Positions 1 to 64,000 of a DNA stretch of 64,000 nt are shown piece by piece. Numbering within the stretch: position 1 is the first letter of the stretch; every line of letters begins with the position of its first letter. The position numbers were made by a program, and so were the translations under genes. The notes below the pieces were generated by a model. It was not told where the DNA came from and made no database searches. It saw only the letters and a list, made by a program, of their open reading frames with translations. The stretch comes from an uncultured Candidatus Saccharibacteria bacterium. Its GTDB lineage: Bacteria; Patescibacteriota; Saccharimonadia; Saccharimonadales; JALRHH01. Location of the stretch: positions 35,755 through 99,754 of the forward strand of contig CAYYUY010000002.1 in assembly GCA_964474995.1 (NCBI GenBank). Reading direction: 5' to 3'.

Positions 1-59
1 CTGTTACGTCAAAGCTCAAGGTCAAACACCACACCAACTTTGAAATCACCCACCATGAT

Positions 60-698
60 ATGTTTGGCATGATGTTTGAAAACGGCAAGTTTACTGGTAT
101 GGGCATACCTCAAAAGAGTGCCACTGCCAACCAGATTGATAAGCGTTTTCTTAGTAATGCTCCTGCTAACCGTATTGACGCTTTAGACTTATGGATTGAT
201 AGCCCACGCCGTGCAATTATAGGCAAAGCAATTATTGAGGAAGCAATTAAACTATTCTTTAAGCTGACAAAAAACAGGGACAATATACGGCTGTTGGCTA
301 GGGCAAACAAAGCAGCAGCAGAGTATGCAGGGACAGCTTTTTCTGACTGCATACTAATTGCTTGGCTACCTGTAGAAATCCACCTGTATGAGCAACTGAA
401 AGAATATATGGATAGTAAAGGCAGCGCACGCTTTAACCGCAAAAGGAAAGATAACTTACTCAAGGACTACACGGTTTCAGAAGTAATTGAGCTACTTGAG
501 TTTTCAAAACAAATCAACAAGGCGGAGTATGACAGCCTGACAAAAATCCGCAAAATCCGCAATGATATTATCCATAACGGCTACGCTGCTACTTTTGAGG
601 AAGCTGGTGCAGCCTTGAGCTTGCTAGAGAGCATTATTAAATCAAAGACTGGTCACACTTTAGCCCTGAATACGGGTATATCAATGAACCTGTTTTGA
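60..698 (+). CDS. HEPN-like protein (Swt1-like Rx4H motif); possibly 5'-truncated by the window edge
   Basis: C-terminal IRKIRNDIIHNG contains R-N-x3-H (codons 558-575), the HEPN RNase signature. The reading frame stays open upstream to position 3, so the true start may lie outside the window. Confidence 0.45.
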   Translation: MFGMMFENGKFTGMGIPQKSATANQIDKRFLSNAPANRIDALDLWIDSPRRAIIGKAIIEEAIKLFFKLTKNRDNIRLLARANKAAAEYAGTAFSDCILIAWLPVEIHLYEQLKEYMDSKGSARFNRKRKDNLLKDYTVSEVIELLEFSKQINKAEYDSLTKIRKIRNDIIHNGYAATFEEAGAALSLLESIIKSKTGHTLALNTGISMNLF

Positions 699-897
699 AC
701 CAGCCGACATTAACCAATAGCCCTTGCCGTGTCCTGAAACTTAACTAACACTTGTAGGAAAACTGTCAGGTAATTTCTGTACAAAATGAACGTGTTTTCA
801 AAGCCGTTTTATATCTGTTAACGGTGAAAAGTGGTGTCCGGAAACTCATGCCCTGAATTGGGGAGTTTTCCGACGAAAATGTACGTCTCCAGAAATG

Positions 898-1464
898 CTA
901 CTTCGTTTGTACTATTGCTCGGTCACTGTCTAGACCAGGCTTCCAAATAAGGTATTGATGTCCGTCTTCAACAGGTACTTGGAATACAACCTTGCCAGTC
1001 GCCTTACCGCCAGTAACAATGTCCCCAGAATTGAGCAAGTCGGTTATTGAGGAAACAATTGTGCTATCCAAAACTTGCCCACCTGCTGTCTGTATGCGGA
1101 AATCAGCCTCATTGTATGGCTTAGTGCTATCACTGGTGTTTTCTAGCGTTACATCAGCCACAACGTAAGTCTTCCCACTATCAGCTGTATCAAACTCGCC
1201 CAGGCTGGTAGCGTACTTCACGTTGGTAACGGTAAGTTTAACGCCACCAACTGTGCCACTTTCATTAGGCAACAATTCAACATCTTTTGGCTGTTTGTCA
1301 GCCCTGTCAGTAAACCTGTATGTCTTAGTGGTACTTGTTGCCGTTTTTGAGCCAGAAGCCCCGTTCTGCGTACCCTTATTACCCCCAGCTGCCCCACCAA
1401 TTACGACAAGTACAATAATGACTAAAATTACGGTCAATATCTTGTGCTTCTTAAACCAACCCAT
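898..1464 (-). CDS. DUF4352-like membrane-anchored protein
   Basis: N-terminal TM helix and Ser/Thr/Gly linker. The beta-rich domain with GKTYVVADVTLENTSDSTKPYNEADFRIQ...GKVVFQVP is typical of DUF4352. The start was moved to the second ATG (1464), which is preceded by GGAGAG. Confidence 0.55.
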   Translation of the reverse strand: MGWFKKHKILTVILVIIVLVVIGGAAGGNKGTQNGASGSKTATSTTKTYRFTDRADKQPKDVELLPNESGTVGGVKLTVTNVKYATSLGEFDTADSGKTYVVADVTLENTSDSTKPYNEADFRIQTAGGQVLDSTIVSSITDLLNSGDIVTGGKATGKVVFQVPVEDGHQYLIWKPGLDSDRAIVQTK

Positions 1465-1520
1465 ACTTAAACTCTCCATTTAATTTATATCTGTTAATGT
1501 AGCACACTTAATGCCAAAAC

Positions 1521-1553
1521 ATAAACAGACAGTTTATGTAACTAACTGTTTAT
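1521..1553. promoter_or_regulatory. Candidate operator in the divergent DUF4352/XRE intergenic region
   Basis: ATAAACAG (1521-1528) and its exact reverse complement CTGTTTAT (1546-1553), with an inner GTTTAT (1532-1537), sit just upstream of the XRE gene. Confidence 0.3.
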
Positions 1554-1571
1554 TATTTCTACTCTAGGTGC

Positions 1572-1799
1572 ATGAGTAATGCCCAAGAACAAAAACTTAT
1601 GAAAGACTTTGGTAAACGAGTTGCCGAAGTGCGCAAAAGTAGAGGTATAACCCAACAGGATTTAGCCGAACGTGTCAGTATGAGTGTGGTTGCAATTGCC
1701 TACATTGAAACGGGTAAGCGTTGGGCTAGGCTTGGTACGCTACACAAGATAGCCAAAGTGCTAAAAGTTGACATTCAAGATTTATTCAAGGGGTTATAA
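1572..1799 (+). CDS. XRE-family helix-turn-helix transcriptional regulator
   Basis: 75 aa. RKSRGITQQDLAERVSMSVVAIAYIETGKR is a canonical Cro/CI-type HTH. Confidence 0.8.
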   Translation: MSNAQEQKLMKDFGKRVAEVRKSRGITQQDLAERVSMSVVAIAYIETGKRWARLGTLHKIAKVLKVDIQDLFKGL

Positions 1800-1823
1800 G
1801 TCACCACTTGCTATTATGTGTAA

Positions 1824-2591
1824 GTGAACTTGCCGCTTTGCCCACATTGCCATAAGCAACTACCTAAGTTCCCCACACGCAAGGGGCAATGCCCCAAATG
1901 CAAACACGCCTATCTGGTTAGAACTGACCCTGAAACCAAAGAAAAAGTCGTAGTTGACGCAACTGGAGCTAAGCGAATTGAAAAGATATACCACAGGCAA
2001 GCAATTGAGAACGAGCTTGAACGAAACTTGAGCTGGGGTGTTGATGATTTTGACGGGCTTTATAAAACCGTTGAGAGCCAACTAACCGAAAAATGGATAC
2101 CAAAGTTTGGGCGTGGACCAGGTAAAGGTGACGTGCTTTGGGGGGTTGCTAGTCAATTAAATCTGCAAGCAGCTAAAGTATCTGATTTTAGCGCCATGTC
2201 TCGTATTTACTTTAATCAAGCCCTATATATACATCAGCTTGGCAAGGACTGTAACTACCTACTTAAACCTGCTAATGAAATGACCTTACGGGAACTGGCA
2301 AAAAGTGGTTTCAAAGAAGTGAGCATACTCGCTAACAAGGCGTGTACGGAGTGTGCCAAATTAGACGGCAAGAAGTTCACAATTCAGGAAGCGCTTGAGC
2401 AACAGATACTACCAAATACGCATTGTACTTTCAAACTTGAAGATTCTGCACCAACAGGCTGGTGTAGGTGCTTATATCAGGCACTGCCAGTAGACTTTAG
2501 TACAGAAGATTTTACCCAGACAGTTAGCCCTGCCCAACCACAGCCTACCCAAAAACAAGGATTTTTTAGCCGTTTCAAAAGGCACGTATAA
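1824..2591 (+). CDS. Zinc-ribbon protein with a C-terminal CxxC...HC...CRC motif (Mu F / SPP1 gp7-like?)
   Basis: GTG start. The N-terminus CPHCHK...CPKCKH is a zinc ribbon. The C-terminus CTECAKLDGKKF...PNTHCTF...WCRC resembles the conserved end of phage Mu F-like minor head proteins. This match is from memory and is weak. Confidence 0.4.
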   Translation: MNLPLCPHCHKQLPKFPTRKGQCPKCKHAYLVRTDPETKEKVVVDATGAKRIEKIYHRQAIENELERNLSWGVDDFDGLYKTVESQLTEKWIPKFGRGPGKGDVLWGVASQLNLQAAKVSDFSAMSRIYFNQALYIHQLGKDCNYLLKPANEMTLRELAKSGFKEVSILANKACTECAKLDGKKFTIQEALEQQILPNTHCTFKLEDSAPTGWCRCLYQALPVDFSTEDFTQTVSPAQPQPTQKQGFFSRFKRHV

Positions 2592-2632
2592 TACCAACCT
2601 GTTAGTATCTTAGTTATGGTATGGATATGTAA

Positions 2633-3346
2633 ATGAAAGTTAGGCTACCAAAACGCCTTAAAGACGGCAGACCTATTGACCCCGAAACTGCAAAAGCTGT
2701 ACGCAAGATACAAGATGACGCAGCTCTGAATAGTGGTAGCAAATACCGTCTTCATGTCTATCACGTATTCAATGACCCAGATTTTGACAAAGATGTCCGA
2801 GAAATACGTAAGTTGTTAGAAAGCTTCTACTACAAAGACATTTCCCTAAATCCAGACTCTGACCACCTACTAAAAGAACACAAACAAGCATTGTTTAATT
2901 TTGCAGCCAGATATTGCATTGACCCAGAGGACCTGCGAACTTATGCAGACGGGCTTTATGATGAGGGTGCAGGTTACGGCTCTGACATTGATGAGTTTGG
3001 CGGTCTTATGGAAACAGGCAGGTACGGATTGGTTTACAAAATTGGACCAAAAACTACATTGGAGCAGATACAAGCAGAGTGGAAAATGCACATTGAGTAC
3101 GCTAAACAAGACTACTACGGCAAGCGATCTGGTAAGAAGCGTTTATCAAAGTTTAACCATGAGCTGGTGTATGCGGTTTTCAAAGCACGGAACAAGCCAA
3201 AGCCTGATAGTTTCACCAAAATACAAAAGGATTATGAGCAAGGAACGCTAGCTGGCTATACAGGCAGCCGACATAAGTATGTAGTCAAAGATGACCTTGA
3301 ACGCTTTTATAACAAGCATAAACCCTATGTAAATACAGCCCTCTAA
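2633..3346 (+). CDS. Hypothetical protein (element 1 cargo)
   Basis: 237-aa ORF in a co-directional gene string with plausible composition. No motif recognised. Confidence 0.5.
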   Translation: MKVRLPKRLKDGRPIDPETAKAVRKIQDDAALNSGSKYRLHVYHVFNDPDFDKDVREIRKLLESFYYKDISLNPDSDHLLKEHKQALFNFAARYCIDPEDLRTYADGLYDEGAGYGSDIDEFGGLMETGRYGLVYKIGPKTTLEQIQAEWKMHIEYAKQDYYGKRSGKKRLSKFNHELVYAVFKARNKPKPDSFTKIQKDYEQGTLAGYTGSRHKYVVKDDLERFYNKHKPYVNTAL

Positions 3347-3419
3347 ACCCCTGCTTTACAAGGCCGTGTTATATGTTGTAATAGGTTCATAATGTAGTGT
3401 ACCCAGAAATGGAAACACT

Positions 3420-3683
3420 ATGAACAACATAAGTAACACACCAAATGAAGAAGCACACATCAGTGATTTTGGACTTGTTGCTGCTTTAGTTACTAGCGGA
3501 TTTGGCATACGGCGCTCCCAGCGTATCAATTCCCGTGTGTATTTCATTTTTGGTAAGACTAATGACCTGCAGAAGACCATAGATGACTACTGGGCTGGTT
3601 TGTTACAGGTCTATGCTCGGCAATACTTTGATAACACCAAAATGCTGAAAAGCCTTATCTATAGTGAGGGGCAAAAGCCATGA
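3420..3683 (+). CDS. Small hypothetical protein (DUF5659-like?)
   Basis: 87 aa. The pattern SDFGLVAALVTSGF...RVYFIFGKT resembles DUF5659, recalled from memory. Its stop overlaps the next start (ATGA). Confidence 0.4.
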   Translation: MNNISNTPNEEAHISDFGLVAALVTSGFGIRRSQRINSRVYFIFGKTNDLQKTIDDYWAGLLQVYARQYFDNTKMLKSLIYSEGQKP

Positions 3684-3925
3684 AGCTTACCCAGCCACAA
3701 ATCAATGAGTTTCAAACTCTCTATAAAGCCCGTTTTGGCACAGACATTGATTATGAAACAGCTGAGCTGGAAGCCACTCAATTAATCCGCTTGGTGAGCA
3801 TGATACAACCACGCAATAAGTTAAGTATAAAAATGGACATGGAACTTAATGACACACCGCTATCGGGTGAAGCCCATGTCTTGGAGCAAGCAGGATATGG
3901 CAAACCAGCACCAAAAAACAGTTAA
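3680..3925 (+). CDS. Small hypothetical protein
   Basis: 81 aa, ATGA-coupled to the upstream ORF. No motif recognised. Confidence 0.4.
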   Translation: MKLTQPQINEFQTLYKARFGTDIDYETAELEATQLIRLVSMIQPRNKLSIKMDMELNDTPLSGEAHVLEQAGYGKPAPKNS

Positions 3926-4403
3926 TGACCTGCTGGGCTTCTTTTACATAGCCTACAATCCAGTATTAGCTAAGATATTTGGACGTAATGAAGCCTTGCT
4001 ACTTGGATTGCTGCTTTATTGGCACGGAAGAGGTGATGACCCTGTGTGGATTTATAAAACCGCACAAGAGATTGAAGCCCAGACCGCCTTAACTCCTGAG
4101 CAGCAGAAGCTTGCTATTAAGCACCTCAAGGCTACGCCGTATGTTCAACAAATACGTGCTGGCTATCAAGGCGTACGTTACTTCAAACTTGATTATGAAT
4201 TACTGCTTAAAGACTTACCTAGTTTGGTTAAAACACACCAACTAGATGAGTTAGTAGCCACTAACAAGAAAGTGTTTAACCCACGAACATTATTAAGAAG
4301 AATACATAACAACATACAAAACAAGAATCAAAACAACACTGGCTATAAAGCACGTGCAGGTCCTGAAAGTATTGGTGCAGTATTTGCACGTAAGAAATAT
4401 TAG
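3849..4403 (+). CDS. Winged-helix-like DNA-binding protein (possible replication/initiator function)
   Basis: FFYIAYNPVLAKIFGRNEALLLGLLLYWH...IYKTAQEIEAQTALTPEQQKLAIKHLK looks like the N-terminal wHTH of phage/plasmid replication organisers. The start is uncertain (ATG at 3849, 3876 or 3897). Confidence 0.35.
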   Translation: MTHRYRVKPMSWSKQDMANQHQKTVNDLLGFFYIAYNPVLAKIFGRNEALLLGLLLYWHGRGDDPVWIYKTAQEIEAQTALTPEQQKLAIKHLKATPYVQQIRAGYQGVRYFKLDYELLLKDLPSLVKTHQLDELVATNKKVFNPRTLLRRIHNNIQNKNQNNTGYKARAGPESIGAVFARKKY

Positions 4404-4488
4404 TAAAGCAGTATATAATTAATAACAGATACGGCAACGGCTTTTTGAAGCAGAGCTTTCTTAAAGCCGTCCGTGAAAAGGAAGCAAG

Positions 4489-6156
4489 ATGAAAGACCTT
4501 ACTCAACTTAGATTCGGATTATATGCACGGAAATCCGAGGAAAACGAAGACCGTCAAGTCCAGTCAATTCAAGACCAAAAGGATGAAATGCAAAAAATAG
4601 CAAAAGAACGTGGCTACACTATTGTTAAAGGCGCAATCTTTTGGGAATCCAAATCAGCCAAAGTGCCTGGCAAGCGTGAAGAGTTTGATAAGCTCATAGC
4701 ATTGGTGCAAGAGGGCAAAATTGACGGCATACTAAGCTGGAAAAGCAACCGTTTATCCCGAAATCCACTAGAGAGTGGCATTATTCAGCAATTGCTGTTT
4801 GATGAAAAACTTAAAGGCATTGTTACTAGTACTAAGACTTACTTGCCAGAAGACAATGCTCTCATTTTCAGCGTTGATTCCAGCATGGATAGTCAGTTTA
4901 GCCGTGATTTAATGGTAGTTGTTCGGCGTGGTATGCACTCAAAGGCTGCAAGGGGTTGGTTCCCAGGTGTACCGCCTATTGGGTATAGGAATCACTATGA
5001 TGAGTTCGGTACACCCAAGAAGACCATTGTGCTTGACCCAGACCGCTGGCACATAATACGCACTATGTGGGACATGATGTTGACAGGCACGTACACCGTG
5101 CCTGAAATTGCCCGTTGGGCAGAGAAAAATGGCTTACGGAGCATTAAGCGCAAGAAAAGTGGTAACAAGCCCATGTCCGTGCCTACTGTTTACGCTATGT
5201 TCCACAATCCGTTTTACGTAGGCTACCTGCGGTTCGGTGGTAAAGTACTTAAAGGTGAGCATGAGCCTATTGTTACGCAAAAGGAGTTTGACCAGGTGCA
5301 GACACTCATTAAACGCTACAATCAAGGCAGACCCGAAGTTAATGATAAGCCTGACCCATTTCCTTACAGAAACATCATTAAGTGCGGTGAGTGTGGCTGT
5401 GCCATAACCTACAGCACAGTTGAGAAGACCTATAAAGACGGCTCTACGCAGCTATTTGAGTATTGCTACTGCACCAGACGACGCAAAGACTACAAGTGTT
5501 CACAGAGCAAAACTATCAAGCCCCAACAGCTTACACGGCTTATACGGGCTGAGCTGGACAAGTACACTATCTTGCCAGAGTTCTTTGAGTGGGCTTGTGA
5601 GTACTTGAGCGAGTTCCACGACGAAGAAGTAGATAAGCAAGAAAAGATATTTGAAGCTCAAACCAAGACCATTAGTGACCTAGAATCCGAATTACGGGAA
5701 CTGGGACGTATGCGCTACAGGGGGCAAGTTGACGACGAGTTCTATGAAACTGAAAAGTTAATGCTGGAAAACAAGCTGACTGTATTACGTGGCGAGTTCA
5801 ACAAACAAGAAGAACACAACAAAGAACTACGCAAACTGTGTGATAAATACTTCAACTTTGCCCGTTATGCCCGTGAAGACTTTGAGAGCCAGGAAGATGA
5901 AAAGCGCCGTGAAGTGCTTTCGTTGGCAGGTCAAAACCTACTGTACGAAGACGGACAACTCCTGTTTGAGCCAATAAAATACCTATCACCATTAGTTGAA
6001 AAGTATCCTGAGCTAGAAAAGCAATATCTTAGCGTCCAAACCCAGCCAGAACAGATGAAAAAGGACGCCGTAGCGTCCATAATTCAAACGTGGTACACCG
6101 GGCTGGATTCGAACCAGCGACCCTCTGTTCCGAAGACAGATGCTCTAATCCACTGA
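4489..6156 (+). CDS. Large serine recombinase (integrase) LSR1
   Basis: Resolvase catalytic domain (LYARKSEENEDRQVQSIQDQ, SWKSNRLSRN), recombinase domain, Cys-rich zinc ribbon (CGECGCAITYS) and coiled-coil region. The last 22 codons are antisense to tRNA-Arg. Confidence 0.85.
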   Translation: MKDLTQLRFGLYARKSEENEDRQVQSIQDQKDEMQKIAKERGYTIVKGAIFWESKSAKVPGKREEFDKLIALVQEGKIDGILSWKSNRLSRNPLESGIIQQLLFDEKLKGIVTSTKTYLPEDNALIFSVDSSMDSQFSRDLMVVVRRGMHSKAARGWFPGVPPIGYRNHYDEFGTPKKTIVLDPDRWHIIRTMWDMMLTGTYTVPEIARWAEKNGLRSIKRKKSGNKPMSVPTVYAMFHNPFYVGYLRFGGKVLKGEHEPIVTQKEFDQVQTLIKRYNQGRPEVNDKPDPFPYRNIIKCGECGCAITYSTVEKTYKDGSTQLFEYCYCTRRRKDYKCSQSKTIKPQQLTRLIRAELDKYTILPEFFEWACEYLSEFHDEEVDKQEKIFEAQTKTISDLESELRELGRMRYRGQVDDEFYETEKLMLENKLTVLRGEFNKQEEHNKELRKLCDKYFNFARYAREDFESQEDEKRREVLSLAGQNLLYEDGQLLFEPIKYLSPLVEKYPELEKQYLSVQTQPEQMKKDAVASIIQTWYTGLDSNQRPSVPKTDALIH

Positions 6157-6167
6157 GCTACCGGTGC
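6091..6167 (-). tRNA. tRNA-Arg(TCG), CCA encoded
   Basis: Hand-folded cloverleaf: GCACCGG/TA/GCTC-AGTGGATTA-GAGC/A/TCTGT-CTTCGGA-ACAGA/GGGTC/GCTGG-TTCGAAT-CCAGC/CCGGTGT/A/CCA. The terminal pair is G1-U72. Confidence 0.85.
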
Positions 6168-6270
6168 GCATTATGTATATCTTAGTTATGAAAGTACTTA
6201 CCTTTTATCATCGTCACTGGCATGACAGTGTCTTTGAGCATCAGTTCTCTTATTTCTGCAGCAAGCTGCG

Positions 6271-6289
6271 TCCACTGAGCTACCGGTGC
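6271..6289. repeat. Orphan copy of the first 19 nt of tRNA-Arg(TCG) (identical to 6149-6167), 122 bp upstream of the gene
   Basis: TCCACTGAGCTACCGGTGC occurs at 6149-6167 (inside the tRNA) and at 6271-6289. The orphan copy is abutted by TGCAGCAAGCTGC (6257-6269). Confidence 0.9.
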
Positions 6290-6374
6290 ATATTTAGTGG
6301 CCTAAGGTACTACGTCTCAAATATCAAGACCATTACAGCTTACCACCTCTGTTGAAAAATCGAAATAGTTCGAC

Positions 6375-7118
6375 CTATTTTACTGCTTGATCGAGTGCGG
6401 CATTCACAATTGGTACCCAGAGTGCGTAGCCACGTCCATTTGGGTGGAACTTATCTGGTGCGAGAAGGGTTGGATCTGCCAAGAAAGCAGCACGTGTTCC
6501 CTGTGCAATTTTGGCAAATGTTAGATTATTTTTGACAATAATTGGTGTATAGGCGGCATTGATCTGCCGAGTTCTTAGACCCATCAACTGCCGAGCTGGC
6601 CATGGAAAACGCGCAACAGAATCCATCGCCGGTGAACCAGTCACCACAATCTTGACTGCTGGGTTTGCAGCCCGCAACCCATCAATGATTGATTGGATCG
6701 AAGTCTGGAACGCCTTGCCCTTCACAAAATGCGTTGCATCATTTGCCCCAACAGCCAGTAGAACTACGTCTGGTTTATAGGTAATCGCTTGTGGCAATTG
6801 CACTGCCAGCACACTCGCTGCAGTTGCACCCGAGATGCCAACGTTCACAAACGTCACTTCGTAATTCATGGCTAAATGCTTGGCACTGATTGGTGCATAG
6901 GCATGCTCATAGTCGGTGCCTTGGCCAATGCTGGTGCTATCGCCCATGACCACATACGTCAGCTTTGGACCAGTGCCCAATACCTGCGCGTCTCGTGGAA
7001 TGGCTGGAGCCGGTACGGGTGTGCCATTATTCTTGATAAACAGAAGCTCAGCTGCCAGGAACAATACAATACCAATCAAAACTGCAGTGGCAGTGAGGAC
7101 GTATTGGTATTTCGTCAT
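6375..7118 (-). CDS. SGNH/GDSL-family hydrolase, N-terminal membrane anchor
   Basis: VVMGDSTSIGQG (GDS block), GANDA block and DxxH-like C-terminal block (DKFHPN). Confidence 0.75.
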   Translation of the reverse strand: MTKYQYVLTATAVLIGIVLFLAAELLFIKNNGTPVPAPAIPRDAQVLGTGPKLTYVVMGDSTSIGQGTDYEHAYAPISAKHLAMNYEVTFVNVGISGATAASVLAVQLPQAITYKPDVVLLAVGANDATHFVKGKAFQTSIQSIIDGLRAANPAVKIVVTGSPAMDSVARFPWPARQLMGLRTRQINAAYTPIIVKNNLTFAKIAQGTRAAFLADPTLLAPDKFHPNGRGYALWVPIVNAALDQAVK

Positions 7119-7124
7119 GATTGA

Positions 7125-7691
7125 CTATTTCTGCTTGTCGGCGTCTTGAGCATCCTGGGCTTTTGCCTCAGGAGCAGGCAGGGCCTTGGCATCAGCTTCA
7201 GCAATGGTACGAGTAAGCAGTTCGAGTACGCTCTTGGCGTGTTCACGACTCATACCGACTCGAGCAACTGCCAGCGGCTGATTATTGGGGCCAGCACCTT
7301 GCATGAAGTTCAGCACAACACCGTAGTCATTGACCATAATGTGCGCAATGTCGGTATATACGATTCGCAGGTCGTGCGGCATCACCATCACTGCAGGCTG
7401 CGTGTCAGTGTTGGTAGCGATAAGTGGCTCTGGCTGCCCTTCGCGCTTGTCGTAACCCGCGAGATCCCACAGCTTGGTGGCTTCATCCTCTTTGATGTTG
7501 AAATGGCTAATAAGAAGGAGCAGGATATCCTCGGCGGGCAGGGTAGTACCCTGTTCGATTGCTGTTAACGAATCAACTTCAATCTCGACTGCGCCGGATA
7601 CCTCGGCCAGACTCTCTTGTCGCTTCTGGCGCATACTTTTGAGTGATGCACCGAGAGACAGATATGGAAACTCCTGGTTGTCTTTACTCAT
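7125..7691 (-). CDS. XRE-type HTH protein with DUF3467-like C-terminal domain
   Basis: LGASLKSMRQKRQESLAEVSGAVEIEVDSLTAIEQG is an HTH. The C-terminus VNDYGVVLNFMQ...ARVGMSREHAKSVLELL resembles DUF3467. The start was trimmed to MSKDNQ (7691). Confidence 0.55.
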   Translation of the reverse strand: MSKDNQEFPYLSLGASLKSMRQKRQESLAEVSGAVEIEVDSLTAIEQGTTLPAEDILLLLISHFNIKEDEATKLWDLAGYDKREGQPEPLIATNTDTQPAVMVMPHDLRIVYTDIAHIMVNDYGVVLNFMQGAGPNNQPLAVARVGMSREHAKSVLELLTRTIAEADAKALPAPEAKAQDAQDADKQK

Positions 7692-7775
7692 GTGTATACA
7701 TGGTACCCTCTCCCTGTGTGGCAATCAACCCCACACCGCTTGATAGTTACTACCCGATACCGGATACTTATAGCT

Positions 7776-8804
7776 ATGTTAATCACCCCCAACGTTCCCC
7801 TGGCGACTCATTCCACCATGCGCCTCGGTGGCGTAGCCGCCTTTTTGACCGAAATAACTGACCGCTCCGAAATCCCTGAAGCCCTTGCGTGGGCCGAACA
7901 GCGCCAACTGCCTGTCATCATGGTCGGCAGCGGCAGCAATATTGTTTGGCGTGATGAAGGCTTTCCGGGCCTTGTACTTATCGACAAAATTCTTGGTATC
8001 GATACCACGAGTGGCATTGGTGACGACCGTTATATTACCGCTGGATCTGGTGTCATATGGGACGAACTAGTGGCCAAAACAGTTACCGATGGTCTCACTG
8101 GTCTGGAATTTCTGTCATTGATACCTGGCACAGTTGGTGCAACACCTGTTCAGAACGTTGGTGCCTATGGCCGTGAGGTTAGCTCAGTTATCGTAACCAT
8201 TCAGGCGTATGATAGCCTCGAGAAAAAATTTGTCACACTACGGGCAAGTGAATGTGATTTTGCGTATCGTACCAGCCGGTTCAAAACAACTGATCGTGGC
8301 CGATTCTTCATCGTTGCAGTGACGTTCTATCTTTCGACAACCAAACCGCAACCACCGTACTACAACGCGGTGATGGATTACTTCAAAGCACACAACATTA
8401 CTGACATCACGGCGGCCGCTGGCCGCGAGGCAACTATCAGCATTCGTACCGAAAAGCTGCCTGATCCCGCAATGGTTGCAAATAATGGTTCATTTTTTGC
8501 GAACCCAATCATAGCAGGCGACACATATCTAGACATACATGCCTCGTTTCCAAATGTAGTGTATTGGAATACTGCAGATGGTAAAGTAAAATTATCGGCC
8601 GCTTGGCTTATCGAGCAAGCAGGGTTCAAGGACTTTCACGACCCTGAGACTGGCATGGGAACCTGGCCCAAACAGCCCCTGGTACTTGTCAACGAATCGG
8701 CAACCACCACCGCACAGCTGTTAGTCTTCCGGCAGAAAATTATTGATGCAGTACAAACAAAGTTTGGGATCACACTCGAACAAGAACCGGAGCTATTACC
8801 ATGA
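7776..8804 (+). CDS. murB: UDP-N-acetylenolpyruvoylglucosamine reductase
   Basis: N-terminal NVPLATHSTMRLGGVAAF, FAD-binding block VMVGSGSNIVW, and C-terminal MurB domain (GSFFANP, SAAWLIEQAGFKD). The start was set at MLITPNVP. The track start at 7692 would overlap the upstream divergent gene. Confidence 0.85.
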   Translation: MLITPNVPLATHSTMRLGGVAAFLTEITDRSEIPEALAWAEQRQLPVIMVGSGSNIVWRDEGFPGLVLIDKILGIDTTSGIGDDRYITAGSGVIWDELVAKTVTDGLTGLEFLSLIPGTVGATPVQNVGAYGREVSSVIVTIQAYDSLEKKFVTLRASECDFAYRTSRFKTTDRGRFFIVAVTFYLSTTKPQPPYYNAVMDYFKAHNITDITAAAGREATISIRTEKLPDPAMVANNGSFFANPIIAGDTYLDIHASFPNVVYWNTADGKVKLSAAWLIEQAGFKDFHDPETGMGTWPKQPLVLVNESATTTAQLLVFRQKIIDAVQTKFGITLEQEPELLP

Positions 8805-9187
8805 ATGCAGATAACCCAGAGACACCACTGATCCAGAAACTTGGGTTTGGACGTGGCGAGAGCGTCTTTGTCGAAGATACCCCTGATTGGTACTCCGACT
8901 TCGCAGCTACTAACGAATTCGAACTAGAGCCCGGACTCCCAGCAACACATGCTCATATATTTTGCGACACCAAGGAAACACTGGTGGATTTCCTTACGAA
9001 CAACGATACTCGGGAAATCGAAAACTCACTCTGGCTCAGTTGGCCCAAAAAAGCTTCGGGCGTCAAAACTGACATAACAGAGCAGGACCTTCGTGACGCG
9101 CTACTACCTCTCGGATGGGTCGACGTCAAAGTTGCTGTCATCGACGATACATGGAGTGGGCTTAAGTTTCTTCGACGTAAAGCTTAA
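8801..9187 (+). CDS. DUF3052-like small protein
   Basis: 128 aa, ATGA-coupled to murB. TPLIQKLGFGRGESVFVEDTPDWY resembles the DUF3052 N-terminus (weak). Confidence 0.4.
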   Translation: MNADNPETPLIQKLGFGRGESVFVEDTPDWYSDFAATNEFELEPGLPATHAHIFCDTKETLVDFLTNNDTREIENSLWLSWPKKASGVKTDITEQDLRDALLPLGWVDVKVAVIDDTWSGLKFLRRKA

Positions 9188-9232
9188 CACGTTAAGTATC
9201 ATCAAACCTTTGCTGCATATAGTTTTTCATAA

Positions 9233-9268
9233 CCTACACATTGCTTAACATGTTAAGCAATGTGTAGG
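9233..9268. repeat. Perfect 36-bp palindrome between convergent genes
   Basis: CCTACACATTGCTTAACA|TGTTAAGCAATGTGTAGG. The first 18 nt are the exact reverse complement of the last 18. No U-run follows on either strand. Confidence 0.9.
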
Positions 9269-9288
9269 AAGAGAGGGAAGAGCCCTGA

Positions 9289-10566
9289 TTATTTGTCGCT
9301 TGGGAGTGGATACTGCAGTGCGAATGCTGTGACGGTTTTGCGTAGCTCTGCTAATTTTGGCTCATCATCTCGAGCATCGATGGCTTGTTTCATCCACTCT
9401 GCAATCTGTTCCATGTCCTTTTCGACGAGACCACGCGTGGTAATCGCTGGGGTACCAAGACGGATGCCACTTGGTCGGAATGGCGGAAGTGGGTCATCAG
9501 CTACGCTGTTTTTGTTGAGCGTCAGCCCGATCTTATCAAGTGCCTTTTCGGCAACGTCACCGTCGATACCAAAGCTCTTGTAGACATCGGCCAATATCAA
9601 GTGGTTGCTGGTTCCGCCCGTGAGCAACTGAAAGCCACGAGCTTGCAAAGCATCAGAGAGCGCACTGGCATTCTTCACGATTTGCGCAGCATATTGTTTG
9701 AAACTTGGCTCAAGCGCCTCACCAAAGGCCACAGCCTTGGCAGCAATGACATGCATGTGTGGACCACCCTGCATACCCGGGAAGACCGCACGATCAATCA
9801 GTGTTGGGATGCTTTCGAGTGTCTTTTCTGGAGCACGAAGTGGATTACCCACTGTTCCGCGGCTCAAGATCAGCCCACCACGTGGCCCGCGAAGAGTTTT
9901 GTGCGTGGTAGTCGTGATGACATGGAACCCATAGTCAAAGGGGTTCTTGGCAACGCCGCCAACAATCAGCCCAGCAATATGCGCCATGTCGGCCATAAGA
10001 AGCGCGCCAACTTCGTTACCGATTGCAGCAAATTTGGCATAGTCGAGCTCGCGAGGATATGCACTGAAGCCTGCGAGGATGATCTTTGGTTTGTGCTCAA
10101 GGGCGAGTTCACGTAGTTCATCATAATCAATCTCACCAGTTGCAGGATCTTTCATCTTGTAGCGGATAAAGTTGTATAATTTGGCGCTACGCGTCACTGG
10201 CGCACCGTGCGTCAGGTGGCCACCATGGCTGAGGTCCATTGCCAGGACCGTGTCACCTGGTTCTAGCCACGCACTGTAGACAGCTTCATTAGCTGGCGCT
10301 CCAGAGTGAGGCTGTACGTTGGCGTGATCAGCCTTAAAGAGCTGCTTAGCACGTGCAATGGCTAGTTCTTCGACTTGGTCAGTAAATTCTTGACCGCCGT
10401 AGTAGCGTTTGCCGGGATAGCCTTCGGAATATTTATTGGTAAAAACGCTGCCGAGCGCATCGAGCACACCGTGGCTCACATAGTTTTCACTCGGGATAAG
10501 CTCCAAGCCCTCACGTTGACGCTGAGCCTCAGCTTTGATCAGTTCTATAACCTTCGTATCTATCAT
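9289..10566 (-). CDS. glyA: Serine hydroxymethyltransferase
   Basis: ELIPSENY, the PLP-lysine region VITTTTHKTLRGPRGG, and full-length colinearity with GlyA. The start was set at the ATG (10566), which is preceded by GGAG, rather than the TTG at 10578. Confidence 0.92.
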   Translation of the reverse strand: MIDTKVIELIKAEAQRQREGLELIPSENYVSHGVLDALGSVFTNKYSEGYPGKRYYGGQEFTDQVEELAIARAKQLFKADHANVQPHSGAPANEAVYSAWLEPGDTVLAMDLSHGGHLTHGAPVTRSAKLYNFIRYKMKDPATGEIDYDELRELALEHKPKIILAGFSAYPRELDYAKFAAIGNEVGALLMADMAHIAGLIVGGVAKNPFDYGFHVITTTTHKTLRGPRGGLILSRGTVGNPLRAPEKTLESIPTLIDRAVFPGMQGGPHMHVIAAKAVAFGEALEPSFKQYAAQIVKNASALSDALQARGFQLLTGGTSNHLILADVYKSFGIDGDVAEKALDKIGLTLNKNSVADDPLPPFRPSGIRLGTPAITTRGLVEKDMEQIAEWMKQAIDARDDEPKLAELRKTVTAFALQYPLPSDK

Positions 10567-10705
10567 CAGTAACTCCAATTAATCTCTTGTATTTACAATG
10601 CGCGGCAAAAAAGAGATTAGATTACACCATATCCCTATTCTAGCAGGCCAAAACGGCCATAAAAAACCTTTATTTTTTATACCTTTTGCGGTATATTTAA
10701 GCACT

Positions 10706-12226
10706 ATGAATACAACAAACGAGAAGATTGGTCTATTAATTTATCAGTTACGACAAGAAAGGGGCCTCACGCAGGCTCAGTTCGCGCGTAAACTTGGCAC
10801 CAGCCAGTCTGCGGTCAACCGAATCGAGCACGGCAAACAAAACCTCAGCCTCGAGACACTTGGGCGTATCAGCGATGTTCTCAAGAAGCCGTTGATCTCT
10901 ATCAATGGTGGTGCGATCAATCTCCGTATTGAAGGTGGTCAAGAACTGCACGGTAGTATTGAAACCAAAGTTTCCAAGAATGCTGCTGTCTGTTTGTTGT
11001 TTGCAGCCCTCCTTAATAAAGGCACCACTCGTTTCAAGCGTATGCCACGCATCGAAGAGGTTTACCGTATCATCGAGGTCCTAGTCAGCATCGGTGTCGT
11101 GGTGAAGTGGCTTCCTGGTAACGATCTCGAGATCAAACCACCAGCCATGCTTAACCTCGACAAAATGGATAAGAACGCTGCCCGCAAAACGCGTAGCGTG
11201 ATCATGATGTTTGGTCCACTCATGCACCTCTTTGACGACTTCAAGATCCCCTACGCTGGCGGTTGTAAGCTCGGTACACGTACCGTCCAACCACACTTGT
11301 ATGCACTCGAAGAATTCGGTGTTAACATTGTCGCCAAAACTGGTCACTACCACGTAACTGTCGACAAGAAACAACCCGAAGAGATCGTCCTCTATGAATC
11401 TGGTGATACCACTACCGAAAACGTCATCATGGCTGCCGCTCGTTATGACGGTGAAGTGACCATCAAGATGGCTAGCGCCAACTACATGGTTCAGGACCTC
11501 TGTATTTTCCTCAAGAAACTCGGTGTGAAAATCGAAGGCATCGGCACCAGCACACTCAAGGTTCGTGGCGTCAAAGAGATCAAAAAGAATGTGACTTATA
11601 GTCCAAGCGAAGACCCAATTGAGTCAATGACCTTCATTGCAGCTGCCGTGGCAACCAATTCAGAACTTACCGTTACGCGTTCACCAATTGAATTCCTCGA
11701 ACTTGAAATCCTCAAGTGCCGCAAGATGGGCCTCGTCGTTGATGTCTCTCCAAAATACAAAGCTGATAACGGTCACACCGACCTGGCGGACATCACCGTC
11801 CACAAACACAATGGAACACTCCGTGCACTGGAAGAAAAGATCTATGCCCGTCCATTCCCTGGTCTAAATATCGACAACTTGCCATATTTTGTACCAATCG
11901 CAGCAGTCGCCAAAGGCCGCACCCTAATCCACGACTGGGTCTACGAAGAACGCGCCTTGTATTACACCGAAATGCGTAAGCTCGGTGTCAACGTAACATT
12001 GGCCGATCCACATCGTGCGTATATTGACGGCCCAACCAAATGGGACGCTGCAGATATCGTCTGCCCTCCTGCCCTGCGCCCCGCAGTTTTACTACTTATT
12101 GGTATGCTTGCAGCCAATGGCACATCCATCCTCCGCAACATCTACTCAATCAATCGCGGCTACGAAGACCTCGCTGAACGCCTCAACGCCATTGGTGCCA
12201 ACATCAATGTTATGCACGAACTCTAA
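10706..12226 (+). CDS. murA: MurA-like UDP-GlcNAc 1-carboxyvinyltransferase with N-terminal XRE HTH domain (fusion)
   Basis: Residues 1-60 are an HTH (LRQERGLTQAQFARKLGTSQSAVNRIEHGKQ). The rest is colinear with MurA. It retains KNAA (Lys22 equivalent), GGCKLGTR (catalytic Cys115 equivalent), NIDNLP (Asp305 equivalent) and RGYEDL. The start was set at MNTTNEK, and the 36-codon upstream extension was rejected. Confidence 0.75.
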   Translation: MNTTNEKIGLLIYQLRQERGLTQAQFARKLGTSQSAVNRIEHGKQNLSLETLGRISDVLKKPLISINGGAINLRIEGGQELHGSIETKVSKNAAVCLLFAALLNKGTTRFKRMPRIEEVYRIIEVLVSIGVVVKWLPGNDLEIKPPAMLNLDKMDKNAARKTRSVIMMFGPLMHLFDDFKIPYAGGCKLGTRTVQPHLYALEEFGVNIVAKTGHYHVTVDKKQPEEIVLYESGDTTTENVIMAAARYDGEVTIKMASANYMVQDLCIFLKKLGVKIEGIGTSTLKVRGVKEIKKNVTYSPSEDPIESMTFIAAAVATNSELTVTRSPIEFLELEILKCRKMGLVVDVSPKYKADNGHTDLADITVHKHNGTLRALEEKIYARPFPGLNIDNLPYFVPIAAVAKGRTLIHDWVYEERALYYTEMRKLGVNVTLADPHRAYIDGPTKWDAADIVCPPALRPAVLLLIGMLAANGTSILRNIYSINRGYEDLAERLNAIGANINVMHEL

Positions 12227-12336
12227 CGAAGCGTATTGAGACTATTGGTCTCAAGCCCTGTTCGAAGCCAGACCAAAAACCCAATCGCCACAGCGAGTAG
12301 TACAACTAATATGATTGTTCGGTGCCATTCTTTCAT
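12223..12336 (-). CDS. 37-aa single-TM micro-protein, ATGA-coupled to the sortase stop (below the ORF-track cutoff)
   Basis: Hand translation gives MKEWHRTIILVVLLAVAIGFLVWLRTGLETNSLNTLR. Its ATG (12336-12334) overlaps the sortase TGA (12335-12333). Confidence 0.3.
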   Translation of the reverse strand: MKEWHRTIILVVLLAVAIGFLVWLRTGLETNSLNTLR

Positions 12337-12935
12337 CGGACTGTCTCCAGACTTGCTTGCACTACGAGCCGCTGTTTTGATGTCCACAGCGGCGTACAAG
12401 TGTATAACGTAAGTATTGAGTTGGCTGTCGGCTGCTCGATTGATACATCTTGCGGATCTACAACCTTGATAGCCGCTACTTTATAAGTGTAAGCCTTACC
12501 GTTCCAGTAAAGTCCGATCTCGTCACCCACCCGAACCTTATCAAGGTTATAGAACGGCGGCGTATTGTGATAGGTAAAACGATGACCAACAAGTACTGTG
12601 TTGCTCATTTTGTCCGGGCTACTGGACCGTGGCCGATGCCAAATACCTTTGTCGACAGTATAGACGCTCTCACCTTCGAGTACTTTTTCACGGACACCAA
12701 TTGACGGAATCACCAACGTATTATCAGCAGGAATATCTTCAGACCTTACTTGTTGCACAGTGGCCTTACGTGGGCTCGAAACGACCGGTGCATCATGGCG
12801 CACCCACCATGAAACCGCAGGTAATATCGGTAACAGTAGTATATATAAGGCCATCACCACAATAACTCCAGTCAGTACGTCGTTGAATGACTTGAGGGTG
12901 AGATATTTTCTGAACGCTGTGCGTAATTTGTGCAT
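12333..12935 (-). CDS. Sortase (catalytically intact)
   Basis: N-terminal TM. His in VLVGHRF, TLYTC Cys motif and downstream Arg (QRLVV) are all present. The start was set at MHKLRT, preceded by AGGAG. Confidence 0.8.
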   Translation of the reverse strand: MHKLRTAFRKYLTLKSFNDVLTGVIVVMALYILLLPILPAVSWWVRHDAPVVSSPRKATVQQVRSEDIPADNTLVIPSIGVREKVLEGESVYTVDKGIWHRPRSSSPDKMSNTVLVGHRFTYHNTPPFYNLDKVRVGDEIGLYWNGKAYTYKVAAIKVVDPQDVSIEQPTANSILTLYTCTPLWTSKQRLVVQASLETVR

Positions 12936-13163
12936 TATCTCCTCATAATACCCACATTTTGCATAAAAACACCCTGTAATATTACTTTTTTGCAAAAAGG
13001 AGAAAATCTGGCTTGCAAAAACGGATCAAGAGAGGTATTAAACTAAGTACAACAAACAAGTGAAATCCAAAACATTTCACATTGTGAGTCTTCCTAGGTG
13101 TGATGGAAAACGAGCGATTGCGAGTCGTATAGCGTGTAGTTAGATCAATGAAAGGATCCGTTT

Positions 13164-16100
13164 ATGGCCATCTCAATTAGCCCCCGACATATTAAGCGTC
13201 TCAAAAGTTCTCTCGTAGCTATGCTATTCGTGGCAACGCAAGTGGTTTTTCCATTTGCCGCTGGTGGCATCGCAAGCGCAGCTGCATCGATTGGCGTCAG
13301 TACTAGTCAAGGTCAAGAATTCCCTTCACTTACCTGGTCATCAGGCAACATAACCACCTATCAAGAAGGTGATTTTATTAACTTCCGTTTTGATGTCAGT
13401 ACAAGCGGTGCGTCAAGTGGGCAGATGAAAGTCCAATACGCCAATGATGAATGTGGCTTCTTTGATGGGTCATTCGCACTCCTCACGACAACAAACACCT
13501 CCGGCGCCACGCCAACGGTTGCCAAGGTTGGCCCATCCACGCTAGTAGGCTCAGACTGGGAGCAAGTACTGTCAGTCAACTTCACGGGTGCTGGTACCGA
13601 TACTATTAATTACAAACTCAAGCTTGGCCAAGACGCCGGCCAATGTAATGGATCTTCAACTCACGTCGTGCTTGATAATGTAAACGGACCTGCCGGTGGC
13701 GACTTCAGCAACATTGGAGCTTTGACTGTTCCGATTCCCGCAAAAGATATCATTGAATTACCAGAGATATTTGTCACCAAAAAGGTTGATACAAATGGCG
13801 ATGGCGTATCAGACCGCAACGCTACCGCTGGCGAATGGTCATTCAGCCTTGATGGTGGCACGCCAGTTGCGACAGATGCCAATGGACAAGTAACATTCAC
13901 GAATGTGATCCCAAATGGTACACATATCATTACTGAAGTGAACGGGCCACCTGACCAGTCATTCCTCAGTGGAAGTGGCTCAGGCTGCACCTTTAACGGC
14001 TCTACTGCGACAGCTACCGTTCAGTCGGGTACAACATCAACTGATGCAACTTGTGTATTTACCAATACTGTCAAAAAAGGTTCTATAACCATCGTCAAAG
14101 ATGCTACACCTGATAGTACGCAAGTTTTTCACTTCTCGACTACTACTAACAGCTCAGTCTTCCCTGCGTTTGATCTTGATGATGACGGCAGCAACGTAAA
14201 CGCACACTCAAACACCCAGACATATAGCAACTTACTTTCCGGTACATACACCGTAACCGAGGACAACACACCTGGCTGGGATTTCTCAAGCCTGTCTTGC
14301 AACAACGCAGCAGGTGCAGTCTCCGGCAAGACGGCTACCATCACTATTACTTCCGGCCAAAACGTTGTCTGTACGTACGGCAACACACAGCAAGGTACAA
14401 TCACGGTTAACAAATCCCTATCACCTACAAACGATCCTGGTAAATTTAACCTCCAGATCAATGGCGTAACCGCTGGTACTGGGGCAAATGTTGGTAACGG
14501 CGGTACGACTGGTACACAGAGTTATAGTGCAGGCGGCAGCTTCACTGTTGGCGAGACACAAGGTAATGTTGGTATACTCAGCGACTACACCAGTAGTTAC
14601 ACATGCCTGGATAATGGCAACTCTCTTGTGTCAGGTAGCGGCACTCTTTCAAGCAGCTTCAGCCTGGGGGCTGGTCACAATGTTGTCTGTACATTCACAA
14701 ACACTCGTAACACGGGTTCTGTGACCGTCAATAAGATGCTTCGTAGCGATGCAACCGGTTCATTCCTTCCTGCAAACCCAGGCATATTCACCTGGGGGCT
14801 TGATAGTGGCGCCACAACAAATGCTATGGGCAGCACGCTTTCAAGTATCAATACCGGATCACACAGCGTTGCCGAAAATAGCGTCACCGGATATCACCCA
14901 GTTGGTTGGTATCTTACTAGTGACACACAGCACTCATGCCTAAATCCTACGAGTAGCACCTTCCCTATCGATGTAGCTGTCACGACTGGCCAAACGGCAA
15001 GTGTCACGATATGTAACGCCCGCGATACGGGTACACTGCAAGTGCTCAAGAACGTCGATCTAAACGCTGACGGTGACTTCAGTGACCCTGGCGAGACAAA
15101 TAGTGATGCTTGGCAGTGGCAAGCAAACGGCGGCACAAACCACACTACCGGTGATGCACCAATCGCAGTGGTAACTGACAATTACACCCTCACCGAAACA
15201 GGTTCAACAGATTACCACAACACAGGATTTAGCTGTACTGGTGGTATCTACAACGGCACTACCGTGACTGTGGCCACTGGTGACAACGCTGTCTGTACAT
15301 TCGTAAATGTTCGCAACACTGGGCTTATCAGCTTCCTCAAAAATGTCGTCGGTGGCACTGCAAGTGCAAGCGATTGGCTGTTTACGGTTAGCGACGCAGC
15401 TGGCACCACCGCACACAGTGGTGACTCTCGTACGATACTCACTGGTAGCTATGGTGTATTGGAATCGGGTGGCCCAATTGGATACACACTCACAACTGAC
15501 AATACTCCAGGGAATGTATGTACGCTCAGTAACGGCATCATTACATTAATGGTCAGTCAAGCCGGCGGACTGTGTAGCATCACCAACACTCGCGATACTG
15601 GCTCGGTCAAGGTTAACAAGCTCCTCGATAATGATGGTAATGGAACATTTGAGCTCACCAACCCTGGTGACTTCAGCTGGAACATCGACACCACACCTGT
15701 AAGCACCAACAATGCCATGGGCACAACGCTACCCGGTGTCGAGACGAATCCTTACCATGTAACCGAGAATTCACCAGCAAACTACCACCCAGTTGGCTGG
15801 TTTACTGGCAGCCCTACAAGCACACAGAACCCGTGTACTAATCTAACGAATACAACCCTCCCGGCTGGTATCAATGTCACAAAAGACCAGACCACAGAAA
15901 TCACACTCTGTAATGCTCGTGACACCGGTACCGTTACCGTCAATAAATCACTGGTACCTGCATCTGACTCCGGCAAGTTTAACCTCAACATAAACGGCAT
16001 TACAAAGACTGCCGTAGGAGGCGTCGGTGATGGCGGCACGACCGGTGCGGTCATCGTACCAACTGCAGCTGCACAAACTGCCTCCGAAACCGCAGCCCCT

Positions 16101-17816
16101 GGCACAAGCCTGGATGACTACACTTCATCATGGACTTGTACGAACGGCCTCGCAGGTGACGGCACTACGACCACCGTATTCTCAGTTGTGACTAGTGAAA
16201 ATGTGACATGTACATTCATCAATGTTCGCAAGGCATCACTAACCATCACTAAAGATGCCAATCCAGATAGCGACCAAGACTTTACATTCACACTCGGCCA
16301 GCAAGATCCAAATGATCTACAAAGCCCGGCAACGATCATCAAGTCATTCATACTTGACGATGATGCAGATGCCACACATTCAAACACCGAACAAACTACC
16401 AGCCTCGTACCTGGCACCTACGTTATAGACGAAGCCGCTACTACCGGCTGGGACCTCACGAATGTCAACTGCGGCGAAGGTATTCAGTTCAGCAGACAAG
16501 ATGGCACAATCACCCTCACAATTGCAGCGGGTGCAAACATCACTTGTACGTTCACCAACACGCAGCGCGGCAGTATCACGATCATCAAGGATGCACAGCC
16601 CGATTCCGATCAGGCATTTACCTTCACTGGTAACCTTACCGGTGACAATGGGCCGAACTTCACACTGACCGACAACGGAAGCCTGGATGGCATGCAGCAG
16701 CGTGTATTCAATAACATGCCCCAAGGAACATACACCGTAACCGAACCTAATAACGTAAAAGGTTGGGATTTGACCGACATCACATGCGTGGGCGGCTCAG
16801 ACAAAACAACCGATACCCACGAACGTAACGCAGTTATCAAGCTCAAGCCTGGTGAGAATGTCACCTGTACCTTCACCAACGAAGCTGTACCGCCAACCAT
16901 AAAAGTCATCAAGCATGTCATCAACGATGATGGTGGTGCCATGGACGCAAGCAACTTCACTATGCACGTCACATCAAATGACACTGAAGCTGCTCACTTC
17001 CCAGGTGATGAAGCAGGTACCACAACTGCGGTCGCCGTTGGTAGCTACTCAGTCGACGAAGACCAACTGCCAGGTTACACTGCCAGCTTCAGCGAAGGAT
17101 GCTCCGGCACCGTCGAGCTTGGAGACAAAGTCACCTGTACTATTACCAATAATGACAACCCTGCAAGTCTGACCATTACCAAATCAAATGATCAGGTCGG
17201 CCCAGCATCAGTCGGTGATGATGTTACGTACACGCTCACCATTACAAACCCAGATACCGAGGAACACCCTGGTGGCGTCGTCTACAACACGGCTGTCACA
17301 GACCTTCCTCCAGACAACTTCGAGTACGTTGCTGGTAGCTGGTCAGCCAGTTCTACTGTTCCTGAGCACAACGTCGGAACTGATATATCAGAAGGTAGCC
17401 CAACACACGAGCCAACCTATGGATCACCTGGTGTGTGGCATATTGGTACCATGCTTCCAGGTGAAGTCATTACGCTCCTCTACCATGTCCACATCCTCCA
17501 AAATGTTACCGCTGGTACGTACCCTGACCTGGCCTTTGCTCGGGGCGCTACACAGAACAGTACGGTAGTCTTGGCCGGCTGTACTGGCGTATCCTGTGTC
17601 AATGCAAGCGGAACACCATTTGTAGGTACGCAGGTAAGTCTTGCACTCGCCACCGTACCGCCAAAAGTCTTCACCGCAAGTAAGGTGTCTGAACTAGTTA
17701 ATACTGGTCAGCCTATCTTGCCACAGCAAGTCATCGTACCGATATTACTACTCCTCGGAGCATACATAACCCGCCGGGCTGCACCCCGTAGTCTCAGCAA
17801 AGGAGGCCGACTATGA
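13164..17816 (+). CDS. 1550-aa sortase-substrate surface adhesin with about 12 tandem SpaA/prealbumin-like beta-sandwich modules, a DUF11 domain and an LVNTG sorting signal
   Basis: Signal peptide. Repeated module ends of the type CTFTNT(R/Q)xxGx(V/I)T(V/I)xK. DUF11-like VGDDVTYTLTITNPD. The C-terminus has LVNTG, a hydrophobic stretch and RRAAPR. Confidence 0.85.
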   Translation: MAISISPRHIKRLKSSLVAMLFVATQVVFPFAAGGIASAAASIGVSTSQGQEFPSLTWSSGNITTYQEGDFINFRFDVSTSGASSGQMKVQYANDECGFFDGSFALLTTTNTSGATPTVAKVGPSTLVGSDWEQVLSVNFTGAGTDTINYKLKLGQDAGQCNGSSTHVVLDNVNGPAGGDFSNIGALTVPIPAKDIIELPEIFVTKKVDTNGDGVSDRNATAGEWSFSLDGGTPVATDANGQVTFTNVIPNGTHIITEVNGPPDQSFLSGSGSGCTFNGSTATATVQSGTTSTDATCVFTNTVKKGSITIVKDATPDSTQVFHFSTTTNSSVFPAFDLDDDGSNVNAHSNTQTYSNLLSGTYTVTEDNTPGWDFSSLSCNNAAGAVSGKTATITITSGQNVVCTYGNTQQGTITVNKSLSPTNDPGKFNLQINGVTAGTGANVGNGGTTGTQSYSAGGSFTVGETQGNVGILSDYTSSYTCLDNGNSLVSGSGTLSSSFSLGAGHNVVCTFTNTRNTGSVTVNKMLRSDATGSFLPANPGIFTWGLDSGATTNAMGSTLSSINTGSHSVAENSVTGYHPVGWYLTSDTQHSCLNPTSSTFPIDVAVTTGQTASVTICNARDTGTLQVLKNVDLNADGDFSDPGETNSDAWQWQANGGTNHTTGDAPIAVVTDNYTLTETGSTDYHNTGFSCTGGIYNGTTVTVATGDNAVCTFVNVRNTGLISFLKNVVGGTASASDWLFTVSDAAGTTAHSGDSRTILTGSYGVLESGGPIGYTLTTDNTPGNVCTLSNGIITLMVSQAGGLCSITNTRDTGSVKVNKLLDNDGNGTFELTNPGDFSWNIDTTPVSTNNAMGTTLPGVETNPYHVTENSPANYHPVGWFTGSPTSTQNPCTNLTNTTLPAGINVTKDQTTEITLCNARDTGTVTVNKSLVPASDSGKFNLNINGITKTAVGGVGDGGTTGAVIVPTAAAQTASETAAPGTSLDDYTSSWTCTNGLAGDGTTTTVFSVVTSENVTCTFINVRKASLTITKDANPDSDQDFTFTLGQQDPNDLQSPATIIKSFILDDDADATHSNTEQTTSLVPGTYVIDEAATTGWDLTNVNCGEGIQFSRQDGTITLTIAAGANITCTFTNTQRGSITIIKDAQPDSDQAFTFTGNLTGDNGPNFTLTDNGSLDGMQQRVFNNMPQGTYTVTEPNNVKGWDLTDITCVGGSDKTTDTHERNAVIKLKPGENVTCTFTNEAVPPTIKVIKHVINDDGGAMDASNFTMHVTSNDTEAAHFPGDEAGTTTAVAVGSYSVDEDQLPGYTASFSEGCSGTVELGDKVTCTITNNDNPASLTITKSNDQVGPASVGDDVTYTLTITNPDTEEHPGGVVYNTAVTDLPPDNFEYVAGSWSASSTVPEHNVGTDISEGSPTHEPTYGSPGVWHIGTMLPGEVITLLYHVHILQNVTAGTYPDLAFARGATQNSTVVLAGCTGVSCVNASGTPFVGTQVSLALATVPPKVFTASKVSELVNTGQPILPQQVIVPILLLLGAYITRRAAPRSLSKGGRL

Positions 17817-18808
17817 ACCGTTTTAAAATCGCAGTAGCTGCCTTTGTCAGTACACTCGCACTCTCACTTGGATTGGTTGCTTCAGCTGCCACAGCTTGGC
17901 ACCTTGATATCTCGACACCAAACAGTGTCCAGACGAGTCATACATTCAACGTGCAGTACACAGTGCTCGCAACCGATAACGCCAACTTCACCGTACAGCT
18001 GCTCCAGAATGAAGTACCAGTTGGTAGCCCCCAAAATACCAACACCGACCCAAACGGTCTCAATGGTAACTCTGGTACCTTTGCCGTCAACGTACCAAGC
18101 GATGGTAGCTACAAGTACCAGGTACAAGCGACATGTAGCTGTGGTGGTGCGTCGCAAACAACAGCTCCAAAGACAGTGAACGTCGACGCAACCGCGCCAG
18201 CCGCCCCAACCTACAACGGCAAAACTCGTAGCGGTAATGCGTACACCATCAGCTTCAAAGCTCCAGCCGATGCTGATGTACAGACAGTCAAGATCTTTGC
18301 ATCAACTAGTAGCAGTTTTACTGCAAATAGTGCCACACAGATTGGCACTGTTAACGTCAGTCCAAGCCAAGTTGTCAGCTTCGGCTACAATGCGCCGGAT
18401 GGCACTCCACGATTCGTCGCAGTCCAAGCATTTGACGGTGCTGGCAATGGCTCAAACGCAGTCGGTGACCCAAACATCGTGGTCGTCACCCAAGCTACCT
18501 CAACCACTACAGGTAGTGGCGTAAATGGTGGCGGTAGTGGCGCAGGCGGCGCTACAAATGGAACAGTTGAAGGTGCAACCACTGGCGGCACCAATGGTTC
18601 AGCTACAAATGGACAAGGACAAGTTAACAGTAATGGTTCCTCAAGCTCACAGGCTGGTGTACTCGGTACCGAAACTGGCAAAAAAGCAGCTCAGAAGAAT
18701 CACTTCCCTTGGGGCCCAAGCATCATTGCGGTCCTTGCCGTAGGCAGCGCTGCATACTATTGGTTCATCCACCGTGCGGGCCGAGGCTTCTTCATCCGAG
18801 GCGAATAA
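17813..18808 (+). CDS. Surface protein with Ig/FN3-like domains, Gly/Ser/Thr-rich stalk and C-terminal TM anchor
   Basis: Signal peptide. FN3-like segment PAAPTYNGKTRSGNAYTISFKAP...VKIFAS. GGSGAGGATNG linker. Terminal TM followed by HRAGRG. ATGA-coupled to the adhesin gene. Confidence 0.7.
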   Translation: MNRFKIAVAAFVSTLALSLGLVASAATAWHLDISTPNSVQTSHTFNVQYTVLATDNANFTVQLLQNEVPVGSPQNTNTDPNGLNGNSGTFAVNVPSDGSYKYQVQATCSCGGASQTTAPKTVNVDATAPAAPTYNGKTRSGNAYTISFKAPADADVQTVKIFASTSSSFTANSATQIGTVNVSPSQVVSFGYNAPDGTPRFVAVQAFDGAGNGSNAVGDPNIVVVTQATSTTTGSGVNGGGSGAGGATNGTVEGATTGGTNGSATNGQGQVNSNGSSSSQAGVLGTETGKKAAQKNHFPWGPSIIAVLAVGSAAYYWFIHRAGRGFFIRGE

Positions 18809-18821
18809 ACTTTCTTAGATA

Positions 18822-19166
18822 TTAGCTACGCTTCGGTAACGGAACAGTCAACATAAATATACCCATCAACGTAGCCGGTCCAAATGCTGATCGGCTATTT
18901 TGATGAGCTGGAGGTTGATTCTGATTATCAGTCACAAGCGAACGCTGTATGCTCACAGCTAGCTCATGTGCTGGCTTTGACTGGTTACAACCTTCAGGGA
19001 TGAGTCTCGATACCTGCGTCGTACCATCATTGATAATTTCGATCGTACACTGCATGGGCGTGACTGCGATACTGAGTGAGGTGTTTGCGGCTGCGTGCAC
19101 ATGGCCAGACGTTGCCACAAAAGAGAACACAGCAAGCCCGGTGGCCAATATAATACGGAAAAACAT
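18822..19166 (-). CDS. Small secreted/anchored hypothetical protein
   Basis: 114 aa with a signal peptide (VATSGHVHAA) and a hydrophobic C-terminus. Its start overlaps the upstream stop (TAATG). Confidence 0.5.
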   Translation of the reverse strand: MFFRIILATGLAVFSFVATSGHVHAAANTSLSIAVTPMQCTIEIINDGTTQVSRLIPEGCNQSKPAHELAVSIQRSLVTDNQNQPPAHQNSRSAFGPATLMGIFMLTVPLPKRS

Positions 19167-20833
19167 TAGTTTGCCACCACTGTAAGAGTCAAATTTAGAC
19201 TATAGGAGCCCGGAAGTTGCCCTCCTGGTATTTGCTGCGATGCCGAGATACCGGTCACGTCCCAGTAACACCAGGCGTCAGTGCCTGCAGACGAGTTTAG
19301 TAGTGTAATTGCGTTGATACTGCCCTCTGAAAATGCCGATGAGGACCCTTTGCTGATGCCCGTACCACTACATACAGGCCGCGGAGTAACAGTACTCACT
19401 GACGGGTTAATCGTTAGCTGACCACCTTTACTATCGGGGTCACCGCTATCGCTACACCCGCCAGGGCTTCCTCCACTGTCATTGTAGTCATAGGCGTTAG
19501 TGCCACCATCAGACCACAAGGCCGTAGCGCCACCGGTTGCCGCAATGCTAACCGTCCAGCTTGGGTCATCTGTGGTGTTTTTAAGGCGCAATTTCTGGGC
19601 TGCGGTACCTATGGTTGCAGTTGTTGAACCACATACAACTGGTACGATTAAACTACTGAACCCAAACGATGGCGAGCCAACTGATATCCCGGAGGCGTCA
19701 ACGATGTCAGTGTTCAAACTTCCGGCGGAGGAAGTGGTTATCTCAGGGTACGTCGTGTAGGTTGTAAAAGCAGCTGTACCCGCGACGAGACGAAAGCAGT
19801 AAGTAGTATTGGGTGCGCCTGCCGTACCAACAAGTGAAAAATCCCATAGGCCATCTTGGCCAATGCCCACATTACTGGCAGTACTTGCGGGGTTGGACTC
19901 GGTGTATTTCTCAGTAATCTTAGTATCACTTGCATGCGTTGGATCGTTGGCATTCGTAGTTAGCGTCGAGCCATCGGCTGGACTACTATTATCAAACGGC
20001 GCAAAGGCAGTACTGCCATTAACATCGGCATATGTCAGCGTTGAGCATGCAGCTGTTTTTTGAGCAATTTGTAACTTGAAGGTTTCGCCGCCGGCAAATA
20101 ACGTGGTCGTCGTTACGTGCACAAGCATGCGGAGTCGTACACGATCTCTTGGAGCATAAAGTGTGGGGCCAGTATTTTGAGCCGCCAGTGCTGGACCGAC
20201 GTCCGTACTGTTATTATTATCAAACCATCGATACGCTGATTGATTGTAGTCAGGCATATCGTACGTAATGGTGACTGTTACAAAATCTAGTGAAAAGTTG
20301 ACTCCGAACAAGCCTGATCGTTTCGCACCAATTTGTGTGCCAAATGCCGTGTTTAAAAGGTCACCCCGTGCCCATGAGCGACAAGATGTTACGTCTGCCA
20401 CAAATGTAGTATCCGAGGTTGGACCACTAGTATCGGCAACAGCAGTTCCAGGGCACGGACTACCACCAACCATAGCCTGTACGCTCAACGTAACAGTATC
20501 TAATGCGTTATTTGTCTTATACTGAGCATTAATTTTGACGTTGGTAATCTTGGCATTAATCGGTAAATTACTGTCAAAATTATAGGTATTCCAGATACCA
20601 TTAACCGTAGCGTTATTCGCCGGGCTTGATGTGGCATAGACGTTGTTGTCAGCCGTTCCTTGGGCGTTTGCTGGGTTTGTCCAGCCATTCGTGCCCTGGC
20701 CTCCAGCACCATTTGTAAGCGTTAAGCCAGTTGCAGCATGAACCTTGATCGGTAGCCCAACAATCCACGATATGACGAGTGCTATCAAGATGACAGTAAC
20801 CCTTGTCAGTTCAAATGCATGACGCTTGTGCAT
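19166..20833 (-). CDS. Large secreted protein with C-terminal WxL-like domain
   Basis: Signal peptide. The C-terminal ~190 aa are paralogous to the whole of 22040..22726 (QLTINPSV/QLTIDPSV, AITLLN/AITLIN, SYSLNLTLTVVAN/SYSVNLTLTATAL). The pattern resembles the WxL cell-surface domain. Confidence 0.55.
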   Translation of the reverse strand: MHKRHAFELTRVTVILIALVISWIVGLPIKVHAATGLTLTNGAGGQGTNGWTNPANAQGTADNNVYATSSPANNATVNGIWNTYNFDSNLPINAKITNVKINAQYKTNNALDTVTLSVQAMVGGSPCPGTAVADTSGPTSDTTFVADVTSCRSWARGDLLNTAFGTQIGAKRSGLFGVNFSLDFVTVTITYDMPDYNQSAYRWFDNNNSTDVGPALAAQNTGPTLYAPRDRVRLRMLVHVTTTTLFAGGETFKLQIAQKTAACSTLTYADVNGSTAFAPFDNSSPADGSTLTTNANDPTHASDTKITEKYTESNPASTASNVGIGQDGLWDFSLVGTAGAPNTTYCFRLVAGTAAFTTYTTYPEITTSSAGSLNTDIVDASGISVGSPSFGFSSLIVPVVCGSTTATIGTAAQKLRLKNTTDDPSWTVSIAATGGATALWSDGGTNAYDYNDSGGSPGGCSDSGDPDSKGGQLTINPSVSTVTPRPVCSGTGISKGSSSAFSEGSINAITLLNSSAGTDAWCYWDVTGISASQQIPGGQLPGSYSLNLTLTVVAN

Positions 20834-20839
20834 GCGAAG

Positions 20840-21979
20840 TTACCGTTTCTTATCTTCGACAGGAAGCTTGATGTTGCTGCCCGGCTTGAGCTCATACGGG
20901 GCTTTAAGCTTGTTCATGCGGGCGACCAGCTTCCAATTTGTGTGGAAATCCTTGGCCAAACTGTTGATTGTGTCACCAGAGCCAACAACAAAGGTTTGCC
21001 ATTTTTTGGCTCGCTTAGTGTTGCGTCGCTTGCGCCAAATAAGCCAAATAATAATCAGCGTGATGAGGATCACAAAAAGTAGATAAATAATAGTTTGGGC
21101 ACCAGCAGGTGCAACGAAGAAACACGCAGTTGGACCTGTCGCCTGAGTATTTTTAGGGCCATTCCCAAGTGCTTGCGTTGGGTCGTTATTATATTTGGCA
21201 GTCCCTTCGGCTTTGTACCAACCACCCCACTGCGGTCGAGGAAACTCGTAATTAAGTTCCGTGGCCTGTTTCTGTGCGAGGAATGGATAGGTCCCGCCAT
21301 TGGCATATATTTTTGTGCCATAGCAGCTTTTTACATCGACGTGCACATCAGCATCAAGCGATACATTACCCCTGTTTTCGAGGCTTGCAGTTACGACATA
21401 CTTAGCTGGCCCTGGTTTGACGGTCAGCCCAGCAAAGTCCAATGACTTTTTGATATCACCCGGTACCGTGATTGCCATACGAAGTGCTGATCGGAAGCTG
21501 AGCTGTACGCCGTTACCGCCGGCGGTTGGCGCTTCTTTTGATTGCACCACCACGCAGCCATTATGCTCGCCAACATCAGCTGTCTTTGGGACAGTTACGG
21601 TAAACGCAACATTCTGTGACGTATTATTCGCAAGATGCAGGCTGGTCGTCGTCAGTTTTATCCACGAGCCAACAGCTTTTGGTGAGTCGCTCTTTTGGGC
21701 GCACGTAAATGAGCCGCCACTCGCGACCTCAGAGTCAGTCGCATACACATCAATATCTTTTGCCTGACCAGTGTTATTGACGACCTTAATTGCGTCTGTC
21801 TTGCTGGCACCGTTGGCCAATGTGTAGACAAAGATCGACTTGGTGCGAGGGTTATTTGGATCAGGATTTGCGGGCACGCCTCCAAGGCCGCCATAGTCGA
21901 CGGCCGAAACAGCTGCTGGTACTGTGATTACCCCAATCAATACCAAACATAAAACAAGAAAGGAACGCCTCGCAAACAT
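20840..21979 (-). CDS. DUF916/DUF3324-like cell-surface protein with TM segment and C-terminal LysM domain
   Basis: VDYGGLGGVPANPDPNNPRTKSIFVYTL...VVNNTGQAKDIDVYATDS matches the DUF916 pattern. TM IIYLLFVILITLIIIWLIW. The C-terminus YVVGSGDTINSLAKDF...ELKPGSNIKLP is LysM. Confidence 0.55.
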   Translation of the reverse strand: MFARRSFLVLCLVLIGVITVPAAVSAVDYGGLGGVPANPDPNNPRTKSIFVYTLANGASKTDAIKVVNNTGQAKDIDVYATDSEVASGGSFTCAQKSDSPKAVGSWIKLTTTSLHLANNTSQNVAFTVTVPKTADVGEHNGCVVVQSKEAPTAGGNGVQLSFRSALRMAITVPGDIKKSLDFAGLTVKPGPAKYVVTASLENRGNVSLDADVHVDVKSCYGTKIYANGGTYPFLAQKQATELNYEFPRPQWGGWYKAEGTAKYNNDPTQALGNGPKNTQATGPTACFFVAPAGAQTIIYLLFVILITLIIIWLIWRKRRNTKRAKKWQTFVVGSGDTINSLAKDFHTNWKLVARMNKLKAPYELKPGSNIKLPVEDKKR

Positions 21980-22039
21980 ACTTCCCCTTTGGTCACTATT
22001 GTACCCGGGAAGTAGGCCGAACGTCTAGGAGAAAACGAA

Positions 22040-22726
22040 TTACAGTGCGGTTGCAGTAAGTGTCAGATTGACACTATACGAATCGACAGGTGTTTCTGCC
22101 GGGATTGTTTGGCTCAGTCCCGCACCTGTCAGGTAACCGCGCCAGACATCGTCTGAGGTTGCCCCAGCGTTGATAAGTGTGATCGCGTCTGTAGTGCTCT
22201 GGTTAAAGCCTGTTGATGCCCCCTTCGTGACACCTGTCAATGTACAGCTTGCACAGTCAGTCGTAAGTGTACCTACAGATGGATCAATCGTGAGCTGGCC
22301 AGAAGATACGTCAACATCTGCACCGTCAGTACAACCGCCGGTAGTTGGATCGTTGAAATCAAAGAAGTTTGTAGCGCCACCGTTTGCCCACCTGGCAGTT
22401 GGACCAGCTGTTGCAGCAATGGCGAGTGTGAAGCCATTATTAGCTGCCCCTGGATTCGTTACGTACAGACGTTGTGTGTTGGTACCAAGCGTACCTGTTG
22501 AAGCACTGGCGCCAGTCTGACAATCAAAAGAAAAGGCTTTTGAGCTCATGGCGGCCGAAGGTGATGCGACTGGCGTACGAGTGGCATCGAGGATATCAGT
22601 CGAGAGGACACCAGCAGTAATTGTCTGGGTAAGGGTTGAGTTCGAAGCTGCAAACACAACACCACCGAATAAGGCCGTCAGTGCGAGCGACCAAACTACT
22701 CCGTGTAATGCTTTTAGTTTTTTCAT
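22040..22726 (-). CDS. WxL-like domain secreted protein
   Basis: Signal peptide followed by a single domain paralogous to the C-terminus of 19166..20833. It is the first gene of a four-gene minus-strand operon. Confidence 0.55.
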   Translation of the reverse strand: MKKLKALHGVVWSLALTALFGGVVFAASNSTLTQTITAGVLSTDILDATRTPVASPSAAMSSKAFSFDCQTGASASTGTLGTNTQRLYVTNPGAANNGFTLAIAATAGPTARWANGGATNFFDFNDPTTGGCTDGADVDVSSGQLTIDPSVGTLTTDCASCTLTGVTKGASTGFNQSTTDAITLINAGATSDDVWRGYLTGAGLSQTIPAETPVDSYSVNLTLTATAL

Positions 22727-22802
22727 TTTTTAAATTTTAGACTCTTATACATAAGAGTAATGACCTCTGGTATTAATGTCAAGTATTTCGTTGTCATAAT
22801 AA

Positions 22803-22836
22803 CCAAACAAAAAACCAGTCACCAGGACTGGTTTTT
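22803..22836 (-). terminator. Rho-independent (bidirectional-looking) terminator
   Basis: AAAACCAGTC-ACCAG-GACTGGTTTT forms a 10-bp stem flanked by A- and T-runs. It separates the tRNA-His region from the WxL operon promoter. Confidence 0.65.
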
Positions 22837-22840
22837 TGTT

Positions 22841-22859
22841 TGGGGCGAGCTATGGGGAT
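22841..22859. repeat. Orphan copy of the tRNA-His 3' end (identical to 23013-23031)
   Basis: TGGGGCGAGCTATGGGGAT occurs at both positions, 172 bp apart in direct orientation. This is an att-scar-like arrangement. Confidence 0.9.
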
Positions 22860-23012
22860 CGCCTCGCCAGCAGAACAAAATGTTCTGCCTAGGCGACCCC
22901 AAGCACCTTCGGCGCTTCTGAGGCAAGGGTCCGGAATATGCCACTGGCATATTCGTTCAATCCCCACATAACAACCATATAAAAAACGCCACACAAGGTG
23001 ACGTTTTTTATA

Positions 23013-23090
23013 TGGGGCGAGCTATGGGGATTGAACCCACGACCTCCGGAACCACAACCCGGCGCTCTAACCAACTGAGCTAAGCCCGCC
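23013..23090 (-). tRNA. tRNA-His(GTG) with encoded G-1 and CCA
   Basis: Hand fold: G(-1)/GCGGGCT/TA/GCTC-AGTTGGTTA-GAGC/G/CCGGG-TTGTGGT-TCCGG/AGGTC/GTGGG-TTCAATC-CCCAT/AGCTCGC/C/CCA. The extra 5' G opposite C73 is the His identity element. Confidence 0.88.
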
Positions 23091-23185
23091 ATATTATCTT
23101 AAAATGTACGTTTTTCTGGACTTATAATCTAATCATGTTGGTTAGATCGCCAGGGCGCAGCCATTCAATTCTTGCAGCAAGCTGC

Positions 23186-23206
23186 ACCAACTGGGCTAAG
23201 TTCGCC
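23186..23206. repeat. Diverged orphan copy (18/21) of the tRNA-His 5' segment, 116 bp upstream of the gene
   Basis: ACCAACTGGGCTAAGTTCGCC versus ACCAACTGAGCTAAGCCCGCC (23070-23090). It is abutted by the same TGCAGCAAGCTGC 13-mer (23173-23185) as at 6257-6269. Confidence 0.8.
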
Positions 23207-23282
23207 AAAATTTTAAATAACAGGGGTAATTTTACCCTATCCTGCCGATAATAACAACTGTGCTCGTACAGTAATATCTTTG

Positions 23283-23359
23283 TGGTGCCCCGGGCTGGAC
23301 TCGAACCAGCGACCTTAGGCTTAGAAGTCCTCTGCTCTATCCAGCTGAGCTACCAGGGC
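23283..23359 (-). tRNA. tRNA-Arg(TCT), CCA encoded, weak anticodon stem
   Basis: Hand fold: GCCCTGG/TA/GCTC-AGCTGGATA-GAGC/A/GAGGA-CTTCTAA-GCCTA/AGGTC/GCTGG-TTCGAGT-CCAGC/CCGGGGC/A/CCA. Pairs 27:43 and 31:39 are mismatched, leaving only 3 Watson-Crick pairs in the anticodon stem. Confidence 0.7.
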
Positions 23360-23460
23360 ATGCACCATCTCTCGAATGTTAAATCAGTACGACTTAATTG
23401 TACCAGTCTACCTTGATGGCACTGGAAGAGCATCTGCTTTCTTCATTTTGCCTAACGGCG

Positions 23461-23493
23461 CCAGCCAAGCTACCAGGGCATGCACCATCTCTC
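23461..23493. repeat. Orphan copy (31/33) of the tRNA-Arg(TCT) 5' segment plus 14 nt of its 5' flank, exactly 120 bp upstream
   Basis: CCAGCCAAGCTACCAGGGCATGCACCATCTCTC versus CCAGCTGAGCTACCAGGGCATGCACCATCTCTC at 23341-23373. Confidence 0.9.
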
Positions 23494-23544
23494 TGTACCT
23501 TGCGACAATTATACCGAAGTTCCGGCATTCCGTATAATAGCGCT

Positions 23545-24345
23545 ATGCAGAAAGGCGAATACATCCGCGACAGACTTCTACCAAGCTCAATTCAGGCTGC
23601 CTGTGATCGACAAGCAATCACGTACCAAGCCTTCTCGGATGATTGGGTATTGAAGCTTTCCAAAGGTGGGCGTATCTTCTGGGTTTTTGGCTACAAGTTT
23701 GATATCAATCCATCTGCTGTAAGCCTCATAGCACAAGATAAAGTTGCAACGTATCTTGTGCTGGCTGAACACAATATACCGGCCGTGCCGCACATTCTCG
23801 CACGGTCATTACCCGGTGAGTCAATCAACCGCGCAGGCCTCAAGGCCCAATTCACATCCGATATTGTTATCAAGCCGCTGAGTGGTACCGGCGGTCGAGA
23901 TGTCACGCGTTACGCCGATATAACAGAGGCGCTGACTGTTATTGAAGCTAGTAATGAGCCTGCATGGGCTGTTTCACCATATCTAAATATTGAACAAGAA
24001 ACCCGGTGCATTGTCCTGGATGGCGACACTATTCTGGCGTATGAAAAACAGCAACCAGAAATCATAAATGGACTTAAGTTCTTCAACCTCAGCCACGGCG
24101 CAATTGCAGTCGACGTTGCCACCGAAGCATTAGCAACCGAGGTTCAACAGCTTGCCAGAGATACCTGCAAACAACTTGGCCTGCGACTAGCGGCTGTTGA
24201 TATCGTGACACTAACGGATGGCACACGACTTGTGCTCGAAGTAAATGATGGCTTTTCTATGGAATATTACGCTCGGCAATCCGAACAAAATAAAAATCGT
24301 GCCATATCTTTATATGACACGATTGTTGCCGCAATGTTTGCATAA
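23545..24345 (+). CDS. ATP-grasp family ligase (RimK/glutathione-synthetase-like)
   Basis: IVIKPLSGTGGRDV, central and C-terminal ATP-grasp blocks (LRLAAVDIV...LVLEVND). The start was set at MQKGEY. The 49 upstream codons cover the tRNA-fragment repeat. TATAAT lies 7 nt upstream of the ATG, so the transcript may be leaderless. Confidence 0.65.
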   Translation: MQKGEYIRDRLLPSSIQAACDRQAITYQAFSDDWVLKLSKGGRIFWVFGYKFDINPSAVSLIAQDKVATYLVLAEHNIPAVPHILARSLPGESINRAGLKAQFTSDIVIKPLSGTGGRDVTRYADITEALTVIEASNEPAWAVSPYLNIEQETRCIVLDGDTILAYEKQQPEIINGLKFFNLSHGAIAVDVATEALATEVQQLARDTCKQLGLRLAAVDIVTLTDGTRLVLEVNDGFSMEYYARQSEQNKNRAISLYDTIVAAMFA

Positions 24346-24346
24346 C

Positions 24347-24421
24347 TGGTGCGGGTGCGCAGAATCGAACTGCGATCTCAAGTTTGGAAAACTCACATAC
24401 TAACCGTTGTACTACACCCGC
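24347..24421 (-). tRNA. tRNA-Gly(TCC), CCA encoded
   Basis: Hand fold: GCGGGTG/TA/GTAC-AACGGTTA-GTAT/G/TGAGT-TTTCCAA-ACTTG/AGAT/CGCAG-TTCGATT-CTGCG/CACCCGC/A/CCA. Confidence 0.85.
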
Positions 24422-24440
24422 ATGTGTAATCATGCACGAT

Positions 24441-24554
24441 TATACAAGGATGACGGAGGAAACCGAAACTTGTTTCAGATTTCCGAGTACTCCGCCACCA
24501 GCGCAGCTATACAAGGATGACGGAGGAAAATGAAACTTGTTTCATGTTTCCGAG
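24441..24554. repeat. Two 47-bp direct repeats (24441-24487, 24508-24554; period 67 bp), each with an internal hairpin around GAAAC-TT-GTTTC
   Basis: TATACAAGGATGACGGAGGAAA(CC/AT)GAAACTTGTTTCA(GA/TG)TTTCCGAG. Copy 1 overlaps the TATAAT (minus strand, 24439-24444) that I read as the tRNA-Gly promoter. Confidence 0.85.
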
Positions 24555-24590
24555 CTCAACGCTCCAAACAAAGTTGTCGCAGATTATCTC

Positions 24591-24599
24591 TGTTATAAT
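24591..24599 (+). promoter_or_regulatory. Extended -10 (TGtTATAAT) candidate promoter of the P-type ATPase gene
   Basis: TGTTATAAT lies 37 nt upstream of the ATG, and AAGGAG lies 4 nt before the start codon. Confidence 0.45.
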
Positions 24600-24635
24600 T
24601 AGGTTCAAATTGATACCAACACATTAAGGAGTCCT

Positions 24636-26486
24636 ATGCTAAAGCGTCTGAGAAGTTTTTTTGGTGAATATCGTAGTCTGGGCATTGTCATTATTGCAAT
24701 CTTTTCAAGTGCTATCCTCGACCTGAGCAACTACGATACGGTGTCACACTGGATTCTTGGCCTTACCGCCATAGGCGCAGCACTTCCACTCGTCTGGAAT
24801 ATGATCGAAACTATCCGAAGCGGACAGTACGGCATTGACCTGCTGGCCATAACGGCAATTGTTACCTCTGTTATATTGCACCAATACTGGGCCGGTATCG
24901 TCATTGCCTTAATGCTCACCGGTGGTGAAGCACTCGAAGACTATGCTGAAAAACGTGCCAAAACAGAACTGACCGACCTACTAAGCCGAAAACCTAAGCG
25001 TGCTCGTTTGCTCAAAGGTACCCGTACTATGGACGTCACCGTTCATAGCATCATGAAGAATGACAAACTTCTTATACTACCTGGTGAGATTATCCCGGTT
25101 GATGCAGTCATTATCGACGGTGAATCAAACCTCGACGAATCCAGCCTAACCGGCGAAAGCATCCCCGTCAGCAAACTTGTTGGCGATGAAATTCTCAGTG
25201 GATCAGTCAATATCGACGGCGCCCTCACTGTTCGTGCCCTGCGCCCTGCCGCCGAAAGCCAATACGAGCAGATCATCAAGCTCGTGAAGTCTGCTAGCAC
25301 TGCACAATCACCATTCGTACGTCTCGCCGATCGTTTCAGTATGCCCTTCACGTTTGTTGCATTCCTTATTGCCGGTACAGCCTGGCTCATATCCGGCGAA
25401 CCCGTACGCTTCCTTGAAGTCATAGTCGTCGCCACACCATGCCCACTGCTGCTTGGTGCTCCAATTGCCCTTATATCTGGCATGAGTCGGGCTGCCAAGC
25501 ATGGTGTCATCGTCAAAACCGGCTCAGCGCTGGAGCGTCTGGCTGAAGTTGAGACAATTGCATTCGATAAAACAGGTACCCTCACACATGGCGAGCCAGT
25601 CGTTGCCACCGTCCAAACATTCAATAAGCATTCAGAGGAAGCCGTGCTATTGCACGCTGCTGCGCTTGAACAAAGCTCTGGCCACGTACTCGCAAACGCC
25701 ATCGTTGCTGCCGCTACCAAGCATAGTGACCACAAGCTAGCCAAGGCCAAGCTTGTCAAAGAAATCGCAGGACACGGCCTCCAGGGGCGGCTCAGCGGCA
25801 AAACAGTGCTCGTTGGACGTCTCAGCATGCTCCAAGAGCACAAAATCACCATTCCAAAAGAGTTCAAAGAAGATCGCATCCGACACACAGCAACGTTTGT
25901 CGCCATTGATGGCGAACTCGCTGGCATCATTACATTCCGCGACGTCATTCGCAAAGATGCCAAATCAATGCTCCGACGTCTCAAAAAGGCCGGCATTCAA
26001 AATGTTGTGATGGTGACTGGCGACAATACCGCCTCGGCAGTAGCCGTTGCCAAAGAACTCAACATTGTCGACGTATATCCGGATTGCTTACCCGCTGACA
26101 AACTTGCTGTCATAGATCAGCTACCAAACCGCCCTGTCGCATTTGTTGGTGATGGCGTCAATGATGCCCCAGTACTAACTGCTGCTGACGTTGGTATCGC
26201 GCTTGGTGCTCGTGGTTCAACGGCCGCCAGTGAAACTGCCGATATCGTCATCTTGCTTGACGACGTCTCGCGCGTGGCAACTGGCGTTGAGATTGCCAAA
26301 CGGACATTCGCAATTGCGAGGCAAAGTATCTTGATGGGGATTTTCATTAGCCTTGGCCTCATGGCAGTATTTGCTACTGGTAAGTTCAAGCCAGTGTACG
26401 GCGCTGCAGCCCAAGAAGTTGTAGATGTTGCGGTCATCGTCAATGCCCTTCGGGCGCACGGCTCAGGCAAACGAAAAACTAGATAA
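24636..26486 (+). CDS. P1B-type heavy-metal-translocating ATPase without N-terminal metal-binding domain; TM motif TPCP
   Basis: DKTGTLT phosphorylation site, TGES-like GESIPV, GDGVNDAP hinge, and ATPCPLLLGAP in the transmembrane metal site. Confidence 0.85.
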   Translation: MLKRLRSFFGEYRSLGIVIIAIFSSAILDLSNYDTVSHWILGLTAIGAALPLVWNMIETIRSGQYGIDLLAITAIVTSVILHQYWAGIVIALMLTGGEALEDYAEKRAKTELTDLLSRKPKRARLLKGTRTMDVTVHSIMKNDKLLILPGEIIPVDAVIIDGESNLDESSLTGESIPVSKLVGDEILSGSVNIDGALTVRALRPAAESQYEQIIKLVKSASTAQSPFVRLADRFSMPFTFVAFLIAGTAWLISGEPVRFLEVIVVATPCPLLLGAPIALISGMSRAAKHGVIVKTGSALERLAEVETIAFDKTGTLTHGEPVVATVQTFNKHSEEAVLLHAAALEQSSGHVLANAIVAAATKHSDHKLAKAKLVKEIAGHGLQGRLSGKTVLVGRLSMLQEHKITIPKEFKEDRIRHTATFVAIDGELAGIITFRDVIRKDAKSMLRRLKKAGIQNVVMVTGDNTASAVAVAKELNIVDVYPDCLPADKLAVIDQLPNRPVAFVGDGVNDAPVLTAADVGIALGARGSTAASETADIVILLDDVSRVATGVEIAKRTFAIARQSILMGIFISLGLMAVFATGKFKPVYGAAAQEVVDVAVIVNALRAHGSGKRKTR

Positions 26487-27159
26487 GATTAAAGGCAATA
26501 ACCGCTACAAGCGGGATCAATAAATTATCACTACCATAGACACCAAGGTTCTCTGTAACGGTGAGTAGTAGCGGTAGCCATACAATTCCCCACGCACCGC
26601 CAGTGATGGTGCCGCCACTATGCAATATAAACCAACTAACGATTGCGGTTGCTACAACCAAAAACGCCAGTGAGCCAACGAGTGACTTCTTCTGTCCAAA
26701 CACCTTATATGAATTGGTTTTGCCGTAACGTGTGCCCACAAGTGCGGCCGATGCATCCGCCAAACCGAGGACCAGGATTGCTGCGGCAAACTCCCATTTT
26801 GAGCTTGCTACCAATGCTGTAATGATTGCTGCTATCGGGAAAAAGAACTCCCCATACGAGAGACGACCCACGCGGTATGCTTTACCTAGGTAATGAACCC
26901 AGCCAACTCTCTTGCGGTCATTTGCATACAGATAGCGGCCGATGCACATACTCGCAAAAAAGAGCAGTTCAATAGATACAACCATGTCCAACGAAACCCA
27001 AAACGCGAGCGCTGCAAGTCCAGCCCCATGTGCGACGTGCATTAGTTTTCGGGAAGCCTCATTTGTCCGATGAAACCGGTTCAACAGATATTCACCGACC
27101 ATGACAAAGGATACGAATATAGCTACAAGAAGGACGAAATGAATTAACATATGTCCCAT
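26479..27159 (-). CDS. Polytopic membrane protein of the CTP-dependent kinase / cytidylyltransferase (dolichol-kinase, CdsA-like) type
   Basis: About 6 TM segments. The C-terminal block GLADASAALVGTRYGK...KSLVGSLAFLV is typical of the family. Confidence 0.5.
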   Translation of the reverse strand: MGHMLIHFVLLVAIFVSFVMVGEYLLNRFHRTNEASRKLMHVAHGAGLAALAFWVSLDMVVSIELLFFASMCIGRYLYANDRKRVGWVHYLGKAYRVGRLSYGEFFFPIAAIITALVASSKWEFAAAILVLGLADASAALVGTRYGKTNSYKVFGQKKSLVGSLAFLVVATAIVSWFILHSGGTITGGAWGIVWLPLLLTVTENLGVYGSDNLLIPLVAVIAFNLI

Positions 27160-27194
27160 ATTAAACGCTACAAGCTAACACGAGGCAATGCTAC

Positions 27195-28196
27195 TTACGC
27201 GCCAGGCTCAGTTCGGCTGAGGCTAATCTCTACAATTCGAAGGATCATAGCTTCGTAGGCCATATCTTCGTTAAGCATACAGGCGTGTGTGAAGTAGCTA
27301 ATAAAATCATTGTTGGCGAGGCCTGGAACTAAGTTCGCTTCTAGGAAATAAATGGTCCCTTGGGTATCCATCCGAAAATCAATGCGGCCGTAGTCTCTAC
27401 CGCCAAGTTCTACAAATACTGCTTTGGCTTTGGTGATAAGCCTGTCTCGGACATCTTTATCACCGACTGCGATAACTTCTTCCGTATCAGCTGCTTTGAC
27501 TTTTGAGCCCAAGATTCGGTCACCCTGCTCATTTTGGTTGGCGATGAGTTCAACCGGCATGGCAATAAGTTCGCTCCCATTTCCCATTAACGCAACACTG
27601 AATTCACGACCATCCAAATACGTCTCTACCAATGAATCAGTACCAAATAGACGCTTGATAGATGCGACTTTTGCCTGATACGCACCGAAGTTACGTACAA
27701 TTGAGTCAGCGCCAATCCCCTTGCCACCGCCTTGTGTTGGAGGTTTCAAAAATAATGGAAACTGGATTGGCAGAGCAGCCACATTGAGATATTGCCCAGG
27801 ATATGCCATGAAATATGAAGCCGTTGGCAGACCGGCTGCCTTGACTGCATGTTTCGCGTGATTCTTGTGCAGATCAAGCATAATTGCCGCTTGCTGTGAA
27901 CCAGTAAAGTTCACTGCATTTTCGTCCAAATATGCCGACACCCACACATCATCACTTGGGGTGTAGTTACTGGCTATTACACTTGGGCTCGTTCGTTTGA
28001 GGCCAAGAAATACCAAGTCTGGCTGATAACCAACTATCGTCTGTAGATCGGTGACACTACTAACATTTGTTATCTCCACACGCTCATAGTGGCGGCTCAA
28101 GACGTCACGAATCATCAAACAAGACTTGAGCCCCATAGAGCTCTGCCTCTTTGTTTCAGTCCGTGCGATTTGAATGTGTTTTTGAATCTTTGCCAT
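27195..28196 (-). CDS. ATP-grasp ligase, D-Ala-D-Ala-ligase-like
   Basis: Ddl-like layout with an N-terminal Rossmann-like part, FLKPPTQGGGKGIG, and the C-terminal RIDFRMD...YFLEANLVPG block. Confidence 0.6.
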   Translation of the reverse strand: MAKIQKHIQIARTETKRQSSMGLKSCLMIRDVLSRHYERVEITNVSSVTDLQTIVGYQPDLVFLGLKRTSPSVIASNYTPSDDVWVSAYLDENAVNFTGSQQAAIMLDLHKNHAKHAVKAAGLPTASYFMAYPGQYLNVAALPIQFPLFLKPPTQGGGKGIGADSIVRNFGAYQAKVASIKRLFGTDSLVETYLDGREFSVALMGNGSELIAMPVELIANQNEQGDRILGSKVKAADTEEVIAVGDKDVRDRLITKAKAVFVELGGRDYGRIDFRMDTQGTIYFLEANLVPGLANNDFISYFTHACMLNEDMAYEAMILRIVEISLSRTEPGA

Positions 28197-28212
28197 AATG
28201 TTTTCCTGAACA

Positions 28213-28249
28213 AATAAAAACAGTCCCGCTAGGGTTACTAACGGGACTG
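28213..28249 (-). terminator. Rho-independent terminator after the RNA-binding-protein gene
   Basis: Minus strand reads CAGTCCCG-(13-nt loop)-CGGGACTG followed by TTTTTATTT, about 40 nt after the stop codon. Confidence 0.55.
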
Positions 28250-28287
28250 CTCAGCGAAACGCTGAAGGTTACGATGCTACTAGAAAT

Positions 28288-28623
28288 CTAGTAAGAACGA
28301 CGGAATGAACCGCCACCACCGCCACCACCGTTGCGGTTGCCGCCGAAGCCGCCACCACCGCCACGAGGACGCTCTTCTTGAGGACGTGCTTCGTTGACCA
28401 TGATACGACGTCCACCAACTTCTTGCTCGTTGAGAGCCTTGATAGCTGCTGCTGCTTCTTCTGCAGTTTCCATTTCAACAAAGCCGAAGCCCTTTGATTG
28501 GCCACTGTCGCGGTCCTTGATAACAACTGCGCTCACGACTTTGCCGTGATCTGCAAACAATGTTTCAAGATCCTGATCAGAGGTGCTGTATGGGAGACCA
28601 CCAACGTATAATTTACTTGCCAT
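28288..28623 (-). CDS. RRM-type RNA-binding protein with Gly/Arg-rich tail
   Basis: KLYVGGLPY (RNP-2), KGFGFVEM (RNP-1), and the C-terminal GGGGFGGNRNGGGGGG. Confidence 0.88.
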   Translation of the reverse strand: MASKLYVGGLPYSTSDQDLETLFADHGKVVSAVVIKDRDSGQSKGFGFVEMETAEEAAAAIKALNEQEVGGRRIMVNEARPQEERPRGGGGGFGGNRNGGGGGGGSFRRSY

Positions 28624-28746
28624 TTTGATAAAACCTTCCGTTATAACTTATATCGCTCGCGTTCTATGCTCCGGCCGTGTGATATCAAATTTACTTAAGG
28701 CAAAATCTACTTCATTTGGCAGTACTATACTACTTGCTTAGGGGCT

Positions 28747-28755
28747 ATTATAGCA
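28747..28755 (-). promoter_or_regulatory. Extended -10 (TGcTATAAT) candidate promoter giving a ~115-nt 5' UTR for the RRM protein gene
   Basis: The reverse complement of 28747-28755 is TGCTATAAT. Nothing else promoter-like lies closer to the start codon. Confidence 0.4.
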
Positions 28756-28842
28756 TGATGGGCGCATTTAGGACAGTGCTGGCGATAAAGTCATTACCTC
28801 GGTGAGGTCAAGACGGCCGCCTGCGGCGCGTTTGCAGTGTAC

Positions 28843-28855
28843 TCGGGGTGAAAGG
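28843..28855. repeat. Distal att-like copy of the tRNA-Pro 3' end (13/13 with 38157-38169)
   Basis: An exact 13-mer is found twice in direct orientation, bracketing the island. Confidence 0.85.
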
Positions 28856-29021
28856 GCAATGCACTTCTGCGACTGTGCTCGAAACAAGTTTCTGCGTTCA
28901 GTCTTGAAGGTCAAACCATTCAACCTTCAATCTTTTGCTTAGGCAAAATCTTGGGTCGAAGGTTTGAGAACTTGAATCCAGGTCAAATAAAAAAGGCCTC
29001 CTGCGACGGTACTCAAAGAAG

Positions 29022-29465
29022 GTGCACCTAACTTCGGTGGCTCAGCGGCTGCACAAGCTGCTTGAAGTTGAGCCTCAGGCTGAGCTCATTGCAGACCCAG
29101 TTCGGGTGCGCCGCGTGGAGTGGCGGCTTGGTGAAGACGGAGTCAAGGAACTGATCGTCGATTACGAAGCTGGACTAGCGGTGCCCGAACTGCAGACCAA
29201 GTACGGACTGAGCAAGGGCTCGGTGCGGAAGCTGCTCAGTGATGCTGGAGTCAGCATGCGGCGACGTCCCCTGCCCGACTCGGTAGTTGCGCAGATCATC
29301 GAGTTGTACAAGACAGGGTTGTCGATCCGGGAGGTGGCGGCCAAGGTCGGAGTGCCGAAGACGACCGTTCAGAACTTGCTCGTGAAGTCGGGTGTGGTCA
29401 TGCGGCCGGCGGTTCGTTTTTCTCGTCGATCTGCTTCTGGGCATCAGCACGAGCTAGAGCGGTGA
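29022..29465 (+). CDS. Tandem helix-turn-helix protein, GC-rich (foreign-looking)
   Basis: GTG start. It has two internal repeats of the type (D/L)Y(E/K)xGL(A/S)(V/I)xE(L/V)xxK(Y/V)G(L/V)xKx(S/T)VxxLLxxxGVxMR. About 60% GC. The antisense ORFs are Arg-rich shadows. Confidence 0.55.
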   Translation: MHLTSVAQRLHKLLEVEPQAELIADPVRVRRVEWRLGEDGVKELIVDYEAGLAVPELQTKYGLSKGSVRKLLSDAGVSMRRRPLPDSVVAQIIELYKTGLSIREVAAKVGVPKTTVQNLLVKSGVVMRPAVRFSRRSASGHQHELER

Positions 29466-29888
29466 TGGCTTTGGCCAGTATGTGTAGGTCTACTGGTTTG
29501 CGTCTTATGCCAGTGACTTTGATGTTGTAGGTCTTGCGATGTGGCATTTGATAACAGATTAGCGCCCTTCCCTGATAGCAGGCTTATACAAGCCTAAACG
29601 CTATCCGTGGGGGTAAAACGACGTAGAATGTACTACATGTGGTGTATTAGCAATCAATCTTTGTTATAATCCAGATAGCCTAGAGAGATTTAGGCTACAG
29701 GAGGCGGAGTCTGTGTTGAGGTCTTACCAAAAACTAGTTCTATATCCTGTGGCCTCGTCTGCAGAAACAAACAATCCTACAAATTAGGGTGCAGGATAAA
29801 CCGCAGGTAGAAGACTGCTCGGTCAGTTTTCTACATGCCAATCCGGCCGCCGCACCACCAAGTACGGCTGGAAGAAAGAAAAGATCAA

Positions 29889-30095
29889 ATGGCAAAAACC
29901 CCACCCAATAGTGGTAAGTCTTGGTCTAGCAGCGACGTAGCAAAGTTACGTTCGCTAGCTCATGGCAACACACCAACGCGCGTAGCTGGCCTCAAACTAG
30001 GCCGCACCCCAGGTGCTGTGCAGACCAAGGCGTCTGAGCTGAACATCAGTCTCAAACCAACAAACCAATCGCCGTACGGCACTAAAAAGAAATAA
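29889..30095 (+). CDS. Small Myb/SANT-like DNA-binding protein
   Basis: GKSWSSSDVAKLRSLAHGNTPTRVAGLKLGRTPGAVQTKASEL fits the W-x3-(D/E)-x2-L...GRT...helix pattern. The start was set at MAKTPP; the track start is 29835. Confidence 0.35.
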   Translation: MAKTPPNSGKSWSSSDVAKLRSLAHGNTPTRVAGLKLGRTPGAVQTKASELNISLKPTNQSPYGTKKK

Positions 30096-30208
30096 CTCCC
30101 GGCCCACCCAGGAGTTACGAGTTACGACTTACGACTTAGCCTGAGACCGAGCTCAGGCCAAAGTTCTAAACAACAACCTAAGTATACAAGAAAAAGGAGG
30201 TCACTCAA

Positions 30209-30484
30209 ATGGTGATCTTGATTAGTTATGACTTGAATAAACATGAACGACCAGAGGCATACGCCAAGGTCAAGAAGATGATCGAAGACAACTCGATCAG
30301 CTGCAAAAAACCGCTCTACTCCCAGTGGTTCGCTGAAACAAACGACAGCGTGCAGACCTGGCACGAGCGGATGAAGGAGGTTACCGACGACAATGACTAC
30401 TGGTTCATCGTCACGGTAACTAGTACCGGTCATCAAGGCTGGTTGCCCAAAGCTGTTTGGGAGTGGTTGAACGAGCGCATCTAG
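30209..30484 (+). CDS. Small alpha/beta protein with Cas2/VapD-like N-terminal strand (function unknown)
   Basis: 91 aa with a strong RBS (AAGGAGG, 8-nt spacer). MVILISYDL...YWFIVTV has a beta-alpha-beta pattern reminiscent of ferredoxin-fold Cas2-like proteins. This is a weak call. Confidence 0.5.
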   Translation: MVILISYDLNKHERPEAYAKVKKMIEDNSISCKKPLYSQWFAETNDSVQTWHERMKEVTDDNDYWFIVTVTSTGHQGWLPKAVWEWLNERI

Positions 30485-30504
30485 TTCAAGGAAGGACTAA
30501 ATGA

Positions 30505-30537
30505 AAAGAGACTGCGCAATGCGCAGTCTCTTCGTTC
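30505..30537 (+). terminator. Rho-independent terminator
   Basis: GAGACTGCG-CAATG-CGCAGTCTC forms a 9-bp GC-rich stem followed by TTCGTTCT, 20 nt after the stop codon. Confidence 0.6.
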
Positions 30538-30829
30538 TGGGTGACTCCTACCTGTTCTTACTCGAATCACACGACCGGTGTAACAAGATGCCAAGGTCAT
30601 CTTACCGATCGGACATCGGGAAACAGGGGTAAATCACTCAAATACTGACATAAGGTACATTTGGTCGGCGTACTACGTCCTCAAACGAACCTGTACTCCA
30701 AACCTTGCATAGTCTACTACTTAACTTCGGTAGTATCAAGACTAGCTTAGATGCACTGAACTCACGGCTGGATAACCTTGTGCGGTCTGAACGTGCCTCT
30801 AGCATGGACTTTTTGCTATAGTAAGGTTA

Positions 30830-31033
30830 ATGAGTGATGTGAAATTGCCACCTCAAACATCGGCTACCGATACGTCTAATTGGGACAATAAAGTATTTAC
30901 TGCCCCTGTCGTAAGTAGTGTTAGTAAGATTATCAAGAACAAAGAACGGCGTGAGATGATACTTAATGCTCCCGAACCCAAAAGGCAAAAACGTTCTAAA
31001 AATCCAGATATTCAAAGAATCAAGAAGCTGTAA
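30830..31033 (+). CDS. Small basic hypothetical protein
   Basis: 67 aa, Lys/Arg-rich C-terminus, co-directional with the downstream pair. No motif recognised. Confidence 0.3.
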   Translation: MSDVKLPPQTSATDTSNWDNKVFTAPVVSSVSKIIKNKERREMILNAPEPKRQKRSKNPDIQRIKKL

Positions 31034-31069
31034 ATAACTAACGAGAAAAATGTTGAACCTAGAGAAACG

Positions 31070-31633
31070 ATGGAAGACTATACAAAGAAAGAGCTATTTG
31101 AAGAATTAGGTTCACTCAAAAAGTGGAATAAGCAAATGCTTCAGCAAGTGCAAGATTTTCGCAAACTTGGAGAGCATACAGTTGACGTAGATATGCGCAT
31201 GCAGAAAACCGAATCACTTGCCAAGAGAGCAAATGAGGACGTATTCACTCATTGGAAAATGTGGCGTTTTAAGCGGAAACGAGCACACCCGCTTATGATT
31301 AAAAACATGCAGACAATCAGCAAAGAAATGTCTGAGCATTTTCTTGAGTGTGGTCAGGCCTGGAAGTACCCCGACAGCCAACACATCCGTGAGAAAGACC
31401 CCGACCTATTCAGGAAGCGTGAAATTATTGAGGGTCATATTAGAGATAATCTGTTTACACTCAAGGATATGCGAGGGATTGCTCAAGAGTATGAAAGTCG
31501 TTATGGTTCTCACGAGCACTTAACCTCAGACAGAGCCTTTAAGTGGGTGCAGGTTCTTTTAGGATTCGTGTTTGGTGTCGCCTCATCTCTCATAGTTTTA
31601 TTTATCTCTCATATGCTGGGCTGGAAGCAATGA
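31070..31633 (+). CDS. Helical protein with C-terminal TM anchor (partner of a HEPN protein)
   Basis: 187 aa, predicted helical, with terminal WVQVLLGFVFGVASSLIVLFISHMLGW. Its stop overlaps the next ATG (ATGA at 31630-31633). Confidence 0.55.
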   Translation: MEDYTKKELFEELGSLKKWNKQMLQQVQDFRKLGEHTVDVDMRMQKTESLAKRANEDVFTHWKMWRFKRKRAHPLMIKNMQTISKEMSEHFLECGQAWKYPDSQHIREKDPDLFRKREIIEGHIRDNLFTLKDMRGIAQEYESRYGSHEHLTSDRAFKWVQVLLGFVFGVASSLIVLFISHMLGWKQ

Positions 31634-32259
31634 TAGACGACAGGCTAGACATTCCCTATGAGTCTGTTCATCCAGAAACTAAGCTGGACAAAAAGCTCCG
31701 TTTTTATGCGGAAGCAGACGAGCTATATGAGAAGTTCATCAAAGACATTAATGAATCAAACATGGATGGATTAACTAAGGCAATCTGTCTATTTAACATA
31801 AAGACCCAGTGGCTTGAACGTGCGCTTAACGATTTTTATGACAGGATTGCAATCACGAGCAGCAAGTCCAACCCTTACGTAGTAGGCGAGAAGGCTTCGA
31901 GTAAAGTTGCGAATAGTTTTAAAAGAAATGGTAAAACCGTTGGCTTCGCAGACTTAACACTCGGCACTAAACTGATAGCTCTTAAACTCTTTCGTTATAC
32001 TGACGAGGCTAGTGAGAAAAAGTACCAAGGCTATCTACAAGAGTTAGGTAATTTTGTTAAAAATAGAAACCAAATCATCCATAATCTTTTTACGCAGAAT
32101 CTGGAAACAAAGGACAAGATTAAGACAATCACAGAAGAGCTAATCCGTCTTGAGGTACTACTCTTAGCAACTGACCAGCGTGACAGCTTCTTGGCTAAGT
32201 ATCTCTTCGAGCACATGGGTGAGTATTGGGATTTAACTCTTGGCAATAAAGCATCGTAA
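31630..32259 (+). CDS. HEPN-domain protein (Swt1-like, RNxxxH)
   Basis: LTLGTKLIALKLF...LGNFVKNRNQIIHNLF. R is at 32065-32067 and H at 32080-32082 (Rx4H). The start was set at the ATGA overlap rather than the track start at 31543. Confidence 0.55.
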   Translation: MIDDRLDIPYESVHPETKLDKKLRFYAEADELYEKFIKDINESNMDGLTKAICLFNIKTQWLERALNDFYDRIAITSSKSNPYVVGEKASSKVANSFKRNGKTVGFADLTLGTKLIALKLFRYTDEASEKKYQGYLQELGNFVKNRNQIIHNLFTQNLETKDKIKTITEELIRLEVLLLATDQRDSFLAKYLFEHMGEYWDLTLGNKAS

Positions 32260-32499
32260 AAACTATCTACTTTCTGGGTTGTTAAGTAGTACGTGGGGTA
32301 TGGGAGGGACAGCCAAGCCTAGCGGTTCAAGTCCTGTTTATGGAGTACTACTTTAGGGCGTAAACATGCCGTAACGCTTAAACGAAAACTCCATACCATC
32401 TAGCCCTATGGAATCCACGGAAGCTAACATTTTTGGCTATGTTTAGATGTTACTGTTAGTGCGCTGGTTACGGATATTTAATGATATAATTTTGACAAT

Positions 32500-33483
32500 A
32501 TGCATGAGTTTTTAGTTAAGTTCGTAACGGTCTACAAAAAGCACCCAATACTGTACACAATTCTAGCTTTATTCATTACTGGAGTTACGGCGTTCACTAT
32601 ACTCATTCCACTGTCCATCTTCATGGTAGTCGTAGGCATTTACTATCTGGTCTATTTATTTAAGACACTGGCATACTACAAAACACCAGACTTCCTATCC
32701 ATTAAAGAAAAGCTAGCCGAGAAGATTGTTGAATACAATGAGTTTGACCATTTTATGGATGAGACCCGTGACTATATACGCTCAAAACAGCAAGAGCTTA
32801 CGACTGGAAACGTACGCAACAGTACGCTAACTGTATACAAGAACTCTCAACTTGATGTCTACAAATATATAGTCAAATACTTCTTCAAGAACACTAAAAT
32901 TGATGAGTCCTCTATGCAGATTATCGAAGCAATTCTGCAAAAATATAACACTATCAATCAGACCCACGAGATTCTGACAGACGAGTATAACGAACTAATG
33001 GAATATGTCCAAAAACATATGTACAGAGGTGCTTATATATTCAAGTCTATGACCATGAAGAAGCTAGGCTCACGCAAATTGCCCAAGTTCGAGAAGAACT
33101 ACTATATGTGGTATGCGTTTAACTACACGTCACCAACTAATAGGAAGTCATACAGCAACTCAATCGTGCTTGACGAAGAACGCCTAGAGGATTTCGCCGA
33201 GTTCCTAAACAACTTAATAGCATACAGAAAATCTGCAAAGTTCCAGCGTCAGCTCATGACTCCACGCCTTCGAGAAAGCATTCTGGTGCGCGATAAACAT
33301 ACCTGTAGGTCTTGCGGTATATCCACGCAAAAAGAAGCACATTTACTACTTGAGGTTGACCACATCATGCCTATTGCTAAGGGTGGTATAACGATAGAGA
33401 CAAACTTGCAGACGTTATGCTGGAAGTGCAACAGAACGAAGGGTGCTAAGGTTTTGACAGAAGCCATCCCTGTTCCTGCGTGA
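32500..33483 (+). CDS. 2-TM membrane protein with C-terminal HNH nuclease domain
   Basis: Two N-terminal TM helices and a ~190-aa unknown middle region. The C-terminus CRSCG...EVDHIMPIAKGG...NLQTLCWKCNRTKG is a canonical HNH (His-Me finger). Confidence 0.7.
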   Translation: MHEFLVKFVTVYKKHPILYTILALFITGVTAFTILIPLSIFMVVVGIYYLVYLFKTLAYYKTPDFLSIKEKLAEKIVEYNEFDHFMDETRDYIRSKQQELTTGNVRNSTLTVYKNSQLDVYKYIVKYFFKNTKIDESSMQIIEAILQKYNTINQTHEILTDEYNELMEYVQKHMYRGAYIFKSMTMKKLGSRKLPKFEKNYYMWYAFNYTSPTNRKSYSNSIVLDEERLEDFAEFLNNLIAYRKSAKFQRQLMTPRLRESILVRDKHTCRSCGISTQKEAHLLLEVDHIMPIAKGGITIETNLQTLCWKCNRTKGAKVLTEAIPVPA

Positions 33484-33636
33484 CTTATAGGCTACTTTCA
33501 GAACTGTTTTATAACTATAAGCAATACCATAACAATAACATAAGCATAAAGCCCAAATCACCCCTTAGTTACTCTTTAAAATCGGCGGATTCTAGCAGTT
33601 TTTGGATATCTACTTTTATATGATATATGCGTATGT

Positions 33637-34371
33637 CTACAGTAATGATTTAACGAGTTTCGTAGCGTTGTCTTCAAGGGCTTTATTAGCGTTAGACAAT
33701 CTAGAGGTTACAAACATCATACCCTCTATTTCTGTACGTGGGTCTTTGCCCATAGTTTGAAGCATGAGTTTTGAGTACTCCCACATGAGCGTACCGCCAA
33801 GCCCTTTACTGCCATCGTTTTTGCCGAGTGGTAAATCTCCATACTTTTTAACAATGCCTACTATGTGTGAGCCAAAAGCATCCCTATGGGTGTCGTCTGT
33901 ATCGCCGTCAGACAGATGCTTGAATATGTCACCAGTAACTAGCTCAATAGTACTTCTACCTTTGTATGATGGCACACCATGAGCACTGAATCGCTTCATA
34001 AGCATCAGCACACAGAACGCTACAACTAGACCCATAACCTCAGTAGCTTGTTCATCATTAAAACCGATTTGTTTTTTGAGGTCATCAGATACTTTTGCCG
34101 ACAAGAAAGATAATGTGTATGCATAAGCCTCTGGCTCATTTCTTGACTCAGTTGATGTGCTATCGCCCATCTTCTTGTTTTTGCCTACACGGTTCTTTAT
34201 AGCCTGAACTGCCGACACAATCCATAGGATAAGAATCACTATGTATAGCAGGCTATTAGCAAGTGCTCCATAAAATATGTCATGAGGAATAATAAAAATA
34301 GTAACCAGGAATAAACCCAGGCCAATTAAAAATAACTGGTAAGGTTTTAAGTGTTTCTTTTGTTTGACCAT
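33637..34371 (-). CDS. 2-TM membrane protein with soluble C-terminal domain, unknown function
   Basis: The start was set at MVKQKK, preceded by AAGGGG. Two TM helices are followed by a ~170-aa domain with no recognised motif. Confidence 0.5.
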   Translation of the reverse strand: MVKQKKHLKPYQLFLIGLGLFLVTIFIIPHDIFYGALANSLLYIVILILWIVSAVQAIKNRVGKNKKMGDSTSTESRNEPEAYAYTLSFLSAKVSDDLKKQIGFNDEQATEVMGLVVAFCVLMLMKRFSAHGVPSYKGRSTIELVTGDIFKHLSDGDTDDTHRDAFGSHIVGIVKKYGDLPLGKNDGSKGLGGTLMWEYSKLMLQTMGKDPRTEIEGMMFVTSRLSNANKALEDNATKLVKSLL

Positions 34372-34411
34372 GCTATTTCCCCTTAAAATAAAAAGCGACA
34401 ACCCACTAGGC

Positions 34412-34524
34412 TGTCTAGGTCAAACACAAAGAGTTGAGCTCTCTGAGTCTTTCGTGAGTTGCCGCATTTAATGCTCAACTACACGTGAAGAACTCACGCT
34501 TATTCTTTGTGTATAACCTAGACA
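34412..34524. repeat. 113-bp nested/interleaved inverted-repeat element in the intergenic region
   Basis: Outer arms are 34412-34432 and 34504-34524 (19/21 complementary). Inner pairs are GTTGAGC (34433-39)/GCTCAAC (34473-79) and CGTGAGTT (34453-60)/AACTCACG (34491-98), arranged a-b-a'-b'. Confidence 0.8.
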
Positions 34525-34703
34525 ATTACGATTATACAATAATACATCCAAAACTTGTGTTTTTAGGTCAAAAGTTAACTAATTTGGTCGCTAAAATTCG
34601 TTTATAAATCAAAAGATGAGTATGAACCCATCTCAGAAATAAAAATGCAAAAAATGAATCAAGTCCAGGGGTGATTTCGACAATGTTGGGGCATTATAAC
34701 GGG

Positions 34704-35576
34704 CTATGGGTATAGCGGTTTGTTCGAGTCAAAGGTGTGTATGAGTTCAAGGGCTTTTACCTTTTTCGGCTTGTCTACAAAGTTCAATGCAAGGTAGGGT
34801 ATGATTGCGCTCGTAGTTTTAATGCTTAGCCTGCACCGCTTGATTACGGCTAGCTTTAATCTTCGTTTGTCTTTATCCCTTAATGTCAAATCATATTTAA
34901 TACGGTTGAAGGCCAATTCGTACTTGCTATACAGTGCTATCAGATACACAGATGGAATATATGTAAACGATAGGATGATAGGCAACAAAAACAGTTCAAG
35001 GTTTTGATATGTAAAGAGCGAGGTAGGATTTTTTGTAAAGGCCATGAATGAGAACAGTATTATTAATAAACCTATAAATACTTGCACTCCATTGAGTACC
35101 TTACGGGTAAGCTCAATACCGTCTACTTTTTGATACTTTGCTACCGTAGCCAGTAATACGATAAATGTTACAAATGGCACTAGTAACAGCTCTGCCCATA
35201 ACGGAAATACGTAAAACCAAATGAAGAACTCAAGCACGACCACTAACGCTAGGGATTCTTTTGCGGTCTGTTTGTACAGTGTCCTCAAATCTTTGACACT
35301 ATTAAACTTGCCGAACATTATTATGCCCGTACCGATGACCCAATAGATTGTTTCCTTGAGAACTGATAAGTCCCAAAGATTGAGGTATGCTAGTAACCAA
35401 ACAACTAATACGGTGGGTATGAATGATAGCAGCAATGGTAAAAGTATTGGTAAAGCTGCTTTGGGGATGGGCGCAAAGGCCGTCCGTACAACTTTAAAAC
35501 AGACAGCAAATACTATCAGCGCTACTAGCCACAATCCTACGGCAATCTCTCTGTTATTAAAGAGACCGTCCATCAC
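34704..35576 (-). CDS. About 7-TM membrane protein with basic cytoplasmic tail (partner of a HEPN-like protein)
   Basis: 290 aa, about seven hydrophobic helices, C-terminal KDKRRLKLAVIKRCR region. Its ATG overlaps the upstream stop (ATGA at 35573-35576). Confidence 0.6.
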   Translation of the reverse strand: MMDGLFNNREIAVGLWLVALIVFAVCFKVVRTAFAPIPKAALPILLPLLLSFIPTVLVVWLLAYLNLWDLSVLKETIYWVIGTGIIMFGKFNSVKDLRTLYKQTAKESLALVVVLEFFIWFYVFPLWAELLLVPFVTFIVLLATVAKYQKVDGIELTRKVLNGVQVFIGLLIILFSFMAFTKNPTSLFTYQNLELFLLPIILSFTYIPSVYLIALYSKYELAFNRIKYDLTLRDKDKRRLKLAVIKRCRLSIKTTSAIIPYLALNFVDKPKKVKALELIHTFDSNKPLYP

Positions 35577-36130
35577 GCCTCTGGGCTGTTTTTGGTGATT
35601 ATCTCTGCTGACTGTTGGTAAATAGTAACCGTTTCGCCATCAATCTCTATTTTGCCACCCAATACCATTGTCCACATTATTGTTTCGGCGGTTGTAATGT
35701 ATGTATCTATTTGTTGAGCAGTTAGTTCAGTTGACCCCATTTTTACACCACTGTCGGTAAAGACTATTTGTACTAATAACTTATCGTTCAATCCTATAGC
35801 CTGACCTCGCTTGCCCTTACTGCGGTCTTCTTCGCCCCTGCTGTCATGCCTTAGATGATTACGGAATTGCCTGATTGTTTCGCCAGTAGGCAATGTTACG
35901 CCTCTATTCCTTAGCTGTACTTCTATGCTGTCTAGGTGTTCTAGCAGTGCAGATAACTCATAGGTACACTTATCTATGCCACCACCCAAAACCATCTTGT
36001 GCGTTTTCATCATTCTTTGCGCCTCTAAATAGCGTTCTAGTTGGATTTTTGCACCTGTAATATACGGTCTGGTTGTGGCAAGCATTATTTGTGGGTTAGT
36101 TGCCATGTAATCATTATCCTTCTTGACCAT
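35573..36130 (-). CDS. HEPN-like protein (Rx4H: FRNHLRHD) with extra C-terminal domain
   Basis: The RNHLRH motif is encoded at 35846-35863, checked by hand. The start was set at MVKKDND, 2 nt after the excisionase-like gene's stop. Confidence 0.45.
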   Translation of the reverse strand: MVKKDNDYMATNPQIMLATTRPYITGAKIQLERYLEAQRMMKTHKMVLGGGIDKCTYELSALLEHLDSIEVQLRNRGVTLPTGETIRQFRNHLRHDSRGEEDRSKGKRGQAIGLNDKLLVQIVFTDSGVKMGSTELTAQQIDTYITTAETIMWTMVLGGKIEIDGETVTIYQQSAEIITKNSPEA

Positions 36131-36132
36131 AT

Positions 36133-36315
36133 CTACTTGTTGGCCTCGATAAACTTTAGGACATCTGATTTCTTCCAACGCCGTATGTTGCGCTTGCCAA
36201 TACGTACAGCTTTAAGCGTACCGTCTTTATCCCAGTTGCGTAATGTATTTGGATGTACCTTTAATATCTTCACCACTTCTGGCATGGTTAGATACTCTGG
36301 TAGTTCATTTTCCAT
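36133..36315 (-). CDS. Excisionase/AlpA-like MerR-type HTH protein (candidate recombination directionality factor)
   Basis: 60 aa. LTMPEVVKILKVHPNTLRNWDKDGTLKAVRIGKRNIRRWKKSDV matches the HTH_17/Xis pattern. It is divergent from the LSR gene. Confidence 0.65.
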   Translation of the reverse strand: MENELPEYLTMPEVVKILKVHPNTLRNWDKDGTLKAVRIGKRNIRRWKKSDVLKFIEANK

Positions 36316-36372
36316 ATAACAATAGTTTACATTAGATTATAATTTTTGTACACTATTATCAGGAATTGTTAT

Positions 36373-38241
36373 ATGCCAAAAGGTACAACCAATCGTCAAA
36401 AACGCAATAAAGTTCTCATAGATGAGACAGAACTTGCAAGCGTGCAAGAACAGACGTTCACCTCTGAATATCGTGATAAAGCCTTTGGCAATAGCGAGCG
36501 TAGTGTTAATGAGTTGCTAGACTACTTCTCTGCTACTACGCAGGGTACAAAAAAGATACTGCCTAAAGAAAAGCGCCGTTACGTTGTATACCTACGTAAG
36601 TCTACTGACGATGAGGCTAAGCAAGTACGTTCGCTAGATGACCAGCGTGCAGAGTGTTTACGATATGCAGCCAACGTACTAAAAGTTACTATCCGTGAAG
36701 AAGATATTTTAGTGGAAAGTGCCTCTGCTAAAACTTCTGGCAACCGTCCTATCTTTGACGCTATGTTGCAGGGATTCAGAACTGGTAAATATCAGGGGCT
36801 TATATCGTGGTCGCCTGACCGCATCTCTCGTAACATGAAAGAGGCTGGTGAGGTCATCGAGATGATTGACCATGAAGAAATACAAGACCTCGCCTTTGTG
36901 ACATACCAGTTTGATAACTCGCCAAACGGCAAAATGATGCTAGGCATTCTGTTTGCTACATCTAAGCAATACTCCGACAAACTAGCAGTAGATGTAAAAA
37001 GGGGTACTGTGGGTAACATCGTAGAGGGCAAGTATAACGGTGTACTAAAAAAGGGCTACTATGTTGATGCTGTAACTGGCTACTTTACACCTGATGAATA
37101 TAACTGGAACGTGTTACGCAAAGCGGTAGATATGAGGCTGTATGAGGGTAAGAGCAATACTGACATCGCAGACTTCTTGAACAGTGCTAAACTCACTGAA
37201 CGCAAGAACCAAGACGAACAGTCTAAGCTTGTAAAAGTTACTAAACAAATGGTAGGTAATATCTTTGAAGATTCATTCTACTGTGGGCTGTACAAATATG
37301 GTGACAACCTCGCAAATCTAGTAGACCTATATAACTTCAAGCCTCTTATAACAGCAGATGAATATATACAACTCAATGCTGATGTCGCAAAGGACTTTGG
37401 TAGAACTACGAGCGTAAAGACAAACCGCAATCAGCGGCTAGATTATGGCTTGCTGCACAACAAAGTCATTTGTGATTACTGTGATACTGCTATGCAATTT
37501 CAACATACGCCTATTAAGCGTGGTAAGAACGCTGGCAAGTGGGTGATTAGCTTCTATTGCCGCAATAGGGCTTGTTTGCGCCACAATTCAGCGGAGCAAA
37601 AGAGTTTGGGTGTCAAACTATCTAAAAGTATTCGTGGCAAGTACGTCTTAGCAGGCATTGAATGGCAGCTACGCCATCTCACTAAAAAGAGTGAGCAAGC
37701 ATATCGTATGCATATCAACAGTCTAGAGCAGCGTATTGCTGCCGATAGGAGCATTCTAAACCGCAAACTTGCCGAAGCTAAGCAGTCACTCAAGAATAAC
37801 GAACAGCAGTATGCACGATATCAGGAGTTTCAAGTTAACAGCCCTATTGACTACAAAAAGTATCACGAGGGCAAACTAGAGCAATACCAACAGCTGATAC
37901 ACCTAGACGAAGAAGCTATAACGGATAATAAAGCCGAACTGGCTAAACTTGACGTAGCACTGCCTACAGAGCAAGAGTTTTACGAACTCACACGTTCTAA
38001 GGTGTTAGATATGCTAAAAACAACAGACATCATGACTCTAGACACTATATGCAGTGAGTTTGTTACGAACCTACGTGCAGGCAATGACTTTACCTCTGTT
38101 ATAAAACTAAAACCACCATACGATAATATGGTGGAATTAGGTTCTGTAACTACTGGTCGGGGTGAAAGGACTCAAACCTTCGACCTCTCGGTCCCAAACC
38201 GAGCGCGCTATCAACTGCGCCACACCCCGATGGGCCTATGA
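36373..38241 (+). CDS. Large serine recombinase (integrase) LSR2, with ~65-aa N-terminal extension
   Basis: YVVYLRKSTDDEAKQVRSLDDQ (catalytic Ser), SWSPDRISRN, recombinase domain, Cys-rich zinc ribbon (CDYCDTAM...CRNRAC) and a long coiled coil. The last 29 codons are antisense to tRNA-Pro. The start was set at the ATG (36373) rather than the TTG (36346). Confidence 0.85.
   Translation: MPKGTTNRQKRNKVLIDETELASVQEQTFTSEYRDKAFGNSERSVNELLDYFSATTQGTKKILPKEKRRYVVYLRKSTDDEAKQVRSLDDQRAECLRYAANVLKVTIREEDILVESASAKTSGNRPIFDAMLQGFRTGKYQGLISWSPDRISRNMKEAGEVIEMIDHEEIQDLAFVTYQFDNSPNGKMMLGILFATSKQYSDKLAVDVKRGTVGNIVEGKYNGVLKKGYYVDAVTGYFTPDEYNWNVLRKAVDMRLYEGKSNTDIADFLNSAKLTERKNQDEQSKLVKVTKQMVGNIFEDSFYCGLYKYGDNLANLVDLYNFKPLITADEYIQLNADVAKDFGRTTSVKTNRNQRLDYGLLHNKVICDYCDTAMQFQHTPIKRGKNAGKWVISFYCRNRACLRHNSAEQKSLGVKLSKSIRGKYVLAGIEWQLRHLTKKSEQAYRMHINSLEQRIAADRSILNRKLAEAKQSLKNNEQQYARYQEFQVNSPIDYKKYHEGKLEQYQQLIHLDEEAITDNKAELAKLDVALPTEQEFYELTRSKVLDMLKTTDIMTLDTICSEFVTNLRAGNDFTSVIKLKPPYDNMVELGSVTTGRGERTQTFDLSVPNRARYQLRHTPMGL
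38154..38229 (-). tRNA. tRNA-Pro(TGG), CCA encoded
   Basis: Hand fold: CGGGGTG/TG/GCGC-AGTTGATA-GCGC/G/CTCGG-TTTGGGA-CCGAG/AGGTC/GAAGG-TTTGAGT-CCTTT/CACCCCG/A/CCA. It has an unusual A19 and U56. Confidence 0.85.
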
Positions 38242-38357
38242 GACAAACCTGCGGTTTTTCTCATCGCACTGGGCTTTGGCTGAGCCAAAGTCTCAGGCTG
38301 CTCTTTTCCCTAGGAATAAAAGCGTTAGACCGACAAATTATATCCTATTATCCCCTG

Positions 38358-39158
38358 TTAGTCGACTATTTTTTGGATTTGGATAATAGATCGTGCGAGG
38401 CCTGTCACTTCATCAACATCAACAAGCACTGCATTGAACTGCATTGGCCCCGTGAGTTCAAGATCGTTACGGAGGACCTTGTGATCGCGCCACCGGCTAA
38501 TGATAACCGAATGTTTAACACCCAGGCTTGAGTGGAGTGCGCCACACATACCAACGTCTGTTATGTGGGCCGTACCCTCGGGCAACACCATAGCGTCGGC
38601 AGTTGGCACGTGCCAATGATCCCCCACGACAGCACTAACTCGTCCGTCCAAATAGTAACCAATGACAACTTTTTCACTACTGTAATCACCGTGCAGATTC
38701 ACAACTGTTGCGACTTTTGGAACGTCTTTTTGGGACTCCAATATTTCGTCAATAACTTTCAAAGGATTGTCGACTGGCTTTGCAGAATCTTTACCAACAA
38801 TCTGTCCAAGCAGACTTACCACCAATACACTTCCATGTGTCGTACTGACATATTTCCAACCAAGGCCCGGTGTATCGATTGGGTAATTTGCAGGGCGAAT
38901 AACCGGCTGGTTTGGGTCACTAAGCACAGGATAAATCTCTGGGAGATGCGTTGTATGGTTACCACCAGTGAAGAAATCAACCCCGTTCTTTTTCAGAAAA
39001 TTAAAATCTGCGAGCGTCAAACCCTTGGCATTACTAACATTTTCACCCTGTGCAATCACAAGATCAACTGCATGTTCATTACGAAGTGATGGTAATACCT
39101 TCCGTACAACTTCAATGCCCCGCTCTCCCATGATGTCACCGATATAGAGAATATGCAT
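38358..39158 (-). CDS. YmdB-like metallophosphoesterase (TIGR00282 family)
   Basis: MHILYIGDIMGERG, GENVSNAKG, GGNHT and NLHGD blocks. Confidence 0.8.
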   Translation of the reverse strand: MHILYIGDIMGERGIEVVRKVLPSLRNEHAVDLVIAQGENVSNAKGLTLADFNFLKKNGVDFFTGGNHTTHLPEIYPVLSDPNQPVIRPANYPIDTPGLGWKYVSTTHGSVLVVSLLGQIVGKDSAKPVDNPLKVIDEILESQKDVPKVATVVNLHGDYSSEKVVIGYYLDGRVSAVVGDHWHVPTADAMVLPEGTAHITDVGMCGALHSSLGVKHSVIISRWRDHKVLRNDLELTGPMQFNAVLVDVDEVTGLARSIIQIQKIVD

Positions 39159-39796
39159 TACAGGTTAACCTCAATAGGCTGGCCATCAATCGGACGGAGA
39201 AATGTTGTTTCTGTGCTTGCGAGAATCTTTTCAAATCGATCATAACTCGACTGACGCCACTGCTCATTCCACATCCAATCGTGAACTGGTAAAACGTATC
39301 TTGGCTTAAGCTGCTCAATAATCTCGATAGCGCGAATGGTTGTTCCCCATGGTGCTTGAATTGGTAGCAAAAGAACGTCTTTTGTCTCTGTAAAATTATG
39401 CGAATCACCTGGGTAGGTTACGTGCCCATTCCAATGTGAAAGAAGATTCTGAACCTGTTCACCGAATGGCGCAACTGGCGCATGCTCAACGACCGTTACT
39501 GCAACGGCTTCCGACGACGCACCCGTCACGTTCTGAACACCCCATGCACGGAGATTATCTTGTGCATCTGGTGGCGCAAACCACTGGACATCAGGAAATT
39601 TGGTCGCAAGAGCACGCACGAATGACTCATCACAGTGATCACCATGTTTGTGACTCACGACAATTGTACCAAGATCTGGAAACGTCTCAAGATTGATCAG
39701 CCCACTTGCCCAACTAAAACTACCTGGGTCAAATAGTATAGCCTTATCACCATCCTCAACCAGCACACATGCATGTACGAACTTAGTAATTCTCAT
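39158..39796 (-). CDS. MBL-fold metallo-hydrolase
   Basis: VSHKHGDHCD (HxHxDH motif) and later His/Asp ligands. Confidence 0.7.
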   Translation of the reverse strand: MRITKFVHACVLVEDGDKAILFDPGSFSWASGLINLETFPDLGTIVVSHKHGDHCDESFVRALATKFPDVQWFAPPDAQDNLRAWGVQNVTGASSEAVAVTVVEHAPVAPFGEQVQNLLSHWNGHVTYPGDSHNFTETKDVLLLPIQAPWGTTIRAIEIIEQLKPRYVLPVHDWMWNEQWRQSSYDRFEKILASTETTFLRPIDGQPIEVNL

Positions 39797-39811
39797 CTTC
39801 GTTCCTCCAAT

Positions 39812-41326
39812 CTATTTGGCGAATTCGATAGCGCGAGTTTCACGGATAACGTTGACTTTGATGGTACCTGGGTACTGCATAGTACTCTCGATCTTGGTCG
39901 CGATATCACGAGCAAGCTTGATAGCAGTTAGGTCATCGATCTGGCCAGGTTTCACAAATACACGAACTTCACGTCCGGCGCTAATAGCATACGATTTCTC
40001 GATACCCGGGAAGCCATTAGCAACGTTTTCAAGTTCTTTCATGCGCTCTGCGAAGTTCTCGGCAGATACGTTACGCGCACCCGGACGAGCAGCGCTGATA
40101 GCGTCAACCACGCGGATAACAAGTGCTTCTGTAGTCGTGGCCTCAACGTCATCGTGGTGCTGTTCAGCAGCCAGGGCAACTTCTTCGGGAGCACCAAACT
40201 TGCGGAGCATTTCACCGCTAATATGGTGGTGCTTGCCTTCCATCTTGTGCGTCATAGCTTTGCCAAGGTCATGAACCAAGGCGGCATATTTGGCAGTTTT
40301 GACGTTAGCACCAACCTCTTCGGCAATGATGCCGGCAATGTGAGCCATCTCAGTACTGTGCTTCAGCACGTTCTGTCCATAACTGGTACGGAATTTCAGT
40401 TCACCCAGCAGCTGTACGATTTCTTTTGGAATACCGATGATGCCAACTTCACGAGTTGCATCTTCACCGGCGCGGGTAACTTCTTTTTCGACATTCTTCA
40501 TGGCCTTTTCGACAACTTCTTCGATGCGACCTGGGTGGATACGACCATCCTTCATCAGCATTTCGAGCGTCTGGCGAGCAACTTCACGGCGAACAGGATC
40601 AAATGAGCTCAAGATAATCATACCTGGGGTGTCGTCAACCATGATGTCGACACCAGTAGCGCGCTGCAAGGCCTGGATGTTACGACCTTCTTTACCGATG
40701 ATGCGGCCCTTCATTTCCTCGTCGAGGAGTTTGACGGCTGTCACGGTGCGTTCGGCAGTGACTTCACTTGCCATGCGCTCCATAGCTTCGACAATAATCG
40801 CTCCAGCTTTTTCTTCGGCAGTTTCACGCGCTTCATTCTGAAGCTTCACAATAAGGCCGGTCAGGTCATTGCGAATATCACGTTCTGTCATTTGCATCAG
40901 CTTGTCAGCAGCGTCAGTCTTTGTCAGCTTGGCGATTTTCTCAAGCTTTTCTTGCTGGCGGCCACGGATCTCACGGATTTCGTCCTTGAGTTGTTCAACC
41001 TCGGCTTCGCCTTTACGTAGTGACTCTGAACGCTTATCGATATCATCGAGTTTACGGTCGAGGTTTACCTCGCGGTCAAGTAGTCGCTGTTCAAGTGTTT
41101 TGAGCTCTTTGCGACGACTTTCCTCGAGCTTTCGAGCTTCATCACTTGCGCGATTTACTTCGTCGCGAGCCTCTTCAATTAATTTGGCTGATTCTTTTTT
41201 GGCCTTTGCCAAATCCTTTTCGGCTTGGCTAGCGGCAGAGCCGAGTTTACGCTTGGTAACGACATTATTCGCACCAAAACCGGCTACCACGCCAGCAATA
41301 GCAAGCACTATGGTAAGTGGTTCCAT
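39812..41326 (-). CDS. rny: Ribonuclease Y
   Basis: N-terminal TM, long coiled coil, KH domain (GRIIGKEGRNIQAL) and HD domain (HSTEMAHIAG...LVHDLGK). Confidence 0.92.
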   Translation of the reverse strand: MEPLTIVLAIAGVVAGFGANNVVTKRKLGSAASQAEKDLAKAKKESAKLIEEARDEVNRASDEARKLEESRRKELKTLEQRLLDREVNLDRKLDDIDKRSESLRKGEAEVEQLKDEIREIRGRQQEKLEKIAKLTKTDAADKLMQMTERDIRNDLTGLIVKLQNEARETAEEKAGAIIVEAMERMASEVTAERTVTAVKLLDEEMKGRIIGKEGRNIQALQRATGVDIMVDDTPGMIILSSFDPVRREVARQTLEMLMKDGRIHPGRIEEVVEKAMKNVEKEVTRAGEDATREVGIIGIPKEIVQLLGELKFRTSYGQNVLKHSTEMAHIAGIIAEEVGANVKTAKYAALVHDLGKAMTHKMEGKHHHISGEMLRKFGAPEEVALAAEQHHDDVEATTTEALVIRVVDAISAARPGARNVSAENFAERMKELENVANGFPGIEKSYAISAGREVRVFVKPGQIDDLTAIKLARDIATKIESTMQYPGTIKVNVIRETRAIEFAK

Positions 41327-41507
41327 ACAGTTTCTCCTATCGATACTAGTGCTGACGGACGGCGATCACTATCACTTCATTAGCCCCACGACGCACTAGA
41401 AAAACAAAATTTAATACAGTTGACTAACTTCCCTAAAACTCTCAAAGTTCAGTCTGATTTAACTATACGCCGGTGCGTAGGATATACACAATATTAATTA
41501 CTTGTTT

Positions 41508-42521
41508 TTAGAGTTGTGACGCCCAAACGGCAATGCGATCTTCAAATTGATTGCTTCTGACATTGAACCTGCCAGTATTGGCTATAAGGTTAAGCCCTGG
41601 CTTGCCCTGCTCGGCAGCGGCTGATAGCTCTTGCATGTTCACTTTATCGGCGGGGTACGACTTGGTTTTGATGATTTTATAATCAATCGTGATGCCATCA
41701 CCTTTTTCGATCTGGATCAGATCACCAGCGACGAGACTGCTGAGTCCAGACAGTACGCCTGGTTGTGACGGACCAGAAACATAGCCGTTCAGTAGCATGA
41801 CACCCGGCTCTCCTGGTTTGGCAGAGTTTGCTAACCATCCCACATCATGCGTGTTATTTGTGGGTGTGGGCTCGCCACTAAAACCGGTAGAAACCGGGAA
41901 GATGCGGGCTTGCACACCCATACGCTGAATCCGAATGACTTTCGGTTTGTCGGCACTGGTCTTATACGCCGTCACTGTCGCAATGGTTACTGGCGTTTCG
42001 TCTGCACCGATATTACTTGGATTGGTTGATGCACCAAGTGCGGCCGAAACTGCTGGTTGGTCATTGACCTTACCACTCGTTATGTGACGAGTTGCGTACA
42101 CAATACTCGCGCCCACACCGCCAACCACAATTGCAATCGCTGTTCCAAGTACGAATGCCTTTAGCTGTTGCTTACGTTCAGTACGAATTAATTTCTGATG
42201 ATGCGCAGCATGAGCTGTCATATGTCGCTTCAGGACCAGCGATTTGCCTTGTCTTGGGAGGGCTGGCTTGTGACCGGAGACAGTTCGTGTTTTTTTGGCA
42301 CGAATAACTTCATTGCCCATAGCTGGTCGTGATTGTAGGGGTGGGGCAACAGAGTTGGTTGGTTGGGGTGGTTTGTTGTGGTGTGCTGGAGATTTAGTGA
42401 TTGAGCGAACGTCACTACTAGCTCGTGGAACTACACGTCGCGGTTGATAACGGCTACCAAGCTCGGGCATGACAAAACTACGCCCAGAGGACTGTTTGTG
42501 CGAGTTATATTCGTCTGCCAT
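41508..42521 (-). CDS. Sortase-fold protein lacking catalytic His and Cys (pseudo-sortase), membrane-anchored
   Basis: The C-terminal domain aligns to class F-type sortases (VGW...KPGEPG...AGDLIQI...DRIAVWA). However, GH is GY (LLNGYVSG) and TLxTC is LIANTG. Confidence 0.55.
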   Translation of the reverse strand: MADEYNSHKQSSGRSFVMPELGSRYQPRRVVPRASSDVRSITKSPAHHNKPPQPTNSVAPPLQSRPAMGNEVIRAKKTRTVSGHKPALPRQGKSLVLKRHMTAHAAHHQKLIRTERKQQLKAFVLGTAIAIVVGGVGASIVYATRHITSGKVNDQPAVSAALGASTNPSNIGADETPVTIATVTAYKTSADKPKVIRIQRMGVQARIFPVSTGFSGEPTPTNNTHDVGWLANSAKPGEPGVMLLNGYVSGPSQPGVLSGLSSLVAGDLIQIEKGDGITIDYKIIKTKSYPADKVNMQELSAAAEQGKPGLNLIANTGRFNVRSNQFEDRIAVWASQL

Positions 42522-42656
42522 TTTTTTTGCTTAGAGCCTTTTCTGACCACAAGCACTACCCTTGTGACACACTCTACCTCTTTTTGTTAAGCACTAACTG
42601 CTTATGACTATAGTATTTTTTACATAATTGTCAACAAACAGCGATGTTACGCGCCA

Positions 42657-43049
42657 CTACTTTTTCTGTTGGGTGATATGGGCATCTGCGCCATAGAATG
42701 GCAGTGCTATTTTATCCGTCTCACCAGCAAGCACTCGAGTAATACCGGTTTCGAGCCATTTTGGATCTTGTGACGTAATGACTGGGACATCAAGACTATA
42801 GCTCAGCGTATTACTGACAGTCAGCCCGATCCGAAGACCCGTAAAACTTCCAGGGCCCTGGAAGCACACGATACCACCGATATCATGCCAATCTTTTTGC
42901 TGCGTCTGTAGGAGCGCTTCGATTTTCTGCAGCAACGTCTCGGCAAGTGTGCGGTGTGCATGCCAGACTTCGTATGCCAGCTGTGTTCGGTCATTGTACA
43001 GTCCGATTTCAGCTTCTGGTTTATCGGTGCGAATCGTAAGAATAATCAT
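42657..43049 (-). CDS. tsaB: TsaB-like protein, N-terminal half only (130 aa)
   Basis: ILTIRTD...GIVCFQGPGSFTGLRIGLTVSNTL is the TsaB/YeaZ N-terminal ASKHA subdomain. The ORF ends where the second subdomain normally begins. Confidence 0.65.
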   Translation of the reverse strand: MIILTIRTDKPEAEIGLYNDRTQLAYEVWHAHRTLAETLLQKIEALLQTQQKDWHDIGGIVCFQGPGSFTGLRIGLTVSNTLSYSLDVPVITSQDPKWLETGITRVLAGETDKIALPFYGADAHITQQKK

Positions 43050-43519
43050 AGTGACTCCACTAAGTAACTAAGTTCTTCAGGATAACTCAGGGTTAGTTTG
43101 CGAGTATCTTCCCCGGTATTTTGAATTGCAATCGAGAGCCGCTCTTCGGGCAAGGCATGCGAGACTACAGCTCCCCACTCAATAACGACTACAATCTTAG
43201 GGTCACCAATCAAATCTTGTAATTCGTATGCTGCCAAGCCAGCATCCTGCAGACGATAAAAATCAAAGTGATGAACTTCAAACTTTGCTGTCTTATATAC
43301 TTTGCTAATCGTAAACGTGGGACTAGCAACATGATCATGGCTACCAAGTGCCGTCACCATGCCACGAGTAAATGTCGTCTTGCCACCCCCAAGATCACTG
43401 ACAAGTTCAATAACCTCACCGCCCCGCAGATTCTGTGCGAGCCGCCCGGCGAGTTGCTCGGTATTGCCTGCTTTTGTAGATTCGATTTCCAATGTCTTGG
43501 CGATACTCATATCCTGCAT
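43046..43519 (-). CDS. tsaE: tRNA t6A biosynthesis ATPase TsaE
   Basis: LVSDLGGGKTTFTRG Walker A, SPTFT, HFDFYRL motifs. It overlaps the upstream gene's 3' end by about 100 nt. Confidence 0.8.
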   Translation of the reverse strand: MQDMSIAKTLEIESTKAGNTEQLAGRLAQNLRGGEVIELVSDLGGGKTTFTRGMVTALGSHDHVASPTFTISKVYKTAKFEVHHFDFYRLQDAGLAAYELQDLIGDPKIVVVIEWGAVVSHALPEERLSIAIQNTGEDTRKLTLSYPEELSYLVESL

Positions 43520-44975
43520 ATACTACCGCAAGAACTCCTGCGGCCACAAGGATGCCAGTGTGTACTGGTGGTACTACATCCGCCGTAGCCGGATATGTGG
43601 GTGTTTTTGCGGTTGTCTTGGCAGCTGCTTTGGTTGTCTTTGCGACCGGCTTTTTGGTGGTCGTTGCCGCCTTCACCGCCGTTACCTTCTTTGTGGCTAC
43701 CTTGGCCTTAGCCACTTTGGCAACGGCAGCAGTCTTAATCAAGGGAACTGGAGTAGTCAACATGTTTGGCTGCATTGGCGTCGGTGTTGTAGTCCATGCC
43801 CACGTCGCATTGATAAGCGCCCATGATTGCCCTTCAGGTGCATCAGCATATTCATCAGTCTGCACTATAACGATGCCATTTTGATCGAGCAGGCGGGCAT
43901 GCCCACCACTATTTGCAAGTGACAAGGTTGAGCCGCCACTCGTTACCACAACGTATGATCCGGCCGGAATCGTCAGGTTATTCAGTAAAAAATGGTAGCT
44001 GTCTTTGGAGCCAGTTTCGAGGGTATATCCATCAAGGTTCAATGCTTGGTCGTTTGGGTTATACAGCTCAACGAATTCATCGATATCGTCAGTTGTTGGT
44101 GCAGCTGGGTTTGGGAGTAGCTCAGTAATTTGTGGTGGCAACAAAACGACTTCAGGCTGCACTGGCTGATCTACGATGGGATCGTCGACAGGTGGAACAT
44201 CTACTGTTGTCGGATCATCGACAGGCGGATCTGTTGGTTGATCGACTGGGTCGTCAGTTGTGGGCGGGTCATCAATTGGCACAGGGTCTGCTAGCACGAG
44301 TTGCCAAGCTGCTTTTGGTGTTATCTCAGTACTGTCTCCGTCAATAAAACCGACCAACTTGTTGGTCTCATCAAGGTAGGTATTGTCTTCGTTCATCTGG
44401 CGCTGCAAGCTACCGCGCGCCGTATGGGGTGCGTAGAAGTCTGGAGCCAAAGTAGCGCCGGCCGGTACGACAAGCCATCCGACCCGGTCTATATCTACAA
44501 TGCTTTTATCAATCGTATTGACCGTTACAAGACGTATGCCTCCGCCGGTATTTGCCAGACGATCTGAGTAATTCTGATCTGCATCGATGCTACCCGGGAA
44601 ATAGCCCGTGCTGCTAAGCAAATAAAATCCGTGTGCGGGGATAACACCCGTCAACGAAATGGTACTGCTCGGGTCTGTGGTTGCCCAGCTAAACGTTGCT
44701 GCTGAAACTTTGGTGCTGCTGAATTGCTGCAATTTCCAGGTGAATCCCTGCATCGCATTTGTGTCTGCAAGATCAATGTCTGCATCGCTCGCGTTATATA
44801 GTTCAATAAATTCCTGACTAGCCGTATCGTTGCCCGTCTGTATTTCGGTGATAAACACGTCTGGCATGGCTGGGTCGGTAGCCGTATCGGCCATAACAGG
44901 ACTGGCAAGTGCCAGGACCATAAGAAAACACATCATAATATTTATAAATAGATAAATATTTCTGCTGCGCACCAT
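43416..44975 (-). CDS. Secreted, C-terminally anchored protein with two lamin-tail (LTD) domains, an acidic Pro/Asp/Thr linker and a Lys/Ala/Thr-rich basic tract
   Basis: Signal peptide. FITEIQTG...EFIELYN and ITELLPNP...EFVELYNP are LTD N-terminal signatures. Basic tract KTAAVAKVAKAKVATKKVTAVKAATTTKKPVAKTTKAAAKTTAK, followed by a TM. Confidence 0.65.
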   Translation of the reverse strand: MVRSRNIYLFINIMMCFLMVLALASPVMADTATDPAMPDVFITEIQTGNDTASQEFIELYNASDADIDLADTNAMQGFTWKLQQFSSTKVSAATFSWATTDPSSTISLTGVIPAHGFYLLSSTGYFPGSIDADQNYSDRLANTGGGIRLVTVNTIDKSIVDIDRVGWLVVPAGATLAPDFYAPHTARGSLQRQMNEDNTYLDETNKLVGFIDGDSTEITPKAAWQLVLADPVPIDDPPTTDDPVDQPTDPPVDDPTTVDVPPVDDPIVDQPVQPEVVLLPPQITELLPNPAAPTTDDIDEFVELYNPNDQALNLDGYTLETGSKDSYHFLLNNLTIPAGSYVVVTSGGSTLSLANSGGHARLLDQNGIVIVQTDEYADAPEGQSWALINATWAWTTTPTPMQPNMLTTPVPLIKTAAVAKVAKAKVATKKVTAVKAATTTKKPVAKTTKAAAKTTAKTPTYPATADVVPPVHTGILVAAGVLAVVYAGYEYRQDIGNRIYKSRQYRATRRAARTESAGR

Positions 44976-45052
44976 AAGCGGTATTGTAATACCAACTGAA
45001 ATTGACGCAAACCGTTATCCACAGTAAGTTGTAGCGTATAATAATATCAATC

Positions 45053-45571
45053 ATGCTAAAGCTCTCAGCCGCACTCCTCAACCAGCCAATTATGAGTCTC
45101 CGAACAGGGGCACCAGTCGCCACGACTGAAAGTCTGATCATCAACCCAAACAACCTCAAAATTGAAGGTTTCTATTGCATTGACAGGTTCAATGGGCAGC
45201 GACTGATTTTGCTTCAGCAAGACATCCGTGACATCATGCCACAAGGCATAGCTATCAATGATCACGACGTCCTAAGTGAGCCAGAAGACCTTATCCGACT
45301 ACAGGACACACTCAAAATAAACTTCCAGATTCTTGGTAAATCCGTTGTTACGGATGCCAAAAAGCGACTCGGAAAAGTGAACGACTTTGCAGCTGACAGC
45401 CAAAGTTTGTATATCCAGAAAATCTACGTCAGCCAGTCAGTCTTCAAGAGCTTTAGCGGCGGCCAGCTCAGCATTGACCGAGATCAAGTGATCGAGATAA
45501 CACCCCACAAAATCGTCGTACAAGATCCCCTACAACTCACCCGTGCTAGCTTGCCTGCTGCTGCAGCTTAG
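45053..45571 (+). CDS. PRC-barrel-like protein (two repeats)
   Basis: Two similar halves (LLNQPIMSLRTGAPVA... and ILGKSVVTDAKKRLGKV...) resemble YlmC/PRC-barrel repeats. This is a weak call. Confidence 0.4.
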   Translation: MLKLSAALLNQPIMSLRTGAPVATTESLIINPNNLKIEGFYCIDRFNGQRLILLQQDIRDIMPQGIAINDHDVLSEPEDLIRLQDTLKINFQILGKSVVTDAKKRLGKVNDFAADSQSLYIQKIYVSQSVFKSFSGGQLSIDRDQVIEITPHKIVVQDPLQLTRASLPAAAA

Positions 45572-46182
45572 TAGTCTTCGTCTACCGGATTTGATAGCAC
45601 GCTCTTAATGTCATCATATGAGTAGCCTTGCCTGGCAAGGTACTGCATAAACTTTGATTGGTCAGGATAGCGAGATTGTTTCTTGAGTACTAACTCACGA
45701 AGGACTTCACGCTCATCAGTGACATCTTTGTCTTCACCAAGTACCTGATCAATCACCTCACTGCTCACTCGTTTTTGCTTGAGCTCTAGTGTTAACTTTC
45801 GGCGACTCGTTGGCTTGAGCAATCGTCGGTTCTCAACCCACATCCGAGCAAATGCCTCGTCATCCAAATATCGTCGTTCATAGAGCCTTGCAACAATTGC
45901 ATCAACAAACTCAGGTTCGTATTCTTTACGCTTCAAGAAATCGCGAATTTCCCACTCACTGCGAGCACGCCGGGCGATCAAATGAAGCGTACGATTGTAG
46001 CCTTTGTCGATTTTGGCCGTGTCTTTGAGCTCTGCCAGACGAGCCTCATCAAGTTCTAGGCCAATTTTGATACCACTATCGATAAGTGCCGATTCACTCA
46101 GGCCAAAACTAAACTTGCCATCTACAAAAATTGAATAGCGGCCGGCCTGCTTGACCTGTTGTTTGATGGCGGTGATTTTCAC
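45568..46182 (-). CDS. recX: Recombination regulator RecX
   Basis: Three helical RecX repeats (RARSEWEIRDFLKRKEY..., ...VENRRLLKPTSRRKLTLELKQKRV...). It is positioned downstream of recA in the same operon. Confidence 0.75.
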   Translation of the reverse strand: MKITAIKQQVKQAGRYSIFVDGKFSFGLSESALIDSGIKIGLELDEARLAELKDTAKIDKGYNRTLHLIARRARSEWEIRDFLKRKEYEPEFVDAIVARLYERRYLDDEAFARMWVENRRLLKPTSRRKLTLELKQKRVSSEVIDQVLGEDKDVTDEREVLRELVLKKQSRYPDQSKFMQYLARQGYSYDDIKSVLSNPVDEDY

Positions 46183-46496
46183 GTCCAGTTGCGCTGACTG
46201 TTTTTTGCTTCTTTGTCTAAGAAAGCTTTTTCAAGATCAATACCAAGATCAACACATATATCCAATAATAGGATAAATACATCGGCTGCCTCGTCTGCCA
46301 AATCTTGTTGCCGCGCATTATCTGCCAGCTTTATGCCCGCAGACTTTCGAGCCGCTTTTGCAAACTCGCCAGCTTCCTCAAGCAGCAACATAAATCGTTG
46401 CGATATCGTTTCGTCATCAAAACCACGCTCAATGAGCATCGCTTCAACATATCGCTGAATTGTTGGCAACGATGATCCTTGAGGAGGTAATTTCAT
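46179..46496 (-). CDS. MazG-like nucleotide pyrophosphohydrolase
   Basis: LLEEAGEFAKAARK and LADEAADVFILLLDI (EExxE/D metal-binding helices). Confidence 0.7.
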   Translation of the reverse strand: MKLPPQGSSLPTIQRYVEAMLIERGFDDETISQRFMLLLEEAGEFAKAARKSAGIKLADNARQQDLADEAADVFILLLDICVDLGIDLEKAFLDKEAKNSQRNWT

Positions 46497-46502
46497 GCTA
46501 TT

Positions 46503-47543
46503 TTAGTCTGCTTTGGTCGCGGCCACACGAACCTTTTTCTCGATCTCAGCCATGACTTTTGGATTGTCCTGGAGATACTGCTTTGAAGCTTCACGGCCTT
46601 GGCCAATTTTGGCATCATTGTAGGCAAACCATGCACCAGATTTCTCTACGATCTCGTGAACAACAGCAAGGTCGAGGATATCACCAGCCTTGGAAATACC
46701 TTGGTTGTACATGATATCGAATTCAGCTTCACGGAATGGCGGTGCAATTTTGTTCTTGACTACCTTTACGCGAGTTCGGTTACCAACCACGGCGTCACCA
46801 GCTTTGATCTGCGCAATACGACGAATATCCATACGAACTGAAGCGTAGAATTTGAGCGCGTTACCACCAGTGGTGGTTTCTGGGTTGCCAAACATCACAC
46901 CAATCTTCATACGAATCTGGTTGATGAAGATAACAGTGGTGTTGCTGCGTGAGATTACACCAGTCAACTTACGAAGCGCCTGGCTCATCAATCGAGCCTG
47001 GAGGCCCATGTGTGAATCACCCATGTCACCTTCAATTTCGGCGCGTGGTACGAGAGCCGCAACAGAGTCGACAACAATCAAGTCAACAGCGTTGGAGCGT
47101 ACTAACGTCTCAGTGATTTCAAGCGCTTGCTCTCCGTTGTCTGGCTGGCTGAGCAGTAGATTTTCGACATCAACACCAATGCGCTTGGCGTACGAAGGAT
47201 CAAGTGCGTGCTCAGCATCAATAAAGGCCGCTGTACCGCCGGCTTTTTGGATTTCAGCAATTGCATGAAGTGTCAGTGTTGTCTTGCCTGAGCTTTCAGG
47301 ACCATAGATCTCAACAATACGTCCCTTTGGAATACCACCACCGAGCGCAAGGTCAAGTGACAAGCTGCCAGATGGTGTCGTCTCAACGTTAACGGTGTGG
47401 CCAACGCCAAGCTTCATGATAGAACCTTTACCAAATTGCTTCTCGATTGATTCGAGCGCAAGGCCTAATGCCTTTTGCTTACCAGTTGGCTCGGCAGTCG
47501 GTTTGACGGTTGGTTTGGTCTTGCTGTCTTTCGTGTCTGCCAT
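46503..47543 (-). CDS. recA: Recombinase A
   Basis: GPESSGKTT Walker [18 protein letters not shown] and full-length colinearity. The start was set at MADTKD, preceded by AAGGGGAG. Confidence 0.95.
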
Positions 47544-47679
47544 GTGGCGATGCTCCCCTTCTAGTAGTTGTCGATGCGTTTGTAGACTCCAGTATACCAA
47601 ATATGCCGGACGAGTCTGTAAGCTTCTGCAGATTAGCTCTTACATTGGTTATGGTTATTCTTTATAATACAAACCAACT

Positions 47680-49491
47680 ATGCGTATTTCGGACTCCTTA
47701 GTTGAGAAATTGCTGCTCGACACCAGCACGGTCACGCCAGATCAATTGGCGTCTTTGCGTGAGCAAGAAAAACGCGAGAAGAAGCCTCTCCAAGATGTCG
47801 CGATCCGCTCGAACACTATTTCAGAGCGAGACCTAACCAAGCTCTACGCTGCCGAAATCGACATTCCGTTTGTCGAACTCAACACCAAAGAAATCAAACG
47901 CGAAGTCCTCAAACTTATCCCAGAACGCATTGCTCGCCAGTACGGTGTAGTGCTATTTGGTGTCGAAGATGATGGAACTAAGCTACTAGCCATGGAAGAC
48001 CCGGATGATATCCAGGCAATTAACTTCCTCCAAAAACAGCTTGGTGATCAGATCAGAACGCACGTAGCGACTAGTACCAACATCAAAGCTGCCCTCGATC
48101 AGTACCGTGGCAACATTGGCAACGAACTCACCAAAGTTATCTCACCAGAAGATGAGATCGAAGAAGATGCGGAAGACGTCAGCGATGAAGATCTCGCCGA
48201 AGACTCACCAATCGCTCAAACAGTGAACCTGCTTATTGAATACGCTATCCGAGCAGGTGCCAGCGACATCCATATTGAGCCGCGCGAAGATTACGTTATC
48301 ATCCGCTACCGTATTGACGGTATTTTGCGTGAAGCCAACAAACTACCAAAGAAGGTCCACAACGCACTCGTATCACGCATCAAGATTCTTTCTAACCTCA
48401 AGATCGACGAACGACGCGCACCACAAGATGGTCGCTTCAAGATTCAGACTGCAGGCGGCATATTTGCACTTCGTGTTTCTACCCTGCCAATTACCGAAGG
48501 TGAAAAGGTAGTTATGCGTATATTAAACGAAGGTAACCGGGCTTCTACCCTCGAAGAGCTTGGCTATTGGGGCATCTCACTCAACGCCATCAATGACGTC
48601 ATTACGCAGCCACACGGTATGATCCTCGTTACGGGACCAACTGGCTCAGGTAAGTCTACTAGTCTATTCAGTACGCTCAGTATTCTTAATAAACCAAGTA
48701 TCAACATCTCTACCGTCGAGGACCCGGTTGAATACCGCATTCCTGGCGCAAACCAAGTGCAGCTGAACCCCAAGGCTGGCATGACCTTCGCCAGCGGTCT
48801 TCGCGCACTGATGCGTCAAGACCCCAATGTCATCATGGTTGGTGAAATTCGTGATGGTGAAACGGCGGATATTGCAGTCCAGGCTGCTCTGACAGGTCAC
48901 CTCGTATTTGCAACGCTGCATACTAACAACGCTGCAACCTGTTTGCCACGTCTCCTTGATATGGGTATTGAGCCCTTCCTGATCGCCAGCACCGTGCGGG
49001 CCGTCGTTGGGCAGCGACTTGTTCGTCGACTATGTATTGATTGCCGTGAAGAAGTTACGCCAGATGCACCAAGTATCAAACAACTCGAAAATATCTTTGG
49101 TATTGGAAACCAGGCAGTTATGGCACAAGTCCATGGCCTCGAGAAGCAAGCACTTGCCGGTGGCATTGGTGCGACAAATGCCGGCAAAAGCAAAGTCGAT
49201 ACCAGCAAGCTTTCGACCACCGAAACCAAGATTAGTCGCTTGTTTAGAGCCCATGATGCGGGCTGTGAAAACTGTGGACACACTGGCTACAAAGGCCGGT
49301 TTGGTATTTATGAAGTACTTGCCAATACACCAGACGTCCAAAAGCTGATTGTCGGTAATAGCACGAGTGATATTATCCAAAATCAAGCAGTCAAAGATGG
49401 GATGATTACCATGCAGTTTGATGGTTTCATCAAAGCACTTCGTGGCCAGACCACCGTTGAAGAAATCCTAAGAGTCACCTCGGAACGGTAA
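47680..49491 (+). CDS. pilB: Type IV pilus assembly ATPase PilB (GspE family)
   Basis: N-terminal GSPII domain, GPTGSGKST Walker A, Asp and His boxes, and a tetracysteine motif (CIDC...CENCGHTGYKGR). Confidence 0.9.
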   Translation: MRISDSLVEKLLLDTSTVTPDQLASLREQEKREKKPLQDVAIRSNTISERDLTKLYAAEIDIPFVELNTKEIKREVLKLIPERIARQYGVVLFGVEDDGTKLLAMEDPDDIQAINFLQKQLGDQIRTHVATSTNIKAALDQYRGNIGNELTKVISPEDEIEEDAEDVSDEDLAEDSPIAQTVNLLIEYAIRAGASDIHIEPREDYVIIRYRIDGILREANKLPKKVHNALVSRIKILSNLKIDERRAPQDGRFKIQTAGGIFALRVSTLPITEGEKVVMRILNEGNRASTLEELGYWGISLNAINDVITQPHGMILVTGPTGSGKSTSLFSTLSILNKPSINISTVEDPVEYRIPGANQVQLNPKAGMTFASGLRALMRQDPNVIMVGEIRDGETADIAVQAALTGHLVFATLHTNNAATCLPRLLDMGIEPFLIASTVRAVVGQRLVRRLCIDCREEVTPDAPSIKQLENIFGIGNQAVMAQVHGLEKQALAGGIGATNAGKSKVDTSKLSTTETKISRLFRAHDAGCENCGHTGYKGRFGIYEVLANTPDVQKLIVGNSTSDIIQNQAVKDGMITMQFDGFIKALRGQTTVEEILRVTSER

Positions 49492-49500
49492 TACATAACC

Positions 49501-50709
49501 ATGCGATTCACCTATACCGCCACCAAAGACGGCAAAACAATCCAAGGTAGTGCCGAAGCAATCAGCCAAGAAGCTCTTGTGGCTATGCTGAGTAAGCAAG
49601 GTGCACGACCACTAACAATCAAAATTAGTGGCAAACGCACGGACAACAAGACCAAAGCCAAGGTCAAGCTCCGCGACCTTGTCATCTTTACGCGTCAGTT
49701 ATCCACCATGATTTCTGCCGGCGTACCGCTTGTCAGGTCAATGGCAACCCTGCAATCACAAAGTGATAGCAAGGCCTTCAAGGTAGTTATCGCTAGTATT
49801 TCAAAAGACATAGAAGGTGGCACCTCACTTGCCGATGCCTTCGCCAAGTTCCCAAATGTATTTTCTGATGTCTACGTCAACATGGTACGTGCCGGTGAAG
49901 CCGCTGGTATCCTTGATGACATTCTCAAACGCCTTGCAGCCCAGGTTGAGCAAGATGCCACTATGCGCAAAAAGATCAAAAGTGCCATGGCCTATCCAGT
50001 CGTTATCTTGAGTATCACTATCATTGCCTTCTTTGGCGTAACGATGGGTATCATGCCAAAAATTGGCAAAATCCTAACCGACCTTGGTGGCCCTGATGCC
50101 AAATTACCTCCGTATACTGTTGCCCTACTCGACGTCAGCAAATTCATGCAGCATAACTTCGTAATCGTAGCGGTCGTGCTATTTGGTGGCATATTCCTGA
50201 TCCGGCGATACATCAAAACACCCAAGGGTAAGTATAAATTTCATGCTCTGCTACTTCGTTTACCGATTATTAAAACACTGGTTCGCAAAGTTGCAATCGC
50301 ACGATTTGCGCGAACATTTGCCTCGCTCATGACAGCCGGCGTGAGCGTACTTGATGCCATCGAGGTTACCGGTGGCGCTATTGGCAATAAAGTCATCGAG
50401 GCAGAGCTCAGGGAAGCTTCCAAGGCCGTTCGAAACGGTAAACAGCTCAGTGAACCACTCAGTAACAGCCCCAACTTCCCGCCAATTGTCAGCCAGATGC
50501 TCGCAATTGGTGAAGAAACAGGCCAAATGGACACTATCCTGGTCCGTGTAGCCGACTTTTATGAAGAAGATGTAACTGTTATGATCGATGGCCTCAGTGC
50601 ACTCATCGAACCAGTCATGATCGTTATCCTTGGTGCCCTGGTTGGCCTGATCGCCGCGTCCGTCATGGGACCAATTGCTTCGCTTAGTAAAAATGTTGGC
50701 AATAATTAG
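49501..50709 (+). CDS. pilC: Type IV pilus platform protein PilC (GspF family)
   Basis: Two GspF repeats and three TM segments in the typical layout. Confidence 0.88.
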   Translation: MRFTYTATKDGKTIQGSAEAISQEALVAMLSKQGARPLTIKISGKRTDNKTKAKVKLRDLVIFTRQLSTMISAGVPLVRSMATLQSQSDSKAFKVVIASISKDIEGGTSLADAFAKFPNVFSDVYVNMVRAGEAAGILDDILKRLAAQVEQDATMRKKIKSAMAYPVVILSITIIAFFGVTMGIMPKIGKILTDLGGPDAKLPPYTVALLDVSKFMQHNFVIVAVVLFGGIFLIRRYIKTPKGKYKFHALLLRLPIIKTLVRKVAIARFARTFASLMTAGVSVLDAIEVTGGAIGNKVIEAELREASKAVRNGKQLSEPLSNSPNFPPIVSQMLAIGEETGQMDTILVRVADFYEEDVTVMIDGLSALIEPVMIVILGALVGLIAASVMGPIASLSKNVGNN

Positions 50710-50722
50710 CCCTCAGATCTAT

Positions 50723-50750
50723 TTGCATTTATACCGCTTACGGCTATAAT
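50723..50750 (+). promoter_or_regulatory. Near-consensus sigma-70-type promoter of the major pilin gene
   Basis: TTGCAT (50723-50728), a 16-nt spacer, then TATAAT (50745-50750). This gives a ~70-nt leader, with AAGGAAGGTGGG before the ATG. Confidence 0.55.
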
Positions 50751-50828
50751 CGTCCTCAGATACTTTGATGCCAAAAAAGCTGCAAAGTTTATCACAGCAA
50801 TAAAACGTAATAAGGAAGGTGGGTCCTT

Positions 50829-51281
50829 ATGACTCTCAACCGCAAACAACAGGGTTTCACAATCGTTGAACTCTTGATCGTAATCGTCGTTATCGGTATC
50901 TTGGCAGCACTTGTCATTACTACCTTTACTGGCATCAACAAAAAGGCTCGTGACACCGAGCGTACAACTGATATCAAGGCTCTACACGGCCAAATTGAAG
51001 CGTACTACGCTCAAAATGGTAAGTACCCGACACTTGCAAACTTGCAGGATAACTCATGGCTCCAGGGCAACCTCAAGGGTCTCGACGTTGAAGCAGCACA
51101 CACCCCACAAGGTGATGCTGGCAACAACATCAGTGCGAGTGCAGGTCCAAAATTGTACCAATACACTGTTACAGCTGACCCAAGCGGTGCTTGTGATAAC
51201 ACCACAACTGACTGTGCAAAATATGTTCTGAGCGCAACACTTGAAAGTGGTGGCGCATACACAAAGAACAGCCTGAACTAG
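50829..51281 (+). CDS. Major type IV pilin (prepilin N-terminal cleavage/methylation motif)
   Basis: KQQG|FTIVELLIVIVVIGILAAL, 150 aa, C-terminal Cys pair. It is bracketed by a strong promoter and terminator. Confidence 0.88.
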   Translation: MTLNRKQQGFTIVELLIVIVVIGILAALVITTFTGINKKARDTERTTDIKALHGQIEAYYAQNGKYPTLANLQDNSWLQGNLKGLDVEAAHTPQGDAGNNISASAGPKLYQYTVTADPSGACDNTTTDCAKYVLSATLESGGAYTKNSLN

Positions 51282-51299
51282 TACATCTAGCCAGCTGCC

Positions 51300-51331
51300 A
51301 AAAAAAGCCGCTCATCACGAGCGGCTTTTTT
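51300..51331 (+). terminator. Rho-independent terminator after the pilin gene
   Basis: AAAAAAGCCGCTC-ATCAC-GAGCGGCTTTTTT. Confidence 0.85.
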
Positions 51332-51371
51332 ACGAGCTACGATACCTGATGAAGTATAATAAAACATAAGC

Positions 51372-51824
51372 ATGAAACTCTTTCGTCGACTCAAACCACA
51401 GTCAGGCTTCACCTTGGTCGAGTTGTTGTTGGCGTGCGTTGTGTTCCCTATCATTGTCGTAGGTATCTCGCAGGCCTTTGACGCCGTACGAAAGTCCTAC
51501 ACAACCGCCAAACAGCTCAACGAGATATACGCGGTACTCAGCGCCTGCCCAGAGCTCGACCGCGCACTCGACTTTACCTATGTCACAAGTACTACGAACT
51601 GTTCACCAAACAACACCTTCAAGGCTGAGGGTGGTAGTGGCATCAGTTACAGCTACACCCCAACCCTGACAATCAAAGATACTGCAACACTCGCAAGCGG
51701 TGACCCATTACAAACCATCCCCGACTCAAAAGTTGTCGACATTACCGTAGGCTATATCAAAAGTTCCGCCCCGGCACTTGAGCTTCGCATGCTCATCACC
51801 AGAAACGGTATCGCCCAGTTATGA
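51372..51824 (+). CDS. Minor pilin / pseudopilin
   Basis: QSG|FTLVELLLA prepilin motif. Confidence 0.75.
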   Translation: MKLFRRLKPQSGFTLVELLLACVVFPIIVVGISQAFDAVRKSYTTAKQLNEIYAVLSACPELDRALDFTYVTSTTNCSPNNTFKAEGGSGISYSYTPTLTIKDTATLASGDPLQTIPDSKVVDITVGYIKSSAPALELRMLITRNGIAQL

Positions 51825-52591
51825 AGCGCCTAGAAAACGGTTTTACCCTTATTGAGGTTGTTATTGTTTTGGGTCTCAGCGCTTTTTTTGTGACACTAAT
51901 CATGTTCTTTGGCATTAGCTACTGGCGCTACTCATCATTGCTCGAAGCCGATCTCGACACCTTCGTGAATCGCCTGAACGCACAAGATTATATCCGTGAA
52001 ATGGTTGGAACCACTGACGGCCTTATTACCCAAAATAGTATCCCAGATGCTCACGTCGGCAATTCTGATCCTATTGCGGGTGCCTCATATTGGATACCAA
52101 TACACGCAGTTCCCGGCAATGTATCAAGCGGTAGCAGTGGTACCACGCCACTCTTGTACTTCCGGCGTATGACCATCACCACAAGTAATACCATCGCCAT
52201 GAACGGCTTGCAGCCCTATGATGATGAATACGTGCTGTACTTAAATGGGGCAACGAAGCAACTTTTTGTCCGTACCTTGGCCAACCCTGATGTGCTCAAC
52301 AACAAGGCAATCACCAGCTGCCCACCCTCACTCGCAACAGCTAGCTGCCCGGCAGATAAAATGCTCCTCGATAAGCTCGACTCTGTTGATACGGTCTACT
52401 ATTCACGCAGTGGCAACACCATCAACCACCAATCAATTACGGACCCGGACACCGGCGCCTATATTGGCCCTGACTTCCAGCTCGTCGAAGCATTACAGTA
52501 CACTTTCCATATCAAGGGCAAACCCCTCTTCCAGACTTCTACAGCAACCGTCAATGATACGATAGTACGTATTGCACTGAGGAACACATAA
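51821..52591 (+). CDS. Minor pilin / pseudopilin
   Basis: ENG|FTLIEVVIVLGL prepilin motif. ATGA-coupled to the upstream gene. Confidence 0.75.
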   Translation: MKRLENGFTLIEVVIVLGLSAFFVTLIMFFGISYWRYSSLLEADLDTFVNRLNAQDYIREMVGTTDGLITQNSIPDAHVGNSDPIAGASYWIPIHAVPGNVSSGSSGTTPLLYFRRMTITTSNTIAMNGLQPYDDEYVLYLNGATKQLFVRTLANPDVLNNKAITSCPPSLATASCPADKMLLDKLDSVDTVYYSRSGNTINHQSITDPDTGAYIGPDFQLVEALQYTFHIKGKPLFQTSTATVNDTIVRIALRNT

Positions 52592-54027
52592 TGAACTCTA
52601 TCCGACTCCGTACAACTAATAATCAGCGCGGTTCTATTATTGTATCTATCCTGGTCGTGACGCTATTTTTGACAATTATCATCTATAGTCTGATCGTGCT
52701 GGCCAATGTTAACCTGACCCGTGCCAGGGGTCGTATCCTGTTGCTGCAAGCGCAGTACTCGGCCGAGTCTGGTGCTGATGCCGCGATTGCTATCCTCAAC
52801 AACACAAACGCTAACTACCCCGGCACCAGTGCCGATGTACAGGTTGTTTCCACTGGGCAGTACAAGGCAACGTATGCAGTGACGGTGAGTGCCGGCTCTA
52901 CTGCCAAAGAACGCATTATTACTGCTACCGGTAAGGTCTACGCTCCAAAAAATGCCAGTACTCCCAACTTTGTGCGGAAGATTGAAGTTACTGCACAGCA
53001 AAGTTCTACTACATCAGCATCCTCAGTCATAAGCCGCAACATTCTGGATATTGCGAGTTCTGTCAAAGACATAAAAGCCGTTGATGTAACAGTAAACGGC
53101 TACATAAACCTGGCCAAAAACGTCAACAATCTTATTGCCGAAAATATTACCATTGGTGGTAAGAATACCAACGCCAGTAACTGTTCAATTGGGGGATCAG
53201 GTAGTCTGTCTAAACCTGCAAGCTTCACCCATGCCGGACAAACCAAGACCAAACTAACGTTGGCATACAATAACTGCATAAGCCCTCCCGGCAACGCCAA
53301 TAATGCCGATTTTGATGTGCTCGTAAACCAAACAAATATTCCAAAGGTTAGCTCAACATATATCCCATGGGGCAGTTACATGGATAGCTCCTACCAGAGC
53401 TCGCCCGGTGGTTGTAGCGACTGGACCAGCGGTACTTTCCCTCGTGATATCCCGAGCACCGGCAACATCAAGAAGACTCATTACCCAGATAGCGGTAGCA
53501 ATGTTAGCAGTTCGTGTGGTACTTCTGGTGACATACCGCTAGGAAGTGGTCAATACAATATCAAAGACAATGCCCATATTCGAGCCAGCCTTTGTGCTGC
53601 CAGTGCCTGTACGCCAACATTTTACAACCCCGATAGTGGAGCTGCTGGTATCAAGTTTGTGTTTGTTGAAGGTACCGTCAACTTCGGCGGCGTCAAAACA
53701 GCTCCCGGCAGCGGACCTATTGTTATCGTTGCCTACGGTAGTGATCCGGCCTCCAAGGCAGGTTCGTGTCCCGACGGTGGTGCATTTTACTTAGGCAACA
53801 GTATGAATACCGACGCTCCAGCACTCTACATGCTTGCTATCAATGGTCTCTGTCTCGACCAGACCAAATTTGATTCTGCGCATGCGCTTGGAGGTCTATC
53901 AGGTAAAAACATCTACATCGCAACCAACTCGGGCACACCCTGGGATCTCCAGCTAGAGCCCACCTTCCCAAGTAGCGCCATCCCCGTAGACCTCTCATGG
54001 AAAGCAGTTCACTATCGTCGTCTTTAG
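52591..54027 (+). CDS. Large PilX-like minor pilin / tip-associated protein (478 aa)
   Basis: N-terminal hydrophobic helix (RGSIIVSILVVTLFLTIIIYSL) without the G-F-T-L-x-E motif, followed by a large Ser/Thr/Asn/Gly-rich extracellular part with several Cys. Confidence 0.6.
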   Translation: MNSIRLRTTNNQRGSIIVSILVVTLFLTIIIYSLIVLANVNLTRARGRILLLQAQYSAESGADAAIAILNNTNANYPGTSADVQVVSTGQYKATYAVTVSAGSTAKERIITATGKVYAPKNASTPNFVRKIEVTAQQSSTTSASSVISRNILDIASSVKDIKAVDVTVNGYINLAKNVNNLIAENITIGGKNTNASNCSIGGSGSLSKPASFTHAGQTKTKLTLAYNNCISPPGNANNADFDVLVNQTNIPKVSSTYIPWGSYMDSSYQSSPGGCSDWTSGTFPRDIPSTGNIKKTHYPDSGSNVSSSCGTSGDIPLGSGQYNIKDNAHIRASLCAASACTPTFYNPDSGAAGIKFVFVEGTVNFGGVKTAPGSGPIVIVAYGSDPASKAGSCPDGGAFYLGNSMNTDAPALYMLAINGLCLDQTKFDSAHALGGLSGKNIYIATNSGTPWDLQLEPTFPSSAIPVDLSWKAVHYRRL

Positions 54028-54095
54028 ACCTCAAATTTCACCCCGCTTATGCTATAGTAAGAGCCAAGGAAACATTGGTGCTTTGATGGGCAAGC

Positions 54096-55160
54096 ATGAC
54101 TAACAAATCTTATTTTTACCACGACAAACCAGTCTTTGGACTTGATATCGGCTTCAGTAGCATGAAGGTCATGCAAGTCGAACCATTGGGCAAAAAACAC
54201 GTTATTACTGGATATGGCGTGGCTAATTTTGATGCCGGGGCAATTGTCGATGGCATTATCAAAGACCCAATTGCACTCGCCAAAGCTGCACACGAGCTAT
54301 TCAACAAACAACTGGTTGGTGATATCACTACTCGGCGCGTAGCTATGGCTATACCAGCGTCACGTACATTTACACGCACCATGACCCTCCCAAAACTCCA
54401 CGAAAAGGATATCGCCGAGGCTGTGAAGCTCGAAGCTGAACAGTACATACCAATGCCGATTGATGATCTACATCTCGACTACAATGTTATTCACACTACC
54501 CCCGAAGAAATTGAACTCCTGGCGGTGGCTGTCCCCAAGAAAGTTGTCGATAGCTATCTCGCCTTTGCGCGGCTAGTTGACCTTGAGCCAATTGCAATTG
54601 AAACAACCATTACTGCCGGTAGTCGTCTCTTTGCTAAAACCGAAGGTAGTGACCTGCCAACTGTGTTGATCGATTTTGGCTCACTTTCGACCGACATCAC
54701 TGTCTACGATAACGCTATTATCGTCACTGGCACCGTTCCTGGCGGAGGCGACAGCTTTACGGCCAGTATTGCCGAGATCCTCAACATCAGTAAACAAGAG
54801 GCTCATATCGTTAAAACCAAGTACGGGCTTGGCTTGTCAAAAAAGCAAAAAGAAATAACTGCTGCTACCAAGCCAATCCTCGACCAACTCGGCAAGGAAA
54901 TTCGCCGCATGATTCGCTACTACGAAGAACGCTACGGTACTGAGCGCAAAATTGGCCAAATTGTCACCATTGGTGGTGGCGCCAATATGCCTGGTATATC
55001 CGAATATATGACCAGTCTGCTCCGTATTCCTGTCCGCATGTCTAATCCTTGGGAATACATCAGTTTCGGCAAATTACAGCCACCAAACAGCATTGAAAAA
55101 TCAATGTACATCACTGTTGCCGGGCTATCACTCACTGAAGCAAAGAAGGTGTTCACATGA
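54096..55160 (+). CDS. pilM: Type IV pilus assembly protein PilM (actin-like ATPase fold)
   Basis: VFGLDIGFSSMKVMQV, and a later DFGSLSTDITV block. Confidence 0.85.
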   Translation: MTNKSYFYHDKPVFGLDIGFSSMKVMQVEPLGKKHVITGYGVANFDAGAIVDGIIKDPIALAKAAHELFNKQLVGDITTRRVAMAIPASRTFTRTMTLPKLHEKDIAEAVKLEAEQYIPMPIDDLHLDYNVIHTTPEEIELLAVAVPKKVVDSYLAFARLVDLEPIAIETTITAGSRLFAKTEGSDLPTVLIDFGSLSTDITVYDNAIIVTGTVPGGGDSFTASIAEILNISKQEAHIVKTKYGLGLSKKQKEITAATKPILDQLGKEIRRMIRYYEERYGTERKIGQIVTIGGGANMPGISEYMTSLLRIPVRMSNPWEYISFGKLQPPNSIEKSMYITVAGLSLTEAKKVFT

Positions 55161-55765
55161 TCAACCTCCTACCCCCAGAGATTAAGCAAGACTATTCTTA
55201 CGCCAGACGAAATGTTCTCATGCGTAAATGGGTTGTTGGTATGATTGTAGCCATCGCTGGCGTTGCAGTGATCGTGGTTGTTGGTATGCTCTACATGAGC
55301 CAGTCGATCCACCAGTATACCGAGCAAAAGACCGAGACAGAACAGCAGCTAAAAGTTCAGAAACTTGAAGAAACTCAGACAAAACTACAAGACATCAGTA
55401 GCAATCTCAAGCTTGTCACGCAAGTGCTTGGCCAAGAAGTTCTGTTCTCTAACCTCATGCAGCAAATTGGCAGTGTTATGCCAGCAGACGCAGTGTTAAC
55501 CGACCTGAACATCGGCAAAACAAGTGGCGGCATAGACATGAAGGCTGCAACAACCACCCAATCGGTTGCAACGCAGGTTCAGGTCAACCTACAGGACCCA
55601 AAGAATAAGATCTTCGACAAAGTAGATATCGTAAACATTACGTGTGGTAGCTCCGCTTATGGCGGTAAATACCCTTGCGCCGTGCAGCTCAGAGCATCGT
55701 TCAATGCCTGCAACCAGTTCTTATTTGTAACAGCCAGCTGTAAACCTGTTGGAGGCACCAAGTAG
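55157..55765 (+). CDS. pilN: PilN-like bitopic protein
   Basis: MINLLPPEIK start, a single TM, then a coiled coil. ATGA-coupled to pilM. Confidence 0.7.
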   Translation: MINLLPPEIKQDYSYARRNVLMRKWVVGMIVAIAGVAVIVVVGMLYMSQSIHQYTEQKTETEQQLKVQKLEETQTKLQDISSNLKLVTQVLGQEVLFSNLMQQIGSVMPADAVLTDLNIGKTSGGIDMKAATTTQSVATQVQVNLQDPKNKIFDKVDIVNITCGSSAYGGKYPCAVQLRASFNACNQFLFVTASCKPVGGTK

Positions 55766-56391
55766 TGAACAATAAACGCTTTTACCTTGTCATGCTTGGA
55801 GTCGTTGGTTTACTGGTAATTGTATTGATCGCAAGTGTCGTGTTTGGTGAACAGATTCTCAATAAGCAATCCGCCAAACTTATGAGCCTCAAACTTGATA
55901 ACCAAATCCTCGATCAGCAGCAAGCCGCTCTCGGTAAAGCCAACCGTGACCTTCAGAAATACTCAGAACTTGGAAACCTTGCAAAGACAATCGTGCCACA
56001 AGATAAAGACCAGGCCAAAACAATCCGTGAAATTCTCAATATTGCCAATGAGAATGACATACCACTAACAGCAATTACTTTCCCGGCTTCCTCACTTGGT
56101 GCGCTGCCAGCAGCCGCACCCACCGCTGGCAGTACAACACCAGCCGTGACTACACCTCCAGTGTCTCAGGTAAAACCTGTCGACGGCGTAAAAGGCGTGT
56201 ACAGAATGGAAATAATCGTGCAGAGCGATCAAACTAATCCCCGGCCCTACGCCAACTTGCAGAATTTTCTCGCCAAGCTCGAACAAAATCGGCGCACCGC
56301 GCAAGTTTCCCAGCTCGTTATTACACCTGATGCCAAGAATATAAGTCTCCTCAGTTTTTCACTTACTATTAATGTATTTATAAAGCCATGA
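55765..56391 (+). CDS. pilO: PilO-like bitopic protein
   Basis: Single TM, coiled coil and a C-terminal alpha/beta domain. Position after pilN. Confidence 0.55.
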   Translation: MNNKRFYLVMLGVVGLLVIVLIASVVFGEQILNKQSAKLMSLKLDNQILDQQQAALGKANRDLQKYSELGNLAKTIVPQDKDQAKTIREILNIANENDIPLTAITFPASSLGALPAAAPTAGSTTPAVTTPPVSQVKPVDGVKGVYRMEIIVQSDQTNPRPYANLQNFLAKLEQNRRTAQVSQLVITPDAKNISLLSFSLTINVFIKP

Positions 56392-56693
56392 ATCCAGACA
56401 TAAACCTCAAATCAATCGTTACCAAACTTGTACCTGTACTCGACCGTATCAAAAAATATGGTGCATTTGCTGTGTGTGTAATCATCCTCGGCGTGTATGC
56501 ATTCCTGATTCTCGATATCAACACTATGAGCCAGGCCGAGCCAACTGATACCGCAGTCCAAGAAAAGCTCAAGACCATCACCGTACCAAAGCTTGACGAA
56601 GCAACTCTGAAAAAGATAAATGACTTGCAAGACCAGAACGTACAGGTCAAATCACTGTTTGATCAAGCCCGAGACAATCCGTTCTCGGAATAA
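56388..56693 (+). CDS. Small bitopic protein, last gene of the pilus block
   Basis: 101 aa, one TM, ATGA-coupled to the pilO-like gene. Confidence 0.5.
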   Translation: MNPDINLKSIVTKLVPVLDRIKKYGAFAVCVIILGVYAFLILDINTMSQAEPTDTAVQEKLKTITVPKLDEATLKKINDLQDQNVQVKSLFDQARDNPFSE

Positions 56694-56859
56694 TACATAG
56701 GACTTTCACACCGCTTAGTAGATAACAGGGCGTTGATGGCTTGGGTGAAAACTTTCAGACCGAATGAGAGGTAGTATTCTACGTCGAAAGAAGAGTGGGA
56801 GTTTTCAGTCGGCCAGCTGTGATTTATTACTGCAAGGAGGTATGAAAGCCCTATGTAAC

Positions 56860-57558
56860 CTAGTGCGGTGGACTATTGCCACGGCCGATACATTCAGCGC
56901 GTGTGTCCAGGAGTAACTGGCCGTAGTGGTTAGGCCTTGGGCAGTACTGAAAATGGAAGTTATTTTGTTCACCCGCCGTCTCGACGCGTACTTGTCCAAA
57001 GTTGAATAACATCGGAAACAGGCCGTGTTTTTCTGCCGTTACATCTTCCACGTTGTTAAGTGATAACTGCGAGACTTGCTTGTCAAATAAACCGTTACGA
57101 ATAATCTGAGTTACATTTCGGTCGGTCAAAATAAGTTCATTTGAGCTGTAGATATACGTCACAACGAGTAGTATCACCACCATAATGGCGCCAAATAATG
57201 CGACAATAATCAGCACCCAGCTCTTGGCTGCAACTTGTTGATCCTCACCAAAAAAACCTGGAACAAGATACAGCATGAGGCCACTTGCCAGTATAAAGCC
57301 AAACAAGGCCTCTAAATACATCACAACCAGGCCAAAAGGGTGCTTCTTGGTGCGGAATATCAATTTCTCACCTGGCTCCGTAATTGCTTCGATTGAACCA
57401 TGAATCATTCGACGCGGTTGAGGAGTTGGCTGCTGCTGGGGTTGTACCAGAGGAGTTGGAGTAGCAGCTTGTGACGGTTGAGAAGCTTCCTGCGGAGGTA
57501 ACTGTGGCTCTGAAGCTTGTGGAATTACCGACGTTTGTGGCGTTTCTTCTGGATTCAT
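56860..57558 (-). CDS. Bacterial PH-domain (bPH_2/YdbS-like) membrane protein with Pro/Gln-rich N-terminus
   Basis: GEKLIFRTKKHPF, two TM helices, LILTDRNVTQI...VEDV...FNFGQVRVETAG. The start was set at MNPEET. TATAAT lies 7 nt upstream, so the transcript may be leaderless. Confidence 0.6.
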   Translation of the reverse strand: MNPEETPQTSVIPQASEPQLPPQEASQPSQAATPTPLVQPQQQPTPQPRRMIHGSIEAITEPGEKLIFRTKKHPFGLVVMYLEALFGFILASGLMLYLVPGFFGEDQQVAAKSWVLIIVALFGAIMVVILLVVTYIYSSNELILTDRNVTQIIRNGLFDKQVSQLSLNNVEDVTAEKHGLFPMLFNFGQVRVETAGEQNNFHFQYCPRPNHYGQLLLDTRAECIGRGNSPPH

Positions 57559-57644
57559 ATAATTATTATAGCGTAGGAATGGAGAAATAAACGTGTTCAC
57601 ATGTTTATTTTGAGTACCGCCCGCTTCAGTAGTACAAGGTATTG

Positions 57645-58673
57645 TTATAGCCCGAGTGTTGGCTGGTCGCTGCCCGGCTTTTTTCCGAGGTGTACGTAGG
57701 CCTTTGGAGTTACCTTACGACCGCGAGGTGTGCGTTCCAATAGCCCAATTTGCATCAGATATGGCTCAATAAAATCCTCAATCGTTGTACGCTCTTCTGA
57801 TGTCAGTGCAGCTAGCGTCTCCACTCCAACTGGGCCACCATTGTAGTTATCTACAATAGCATTCAATAGATGTCTATCGGCTGGGTCGAGCCCGAGCTCA
57901 TCGATCTCGAGTAACTTCAATGCATCGTGACTAATAACAGTATCGATAATGCCGTCACCATTGACGTCAGCGTAGTCGCGAACACGTTTGAGCAATCGGT
58001 TAGCAATACGAGGGGTCAGGCGAGCACGCTCAGCCAGGAGCAGCGCACCTTTGGCGTCAATGGTAACACCCAATATTCCAGCTGCTCGTTCAATAATCTG
58101 CCCAATCTGGTCATGACTATAAAATTCCAATCGATGCACATGACCAAATCGATCACGAAGTGGAGCGGCCAAGGCGCCAGTCCGTGTGGTTGCACCAATA
58201 AGTGTAAATTGCGGCAGATCAAGCCGCATACTACGCGCACTCGGGCCTTTGCCAAGCATAATATCGAGTTTGTAATCTTCCATTGCACTATACAAAATTT
58301 CTTCGACACTACGGTGAAGACGATGAATTTCGTCGATAAATAAGATGTCACCATCCTGGAGATTGGTGAGCAAGCTTGCCAGATCACCAGCGCGTTCAAT
58401 CGCTGGACCAGAAGTAATGCGAATCTGAGCGCCCATTTCGTTAGCAATCACACTTGCCATCGTCGTCTTACCAAGCCCTGGTGGCCCATACAGCAGTACG
58501 TGATCAAGTGGCTCACCGCGTTTTTTAGCGGCCGAAATTGCTAGCTGGAGGTTTTGCTTTAGCCGATCTTGACCGATGTAATTAGCAAAATCATGTGGTC
58601 TAAGCTTTATCTCAAACTCTTCTTCGACTACATCATCATTCGCCGGTGCAGTGTTTACAATTCGTTCAATCAT
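57645..58673 (-). CDS. ruvB: Holliday junction helicase RuvB
   Basis: [29 protein letters not shown] and a C-terminal winged helix. Confidence 0.95.
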
Positions 58674-58716
58674 TACAGGTATTATAACGCAGCTGCCGGT
58701 TTACGCGGCTACGCTC

Positions 58717-59295
58717 TTACTTCTGCTTGAGGGCTAGCGTAATTCGCTGTTCAGTAGGGAGATCTGGGTCAATGTCTTTGAGTGCCAACGTAGCGTCTTG
58801 CGGAGCGTACCCGAGTGACATCAGTGCTTCGACTGCTTCGTCCTGCGTATTGATACCTGGTCGGCTTACAATGCCTTCTGCAGCATCGCCAGCAGCAAGC
58901 CCAACCTTGTCACGTAGCTCTACGACAATCTGCTCAGCAGCACGCTTGCCTACACCCTTGGCGCTTTGCAAAAGCTTCACATCGCCAGCAGCAATTGCAC
59001 CACGCACGCCAGCAGTGTTACCTATATCTAGCACCGCCAATGCCACTTTTGGACCAACATTCTTAACTCCCAAGAGTTGCTCAAATAATCTCTTGGTGTC
59101 AATTGCTACAAATCCGAAGAGGTCATAGCTCTGCTCGCGAATATGTTCGTACACATACAGTTTGGCCTGTTCGCCATTTGGCAATCGCCCATAATCTTCA
59201 GCTGTAACATACAGCCCATAACCTATACCCGCGCATTCGAGCACGACCATTGCCCCTATTTTCTCAGAAACAGTTCCCTGTAATGTTGCAATCAT
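58717..59295 (-). CDS. ruvA: Holliday junction DNA-binding protein RuvA
   Basis: MIATLQGTV start, HhH motifs (LLGVKNVGPKVALAVL, LQSAKGVGKRAAEQIV). Confidence 0.9.
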   Translation of the reverse strand: MIATLQGTVSEKIGAMVVLECAGIGYGLYVTAEDYGRLPNGEQAKLYVYEHIREQSYDLFGFVAIDTKRLFEQLLGVKNVGPKVALAVLDIGNTAGVRGAIAAGDVKLLQSAKGVGKRAAEQIVVELRDKVGLAAGDAAEGIVSRPGINTQDEAVEALMSLGYAPQDATLALKDIDPDLPTEQRITLALKQK

Positions 59296-59299
59296 GATC

Positions 59300-59791
59300 C
59301 TATTGTCTCACAGATTGAGCACAGGTGAGTGCGGCTGCTATGGCGTCAGCACAGTCGTCAGGCTTCGGCACTTCAGTAAGGCCCAATAGTACACGAACCA
59401 TTTCTTGTACTTGTTTCTTATCGGCTCGACCTTGACCGGTTACTGCCAGCTTGATCTGTTGTGGTGTGTATTCATACAGCTCCATGCCGTGCTGCTTGCC
59501 ACACAGCAGCACCACACCGCGTGCCTGTGACACGCTCATAGCAGTAGTCACATTCTGTGAAAAGAACAGTTTCTCAACAGACATAACTTGTGGCTTTAGC
59601 TCAGTAATAATTTCATGAAGCTCGTCATAAATAGTTATCAAACGATCACTATCAGGCTGATTTGCTGGCGTACGTATGACGCCAGCATCAACAAGCGTCG
59701 CTTTGCCCCGTACATCAATATCAATCACACCAAATCCCAAGATACCTGTACCTGGATCAATACCCAAAATTCTCATCGCTTTTTGCGCCAT
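59300..59791 (-). CDS. ruvC: Holliday junction resolvase RuvC
   Basis: RILGIDPGTGILGFGVI and the C-terminal DDCADAIAAAL. Confidence 0.9.
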   Translation of the reverse strand: MAQKAMRILGIDPGTGILGFGVIDIDVRGKATLVDAGVIRTPANQPDSDRLITIYDELHEIITELKPQVMSVEKLFFSQNVTTAMSVSQARGVVLLCGKQHGMELYEYTPQQIKLAVTGQGRADKKQVQEMVRVLLGLTEVPKPDDCADAIAAALTCAQSVRQ

Positions 59792-60144
59792 ATAACGATA
59801 CCGGCGTAGGTAAGAGCTGCAAAAACGAGAGTGTCGGCAACGAAACCAACTGGCTTGATGAAACTAAGATCATACACTGGCTTGATTGTTTTTTTGACAG
59901 CTCTGTCATGCGCGATATCGTTCGGAGCACACGGAATATAGTCACAGTGCATATTGGCTGGGCCGGGCGTTTTATACACTCGATTTGTTACTGGAAGCCC
60001 GTAAGATGTTTCCTTGTATAAGTAATCTGCTGTGTAGTGCTCACTCCAGGGGTGGACCAAAGAAAGTGAAAGACTCACAAAAAAACCGATAACGAGCACC
60101 GCTACAGCGCGTCTAAACACCGAGAAGCTCTTCTGGAATATCAA
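59773..60144 (-). CDS. Two-TM hypothetical protein overlapping both neighbours
   Basis: 123 aa with N- and C-terminal TM helices. It overlaps the yebC 3' end by 32 nt and the ruvC 5' end by 19 nt. Confidence 0.45.
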   Translation of the reverse strand: MIFQKSFSVFRRAVAVLVIGFFVSLSLSLVHPWSEHYTADYLYKETSYGLPVTNRVYKTPGPANMHCDYIPCAPNDIAHDRAVKKTIKPVYDLSFIKPVGFVADTLVFAALTYAGIVIWRKKR

Positions 60145-60841
60145 AGTTCACGTGCGTGGCACTGACATCATCAGATTCATCAAGTGCATCCATCAGCCGC
60201 ATAATCTTGCCGGCGGTTGCTGCGTCAGTCACTTCGATCGTAACATTCGGCACGTACGTCAGCTGCGCTTCAATAATTTCAATATTGGCTGTCTTGAGCG
60301 CGTCACGTACCTTAGCGAGTTCTTTTGGGTCCGTATAGATCAATGATTCCTCACCGTCTTCCTGGACATCATCTGCTCCGGCATCAAGGGCTTGCAGCAT
60401 TAGATCATCTCCACTACCTTTTACGCGAATAGTGCCCTTACGGTCAAACTGGAAAGCAACTGCGCCTTTTTCGGCAATATTACCACCGTGCTTGCTGAAA
60501 GCCAGTCGTACCTCTGGATATGTACGGTTTAAGTTATCGGTAGCAACCTCGACCAGTATCGCTACACCACCCGGGCCATAGCCTTCGTACAATACTTCAT
60601 GCATCTGGGCTGCATCTTTGTCTTTGGCACGATCAATCGCACGCTGAATATTAGCGGTTGGCATGTTTGCAGCCTTAGCTTTATCGACTGCAAGGCGCAG
60701 GGCAAAGTTCATATCTGGATCGGTACCACCGCGCGCTGCGAGCGCAATCGCATTACCAAGTTTGGTGAATAAAACACCGCGTTTTGCATCATTTGCGCCC
60801 TTTTGGCGCCGGATGGTTTCCCATTTTGAATGACCTGACAT
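60113..60841 (-). CDS. yebC: YebC/PmpR-family transcriptional regulator
   Basis: MSGHSKWETIRRQKGANDAKRG and full-length colinearity. Confidence 0.92.
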   Translation of the reverse strand: MSGHSKWETIRRQKGANDAKRGVLFTKLGNAIALAARGGTDPDMNFALRLAVDKAKAANMPTANIQRAIDRAKDKDAAQMHEVLYEGYGPGGVAILVEVATDNLNRTYPEVRLAFSKHGGNIAEKGAVAFQFDRKGTIRVKGSGDDLMLQALDAGADDVQEDGEESLIYTDPKELAKVRDALKTANIEIIEAQLTYVPNVTIEVTDAATAGKIMRLMDALDESDDVSATHVNFDIPEELLGV

Positions 60842-60856
60842 AAGCCGGAAATCTCC

Positions 60857-62314
60857 TTACATAGTAGATTTTATATCTGTTATTATACCACGCCTCGGTT
60901 TGAGCTTGTGGTGGCTGGTCGTTACCAACCCCAAAATAAGCCCATATACATACAGCAACCACGGGAGCGAGAGTGCGTAGTGCGACAATGCATGAGGCAC
61001 CCGCGCGAGTAGACTCGTGATATCCAACATATACGTCAGCACGAGTCGAGCAGGCCAAGCAAACCAGCCAGCAATCGCCGGAGATAACATGCCTGCCATG
61101 CCCGCGATCAGTGCCAATAACATAGCCGCAGGTACCAGCGGTACCACAACTAAGTTACTGAGTAGCGAGACGAGTGAAATCTGCTGGAATATGTATAGGA
61201 TCAACGGCAACGTCATTAACTGCGCGCACATTGTCTCAAGCAGTATTGCTCCCACGAGTCCCGGTTCTCTGCGCTTATATATTCGCTGCATAGCCAAAGG
61301 TGCCACAACCAAAACACCAAAAAAGGCAAAGAATGACAGATACCAACCAATATCGCTCCATAGATACAGCGGGCTCCAGAGGGCAGTCACGGCCGCCGTT
61401 AGACTGATGAGCAATACTGGCTTAAAGCGTCTGCCGTAATACCAAGCAGCAATACTTAACATGCTAACTATTGACGCGCGCACAATAGAAGCGCTGAAGC
61501 CAGTCATCAACAAAAATGCGCCGACGAGGGCAGCTGATAACAAAACGCTCTGGTATTTTGAGCCTTTCCGTGTCAGACGTCTGACCATTTCTACGATGAT
61601 TGTCAGGTTATACCCTGACACCGCAATAATGTGCGTTAGCCCCACGGCGGCTAATTGTTTAGCAGTTTGGTCAGGTAATCCACTTCGTTGCCCGATGAGT
61701 AAACCTAAACCAAATGAGGCTAACGGTTCAGGTAATGCATTTTGCATGCCGGCCGAGAAATTTCGCCGTATTGTATCGACAACCGTCCCGTGATGACCGC
61801 GAATCGCCAACGTCGCATAACTCACTCCACCAACCCGACCACCACGTGTGGCATAGAGTTTACCCTCCACTTGCACCACATCACCGTGATAGACCATATT
61901 CTCACCGAAGCCAGCAATCTTCAGCTTTCCAGGTAGCCGCTGGCTTAATGGCTCTATGACTTCCACATTTACCGCATCAAATGTTAGCTGTGTATTCACA
62001 CCGTACACAGCGTCCTCGTTAGCAACAACTCGCAGCACGATTTTATGCCCGTACAATGACTTATATGGTGCCAATTGCTGCATTATTGCACCGCCACGGA
62101 TAAGGCCAAGTACCAGTCCGAACACAATAGCACCTACAACCCCCAGCCACCATTTCTGGCGTGCTGCAATTACCCAAATCACCGCTACTAGTGGTAGTAA
62201 TTGCCATGGTAGCACCCAATCGAATCGACTAAGCCCAATACCACCAAGGACCGCCAAAGACAACAGAGTTAATACAGTCGTGCGCCGCAACCGAAACAGT
62301 TTCTTTGGTAGCAT
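60857..62314 (-). CDS. comEC: ComEC/Rec2-family DNA internalisation channel (no C-terminal MBL domain)
   Basis: DUF4131-like N-terminus followed by the polytopic Competence domain (GLTHIIAVSGYNLTI...). Confidence 0.8.
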   Translation of the reverse strand: MLPKKLFRLRRTTVLTLLSLAVLGGIGLSRFDWVLPWQLLPLVAVIWVIAARQKWWLGVVGAIVFGLVLGLIRGGAIMQQLAPYKSLYGHKIVLRVVANEDAVYGVNTQLTFDAVNVEVIEPLSQRLPGKLKIAGFGENMVYHGDVVQVEGKLYATRGGRVGGVSYATLAIRGHHGTVVDTIRRNFSAGMQNALPEPLASFGLGLLIGQRSGLPDQTAKQLAAVGLTHIIAVSGYNLTIIVEMVRRLTRKGSKYQSVLLSAALVGAFLLMTGFSASIVRASIVSMLSIAAWYYGRRFKPVLLISLTAAVTALWSPLYLWSDIGWYLSFFAFFGVLVVAPLAMQRIYKRREPGLVGAILLETMCAQLMTLPLILYIFQQISLVSLLSNLVVVPLVPAAMLLALIAGMAGMLSPAIAGWFAWPARLVLTYMLDITSLLARVPHALSHYALSLPWLLYVYGLILGLVTTSHHKLKPRRGIITDIKSTM

Positions 62315-62376
62315 TACGGTAATCCTTACCCGCTACTATACAACACTGTTCACACTATGAAGTACTATCTTAGCGT

Positions 62377-62643
62377 TTATCGAAGATGGTTTACAGCAAT
62401 ATTCAACATCACAACTGCACCAAGTAATCGGCGGAACCCACTAACACCGCTTCTAATTTCAAGGTACGCCCAAGTAAGCAAAAACGCACTACTCAAAAAC
62501 TGTACACCAGCCTTGAGATGAGGATCATGTATCAAATGTGTCGCTAGCATAAATAGTAGCCAGCCTAGTAGCGGCACGTTCGGTGTTTGCCAAATAGCTA
62601 CCTTGCCATGTTTATCTCGTATGAACTTCCGCAATGTATCCAT
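62377..62643 (-). CDS. Small 3-TM hypothetical membrane protein
   Basis: 88 aa with hydrophobic segments. No motif recognised. Confidence 0.45.
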   Translation of the reverse strand: MDTLRKFIRDKHGKVAIWQTPNVPLLGWLLFMLATHLIHDPHLKAGVQFLSSAFLLTWAYLEIRSGVSGFRRLLGAVVMLNIAVNHLR

Positions 62644-62704
62644 GCCTTGGACTATACGCCATATATAGCCAATAACTAGGGCTACTACGGTATATACTAG
62701 ATAT

Positions 62705-63295
62705 ATGCCCCTGCCTCCACTAGATAAGATTCGTCACGACATAATCAATGATCCAAACAACGAGCAATTCACCGCCATGGGCCATTTACCGTTATACACC
62801 GCATCAGCACACTCGAAGATTGTTATTATCGGACAAGCACCGGGAAGAAAAGCTCAAGATAGTAGTGTGCCATGGAATGATCCAAGCGGCATAAAGTTAC
62901 GGAAATGGCTCGGGGTAACTGACGAGCAATTTTATAACCCCGAATTATTTGCACTCATACCAATGGATTTTTATTACCCTGGTAAAGGAGTTCATGGAGA
63001 TCTGCCACCCCGAAAAGAATTTGCCGCAAAATGGCACCCCCAACTACTGGCCAACATGCCAGATGTAAAATTGATAATTTTAATTGGTAGCTACGCTCAG
63101 AAATATTATCTTGGCGCGCAGTCCAAAGATACACTTACCCTCACCGTACAGTCATATGAAGATTATCTTCCCACTTATTTCCCACTTGTCCACCCTTCAC
63201 CGCTCAACTTTAGATGGCTATCCAAGAATCTGTGGTTCGAGAGTCAACTTGTACCCGTTTTACAAACGGTTGTATCAACAATAATTACCGTGTGA
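62705..63295 (+). CDS. Uracil-DNA glycosylase superfamily protein
   Basis: IIGQAPGRKA (motif A) and VHPSPLN (motif B). Confidence 0.65.
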   Translation: MPLPPLDKIRHDIINDPNNEQFTAMGHLPLYTASAHSKIVIIGQAPGRKAQDSSVPWNDPSGIKLRKWLGVTDEQFYNPELFALIPMDFYYPGKGVHGDLPPRKEFAAKWHPQLLANMPDVKLIILIGSYAQKYYLGAQSKDTLTLTVQSYEDYLPTYFPLVHPSPLNFRWLSKNLWFESQLVPVLQTVVSTIITV

Positions 63296-63300
63296 TTGGG

Positions 63301-64000
63301 CTAGATACAAGAATGGTTGTGATCCAATCCTTTTTGAACATACTGTGTCAGTGAAATATACCCACCAAATGTAAGTGGCGCTACGTCACAGTTGCTCTTG
63401 GCAATCGATAGACTCGTTCCACTTGGTCGCCAGTTTGCAAGACCATTGAGATTACTATCAGTGCCCACTGTGTTGCCTGTTATTTCTAACCATTGTGCAG
63501 CGGTTGAGTACAAGCCAACAGACGCGCCCTTTGACTGATAGTACTTCGCAAACCCCTCGATAGCTGCAGTATTGCGCGCAAGTGCCTCTGTAGAGCCTGA
63601 TTGCCATGAATTCATTGTCTCCACATCGAGCCACCACGTGTAGGCCGAAGCTGATTGACTGATCCCTGATTTTTCGGCCGCTGGGGCAAAACGGTCTAGA
63701 TTGGCTTCGACCGACCGATTCCAGCCGTACTGCCAAGAACAAGCCATATCATTTGCTCCTGTGCAAATTCCATACGGATTAATACCTGAGGTATCAAATC
63801 CGGTTTTATCTATATTATTTGTGGGCCACGTCGTAATTTGAGAGATGACTTCTCCTGGATTGGCTGTATTAACATACAGCTGGACTGGTGGCTGTAAGGA
63901 GCCAACTTTTGATTTATTTGCCCATATGAGCTGTTCTGCAAGACAAGGATTAGTGGTCGCGGCTGTACCGCCGTTTACACCAACAATACCAAAGTACTGC
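63301..64000 (-). CDS. DUF1906 / Rv2525c-like glycoside-hydrolase-fold protein, 5' end beyond the window
   Basis: The frame stays open from 63747 to the window edge (hand-translated ...QYFGIVGVNGGTAATTNPCLAEQLIWA...). YTWWLDVE and VGLYS blocks are typical of the family. Confidence 0.55.
   Translation of the reverse strand, partial: QYFGIVGVNGGTAATTNPCLAEQLIWANKSKVGSLQPPVQLYVNTANPGEVISQITTWPTNNIDKTGFDTSGINPYGICTGANDMACSWQYGWNRSVEANLDRFAPAAEKSGISQSASAYTWWLDVETMNSWQSGSTEALARNTAAIEGFAKYYQSKGASVGLYSTAAQWLEITGNTVGTDSNLNGLANWRPSGTSLSIAKSNCDVAPLTFGGYISLTQYVQKGLDHNHSCI

What the first reader, a model, noticed from the sequence alone, without database searches (positions are those of the whole stretch)
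4489..6167. Second, independent case: the LSR1 3' end is antisense to the complete tRNA-Arg(TCG), with its stop codon inside the D-arm
LSR1's last 22 codons (WYTGLDSNQRPSVPKTDALIH) are the reverse complement of tRNA-Arg(TCG) from its CCA end to the D-loop. The TGA (6154-6156) lies inside the 19-nt segment that is duplicated at 6271-6289. The reading frame relative to the tRNA differs from LSR2, so peptide sequence is not what is conserved. What is shared is the architecture: an LSR gene that ends inside a tRNA. The tRNA has a G1-U72 terminal pair, as expected if its 5' and 3' parts have different origins. This fits an element that carries most or all of a replacement tRNA within its integrase gene.
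Basis: partly seen in the sequence, partly recalled or inferred. Interest (0 to 1): 0.65.

Follow-up and report, generated by a model that had tools for sequence, protein, structure and literature searches.

The report
Serine integrase gene ending inside tRNA
A mobile element in a Saccharibacteria genome sits against a tRNA-Arg gene so that its serine-integrase gene runs across the insertion junction into the tRNA; it belongs to a large, apparently undescribed family of serine integrases that target tRNA 3' ends, but the element brings only the last few bases of the tRNA, not a replacement tRNA.

Summary
ORF 4489-6156 (+) is an intact large serine recombinase (LSR1). Its last 22 codons are antisense to tRNA-Arg(TCG) 6091-6167 (-). 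The G1-U72 pair and the 19-nt repeat are also real.

Relatives that are 76-80% identical lose homology with LSR1 right after TGGTAC(ACCG), the antisense of the tRNA's ACCA end. Of 80 related loci, 56 have an LSR that ends antisense in a tRNA, covering 14 isotypes. Eight have a non-tRNA tail, W-x-x-[LIV]V-x-[DE]-V-R-T. The same tail sequence lies at the far ends of integrated elements, preceded by only 6-10 nt of tRNA 3' end.

So attP lies inside the LSR ORF, and the crossover falls in the last ~3-7 nt of the tRNA. The tRNA body is chromosomal, and LSR1's 18-20-residue tail is read-through into host DNA.

The arm that the crossover detaches from the LSR gene carries TT(C/A)GAAC 5 bp further out than the tRNA T-loop TTCGAAC. 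This is the known attP/attB geometry of serine integrases. The LSR codons MKKDAVAS also encode, antisense, a covarying terminator for the tRNA.

The 19-nt repeat is a separate, unexplained feature. The left junction of element 1 lies off-window.

The parts
1..6096 (+). Integrated element 1 (partial; left end lies off-window). It carries a DUF4352/Sie-like gene (898-1479, -), an HTH repressor-like gene (1572-1799), DUF5659 (3420-3683), a replication-initiator O/DnaD-like gene (3849-4403) and LSR1.
   Evidence: G+C is 0.42-0.43 against about 0.49 in the flanking chromosome. Pfam and PHROGs hits. The same DUF5659 / DnaD-like / LSR module is found in L005 and L169. No far-end arm motif on the + strand anywhere in the element (1-4489; the two window-wide hits lie at 9902 and 42080).
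4489..6156 (+). LSR1, a large serine recombinase ORF that spans attR. About 535-537 codons are element-encoded. The last 18-20 codons (GLDSNQRPSVPKTDALIH) are encoded by the antisense strand of the chromosomal tRNA.
   Evidence: The catalytic-region invariants Y12, R14, S16 are conserved. Homology breakpoint with L005. Family tails.
6091..6167 (-). tRNA-Arg(TCG), a hybrid gene. The body is chromosomal. The last ~3-7 nt (CCA, A73, possibly U72/G71) come from the element.
   Evidence: ARAGORN, Rfam 69.9 bits, G1-U72, attL/attR comparisons in relatives.
6091..6100 (.). Junction zone of attR, TGGTACACCG. It holds the W-Y-T codons, which are the antisense of the tRNA ACCA end plus the acceptor 3' strand. 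The crossover is inferred within 6093-6097.
   Evidence: identity with L005 ends here. (the common core of attL/attR pairs ends at offset 6-7, rarely 10, and starts at offset 3 or later).
6108..6114 (.). TTCGAAC, the antisense of the tRNA T-loop, at offset 18 from the tRNA 3' end. Proposed zinc-ribbon-domain motif of the B' half-site. The corresponding motif in the P' arm sits at offset 23.
   Evidence: The 5-bp shift matches the attP/attB rule of PMC3783163.
6058..6078 (-). Intrinsic terminator for the tRNA, encoded antisense inside LSR1 codons K-K-D-A-V-A-S. The stem is GGACGC/GCGTCC (6063-6078) and the U-run is 6058-6062. It lies 12 nt after the CCA end and is supplied by the element.
   Evidence: Terminator scan. 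Helix conserved by covariation in relatives.
6149..6167 (.). First copy of the 19-nt direct repeat (tRNA positions 1-19). Not part of the LSR att site.
6271..6289 (.). Second copy of the 19-nt repeat, a 5' fragment of the tRNA 122 nt upstream of the tRNA 5' end, followed on the - strand by the hairpin GCAGCTTGCTGC (6257-6268). Origin unexplained and independent of LSR1.
   Evidence: The same motif lies next to tRNA-His (23173-23185).
28843..28855 (.). For comparison: attL core of element 2, TCGGGGTGAAAGG, the displaced 3' fragment of tRNA-Pro.
38157..38169 (.). For comparison: attR core of element 2 inside tRNA-Pro and LSR2. It shows that this element too brings only the tRNA 3' end.

Best explanation
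Element 1 is a small integrative element with a replication-initiator gene and an LSR. It is inserted at the extreme 3' end of the chromosomal tRNA-Arg(TCG) gene.

Its attachment site attP lies inside the 3' end of its own integrase ORF. In the free or unrecombined form, the ORF continues past W-Y-T into the P' arm, which encodes x-[LIV]V-x-[DE]-V-R-T. After attP x attB recombination, the P' arm goes to the far end of the element. The ORF is then joined to the antisense strand of the tRNA and runs on until the first in-frame stop. That stop is the TGA produced by the conserved D-arm sequence AGCTCA.

The element supplies only the last few nucleotides of the tRNA (CCA, the discriminator, perhaps U72) and a new intrinsic terminator hidden antisense in the integrase codons. 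The tRNA body and its promoter are chromosomal. The 18-20-residue tail of LSR1 is therefore a by-product of integration.

Shown:
- the anatomy of the locus;
- the homology breakpoint;
- the family-wide pattern;
- the far-end P' arms in relatives;
- covariation in the terminator helix.

Inferred:
- the exact crossover dinucleotide;
- that the enzyme's zinc-ribbon domain reads the T-loop TTCGAAC motif;
- that LSR1 is still active.
For: 1. LSR1 and the 80%-identical LSR of L005 align up to TGGTACACCG and then diverge.
2. Of 80 related loci, 56 have an antisense tRNA at the LSR stop, covering 14 isotypes and always entered from the 3' end. Four more have tRNA-like tails. Eight have the W-x-x-[LIV]V.[DE]VRT tail.
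3. The same P' sequence lies 5-10 kb upstream of tRNA-type LSRs, preceded by only the tRNA's last 6-10 nt. Examples are L006 3875, L034 927, L058 2678, L072 122, L081 5586 and L169 138.
4. The P' heptamer TT(C/A)GAAC starts at offset 23, and the tRNA T-loop TTCGAAC at offset 18. This is the 5-bp attP/attB shift of the zinc-ribbon motif described in PMC3783163.
5. In this window, element 2 shows both junctions, sharing a 13-nt core at 28843-28855 and 38157-38169. The LSR2 family has the same design.
6. L169's LSR (76% identical) overlaps a tRNA-Arg(TCT) that is orthologous to the free one in this window.
7. The W codon (TGG, antisense of CCA) is invariant in the 34 aligned family members and sits at the junction wherever the target tRNA gene encodes CCA; most members at tRNA genes without an encoded CCA lack it there.
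8. The antisense terminator shows 6 of 7 pairs with compensatory changes and a covariation score of 0.602 against 0.183 in shuffles (0 of 500 shuffles reached it).
Against: - The left junction of element 1 itself is off-window and could not be retrieved. For this locus the model rests on relatives.
- The crossover could be bracketed only to offsets 3-7. Symmetry analysis of attP-like sites gave no single centre.
- If U72 (offset 5) came from the element, the central dinucleotide would mismatch a C72 target. The origin of U72 is therefore unresolved.
- Chromosomal 'attP-type' tails (L005, L069, L079, L169) seem to be junctions of tandem arrays. That implies attP x resident-attR recombination, which canonical serine integrases do not perform.
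- There is no experimental evidence of excision or activity.
Confidence: 0.8

Rival explanations
1. The element carries most or all of the tRNA (and perhaps its promoter) inside or after its integrase gene. It recombined at the D-arm, and the 19-nt repeat is the att core. The chromosomal remainder of the tRNA would lie at the far left end.
For: There is an exact 19-nt direct repeat of tRNA positions 1-19, 122 nt upstream. G1-U72 is compatible with a chimeric tRNA. The left end is unseen, so the model cannot be excluded directly.
Against: - Homology with close relatives ends at the tRNA 3' end, not at the D-arm.
- Far-end junctions of relatives and of element 2 carry 6-13 nt of tRNA 3' end only.
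- 5'-fragment repeats occur at free tRNAs as often as at LSR-flanked ones: 5-6 of 82 against 4 of 51.
- 47 of 51 LSR-flanked tRNAs have no such repeat.
Confidence: 0.06
2. Add-on to the best explanation: the tail swap is functional. Replacing the native C-terminus (the P'-encoded x-LV-x-DVRT tail) with a tRNA-encoded tail changes integrase stability or activity. Integration would then switch the enzyme, as reported for Mx8 IntP and for integration-dependent immunity in mycobacteriophages.
For: attP lies inside the ORF in two unrelated LSR families of the same genome. [quoted passage not shown]
Against: - Tails after the junction range from 2 to 39 aa and depend only on where the tRNA antisense happens to have a stop.
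- The conserved 'peptide' motif of P' is explained at the DNA level by the TTCGAAC half-site motif.
- P'-encoded tails also vary greatly in length.
Confidence: 0.2
3. The LSR1 element is a fixed, immobile remnant and the overlap has no current biological meaning.
For: Decayed relatives exist: P0027 is a 389-aa remnant that lacks the catalytic domain and sits next to tRNA-Arg(GCG), and L005 has an LSR 3' remnant next to tRNA-Arg(TCT).
Against: LSR1 is full length with all three domains and the invariant catalytic-region residues. The element keeps its low G+C and its replication module.
Confidence: 0.12

Closest known systems
Phage serine integrases (A118/LI, phiC31, Bxb1 type large serine recombinases)
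   Same: Resolvase + Recombinase + zinc-ribbon architecture. Short att sites with little identity between attL and attR. A half-site motif placed 5 bp further from the centre in attP than in attB (PMC3783163).
   Different: The target is a tRNA gene 3' end. [quoted passage not shown] Identity to any integrase of an isolated phage or plasmid is 24% or less (best 23.8%).
Myxophage Mx8 IntP and SSV1-type integrases (attP inside the int gene)
   Same: The integrase ORF extends across attP, so integration rewrites (Mx8) or splits (SSV) the integrase C-terminus. The Mx8 target is a tRNA gene 3' end (the tRNA target is from my own knowledge; the ORF-across-attP point is from PMC4383910).
   Different: Those enzymes are tyrosine recombinases with a longer identity core. 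This one is a serine recombinase with a core of only a few nt.
Classical tRNA-targeting genomic islands and prophages (Islander-type, tyrosine integrases)
   Same: Integration at a tRNA gene with restoration of the gene by element-borne sequence. The integrase gene sits next to the tRNA. Tandem arrays form at the same tRNA.
   Different: The restored segment is only about 3-7 nt (up to 13-16 nt for element 2) instead of 15-60 nt, so Islander-style fragment searches would miss it. The catalytic family is different.
tRNA-dependent lysogeny (Fionnbharth and other mycobacteriophages, PMC10865867)
   Different: Here the tRNA is reconstructed at attR, and no separate element-borne tRNA is present in the visible 6.1 kb of element 1 or in element 2.

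Membership tests
Large serine recombinase / serine integrase | N-terminal resolvase catalytic domain with the catalytic serine | tested here: met
   PF00239 E = 2.5e-16. Y12, R14, K15, S16 are invariant in a 34-sequence family alignment.
Large serine recombinase / serine integrase | Recombinase domain plus zinc-ribbon domain C-terminal to the catalytic domain | tested here: met
   PF07508 E = 3.3e-14. PF13408 scores 26.1 bits against a cut-off of 25.3. The cysteines C299, C302, C328 and C337 are invariant.
Large serine recombinase / serine integrase | Short attP/attB sites; attL and attR share only a small core around a 2-bp crossover | tested here: inconclusive
   The common core of attL/attR pairs in relatives is 6-10 nt. 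The crossover dinucleotide itself was not pinned down. The att sites of element 1 itself are incomplete because the left end is off-window.
Large serine recombinase / serine integrase | Zinc-ribbon-domain DNA motif 5 bp closer to the centre in attB than in attP | tested here: met
   TTCGAAC starts at offset 18 in 23 tRNA arms. TT(C/A)GAAC starts at offset 23 in 16 P' arms. The rule comes from PMC3783163. Protein-DNA contact is inferred, not shown.
Large serine recombinase / serine integrase | Recombination directionality factor for excision | not tested
   No candidate was identified. The small ORFs 3420-3925 have no assigned function.
Integrases whose ORF spans attP (Mx8 IntP / SSV type) | attP lies within the integrase coding sequence, so integration changes or splits the protein | tested here: met
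   Unrecombined-type tails are continuous with the ORF (L005, L038, L041, L044, L069, L079). The matching P' arms lie at the far ends of integrated elements. For LSR1 itself this is inferred from relatives.
Integrases whose ORF spans attP (Mx8 IntP / SSV type) | Tyrosine recombinase catalytic domain | tested here: not met
   Only serine-recombinase domains were found. LSR1 works like this group but is not a member.
   Homology with relatives ends at the tRNA's last ~10 nt. No other tRNA lies in 1-6090 or in 28856-38153. Far-end fragments are 6-13 nt.
Classical tRNA-integrating island (Islander definition) | A full tRNA at one end, a displaced tRNA fragment at the other, and a tyrosine integrase inside | tested here: not met
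   The integrase is a serine recombinase. The displaced fragment is only 6-13 nt in relatives and in element 2. For element 1 the fragment is not testable because it is off-window.

The most novel reading that the evidence does not exclude
Patescibacteria harbour large clades of serine integrases specialised for tRNA genes. Their zinc-ribbon domain would read the near-universal T-loop sequence TTCGAAC, which lets the clade hop among at least 14 tRNA isotypes. The attP site, the tRNA's 3' end and a replacement tRNA terminator are all packed inside the last ~30 codons of the integrase ORF. New copies insert between a resident element and the tRNA, building tandem arrays, which implies attP x attR-like recombination that is unusual for serine integrases. 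U72 in the target tRNA-Arg would be either the element's footprint or the allele that makes a tRNA susceptible.
Probability: 0.55. Interest if true: 0.72.

Novelty: new variant of a known kind. Interest (0 to 1): 0.6.

Why it matters
- **Target range of serine integrases.** They are the main tools for inserting large DNA, and they are generally said not to use tRNA genes (PMC4383910, PMC7192596). A large natural family that targets the most conserved part of tRNA genes, with att sites readable directly from genomes, would change that picture. It could also offer integrases with near-universal landing sites.
- **Genome annotation.** Hundreds of database 'recombinase' proteins end in ...DSNLRP..ALSS-type peptides that are really tRNA antisense. 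Gene callers place ORFs over tRNA genes. Island finders that look for displaced tRNA fragments of 15 nt or more will miss these elements.
- **Patescibacteria biology.** For these small-genome bacteria, the finding identifies a main route of gene gain at tRNA loci.

Tried and rejected
- **Recovering the left junction of element 1.** All attempts failed:
  - Exact-protein look-ups of LSR1, P0001 and ORF 60-698 found nothing.
  - Look-ups of neighbouring genes returned only 1-2 kb Logan contigs that do not pass the window start.
  - A metagenome scan with the tRNA body found no match, and a scan with LSR1 found no relative.
- **Logan contigs on the lipase side.** Three of them (L001, L002, L004) stop at tRNA position 29. 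I considered this as a signal of element polymorphism and rejected it. Neither model predicts a branch at position 30.
- **Long direct repeats between the LSR-tRNA junction and upstream DNA in 52 loci.** Only chance-level 10-12-mers turned up, as expected for serine integrases. The P' arms were instead found through their conserved motif.
- **Palindrome-centre analysis of eight attP-like sites.** It gave two weak optima (offsets 5-6 and 10-11) and did not fix the crossover.
- **Search for a free viral form.** IMG/VR holds only two family members: L086 with a P'-type tail and L087 at tRNA-His. Circularity could not be checked.
- **Literature.** Nine searches found no description of this family.
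- **The 19-nt repeat as att core.** Rejected, because the same structure occurs at free tRNAs.
Full report
**1. The observation**

The window holds an ORF at 4489-6156 (+) of 555 aa. It matches the Pfam domains Resolvase, Recombinase and Zn_ribbon_recom, so it is a large serine recombinase, here called LSR1. ARAGORN places tRNA-Arg(TCG) at 6091-6167 on the minus strand. Rfam confirms it with 69.9 bits, the best of the five tRNAs in the window.

The last 21 codons plus the stop of LSR1 (WYTGLDSNQRPSVPKTDALIH*) occupy 6091-6156. They are exactly antisense to the tRNA from its CCA end into the D-arm. The TGA lies inside the 19-nt TCCACTGAGCTACCGGTGC (6149-6167), which recurs at 6271-6289. The acceptor stem is GCACCGG/CCGGTGT, so the terminal pair is G1-U72. 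Every factual statement in the finding is therefore correct.

**2. Context**

Positions 1-6000 have G+C of 0.42-0.43, against about 0.49 for the following chromosome. This stretch encodes:
- a DUF4352/Sie-like protein;
- an HTH repressor-like protein;
- DUF5659;
- a replication-initiator O/DnaD-like protein;
- LSR1.

This is a small integrative element whose left end lies off-window. The organism is a member of Saccharibacteria/Patescibacteria, judged from the sources of the closest proteins and loci. A second low-G+C island runs from about 28.9 to 38.2 kb. It ends with LSR2 (36346-38241) running through tRNA-Pro.

**3. The family pattern**

A search with LSR1 returned more than 100 homologues down to 40% identity. 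Nearly all end in peptides that are tRNA antisense in one fixed frame: W is the antisense of CCA, and D-S-N is the T-loop. An example is WYTRQDSNLRPLAPQANALSS.

I fetched 80 genome loci for the family and ran ARAGORN on each.
- In 56 of 80 loci a tRNA on the opposite strand overlaps the LSR stop.
- The tRNA is always entered from its 3' end.
- Fourteen isotypes are used (His 17, Asn 12, Arg 5, Trp 5, Ser 4 and others).
- Four more loci have tRNA-like tails at contig ends.

The number of residues after the junction varies from 2 to 39, with a median of 9. The tail is simply whatever the tRNA antisense encodes before its first stop.

As a control, among 80 IMG/VR loci only the two that belong to this family show the feature. 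None of the other 78 serine recombinases overlaps a tRNA.

**4. Where the junction is**

The 80%-identical LSR of L005 has no tRNA at its end. Its DNA aligns with the window up to TGGTACACCG (6091-6100) and then diverges.

Eight loci, including L005, have the same kind of alternative tail, W-x-x-[LIV]V-x-[DE]-V-R-T. The DNA that encodes this tail also lies 5-10 kb upstream of tRNA-type LSRs, that is, at the far end of integrated elements. There it is preceded by only the last 6-10 nt of the tRNA. Examples are L006 at 3875, L034 at 927, L058 at 2678, L072 at 122, L081 at 5586 and L169 at 138.

Hence attP lies inside the LSR ORF. The ORF up to W-x-x is the P arm, and the [LIV]V-x-DVRT region is the P' arm. 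Integration moves P' to the other end of the element and joins the ORF to the tRNA.

Comparing attL with attR in the same locus brackets the crossover. The common core ends at offset 6-7 (rarely 10) counted from the tRNA 3' end, and starts at offset 3 or later. The crossover therefore falls within about the last 3-7 nt of the tRNA. In the window this corresponds to 6093-6097.

**5. Independent support from this window and from close relatives**

Element 2 shows both junctions. TCGGGGTGAAAGG occurs at 28843-28855 and at 38157-38169, so LSR2's element also carries only the 3' end of tRNA-Pro. The LSR2 family has the same design in another frame. Its tails read GRGERTRTFDLTVPNRARYQLRHTP, and the alternative tails diverge right after G-R.

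The 76%-identical LSR of L169 overlaps a tRNA-Arg(TCT). That tRNA aligns along its whole length with the free tRNA-Arg(TCT) of this window (23283-23359), and similarity is lost on the 3' side at the junction. A tRNA-Gly(TCC) gene lies 1-3 kb beyond it on the 5' side in both genomes. The overlapped tRNA is therefore chromosomal.

**6. Half-site geometry**

In the tRNA arm, the T-loop antisense TTCGAAC begins at offset 18 (6108-6114 in the window). In P' arms, TT(C/A)GAAC begins at offset 23. For the Listeria serine integrase, the zinc-ribbon-domain motif of attB is shifted 5 bp toward the centre relative to attP (PMC3783163). The same 5-bp relation holds here.

This explains the 'conserved peptide' DVRT as a DNA constraint. 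It also suggests that the family recognises the near-universal T-loop sequence, which would account for its use of many tRNA isotypes. That recognition is inferred and has not been shown.

**7. A hidden terminator**

Twelve nt beyond the tRNA's CCA end on the minus strand lies GGACGC-uacg-GCGUCC followed by UUUUU (6078-6058). It is encoded antisense in LSR1 codons K-K-D-A-V-A-S.

In an ungapped alignment of 30 family members anchored on the W codon:
- the 7-bp helix has compensatory double changes in 6 pairs;
- 85.7% of cells are paired, against 58.9% in shuffles;
- the covariation score is 0.602, against 0.183 in shuffles (0 of 500 shuffles reach it) and at most 0.243 when the partners are slid.

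Those 30 were chosen mostly from the 29 of 49 members that passed a simple hairpin-plus-U test, so the percentages are inflated. Across all 47 distinct members, 71% of cells are paired, against 35-54% when slid.

The element thus brings a replacement terminator for the tRNA it separates from its native one. The free tRNA-Arg(TCT) site has a native hairpin at about the same distance.

**8. G1-U72**

All LSR-flanked tRNA-Arg genes have U72 (TGGTAC). These are the window, L006-L009, L021 and L169, plus L005's Arg(TCT), which still has a remnant LSR 3' end beside it. About 20 of 22 free tRNA-Arg genes have C72, including this window's own Arg(TCT). Fisher's exact test gives p = 2.7e-6.

U72 is at offset 5, inside the bracket for the crossover. 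Two readings remain:
- U72 was delivered by the element's P arm. This would require a mismatched central dinucleotide at a C72 target.
- U72 is a host allele that the W-Y subfamily requires.

I could not decide between them.

**9. The 19-nt repeat**

A copy of the first 18-21 nt of a tRNA lying 111-122 nt upstream of that tRNA (84 nt in L018), followed by a small hairpin and a promoter-like stretch, is also found at:
- this window's free tRNA-His and tRNA-Arg(TCT);
- free tRNA-Ser genes in L007 and L034;
- tRNA-Arg in L006 and tRNA-Pro in L018.

The frequency is the same at LSR-flanked tRNAs (4 of 51) and free tRNAs (5-6 of 82). The repeat is therefore not the att core of LSR1, and its origin is unexplained.

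**10. Tandem arrays**

Chromosomal 'unrecombined-type' tails are best read as junctions between an older LSR 3' end and the P' arm of a newer element that inserted next to the tRNA.
- L006 has three successive P' sites.
- L005 has P0002, a 1.2-kb remnant, an LSR 3' stub and then the tRNA.
- L169 starts inside such an ORF.
- L069 and L079 have duplicated P' arms.

This implies recombination of attP with a resident attR, which is unusual for serine integrases. It is inference only.

**11. Comparison with what is known**

The Islander paper states that serine-family integrases are not known to target tRNA genes, and that Mx8 and SSV integrases extend across attP (PMC4383910). Mageeney et al. found 14 of 297 serine integrases at t(m)RNA genes. 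They called this unreported and in need of experimental proof (PMC7192596).

No paper describing this family turned up in nine searches. No isolated phage or plasmid carries a relative above 24% identity.

LSR1 meets the tested domain and half-site-geometry criteria for a serine integrase (the crossover site was inconclusive and an RDF was not looked for); it works like the Mx8/SSV 'attP inside int' arrangement without being a member of that group. It does not fit the replacement-tRNA model (PMC10865867).

**12. Verdict**

This is a new variant of a known kind, with interest 0.6. The main gap is that the left junction of this particular element, and any excised form, were not seen.

Noticed in passing
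window 6271-6289 (tRNA-Arg TCG), 23176-23196 (tRNA-His), 23461-23493 (tRNA-Arg TCT); also L006, L007, L018, L034: The first 18-21 nt of a tRNA are duplicated 111-122 nt upstream of the tRNA (84 nt in L018). The copy is followed by a small hairpin (GCAGCTTGCTGC at both the Arg and His sites of this genome) and a promoter-like stretch. The feature occurs at free and LSR-flanked tRNAs alike. It looks like a promoter-replacement cassette or the scar of another element that targets the D-arm.
   Followed up: partly
window 22795-22859 and 22967-23031: The last 19 nt of tRNA-His plus a downstream terminator are duplicated 172 nt apart. The two terminator stems differ by compensatory changes. This may be the scar of a small element that integrated at the 3' end.
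   Followed up: no
window 28843-38169: Element 2 is about 9.3 kb and is bounded by the 13-nt repeat TCGGGGTGAAAGG. Its genes include an HTH_58 protein, an HNH endonuclease, a weak HEPN-like hit and LSR2. The native tRNA-Pro fragment at attL lacks an encoded CCA (TAC in place of TGG), so the element appears to add CCA to the gene.
   Followed up: partly
L005 3925 and 11600-12954; L006 1581, 2733, 3875; L069 11543 and 12539; L079 11549 and 14276; L169 1-206: There are tandem arrays of elements at a single tRNA. Older LSR genes carry hybrid tails made of their own P arm and the P' arm of a newer element. L005 keeps a ~60-nt LSR 3' stub (QMQKASGEAVLKTWYP plus hairpin) directly beside tRNA-Arg(TCT).
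   Followed up: partly
L001, L002, L004 (Logan contigs from three samples), corresponding to window 6139: Three independent assemblies of the lipase-side flank all stop at tRNA position 29 (…GAGCATC). This points to an assembly-graph branch at position 30. The cause is unknown.
   Followed up: no
window 23398-24345: An ATP-grasp (RimK-like) gene sits between tRNA-Arg(TCT) and tRNA-Gly(TCC). These two tRNAs are directly adjacent in L005, so there has been an insertion or deletion polymorphism inside the tRNA cluster.
   Followed up: no
L169 2760-6024: The 76%-identical element carries defence-type cargo: SMODS + SLATT (CBASS-like), a DNA methylase, an HNH nuclease and SRAP. These LSR elements therefore move defence genes in Saccharibacteria.
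   Followed up: no
protein database hits P0003-P0120 and P0122-P0240: Hundreds of deposited 'recombinase family protein' sequences end in tRNA-antisense peptides (…DSNLRPLAPQANALSS, …GRGERTRTFDLTVPNRARYQLRHTP). This apparent C-terminal motif is an artefact of gene calls that run into tRNA genes.
   Followed up: yes

Follow-up and report, generated by a model that had tools for sequence, protein, structure and literature searches.

A short non-coding cassette carrying sense and antisense copies of parts of the adjacent tRNA recurs 5' of tRNA genes in Saccharibacteria

Within the window, i.e. the whole 64,000-nucleotide stretch of an uncultured Candidatus Saccharibacteria genome that was analysed, three tRNA genes each have a non-coding cassette, about 100-150 bases long, on their 5' side, and the three loci belong to a widespread family of such short cassettes at tRNA genes of Saccharibacteria (Patescibacteria). 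The cassette lies directly 5' of tRNAs with the D-arm AGCTCAG-YGG. The reading that fits best, at a rough probability of 0.45, is that the cassette is non-coding and non-autonomous, spreads from one tRNA gene with this D-arm to another and supplies each with a replacement 5' end.

ARAGORN placed five tRNA genes in the window, all on the - strand, so that 'upstream' corresponds to higher coordinates:

6091-6167, - strand: intact tRNA-Arg(TCG) (ARAGORN; Rfam tRNA, 69.9 bits)
23013-23089, - strand: intact tRNA-His(GTG) (ARAGORN and Rfam tRNA)
23283-23359, - strand: intact tRNA-Arg(TCT) (ARAGORN and Rfam tRNA)
24347-24421, - strand: tRNA-Gly (ARAGORN)
38154-38229, - strand: tRNA-Pro (ARAGORN)

The original prediction was that each of the first three has an orphan copy of its own 5' end a short distance upstream, and all three copies are present where they had been placed. 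At tRNA-Arg(TCG), 6149-6172 recurs at 6271-6294 (offset 122; 19/19 over the tRNA portion), at tRNA-His, 23070-23091 recurs at 23186-23207 (offset 116; 19/22), and at tRNA-Arg(TCT), 23341-23373 recurs at 23461-23493 (offset 120; 31/33, taking in 14 nt of 5' flank). When the 300 nt upstream of each tRNA were shuffled, none of 3000 shuffles reached the observed match, and across the whole window the only sites this near to tRNA positions 1-19 are the tRNA itself and its orphan. As had also been predicted, the 3' limit of the copy is in the D-loop at all three loci, just past the conserved GG (GGA for Arg-TCG). An intact tRNA scoring 61-70 bits follows every orphan, which is not the arrangement of a split or permuted tRNA gene. 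No orphan for tRNA-Gly or tRNA-Pro was found in the window.

Read along the tRNA strand, the cassette comprises five parts. The first is a copy of tRNA positions 1-19, to which some bases of 5' flank are frequently attached, and the second a short GC hairpin, GCAG-CTTG-CTGC, with C-TT-G at its centre. After an A-rich linker comes a small palindrome, in which tRNA positions 23-28 are present in sense and as their complement; the antisense segment runs on to position 15 and is therefore able to pair with the last five bases of the orphan. The fifth part, 40-70 nt with little conservation, ends in a -10-like box and is followed by the intact tRNA. At tRNA-Arg(TCG) the features are:

6168-6225, - strand: poorly conserved proximal part, with -10-like TAAGATATACATAAT at 6170-6184 and no full sigma-70 match
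6226-6242, - strand: antisense copy of tRNA-Arg(TCG) positions 29 to 13 (GATGCTC...CACTG), 14/17
6243-6257, - strand: purine/A-rich linker, AGAAATAAGAGAACT, aligned with the linkers of 19 other cassettes
6258-6269, - strand: hairpin GCAG-CTTG-CTGC (GCAGCAAGCTGC on the + strand), found in 23 metagenome loci
6271-6289, - strand: orphan copy of tRNA-Arg(TCG) positions 1-19, 19/19
6290-6327, - strand: 38 nt upstream of the orphan, without counterpart in sister species (alignments to L042 and L060); similarity to the proximal spacer weak and not significant

At tRNA-His they are:

23090-23136, - strand: variable proximal part, with -10-like TAAGATAATAT at 23091-23101
23137-23158, - strand: small palindrome (inverted repeat of 18 nt, 89% complementary), with the antisense of tRNA-His positions 29 to 15 at 23137-23151 (14/15), preceded on the tRNA strand by the sense copy GCGCC at 23154-23158
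23159-23185, - strand: linker (23159-23173) and hairpin GCAG-CTTG-CTGC (23174-23185)
23187-23206, - strand: orphan of the tRNA-His 5' end including G-1, with 3 mismatches to the tRNA

At tRNA-Arg(TCT), where the cassette scores 37.7 bits with the covariance model, they are:

23360-23421, - strand: proximal part, whose 14-nt flank (23360-23373) is also present before the orphan, with -10-like TAACAT at 23376-23381
23422-23459, - strand: core, with the antisense of tRNA positions 27 to 16 at 23422-23432, a short sense copy AGCA at 23435-23438, the linker at 23439-23449 and, instead of GCAG-CTTG-CTGC, a variant hairpin GCC-GTTA-GGC at 23450-23459
23461-23493, - strand: 14-nt flank and orphan of tRNA-Arg(TCT) positions 1-19, 31/33

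The identical 13-mer TGCAGCAAGCTGC reported at two of the junctions has exact matches in the window only at 6257-6269 and 23173-23185, against about 0.002 expected in 128 kb by simple arithmetic. The spacers had been called recognisably related, and the relationship extends beyond that claim in that each of the three holds an antisense copy of the D-arm region of its own tRNA. The further proposal that the spacers supply a TATAAT-like promoter stands in part: -10-like hexamers adjoin each intact tRNA (TAAGAT/CATAAT, TAAGAT/GATAAT and TAACAT), but within the spacers a two-hexamer sigma-70 scan of the tRNA strand gave no complete promoter. Several motifs read by eye were dropped as not conserved between loci, namely a small ORF from the linker ATG, box C/D-like and hammerhead-like (CUGAUG) motifs and an integron-like G|TT cut. 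The public record puts the start of the neighbouring ATP-grasp ORF inside the cassette.

A scan of metagenome contigs with a D-arm-plus-hairpin pattern matched 32 stretches, 23 with the full architecture and 9 that were chance matches in coding DNA. The former are at tRNA Lys-CTT, Lys-TTT, Ala-TGC, Ala-GGC, Ile-GAT, Val-TAC and Arg-GCG, giving, with the window, ten tRNA types that carry the cassette. Across these loci and the window the orphan ends constantly at position 19/20 and a partial-tRNA direct repeat of 19-33 bp flanks the insert; the antisense segment begins 25-34 nt past the hairpin start and in most loci has 12-15 of 15 positions in common with its own tRNA. The cassette has a period of 99-125 bp, within which an intact tRNA follows the orphan wherever the sequence suffices, and the orphan-to-tRNA interval never exceeds about 105 bp in the 23 loci. 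The hairpin and linker, about 26 nt that are not tRNA-derived, are homologous across the ten tRNA types and many genomes, and the sense and antisense segments track the host tRNA: the Lys-CTT cassette of L032 reads GAGCG/CGCTC, those of other loci GAGCAC/GTGCTC. No cassette was seen at tRNAs with other D-arms (Gly and Pro in the window; Ser, Leu, Phe and Gly in other loci), which was counted as a sign of target specificity. Housekeeping genes flank the cassette loci, indicating chromosomal sites. Some loci carry tandem arrays with a 109-bp period, L031 having at least three identical 109-bp units, and copy number differs between the near-identical strains L009 (one unit) and L026 (two units), the flanking proteins of which are 96-99% identical. 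The Logan contigs all end at tRNA position 29, and an attachment site at this position was considered and rejected, since those samples also contain a sister species with the same tRNA and the unique path stops there at k=31.

Presence of the cassette also differs between relatives. In sister species L042 (GDSL 79% identical, same MurA-SHMT-MurB-HTH-GDSL order) and L060 (GDSL 77% identical) the tRNA-Arg(TCG) gene directly follows GDSL and has no cassette; such a bare tRNA in a sister species of the same gene order indicates gain and loss of the cassette. When the window is aligned to L042 the gap spans 6174-6327 (154 nt), and TAAGAT in the inserted DNA, at -17 to -12, takes roughly the place that TGTAAT has in L042 relative to +1, which was counted in favour of a replacement function. 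Both sister species also lack the 30-38 nt upstream of the orphan, the alignment boundary is at -6 and not at 19/20, and the native flank was not found beside the orphan in these comparisons. The absence of the extra 30-38 nt disfavours a clean single insertion at 19/20 and would call for at least two events or another breakpoint. The tRNA-Arg(TCT) gene is without the cassette in L005, L048 and L041, and the covariance model found none in the loci of six relatives. By eye, the native promoter region of L005 resembles the sequence upstream of the intact Arg-TCT copy and not that of the orphan, and the TAACAT of the window and the TAGAAT of L005 are at an equal distance from +1. On its 3' side, the intact Arg-TCT gene is contiguous with native downstream sequence.

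Two models had originally been put forward. That of a small cassette or leader spreading among tRNA genes fits these observations best, given the ten tRNA types, the absence from sister species and the variation in copy number. That of large elements inserting in the D-loop and bringing a whole replacement tRNA finds no support, as the orphan-to-tRNA distance is 99-125 bp, the 3' side of Arg-TCT is native and the recombinase island is joined to the tRNA 3' end. A spreading cassette would be selfish or semi-domesticated DNA whose propagation relies on recombination at the 5' end of the tRNA, the breakpoint in the D-loop being fixed at 19/20; a copy landing beside positions 20-77 would yield a complete, expressed tRNA, and insertion is thereby proposed to be harmless. 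Tandem arrays may then arise from repeated events or from unequal crossing-over between the 19-33-bp direct repeats. As the cassette encodes nothing, any recombinase must act in trans. What the sequences show directly is the architecture, how it recurs, where it is present or absent and how its copy number varies, whereas mobility, a mechanistic role of the breakpoint and the supply of a promoter are inferred.

Two large serine recombinase genes lie in the same window, in islands at tRNA-Arg(TCG) and tRNA-Pro:

4489-6156: large serine recombinase gene (Resolvase and Recombinase domains, with or without zinc ribbon), island at tRNA-Arg(TCG)
36346-38241: large serine recombinase gene (same domains), island at tRNA-Pro

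Both islands join tRNA 3' ends, the D-loop junction being on the opposite side of the tRNA, and the recombinase adjoining tRNA-Arg(TCG) was on this basis rejected as the agent of D-loop insertion. Homology of that region to an element in L041 spans the recombinase gene and TGGTACACCG (10 nt, the reverse complement of tRNA positions 68-77). The tRNA-Pro island lacks a 5' cassette and has a 13-nt 3' repeat; at its far end an antisense tRNA segment (28954-28968) and, at 28881, a palindrome centred on C-TT-G lie close to a 13-nt tRNA repeat (28843-28855). A 172-bp structure 3' of tRNA-His resembles the two ends of a recombinase island joined, and five of the eight C-TT-G-centred palindromes in the window are in tRNA flanks. 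The likeness of the cassette to the island ends of the same genome, in an antisense tRNA segment and a C-TT-G palindrome, was counted in favour of mobility. Cassettes exist without recombinase islands and vice versa, and recombinase genes adjoin 3 of about 16 cassette-bearing tRNAs and 2 of about 25 cassette-free ones, i.e. there is no clear association. No recombinase or transposase was linked to the cassettes or recurrent in their flanks, and there was no full-length parent element among the 23 loci. Searches of IMG/VR, INPHARED and PLSDB gave no copies of the cassette, and 11 IMG/VR matches to the hairpin alone were coding-sequence coincidences; likewise, no relatives of the window recombinase were found in IMG/VR, and there were no exact-protein records for the recombinase or for the leftmost ORF of the window. 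In the spacers, no Rfam family was found even at E<=1, and only the tRNAs reached threshold. The original statement that no equivalent has been described agrees with these searches and with the literature searched, which gave no description of the cassette.

A rather less probable explanation is that selection keeps the cassette as a regulator of tRNA output, in the form of a small RNA or structured 5' leader whose transcription accompanies that of the tRNA or just precedes it. In the proposed structure, a three-way junction, a decoy D-arm (orphan positions 15-19 and the sense copy of 23-28) holds the antisense segment; were the decoy occupied or unfolded, the antisense could instead pair with the real D-arm over 14-15 nt and prevent the pre-tRNA from folding or from being processed by RNase P. 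Consistent with this, the predicted minimum-energy fold is a three-way junction in about 7 of 20 cassettes (z about -2), although the predicted stability is modest, and the non-Watson-Crick pairs of the orphan/antisense helix are G-U 11 times and A-C once, which favours pairing on the tRNA-sense strand. The small palindrome forms a hairpin of 4-6 bp with a loop that is frequently CUUG or GAAA, and the GC hairpin has compensatory variants (GCAG/CUGC, GCC/GGC, GCAGC/GCUGC); the helices are kept despite variation in the three bases that face the hairpin (TAA, TGG, TCA, TAG), and sense copy, antisense copy and tRNA show three-way covariation. However, two-base TT loops closed by C-G are favourable in single-stranded DNA too. 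Further, the syntenic loci L010 and L032 both retain the cassette at only 54-58% identity of their flanking proteins, which suggests selection, although both loci had been chosen by the exact hairpin pattern. Against a regulator, the cassette is dispensable, being missing at the same tRNAs in close relatives and present on only some tRNAs of one genome, identical tandem units would be odd, and a hairpin and linker common to ten tRNA types would still require a means of spread. An RNA role is moreover unlikely for the similar antisense-plus-palindrome features that occur 3' of tRNA-His, past the terminators, and at the recombinase island's far end.

What a simple mobile element does not explain is that the sense and antisense segments track the host tRNA's own sequence, and the features that suggest single-strand folding of the tRNA strand favour a role as RNA or single-stranded DNA. 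Another reading, about as probable as the leader, is a self-propagating, target-templated module of a new kind: the hairpin-linker of about 26 nt would enter the D-loop and the event itself would copy the tRNA both ways, giving positions 1-19 direct, 23-28 direct and 28 to 15 inverted. Copying of the neighbouring tRNA during insertion would leave an insert tailored to its target and an intact tRNA, and the leader RNA, in which a decoy D-arm holds the anti-D-arm strand, may have come to serve as a switch in tRNA maturation.

It is improbable that the cassettes are deletion scars of integrase-bearing D-loop elements that carried a promoter and positions 1-19, lost their interior and left immobile attachment arms of about 100 bp. 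Direct repeats of partial tRNAs are a classic sign of integrated elements, the genome has two large-serine-recombinase islands at tRNAs, and the 172-bp structure resembles joined island ends; degenerate remnants with partial tRNAs have been described for tycheposon islands (bioRxiv 10.1101/2020.12.28.424599). However, independent deletions would not yield about 105 bp or less in 23 loci, nor identical tandem units, and recombinases are not clearly associated with cassettes and their islands join the tRNA 3' end here, as the 13-nt repeat at tRNA-Pro illustrates. A purely local origin at each tRNA, by tandem duplication or template switching (e.g. fold-back of the D-arm) without transfer between loci, would agree with the match of every tRNA-derived part to the local tRNA, the reach of the direct repeat into local 5' flank (14 nt at Arg-TCT, 10 nt at L026), the ends of both Arg-TCG flanks, which are like that of the L060 native flank, and a sense-loop-antisense junction resembling a snap-back product, but is very unlikely and largely refuted by the homologous hairpin and linker at ten tRNA types, which make independent origins impossible; the flanks upstream of orphan and tRNA, not significantly similar in most single-unit loci, also count against it. 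A diverged duplication of the promoter region on either side of the core was rejected on the same lack of significance, flank identity being only short.

Comparison with known systems gives partial likenesses to the spreading cassette. As with tRNA-targeting integrative elements (prophages, genomic islands, tycheposons), the insert has part of the tRNA copied at its flank and restores what it displaces, and repeated events at one tRNA have been found to give arrays of partial tRNAs (bioRxiv 10.1101/2020.12.28.424599). In contrast to these elements, the cassette duplicates the 5' part and a promoter-like box rather than the 3' part, with a breakpoint in the D-loop, has an insert of about 80-135 bp with no ORF, no integrase and housekeeping flanks, contains an antisense copy of the adjacent tRNA segment, and has empty sites in which no clean insertion at the repeat is seen. 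The serine recombinase islands, found at tRNA genes in the same genomes and sharing tRNA-antisense segments and C-TT-G palindromes at their ends, differ in being kilobases long, encoding a recombinase and joining the tRNA 3' end. MITEs and cis-mobilisable elements that consist only of an attachment site are short, non-coding, multi-copy, hairpin-rich and dependent on an enzyme in trans. The cassette shares the first four properties, would share the fifth and is likewise variably present between relatives, but its interior is tailored to the target tRNA and it has no known parent element; further, unlike MITEs, it lacks terminal inverted repeats and its direct repeat is fixed at the right end and variable in length (19-33 bp or more).

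Folded single-strand recombination sites are known in integron attC and in the CTX phage attP(+), which uses XerCD. The cassette is similar in its imperfect palindrome rebuilding a double-stranded target, its bulged crossover bases and its tandem units of about 60-140 nt by a fixed site. However, its junctions (GG|NGCAGC and GG|TTAGAGC) do not have the G|TTRRRY core of attC on both sides and no integron integrase was seen in the flanks, and single-strand recombination at the cassette, proposed by analogy, would be pure conjecture. A candidate dif/Xer site at 6163-6190 was rejected as background (20/28, against 19/28 at unrelated window sites). Unlike in a CRISPR array, units are identical within an array and there are no cas genes in the flanks. 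Functional RNAs are released from tRNA precursors as leader- and trailer-derived small RNAs, and the cassette would likewise be a 5' leader removed by RNase P, with signs of conserved structure; no leader is known to have a copy of its tRNA's own 5' end together with the antisense of its D-arm.

tRNA genes are classic landing sites of mobile DNA, and the known elements replace the 3' end and bring their own integrase. If the cassette is selfish, it would represent a new way of living harmlessly inside essential single-copy genes of very small genomes; if it is a leader, it would be a new class of tRNA leader controlling maturation; and target-templated insertion or a tRNA-mimic leader switch, if true, would each be unprecedented in bacteria. 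Orphans and arrays also mean that metagenome assemblies are broken at these loci, that tRNA and ORF annotation can mislead and that strain-level variation is marked. Some Saccharibacteria can now be cultivated and transformed, making the question of the cassette directly testable in this lineage.

The window derives from a Saccharibacteria (Saccharimonadales) chromosome, the closest relatives of its ATP-grasp gene in the genome collection being Saccharimonadales MAGs, and its gene content includes a MurA-HTH fusion, a sortase, an SpaA-type pilin and LysM proteins. The MurA (EPSP-synthase fold; 10598-12226) carries an N-terminal HTH_3 domain, a fusion kept in two loci from relatives, L041 and L042. 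All five tRNA genes of the window lie on the - strand, so, relative to transcription, each orphan, i.e. an extra copy of tRNA positions 1-19, is upstream of its tRNA. The three orphan repeats were recovered exactly where originally predicted, at tRNA-Arg(TCG) (19/19), tRNA-His (19/22) and tRNA-Arg(TCT) (31/33, including 14 nt of flank); none of 3000 shuffles of the upstream 300 nt equalled the observed matches, and no other window site matched tRNA positions 1-19 as closely. No orphan-like copy lies upstream of tRNA-Gly or tRNA-Pro in the window. The 13-mer that had been reported to be shared by two orphan junctions has exact copies in the window only there, and a different small hairpin, GCC-GTTA-GGC, takes its place at tRNA-Arg(TCT). 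The original prediction placed a promoter in each spacer; -10-like boxes do lie beside the intact tRNAs, but a sigma-70 scan yielded no full promoter. The original prediction missed an element common to all three spacers, an antisense copy of the D-arm region.

Antisense copies of the D-arm region of the own tRNA
6226-6242, in the Arg-TCG spacer
23137-23151, in the His spacer (14/15)
23422-23432, in the Arg-TCT spacer

The public ATP-grasp protein (window 23398-24345) has 309 aa (P0241) and starts within the Arg-TCT cassette; its relatives have 265-269 aa, a length with which an ATG at 23545, right after TATAAT, agrees, and the annotated start is thus probably wrong owing to the cassette.

A metagenome collection was scanned for a D-arm followed by a hairpin, using the pattern AGCNCAGNNGNNGCAGCTTGCTGCA. 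Of 32 matching stretches, 23 had the whole architecture 5' of an intact tRNA, the other nine being chance occurrences in coding DNA. The cassette is both real and recurrent.

Consensus of the cassette, in order on the tRNA strand
1, tRNA positions 1-19 and one variable base
2, GCAG-CTTG-CTGC
3, linker, e.g. AAAAATCAATAAT
4, sense copy of tRNA 23-28 and 1-5 bases
5, antisense of tRNA 28 to 15
6, 40-70 poorly conserved bases
7, intact tRNA

The metagenome cassettes have a period of 99-125 bp and precede tRNA-Lys(CTT), -Lys(TTT), -Ala(TGC), -Ala(GGC), -Ile(GAT), -Val(TAC) and -Arg(GCG). The own tRNA was the best match to the antisense segment in 13/19 cases and tied in the remainder, and at L032, a locus whose tRNA-Lys(CTT) has GAGCGT rather than GAGCAC, both the sense and antisense copies track the change. 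Tandem arrays repeating every 109 bp were seen at several Arg-GCG loci, among them L026 with two units and L031 with three or more identical copies; L009 contains a single unit, and its flanking proteins share 96-99% identity with their L026 counterparts. A covariance model of the cassette, run over 250 kb comprising the window and fetched loci, recovered only known copies, and no cassette in six relatives' loci. As had been supposed, no described equivalent was found in the literature searched, IMG/VR, INPHARED or PLSDB, nor was there a family match in Rfam. The explanation ranked first, to which we assign a probability of roughly 45%, is that a non-coding cassette moves between tRNA genes whose D-arm reads AGCTCAG-YGG, leaving a complete, expressed tRNA.

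A three-way junction, formed by the hairpin, the small palindrome and the pairing of orphan positions 15-19 with the end of the antisense segment, was the best fold for roughly one cassette in three, at modest z-scores. Among non-Watson-Crick pairs in the orphan/antisense helix there were 11 G-U and one A-C, an excess in favour of the tRNA-sense strand as the one that pairs. The small palindrome forms a 4-6-bp stem in every case, its loop, if read as a tetraloop, often being CUUG or GAAA; the first hairpin has compensated variants, and the helices are kept despite variation in the three bases facing it. Together these features suggest that the sense strand is constrained in single-stranded form, as transcript or single-stranded DNA. 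C-TT-G mini-loops are stable in single-stranded DNA too. An unlikely alternative, though the strongest one, is a structured leader or small RNA that is being maintained, which is compatible with a spreading cassette.

The cassette is lineage-specific, since relatives have the same tRNAs without it: tRNA-Arg(TCG) is bare in the sister species loci L042 and L060 (a third species, GDSL 77% identical), and tRNA-Arg(TCT) is cassette-free in L005, L048 and L041. In L042, where the GDSL gene is 79% identical and the MurA-SHMT-MurB-HTH-GDSL order is the same, the tRNA follows straight after GDSL; aligned to L042, the window contains an additional 154 bases (6174-6327), which separate the conserved ...GCTGTAATGGTC from the six bases directly preceding the tRNA. 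Also missing from both L042 and L060 is a stretch of 30-38 bases on the upstream side of the Arg-TCG orphan, and comparison of the window with these relatives found no native flank beside the orphan. In L060 the flank of 15 bases, CTAACAGTATAATAT, is similar to how both flanks end in the window: the one preceding the orphan with CTAAATAT, the one preceding the tRNA with CTAAGATATACATAATGC. At tRNA-Arg(TCT), the native promoter region of L005 appears to be resembled by the region upstream of the intact copy, not of the orphan. Read in this way, the boundaries would not fit a single insertion at 19/20, implying more than one step in the locus history, or another breakpoint. Cassettes are surrounded by ordinary chromosomal genes (gyrase, Mur ligases and FolD, for example), among which no recombinase recurs. 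That cassettes are scars left by deletion of full-size elements seems improbable. Local duplication alone is very improbable.

Two related species (GDSL 79% identical) share samples (L001, L002, L004, L043-L045; Logan SRR8931222/39/41/42), one with cassette and island at tRNA-Arg(TCG), the other with neither. Every contig of either species breaks at tRNA position 29, including three from Logan that are identical to the window; this was rejected as a biological clue, because the two co-occurring genomes share the tRNA and unique 31-mer paths end there.

Two large serine recombinase islands also adjoin tRNA genes.

Features of the recombinase islands
1-6156, island joined to tRNA-Arg(TCG), extending left beyond the window
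4489-6156, + strand, large serine recombinase, 555 aa (Resolvase, Recombinase, zinc ribbon; PHROG 95)
3849-4403, replication-initiator-like gene, same island
3420-3683, DUF5659 gene, same island
898-1479, DUF4352/Sie-like gene, same island
HTH gene, same island
28843-38241, second island, about 9.3 kb, at the 3' end of tRNA-Pro(TGG)
36346-38241, + strand, second recombinase, overlapping tRNA-Pro
32500-33483, HNH endonuclease, tRNA-Pro island
28843-28855, - strand, 13-nt repeat of tRNA-Pro 61-73, 9.3 kb away
28954-28968, tRNA-Pro 45-59 in antisense, at the far end of this island

The 555-aa recombinase is convergent with tRNA-Arg(TCG), with small-element genes on its left, and its ORF overlaps the tRNA, crossing the terminator and antisense of the tRNA before its stop codon, so what its C-terminus is depends on where the island has integrated; a different tail is found in L041, whose related element (80% recombinase identity) does not lie at a tRNA. 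Homology of the window with L041 spans the recombinase gene and stops after TGGTACACCG, which is complementary to tRNA positions 68-77; it is therefore the 3' end of the tRNA that these islands join. L042 lacks the island, YecM being next after the tRNA.

Structures at 3' ends were also seen. A tRNA-His 3' orphan (positions 59-77, 19/19; within 22795-23031) lies 172 bp downstream with a second copy of the 18-bp-stem terminator (a 65-nt repeat, 78% identical), and the 107 nt between the copies hold an antisense T-arm copy (22955-22966) and several perfect hairpins, mirroring the 5' cassette. Similar structures follow tRNA-Arg(GCG) in L007 (3900-3990) and L026 (about 280-400), both read on the tRNA strand, where a 3' orphan is split in the T-loop by an insert of ~55 nt forming a long hairpin, preceded by CAAG-CTTG-CTTG and an antisense copy of tRNA 46-53.

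At its far end, the tRNA-Pro island has a C-TT-G-centred palindrome (28881), and five of the eight 12-nt palindromes of this kind in the window fall in tRNA flanks. The same palindrome, GAAAC-TT-GTTTC, centres the long hairpins of two 47-nt tandem units (91% identical; 24441-24554) between tRNA-Gly and a divergent P-type ATPase gene. The antisense segment and palindrome at the tRNA-Pro island end link the cassette style to real mobile-element ends. Recombinases convergent on or overlapping a cassette-bearing tRNA also occur at two metagenome cassette loci; the recombinase-adjoining tRNA-Pro has no 5' cassette, and in L005 a recombinase lies at tRNA-Gly with the cassette absent. Recombinase islands and cassettes are separate things, both favouring tRNA genes.

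Follow-up and report, generated by a model that had tools for sequence, protein, structure and literature searches.

Do the sortase, adhesin and WxL/DUF916-like genes that lie side by side in 10.5 kb of a Candidatus Saccharibacteria contig form one adhesion locus, as an earlier note on this DNA had proposed, and is the WxL/DUF916 part a csc cluster of the Firmicutes type? We analyzed the region within a stretch of 64,000 nucleotides (the window) and found that it consists of two unrelated modules, A (18822-22726, minus strand) and B (12333-18808). Our main reading, to which we give a probability of roughly 0.7, is that module A encodes a divergent WxL-type noncovalent surface-display complex, whose products would bind the wall, assemble with each other and possibly target a host.

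Layout of the locus

All seven open reading frames described earlier were found in the ORF list of the window at the same coordinates (Table 1). Module A is a tightly packed operon of four genes, as had been recognized before, transcribed in the order small 228-aa protein, 379-aa WxLIP-like protein, large 555-aa protein and secreted 114-aa protein, with spacings of 60 nt and 6 nt and then an overlap of 1 nt. All four products would be secreted. Upstream, the operon is bounded by a terminator-like hairpin that lies between it and tRNA-His, and downstream it meets module B as convergent genes with a gap of 13 nt.

Table 1. Features of the two modules, with positions in the window
Feature	Position	Strand	Basis or remarks
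Sortase (module B)	12333..12995	-	Pfam Sortase, E 1e-27
1550-aa adhesin (module B)	13164..17816	+	~14 SpaA/prealbumin repeats; LVNTG signal at 17694-17708
331-aa secreted protein with membrane anchor (module B)	17813..18808	+	Start codon overlaps adhesin stop codon
Small secreted protein, 114 aa, last operon gene	18822..19166	-	Conserved Cys pair; 1-nt overlap with preceding stop codon
Large WxL-like protein, 555 aa	19166..20833	-	Signal peptide, N-terminal beta-sandwich cargo (~aa 34-360), C-terminal WxL-like domain
C-terminal WxL-like domain of the 555-aa protein, aa 365-555	19169..19741	-	43% identity to 228-aa protein
WxLIP/CscA-like protein, 379 aa	20840..21979	-	Signal peptide, DUF916, second Ig-like domain, membrane helix, basic cluster, LysM
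LysM, aa 331-373, predicted cytoplasmic side	20861..20989	-	Pfam E 9e-9; topology analysis
Single C-terminal membrane helix, aa 296-315, then RKRRNTKRAKK	21035..21094	-	Hydropathy and charge
Second Ig-like domain, ~aa 161-285	21125..21499	-	Position held by DUF3324 in Firmicutes proteins
DUF916/WxLIP peptidoglycan-binding domain, aa 40-145	21545..21862	-	Pfam
Small WxL-like protein, 228 aa, operon gene 1	22040..22726	-	Signal peptide and single ~190-aa domain
Terminator-like hairpin, 18-bp stem	22803..22843	-	Between tRNA-His and operon; upstream boundary

The shared domain and its relation to WxL

The 228-aa and 555-aa proteins were confirmed to have a domain of ~190 residues in common (residues 35-227 of the former and 367-554 of the latter; E 2e-35). 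Of 311 family members, 309 carry this domain at their extreme C terminus. The small protein has 596 homologues, none with a Pfam domain, and Pfam WxL (PF13731) matched neither protein of the window nor any of 48 homologues. Profile-profile comparison with hhalign against 21 genuine WxL proteins of Firmicutes and Actinobacteria gave a local match of 68% (E 4.8e-5, 141 columns) and a global probability of 78% (P 2e-6). The WxL assignment made earlier thus holds at the level of profiles and fails at the level of Pfam, and we take the domain as homologous to WxL, which the profile evidence supports.

The opposite view, that an unrelated Thr/Ser/Gly-rich beta domain beside a DUF916 gene resembles WxL by convergence or composition, could point to the missing Pfam match, to hhalign probabilities below 80% and to the loss of the second Trp in the Patescibacteria family, which leaves the dual Trp-x-Leu signature incomplete. 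However, the real hhalign score of 37.3 stands far above those of block-shuffled controls (15.7±1.9, z ~10; none of 60 shuffles reached 37.3) and of the reversed profile (12.3). Besides, a custom WxL model trained on Firmicutes and Actinobacteria proteins only retrieved 48 family members at E<0.1 and no other of 2029 ORFs, in colinear alignments running from end to end; the window's own 228-aa copy aligned end to end as well (residues 28-226), at an E value of only 0.33. The family retains the first motif, with W-x-L in more than 90% of members (F-T-L in the window copy), N at W-8 and hydrophobic residues at W-10 and W+4. The second Trp is likewise missing in actinobacterial WxL proteins (…TLTVTAI and TITHSVL, as compared with …NLTLTVVAN in the window), which match Firmicutes WxL at 97-98% by hhalign and so bridge both motif variants. 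The pairing of a small with a large protein, the C-terminal position of the domain and an obligatory DUF916 neighbor also recur as in known clusters, and we regard convergence as extremely unlikely.

The structural comparison suggested for this domain was less informative: AlphaFold2 gave only a mediocre model for the small protein (pLDDT 64), which had no significant neighbor in PDB. To our knowledge, no WxL domain structure has been solved.

The WxLIP-like protein

The 379-aa protein exceeded the Pfam cutoff for PF06030 (DUF916/WxLIP_PGBD; 28.3 bits against 27.3), which bears out its earlier description as DUF916-like. It matched nine Firmicutes DUF916+DUF3324 proteins by hhalign at 97.5% (E 7e-12, 237 columns) and eight Actinobacteria/Deinococcus DUF916 proteins at 99.94% (E 1.7e-36, 269 columns). 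The DUF916 domain alone was related to the Firmicutes domain with 96% probability (E 5e-9); the second Ig-like domain alone matched the second domain of the actinobacterial proteins with the same probability (E 2.8e-9) but not Firmicutes DUF3324 (2%). The signal peptide, membrane helix and basic tail are common to this protein and known WxLIPs.

Lys and Arg residues flanking the helix averaged 5.8 after it and 1.3 before it in 120 homologues. Since the LysM domain follows the helix and this strongly basic cluster, it is predicted to be cytoplasmic; the LysM fusion noted earlier is therefore present, but it would not serve as an additional peptidoglycan-binding handle. The display model gives this predicted cytoplasmic LysM no role.

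The large protein and the 114-aa protein

The AlphaFold2 model of the 555-aa protein had a pLDDT of 91. Foldseek searches of PDB with it returned MAM, CBM15, CBM36, xylanase CBMs, the Fbs1 sugar-binding domain and Ig-like domains of PrgB, the CBM matches having low TM-scores because the query is multidomain. The cargo is likely to have jelly-roll/CBM/lectin-like folds, as judged from this model. In homologues of the large subunit, the cargo domains include Laminin_G_3, DUF2341, Calx-beta and Kelch.

These sugar-binding matches are what would be expected if the CBM-like domains bound environmental or host glycans for uptake and not for adhesion. Nutritional capture of polysaccharides was indeed what the "csc" proteins of Lactobacillus plantarum were originally proposed to perform, and it accords with the Laminin_G_3/ConA-like cargo of one homologue and with the GH43 glycosidases, the RICIN-domain protein and the sugar ABC transporters that adjoin the actinobacterial relatives. 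In the window and in the 68 related loci screened, however, the operon has no glycoside hydrolase or sugar transporter as a neighbor, and given the low TM-scores as well, we consider this explanation rather unlikely.

Homologues of the 114-aa protein were found in close relatives only (six loci and L082). The protein has no LPXTG motif or other sortase signal.

The sortase/adhesin block

The sortase and the 1550-aa adhesin proved to be what had been supposed. The best NCBIfam match of the sortase was to class E sortases, under the curated cutoff, and its sequence includes VGHRF, LYTCTP and QRLVV; in the adhesin, the terminal LVNTG is followed by a hydrophobic segment and then by basic residues. 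The 331-aa protein had been called FN3-like and anchored: it does end in a membrane helix, which is not a sortase signal, whereas its Ig-like matches in Pfam and NCBIfam were all subthreshold.

If sortase, LVNTG adhesin and WxL/DUF916 proteins acted jointly, the whole 10.5 kb would be one adhesion island, as had been claimed. The close convergent arrangement of the modules and the small LPXTG protein present in many Firmicutes WxL clusters fit such an island, but synteny largely refutes it. A sortase or adhesin homologue occurred within 7 kb in none of 68 related Patescibacteria loci, and in the closest relative (77% identity) the operon abuts a murA-like gene directly, without the 6.6-kb block; the lack of a sortase signal in the operon's own 114-aa protein also argues against it. 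We consider a single island very unlikely. Judging from gene order among relatives, module B appears to be a separate, variable insert and a nonconserved neighbor of the WxL-like operon; it would be an independent covalent-anchoring module that adjoins the operon in this genome only.

Comparison with known clusters

The Firmicutes WxL/csc systems include CscA-D of L. plantarum, WxL loci A-C of Enterococcus faecium and the elr operon of Enterococcus faecalis (Siezen 2006, PMC1534035; Hassan & Williamson, PMC9772566, PMC10599100). Like the window operon, they have a minimal set of a small WxL protein, a WxLIP and a large WxL protein with N-terminal binding domains, and plasmid clusters of Enterococcus mundtii even have the identical gene order. 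By the published minimum for a WxL cluster (one or more WxLIPs and two WxL proteins), the operon qualifies as well. It differs from the Firmicutes clusters in that neither the dual Trp-x-Leu signature nor the Pfam WxL threshold is reached, DUF3324 (HBD) is not independently recognizable, an LPXTG partner is lacking and LysM follows the membrane helix.

By profile comparison, its closest relatives appear to be actinobacterial DUF916/WxL clusters (with Deinococcus), examples of which lie on plasmids of Streptomyces, Arthrobacter, Clavibacter and Embleya. As in the window, their small WxL gene is directly upstream of the WxLIP gene, their large proteins have a C-terminal WxL domain and their WxLIP runs from a signal peptide through DUF916 and a second Ig-like domain to a membrane helix with an Arg-rich tail, although without LysM. 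Actinobacterial WxL proteins are found by a Firmicutes WxL model (E values down to 5e-12), whereas the Patescibacteria domain requires profile-profile methods and alone has an insertion of ~25 residues that is rich in Asp and Cys (…YDFND..G.P.GC.DG.D.D…). Thus, the csc cluster described earlier as Firmicutes-style is a WxL/DUF916 homologue in canonical order, but its nearest relatives are actinobacterial.

A similar cluster is listed for the cultured Saccharibacterium Southlakia epibionticum ML1 (SEML1_0625-0628; Wang et al. 2023, Cell, Table S2), in the supplementary table only and undiscussed in the text. The predicted structures of adjacent genes best match "WxL domain-containing protein" (0.85) and "DUF916 domain-containing protein" (0.83), and a 1284-aa FN3-repeat protein adjoins them. 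The DUF916 protein has 316 aa with no LysM recorded; by these tabulated descriptions the cluster is related to that of the window and a possible orthologue of its LysM-bearing family.

Conservation and possible role

The Patescibacteria family comprises 736 clusters at 50% identity, with loci in Saccharimonadales and in Doudna-, Gracili-, Peregrini-/Peri-, Dojka- and Falkowbacteria. The small gene is followed by the WxLIP gene in 54 of 68 loci, and small, WxLIP and large genes stand in order in 43. The operon is a module conserved across Patescibacteria and not peculiar to this genome.

Such conservation might also suit a housekeeping envelope module, a wall or surface-layer organizer in which the small subunit and WxLIP would be structural without attaching to a host. 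The trio occurs in many Patescibacteria classes, the small subunit is unusually conserved (60-77% identity among hundreds of homologues) and LysM is kept in 50 of 54 full-length orthologues. This role is improbable in our view, because the large-subunit cargo varies strongly in domains and in size (~350 to ~1900 aa across Patescibacteria), as adhesins or ligand-binding proteins typically do and a fixed structural layer would not, and the related S. epibionticum cluster is dispensable, SEML1_0626-0628 being nonessential for epibiotic growth by Tn-seq (Wang et al. 2023).

Returning to surface display, sequence comparison demonstrated the homology of each part, the gene order, the C-terminal position of the domain and the conservation, and the operon is a distant, previously unrecognized relative of Gram-positive WxL cell-wall display clusters. 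The WxLIP-like protein would stay membrane-held through its C-terminal helix with its two Ig-like domains exposed, and DUF916 would dock and stabilize the WxL-like domains of the 228-aa and 555-aa proteins at the cell wall. The N-terminal lectin/CBM-like beta-sandwich of the large protein would then point outward and bind a glycan or surface polymer. We infer from this arrangement a role in adhesion or partner-cell attachment; for an epibiotic Saccharibacterium, what is bound would probably lie on a partner cell. The one relevant genetic data set, the Tn-seq of S. epibionticum, weighs against this reading, since the related LysM-less cluster there was nonessential for epibiotic growth. Across Patescibacteria, a conserved scaffold of small subunit and WxLIP would carry variable large-subunit cargo, and since the operon is conserved across these ultra-small bacteria, it may plausibly supply the framework on which they display surface adhesins.

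Gene organization of the region

Seven ORFs occupy positions 12333 to 22726 of the window, and the base composition is even over the region from the sortase gene to the gene for the 228-aa protein. The nearest homologues show 64 to 77% identity and belong to Candidatus Saccharimonadales metagenome-assembled genomes (MAGs). The four minus-strand genes, spaced by 60 nt and 6 nt and then overlapping by 1 nt, are one operon, and in the upstream interval between them and tRNA-His there is a strong terminator-like hairpin (22803-22843). The gene content given in an earlier note on this DNA, namely, seven ORFs including a sortase, an LVNTG adhesin, a DUF916 protein with LysM, and a domain shared by two proteins, proved largely correct. 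Scans with Pfam and NCBIfam assigned no family to the 228-, 555-, and 114-aa proteins.

Features of the sortase/adhesin block and of the adjoining operon, in window coordinates
Feature	Position	Strand	Type
Sortase	12333-12995	minus	ORF
1550-aa adhesin	13164-17816	plus	ORF
331-aa protein	17813-18808	plus	ORF
114-aa protein	18822-19166	minus	ORF
555-aa protein	19166-20833	minus	ORF
379-aa protein	20840-21979	minus	ORF
228-aa protein	22040-22726	minus	ORF

Elsewhere in the window, two stretches of low GC content were observed. Positions 1 to 6167 (0.42 to 0.44, versus about 0.48 to 0.51 elsewhere) are closed by a 555-aa large serine recombinase (4489-6156) overlapping a tRNA gene (6094-6167), and the stretch looks like an integrated mobile element. 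Positions 30001 to 38241 (0.40 to 0.44) look like a second one. They encode an HNH endonuclease (32500-33483) as well as a large serine recombinase of 631 aa (36346-38241) that overlaps a tRNA gene (38157-38229); the other ORFs of this stretch matched no Pfam family.

The operon is independent of the sortase/adhesin block

The sortase matched Pfam PF04203 (E 1e-27) and contains VGHRF, LYTCTP, and QRLVV; its best NCBIfam match, class E, was below threshold. The adhesin carries about 14 SpaA/prealbumin-fold repeats (Pfam), and its C terminus (…LVNTGQPILPQQVIVPILLLLGAYITRR…), with LVNTG, a hydrophobic stretch, and RR, is the sole sortase-signal-like C terminus in the window. The two proteins have the features of a sortase/LPXTG-substrate pair, i.e., His, Cys, and Arg in the sortase domain and, in the substrate, an LPXTG-like motif with a hydrophobic segment and basic tail. 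The 331-aa protein gave only subthreshold Ig-like matches and has a C-terminal membrane helix.

The block and the operon had been taken together as one integrated 10.5-kb adhesion locus, a view that our comparison contradicts. Homologues of the sortase, the adhesin, or the 331-aa protein were found within 7 kb at none of 68 related loci (one genome per species). In the closest relative (L082; 77% identity), the operon and an ORF resembling that of the 114-aa protein converge directly on an HTH-MurA-like gene and SHMT, the same genes that flank the block in the window. Because the block is missing at this site in L082, the segment of ~6.6 kb (12227-18821) is either an insertion in the window or a deletion in L082. 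The sortase and adhesin are ruled out as part of a conserved locus by their absence within 7 kb at the 68 loci and at this site in L082, and the operon is independent of the neighbouring sortase module. Synteny of the flanking genes was not conserved beyond this closest relative. Besides, the MurA-like protein (EPSP_synthase fold; 10598-12226) was observed to carry an N-terminal HTH_3 DNA-binding domain, and the same fusion is present in L082 (4232-5848).

A WxLIP-like protein with a LysM tail

We compared the 379-aa protein with WxLIPs (CscA-type proteins with DUF916, DUF3324, and a transmembrane helix). The Pfam DUF916/WxLIP_PGBD family (PF06030) was matched at 28.3 bits, just over the cut-off of 27.3, and about half of 120 homologues carry this match. 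By hhalign, the family aligned with nine Firmicutes DUF916 and DUF3324 proteins at 97.5% probability (E 7e-12, 237 columns) and with eight Actinobacteria/Deinococcus proteins at 99.94% (E 1.7e-36, 269 columns), so the DUF916 claim of the earlier note was confirmed by both methods. Its "DUF3324-like" label is unproven: no Pfam DUF3324 match was obtained in the protein, and the second domain alone reached a nonsignificant 2% against Firmicutes DUF3324, whereas the first domain alone reached 96% against Firmicutes DUF916. The second domain alone gave 96% against the actinobacterial second domain, and the full-length Firmicutes alignment is colinear through it. Because of these hhalign comparisons, both whole and per domain, we assign the protein by sequence similarity to the WxLIPs of the actinobacterial type. 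It has an N-terminal signal peptide, a single C-terminal membrane helix, and a basic tail, as judged from sequence and from hydropathy and charge, and this architecture is common to all WxLIP families.

Unlike the actinobacterial and Firmicutes WxLIPs, which end in a short basic tail, those of Patescibacteria add a LysM domain after the helix. The LysM domain (PF01476) of the 379-aa protein scored 35.6 bits against a threshold of 20.9 (E 9e-9), a sequence search of the PDB with this protein returned LysM matches only, and the domain is kept in 50 of 54 full-length orthologues across Patescibacteria. Residues 296 to 373 (window 20861-21094) comprise the sole membrane helix, a basic cluster of +8, and then LysM. 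Among the 120 homologues, the tail after the helix is 57 to 114 aa long, and the 15 residues following the helix contain a mean of 5.8 Lys plus Arg, compared with 1.3 before it. With the helix and basic cluster ahead of it, the positive-inside rule predicts a cytoplasmic LysM, as it does for 115 of the 120 homologues. This predicted location contradicts the earlier proposal that LysM provides an extra peptidoglycan handle.

The shared domain is probably a divergent WxL homologue

Residues 367 to 554 of the 555-aa protein share 43% identity with residues 35 to 227 of the 228-aa protein (E 2e-35). Neither the window proteins (E≤1) nor 48 homologues (E≤10) were matched by Pfam PF13731 (WxL). We therefore examined homology with two comparison sets: 12 Firmicutes plasmid proteins annotated as "WxL domain-containing protein", each adjoining a "DUF916 and DUF3324" gene, and 9 small or large actinobacterial proteins flanking DUF916 genes. 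A WxL-like bait sequence served solely to retrieve annotated WxL genes, and no conclusion depends on it. Searched with the Firmicutes WxL model, the actinobacterial proteins gave E values of 5e-12 to 1e-2, and hhalign matched their family to it at 97 to 98% probability.

The Patescibacteria profile gave borderline hhalign probabilities (7 to 56%) against the 12 Firmicutes proteins alone, and the match became convincing only once the actinobacterial WxL proteins had joined them. Against the combined 21 sequences, we obtained 68% in local mode (E 4.8e-5, 141 columns) and 78% in global mode (P 2e-6, 160 columns). The reversed-target control scored 12.3, compared with 37.3 for the real target, and 60 block-shuffled targets scored 15.7±1.9 locally (maximum, 20.8; z 11), with a global z of 9.4. 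Single actinobacterial sequences were uninformative as targets (E 0.2 to 0.3). Furthermore, an independent WxL model built from the 21 non-Patescibacteria sequences only was searched against 2029 ORFs from the 68 loci and the window. It recovered 26 family members at E<0.01 and 48 at E<0.1, without any other ORF at either cut-off, and 71 plus one other ORF at E<1; the alignments span the domain end to end. The 228-aa copy of the window scored weakly with the WxL model (E 0.33), ranking second of 191 ORFs.

The family keeps the first W-x-L motif, with Trp in >90% of members; the motif reads F-T-L in the 228-aa copy, where Phe takes the Trp position, and W-T-V in the 555-aa copy. Also kept are Asn at W-8, where Firmicutes have Asp, and the hydrophobic character of W-10 and W+4; these are the positions that Hassan & Williamson highlighted. 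The second of the dual Trp motifs (Y…LTWxLxxxP at the C terminus) has L, M, or F in place of Trp (…SYSLNLTLTVVAN; family consensus, …Y.[IL]N[LMF]T[LIV]T..A), and the second Trp is likewise lost in actinobacterial WxL proteins. We conclude from these profile comparisons that the shared domain is probably homologous to WxL but divergent, falling outside the formal definitions by Pfam and dual Trp. The WxL homology proposed in the earlier note thus stands on hhalign and the independent model and not on Pfam.

With the 228-aa protein as query, tblastn against plasmids gave one chance match only, and a PDB sequence search returned noise only. Its AlphaFold2 model had a pLDDT of 64, with long segments below 50, and Foldseek found no PDB match at E≤0.001, the best being FimA-like (probability 0.77). 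The WxL-like domain was modelled at ~90 within the large protein versus 64 free-standing, from differing underlying alignments; this contrast may be technical, or it may stem from a dependence of small WxL proteins on a partner strand, as has been suggested in the literature.

A profile of the domain retrieved 736 clusters (50% identity) at E≤0.001 among 1.84 billion representative proteins, and Pfam recognises none of these clusters as WxL. Carrier proteins are 161 to 2069 aa long, and the domain ends within 3 aa of the C terminus in 309 of 311 retrieved members, occurring, as WxL domains do, both in small single-domain proteins and at the C terminus of large multidomain ones. The N-terminal cargo varies (Calx-beta, Kelch, SBBP, DUF2341, Laminin_G_3, DUF7483, and many unassigned regions). 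Four Cys residues are nearly invariant in the Patescibacteria domain, which also has an Asp- and Cys-rich insertion of ~25 residues (YDFND…GC.DG.D.D) that is not in the Firmicutes and actinobacterial WxL proteins and may form a disulfide-stabilised or metal-binding loop.

The 555-aa protein was modelled by AlphaFold2 from 34 homologues with a pLDDT of 91 and a pTM of 0.72. Foldseek matched this model to beta-sandwich/jelly-roll binding modules in the PDB (E 5e-5 to 3e-3), several at a probability of about 1.0 with low whole-chain TM-scores, including MAM-Ig, CBM15, CBM36, a xylanase CBM, the Fbs1 sugar-binding domain, PrgB Ig-like domains, and integrin calf/thigh domains. It is plausible that the modelled protein binds a glycan or a surface.

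Gene order and distribution of the operon

At 54 of the 68 loci, the small gene is followed directly by the WxLIP-like gene, and at 43 a large protein with the C-terminal domain (349 to 1914 aa) is third in order; several loci have two tandem small genes. The loci represent Saccharimonadales, Doudna-, Gracili-, Peregrini-/Peri-, Dojka-, and Falkowbacteria, as well as unclassified Patescibacteria. Most other loci are on incomplete contigs or in lineages whose alternative genetic code breaks ORF calls. Indeed, in nine loci of Gracilibacteria and Peribacteria (L045, L047-L049, L060-L062, L067, and L070), the WxL-like and DUF916-like genes are fragmented under translation table 11, a pattern that fits UGA recoding (genetic code 25) in these lineages, and the synteny counts are therefore lower bounds. 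Patescibacteria-type trios of small WxL-like, WxLIP-like, and large WxL-like genes (46 to 64% identity) were also observed in records titled Gammaproteobacteria, Pseudomonadales, or Limnocylindria (L024, L040, L046, L054, L056, L064, L072, L079, and L080), which are likely mislabelled or contaminated MAGs.

Provided that the WxL-like domain counts as WxL, the consecutive genes for the 228-, 379-, and 555-aa proteins constitute a WxL gene cluster as defined by Hassan et al. 2023. The trio matches the published minimal cluster, and Enterococcus mundtii plasmids have the same order of small WxL, DUF916/DUF3324, large WxL, and small ORF. The 114-aa protein has homologues in close relatives only, with a conserved Cys pair; as an LPXTG-like motif is absent from it and its 7 homologues, we rejected it as the CscD/LPXTG equivalent of the csc cluster (Siezen 2006). 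The csc/WxL-type reading of the operon itself is supported by hhalign, the independent WxL model, the DUF916 match, and gene order. The system forms a divergent branch with a LysM tail; its nearest relatives are the actinobacterial clusters, and it is spread across Patescibacteria.

Known WxL systems and implications

WxL clusters have been described as >91% Firmicutes, and our literature search found no searchable paper that ties WxL or DUF916 to Saccharibacteria or CPR (Patescibacteria). Table S2 of Wang et al. 2023 records "WxL domain-containing protein" as the top structural match of SEML1_0627 of S. epibionticum and "DUF916" for SEML1_0626; both genes were nonessential by Tn-seq and are absent from the text discussion of that paper. 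The DUF916 protein of that cluster has 316 aa and no recorded LysM, in contrast to the LysM-bearing 379-aa protein described here. Among Actinobacteria/Deinococcus plasmids (L001-L003 and L083-L087), we observed DUF916 genes flanked by unannotated WxL homologues without the second Trp, most of them labelled "hypothetical" and one being a RICIN-domain protein whose C-terminal domain is WxL; several of these loci adjoin GH43 glycosidases and sugar ABC transporters. WxL clusters thus seem underannotated outside Firmicutes. They reach into Actinobacteria, Deinococcus, and Patescibacteria, a distribution suggestive of a long-standing trait of cell envelopes with a single membrane.

In the published model, WxLIP binds and stabilises WxL on peptidoglycan, and large WxL proteins present host-binding domains. 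For EfmWxLIP1/WxL, insertion of a hairpin strand into the WxL sandwich has been published, and the WxLIP-like proteins have a conserved NPRTxSIFVYTL hairpin strand. The LysM domain is probably not a wall handle, given its predicted place inside the cell, and this is a puzzle. It is conceivable, though in our estimation quite unlikely, that the LysM-tailed trio is an ancestral, phylum-wide scaffold for fast-evolving host-recognition adhesins, in which a conserved cytoplasmic LysM, ~12 residues from the inner leaflet, would bind lipid-II/GlcNAc-containing precursors or a divisome component, so that the complex would be installed at new wall. If so, adhesin display would be coupled to wall synthesis across the membrane, an arrangement for which no counterpart is known among the WxL systems of Firmicutes or Actinobacteria.

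A large part of bacterial diversity belongs to Patescibacteria, most of which live attached to other cells. To our knowledge, few components of this attachment are known besides type IV pili. We infer that the operon has a role in attachment to the partner. Hundreds of "hypothetical" Patescibacteria proteins are now tied to a Gram-positive WxL/WxLIP display system, and the strictly C-terminal 190-aa domain can serve as an easy tag by which to list, for any CPR genome, the proteins that are displayed on the surface and probably bind the host.
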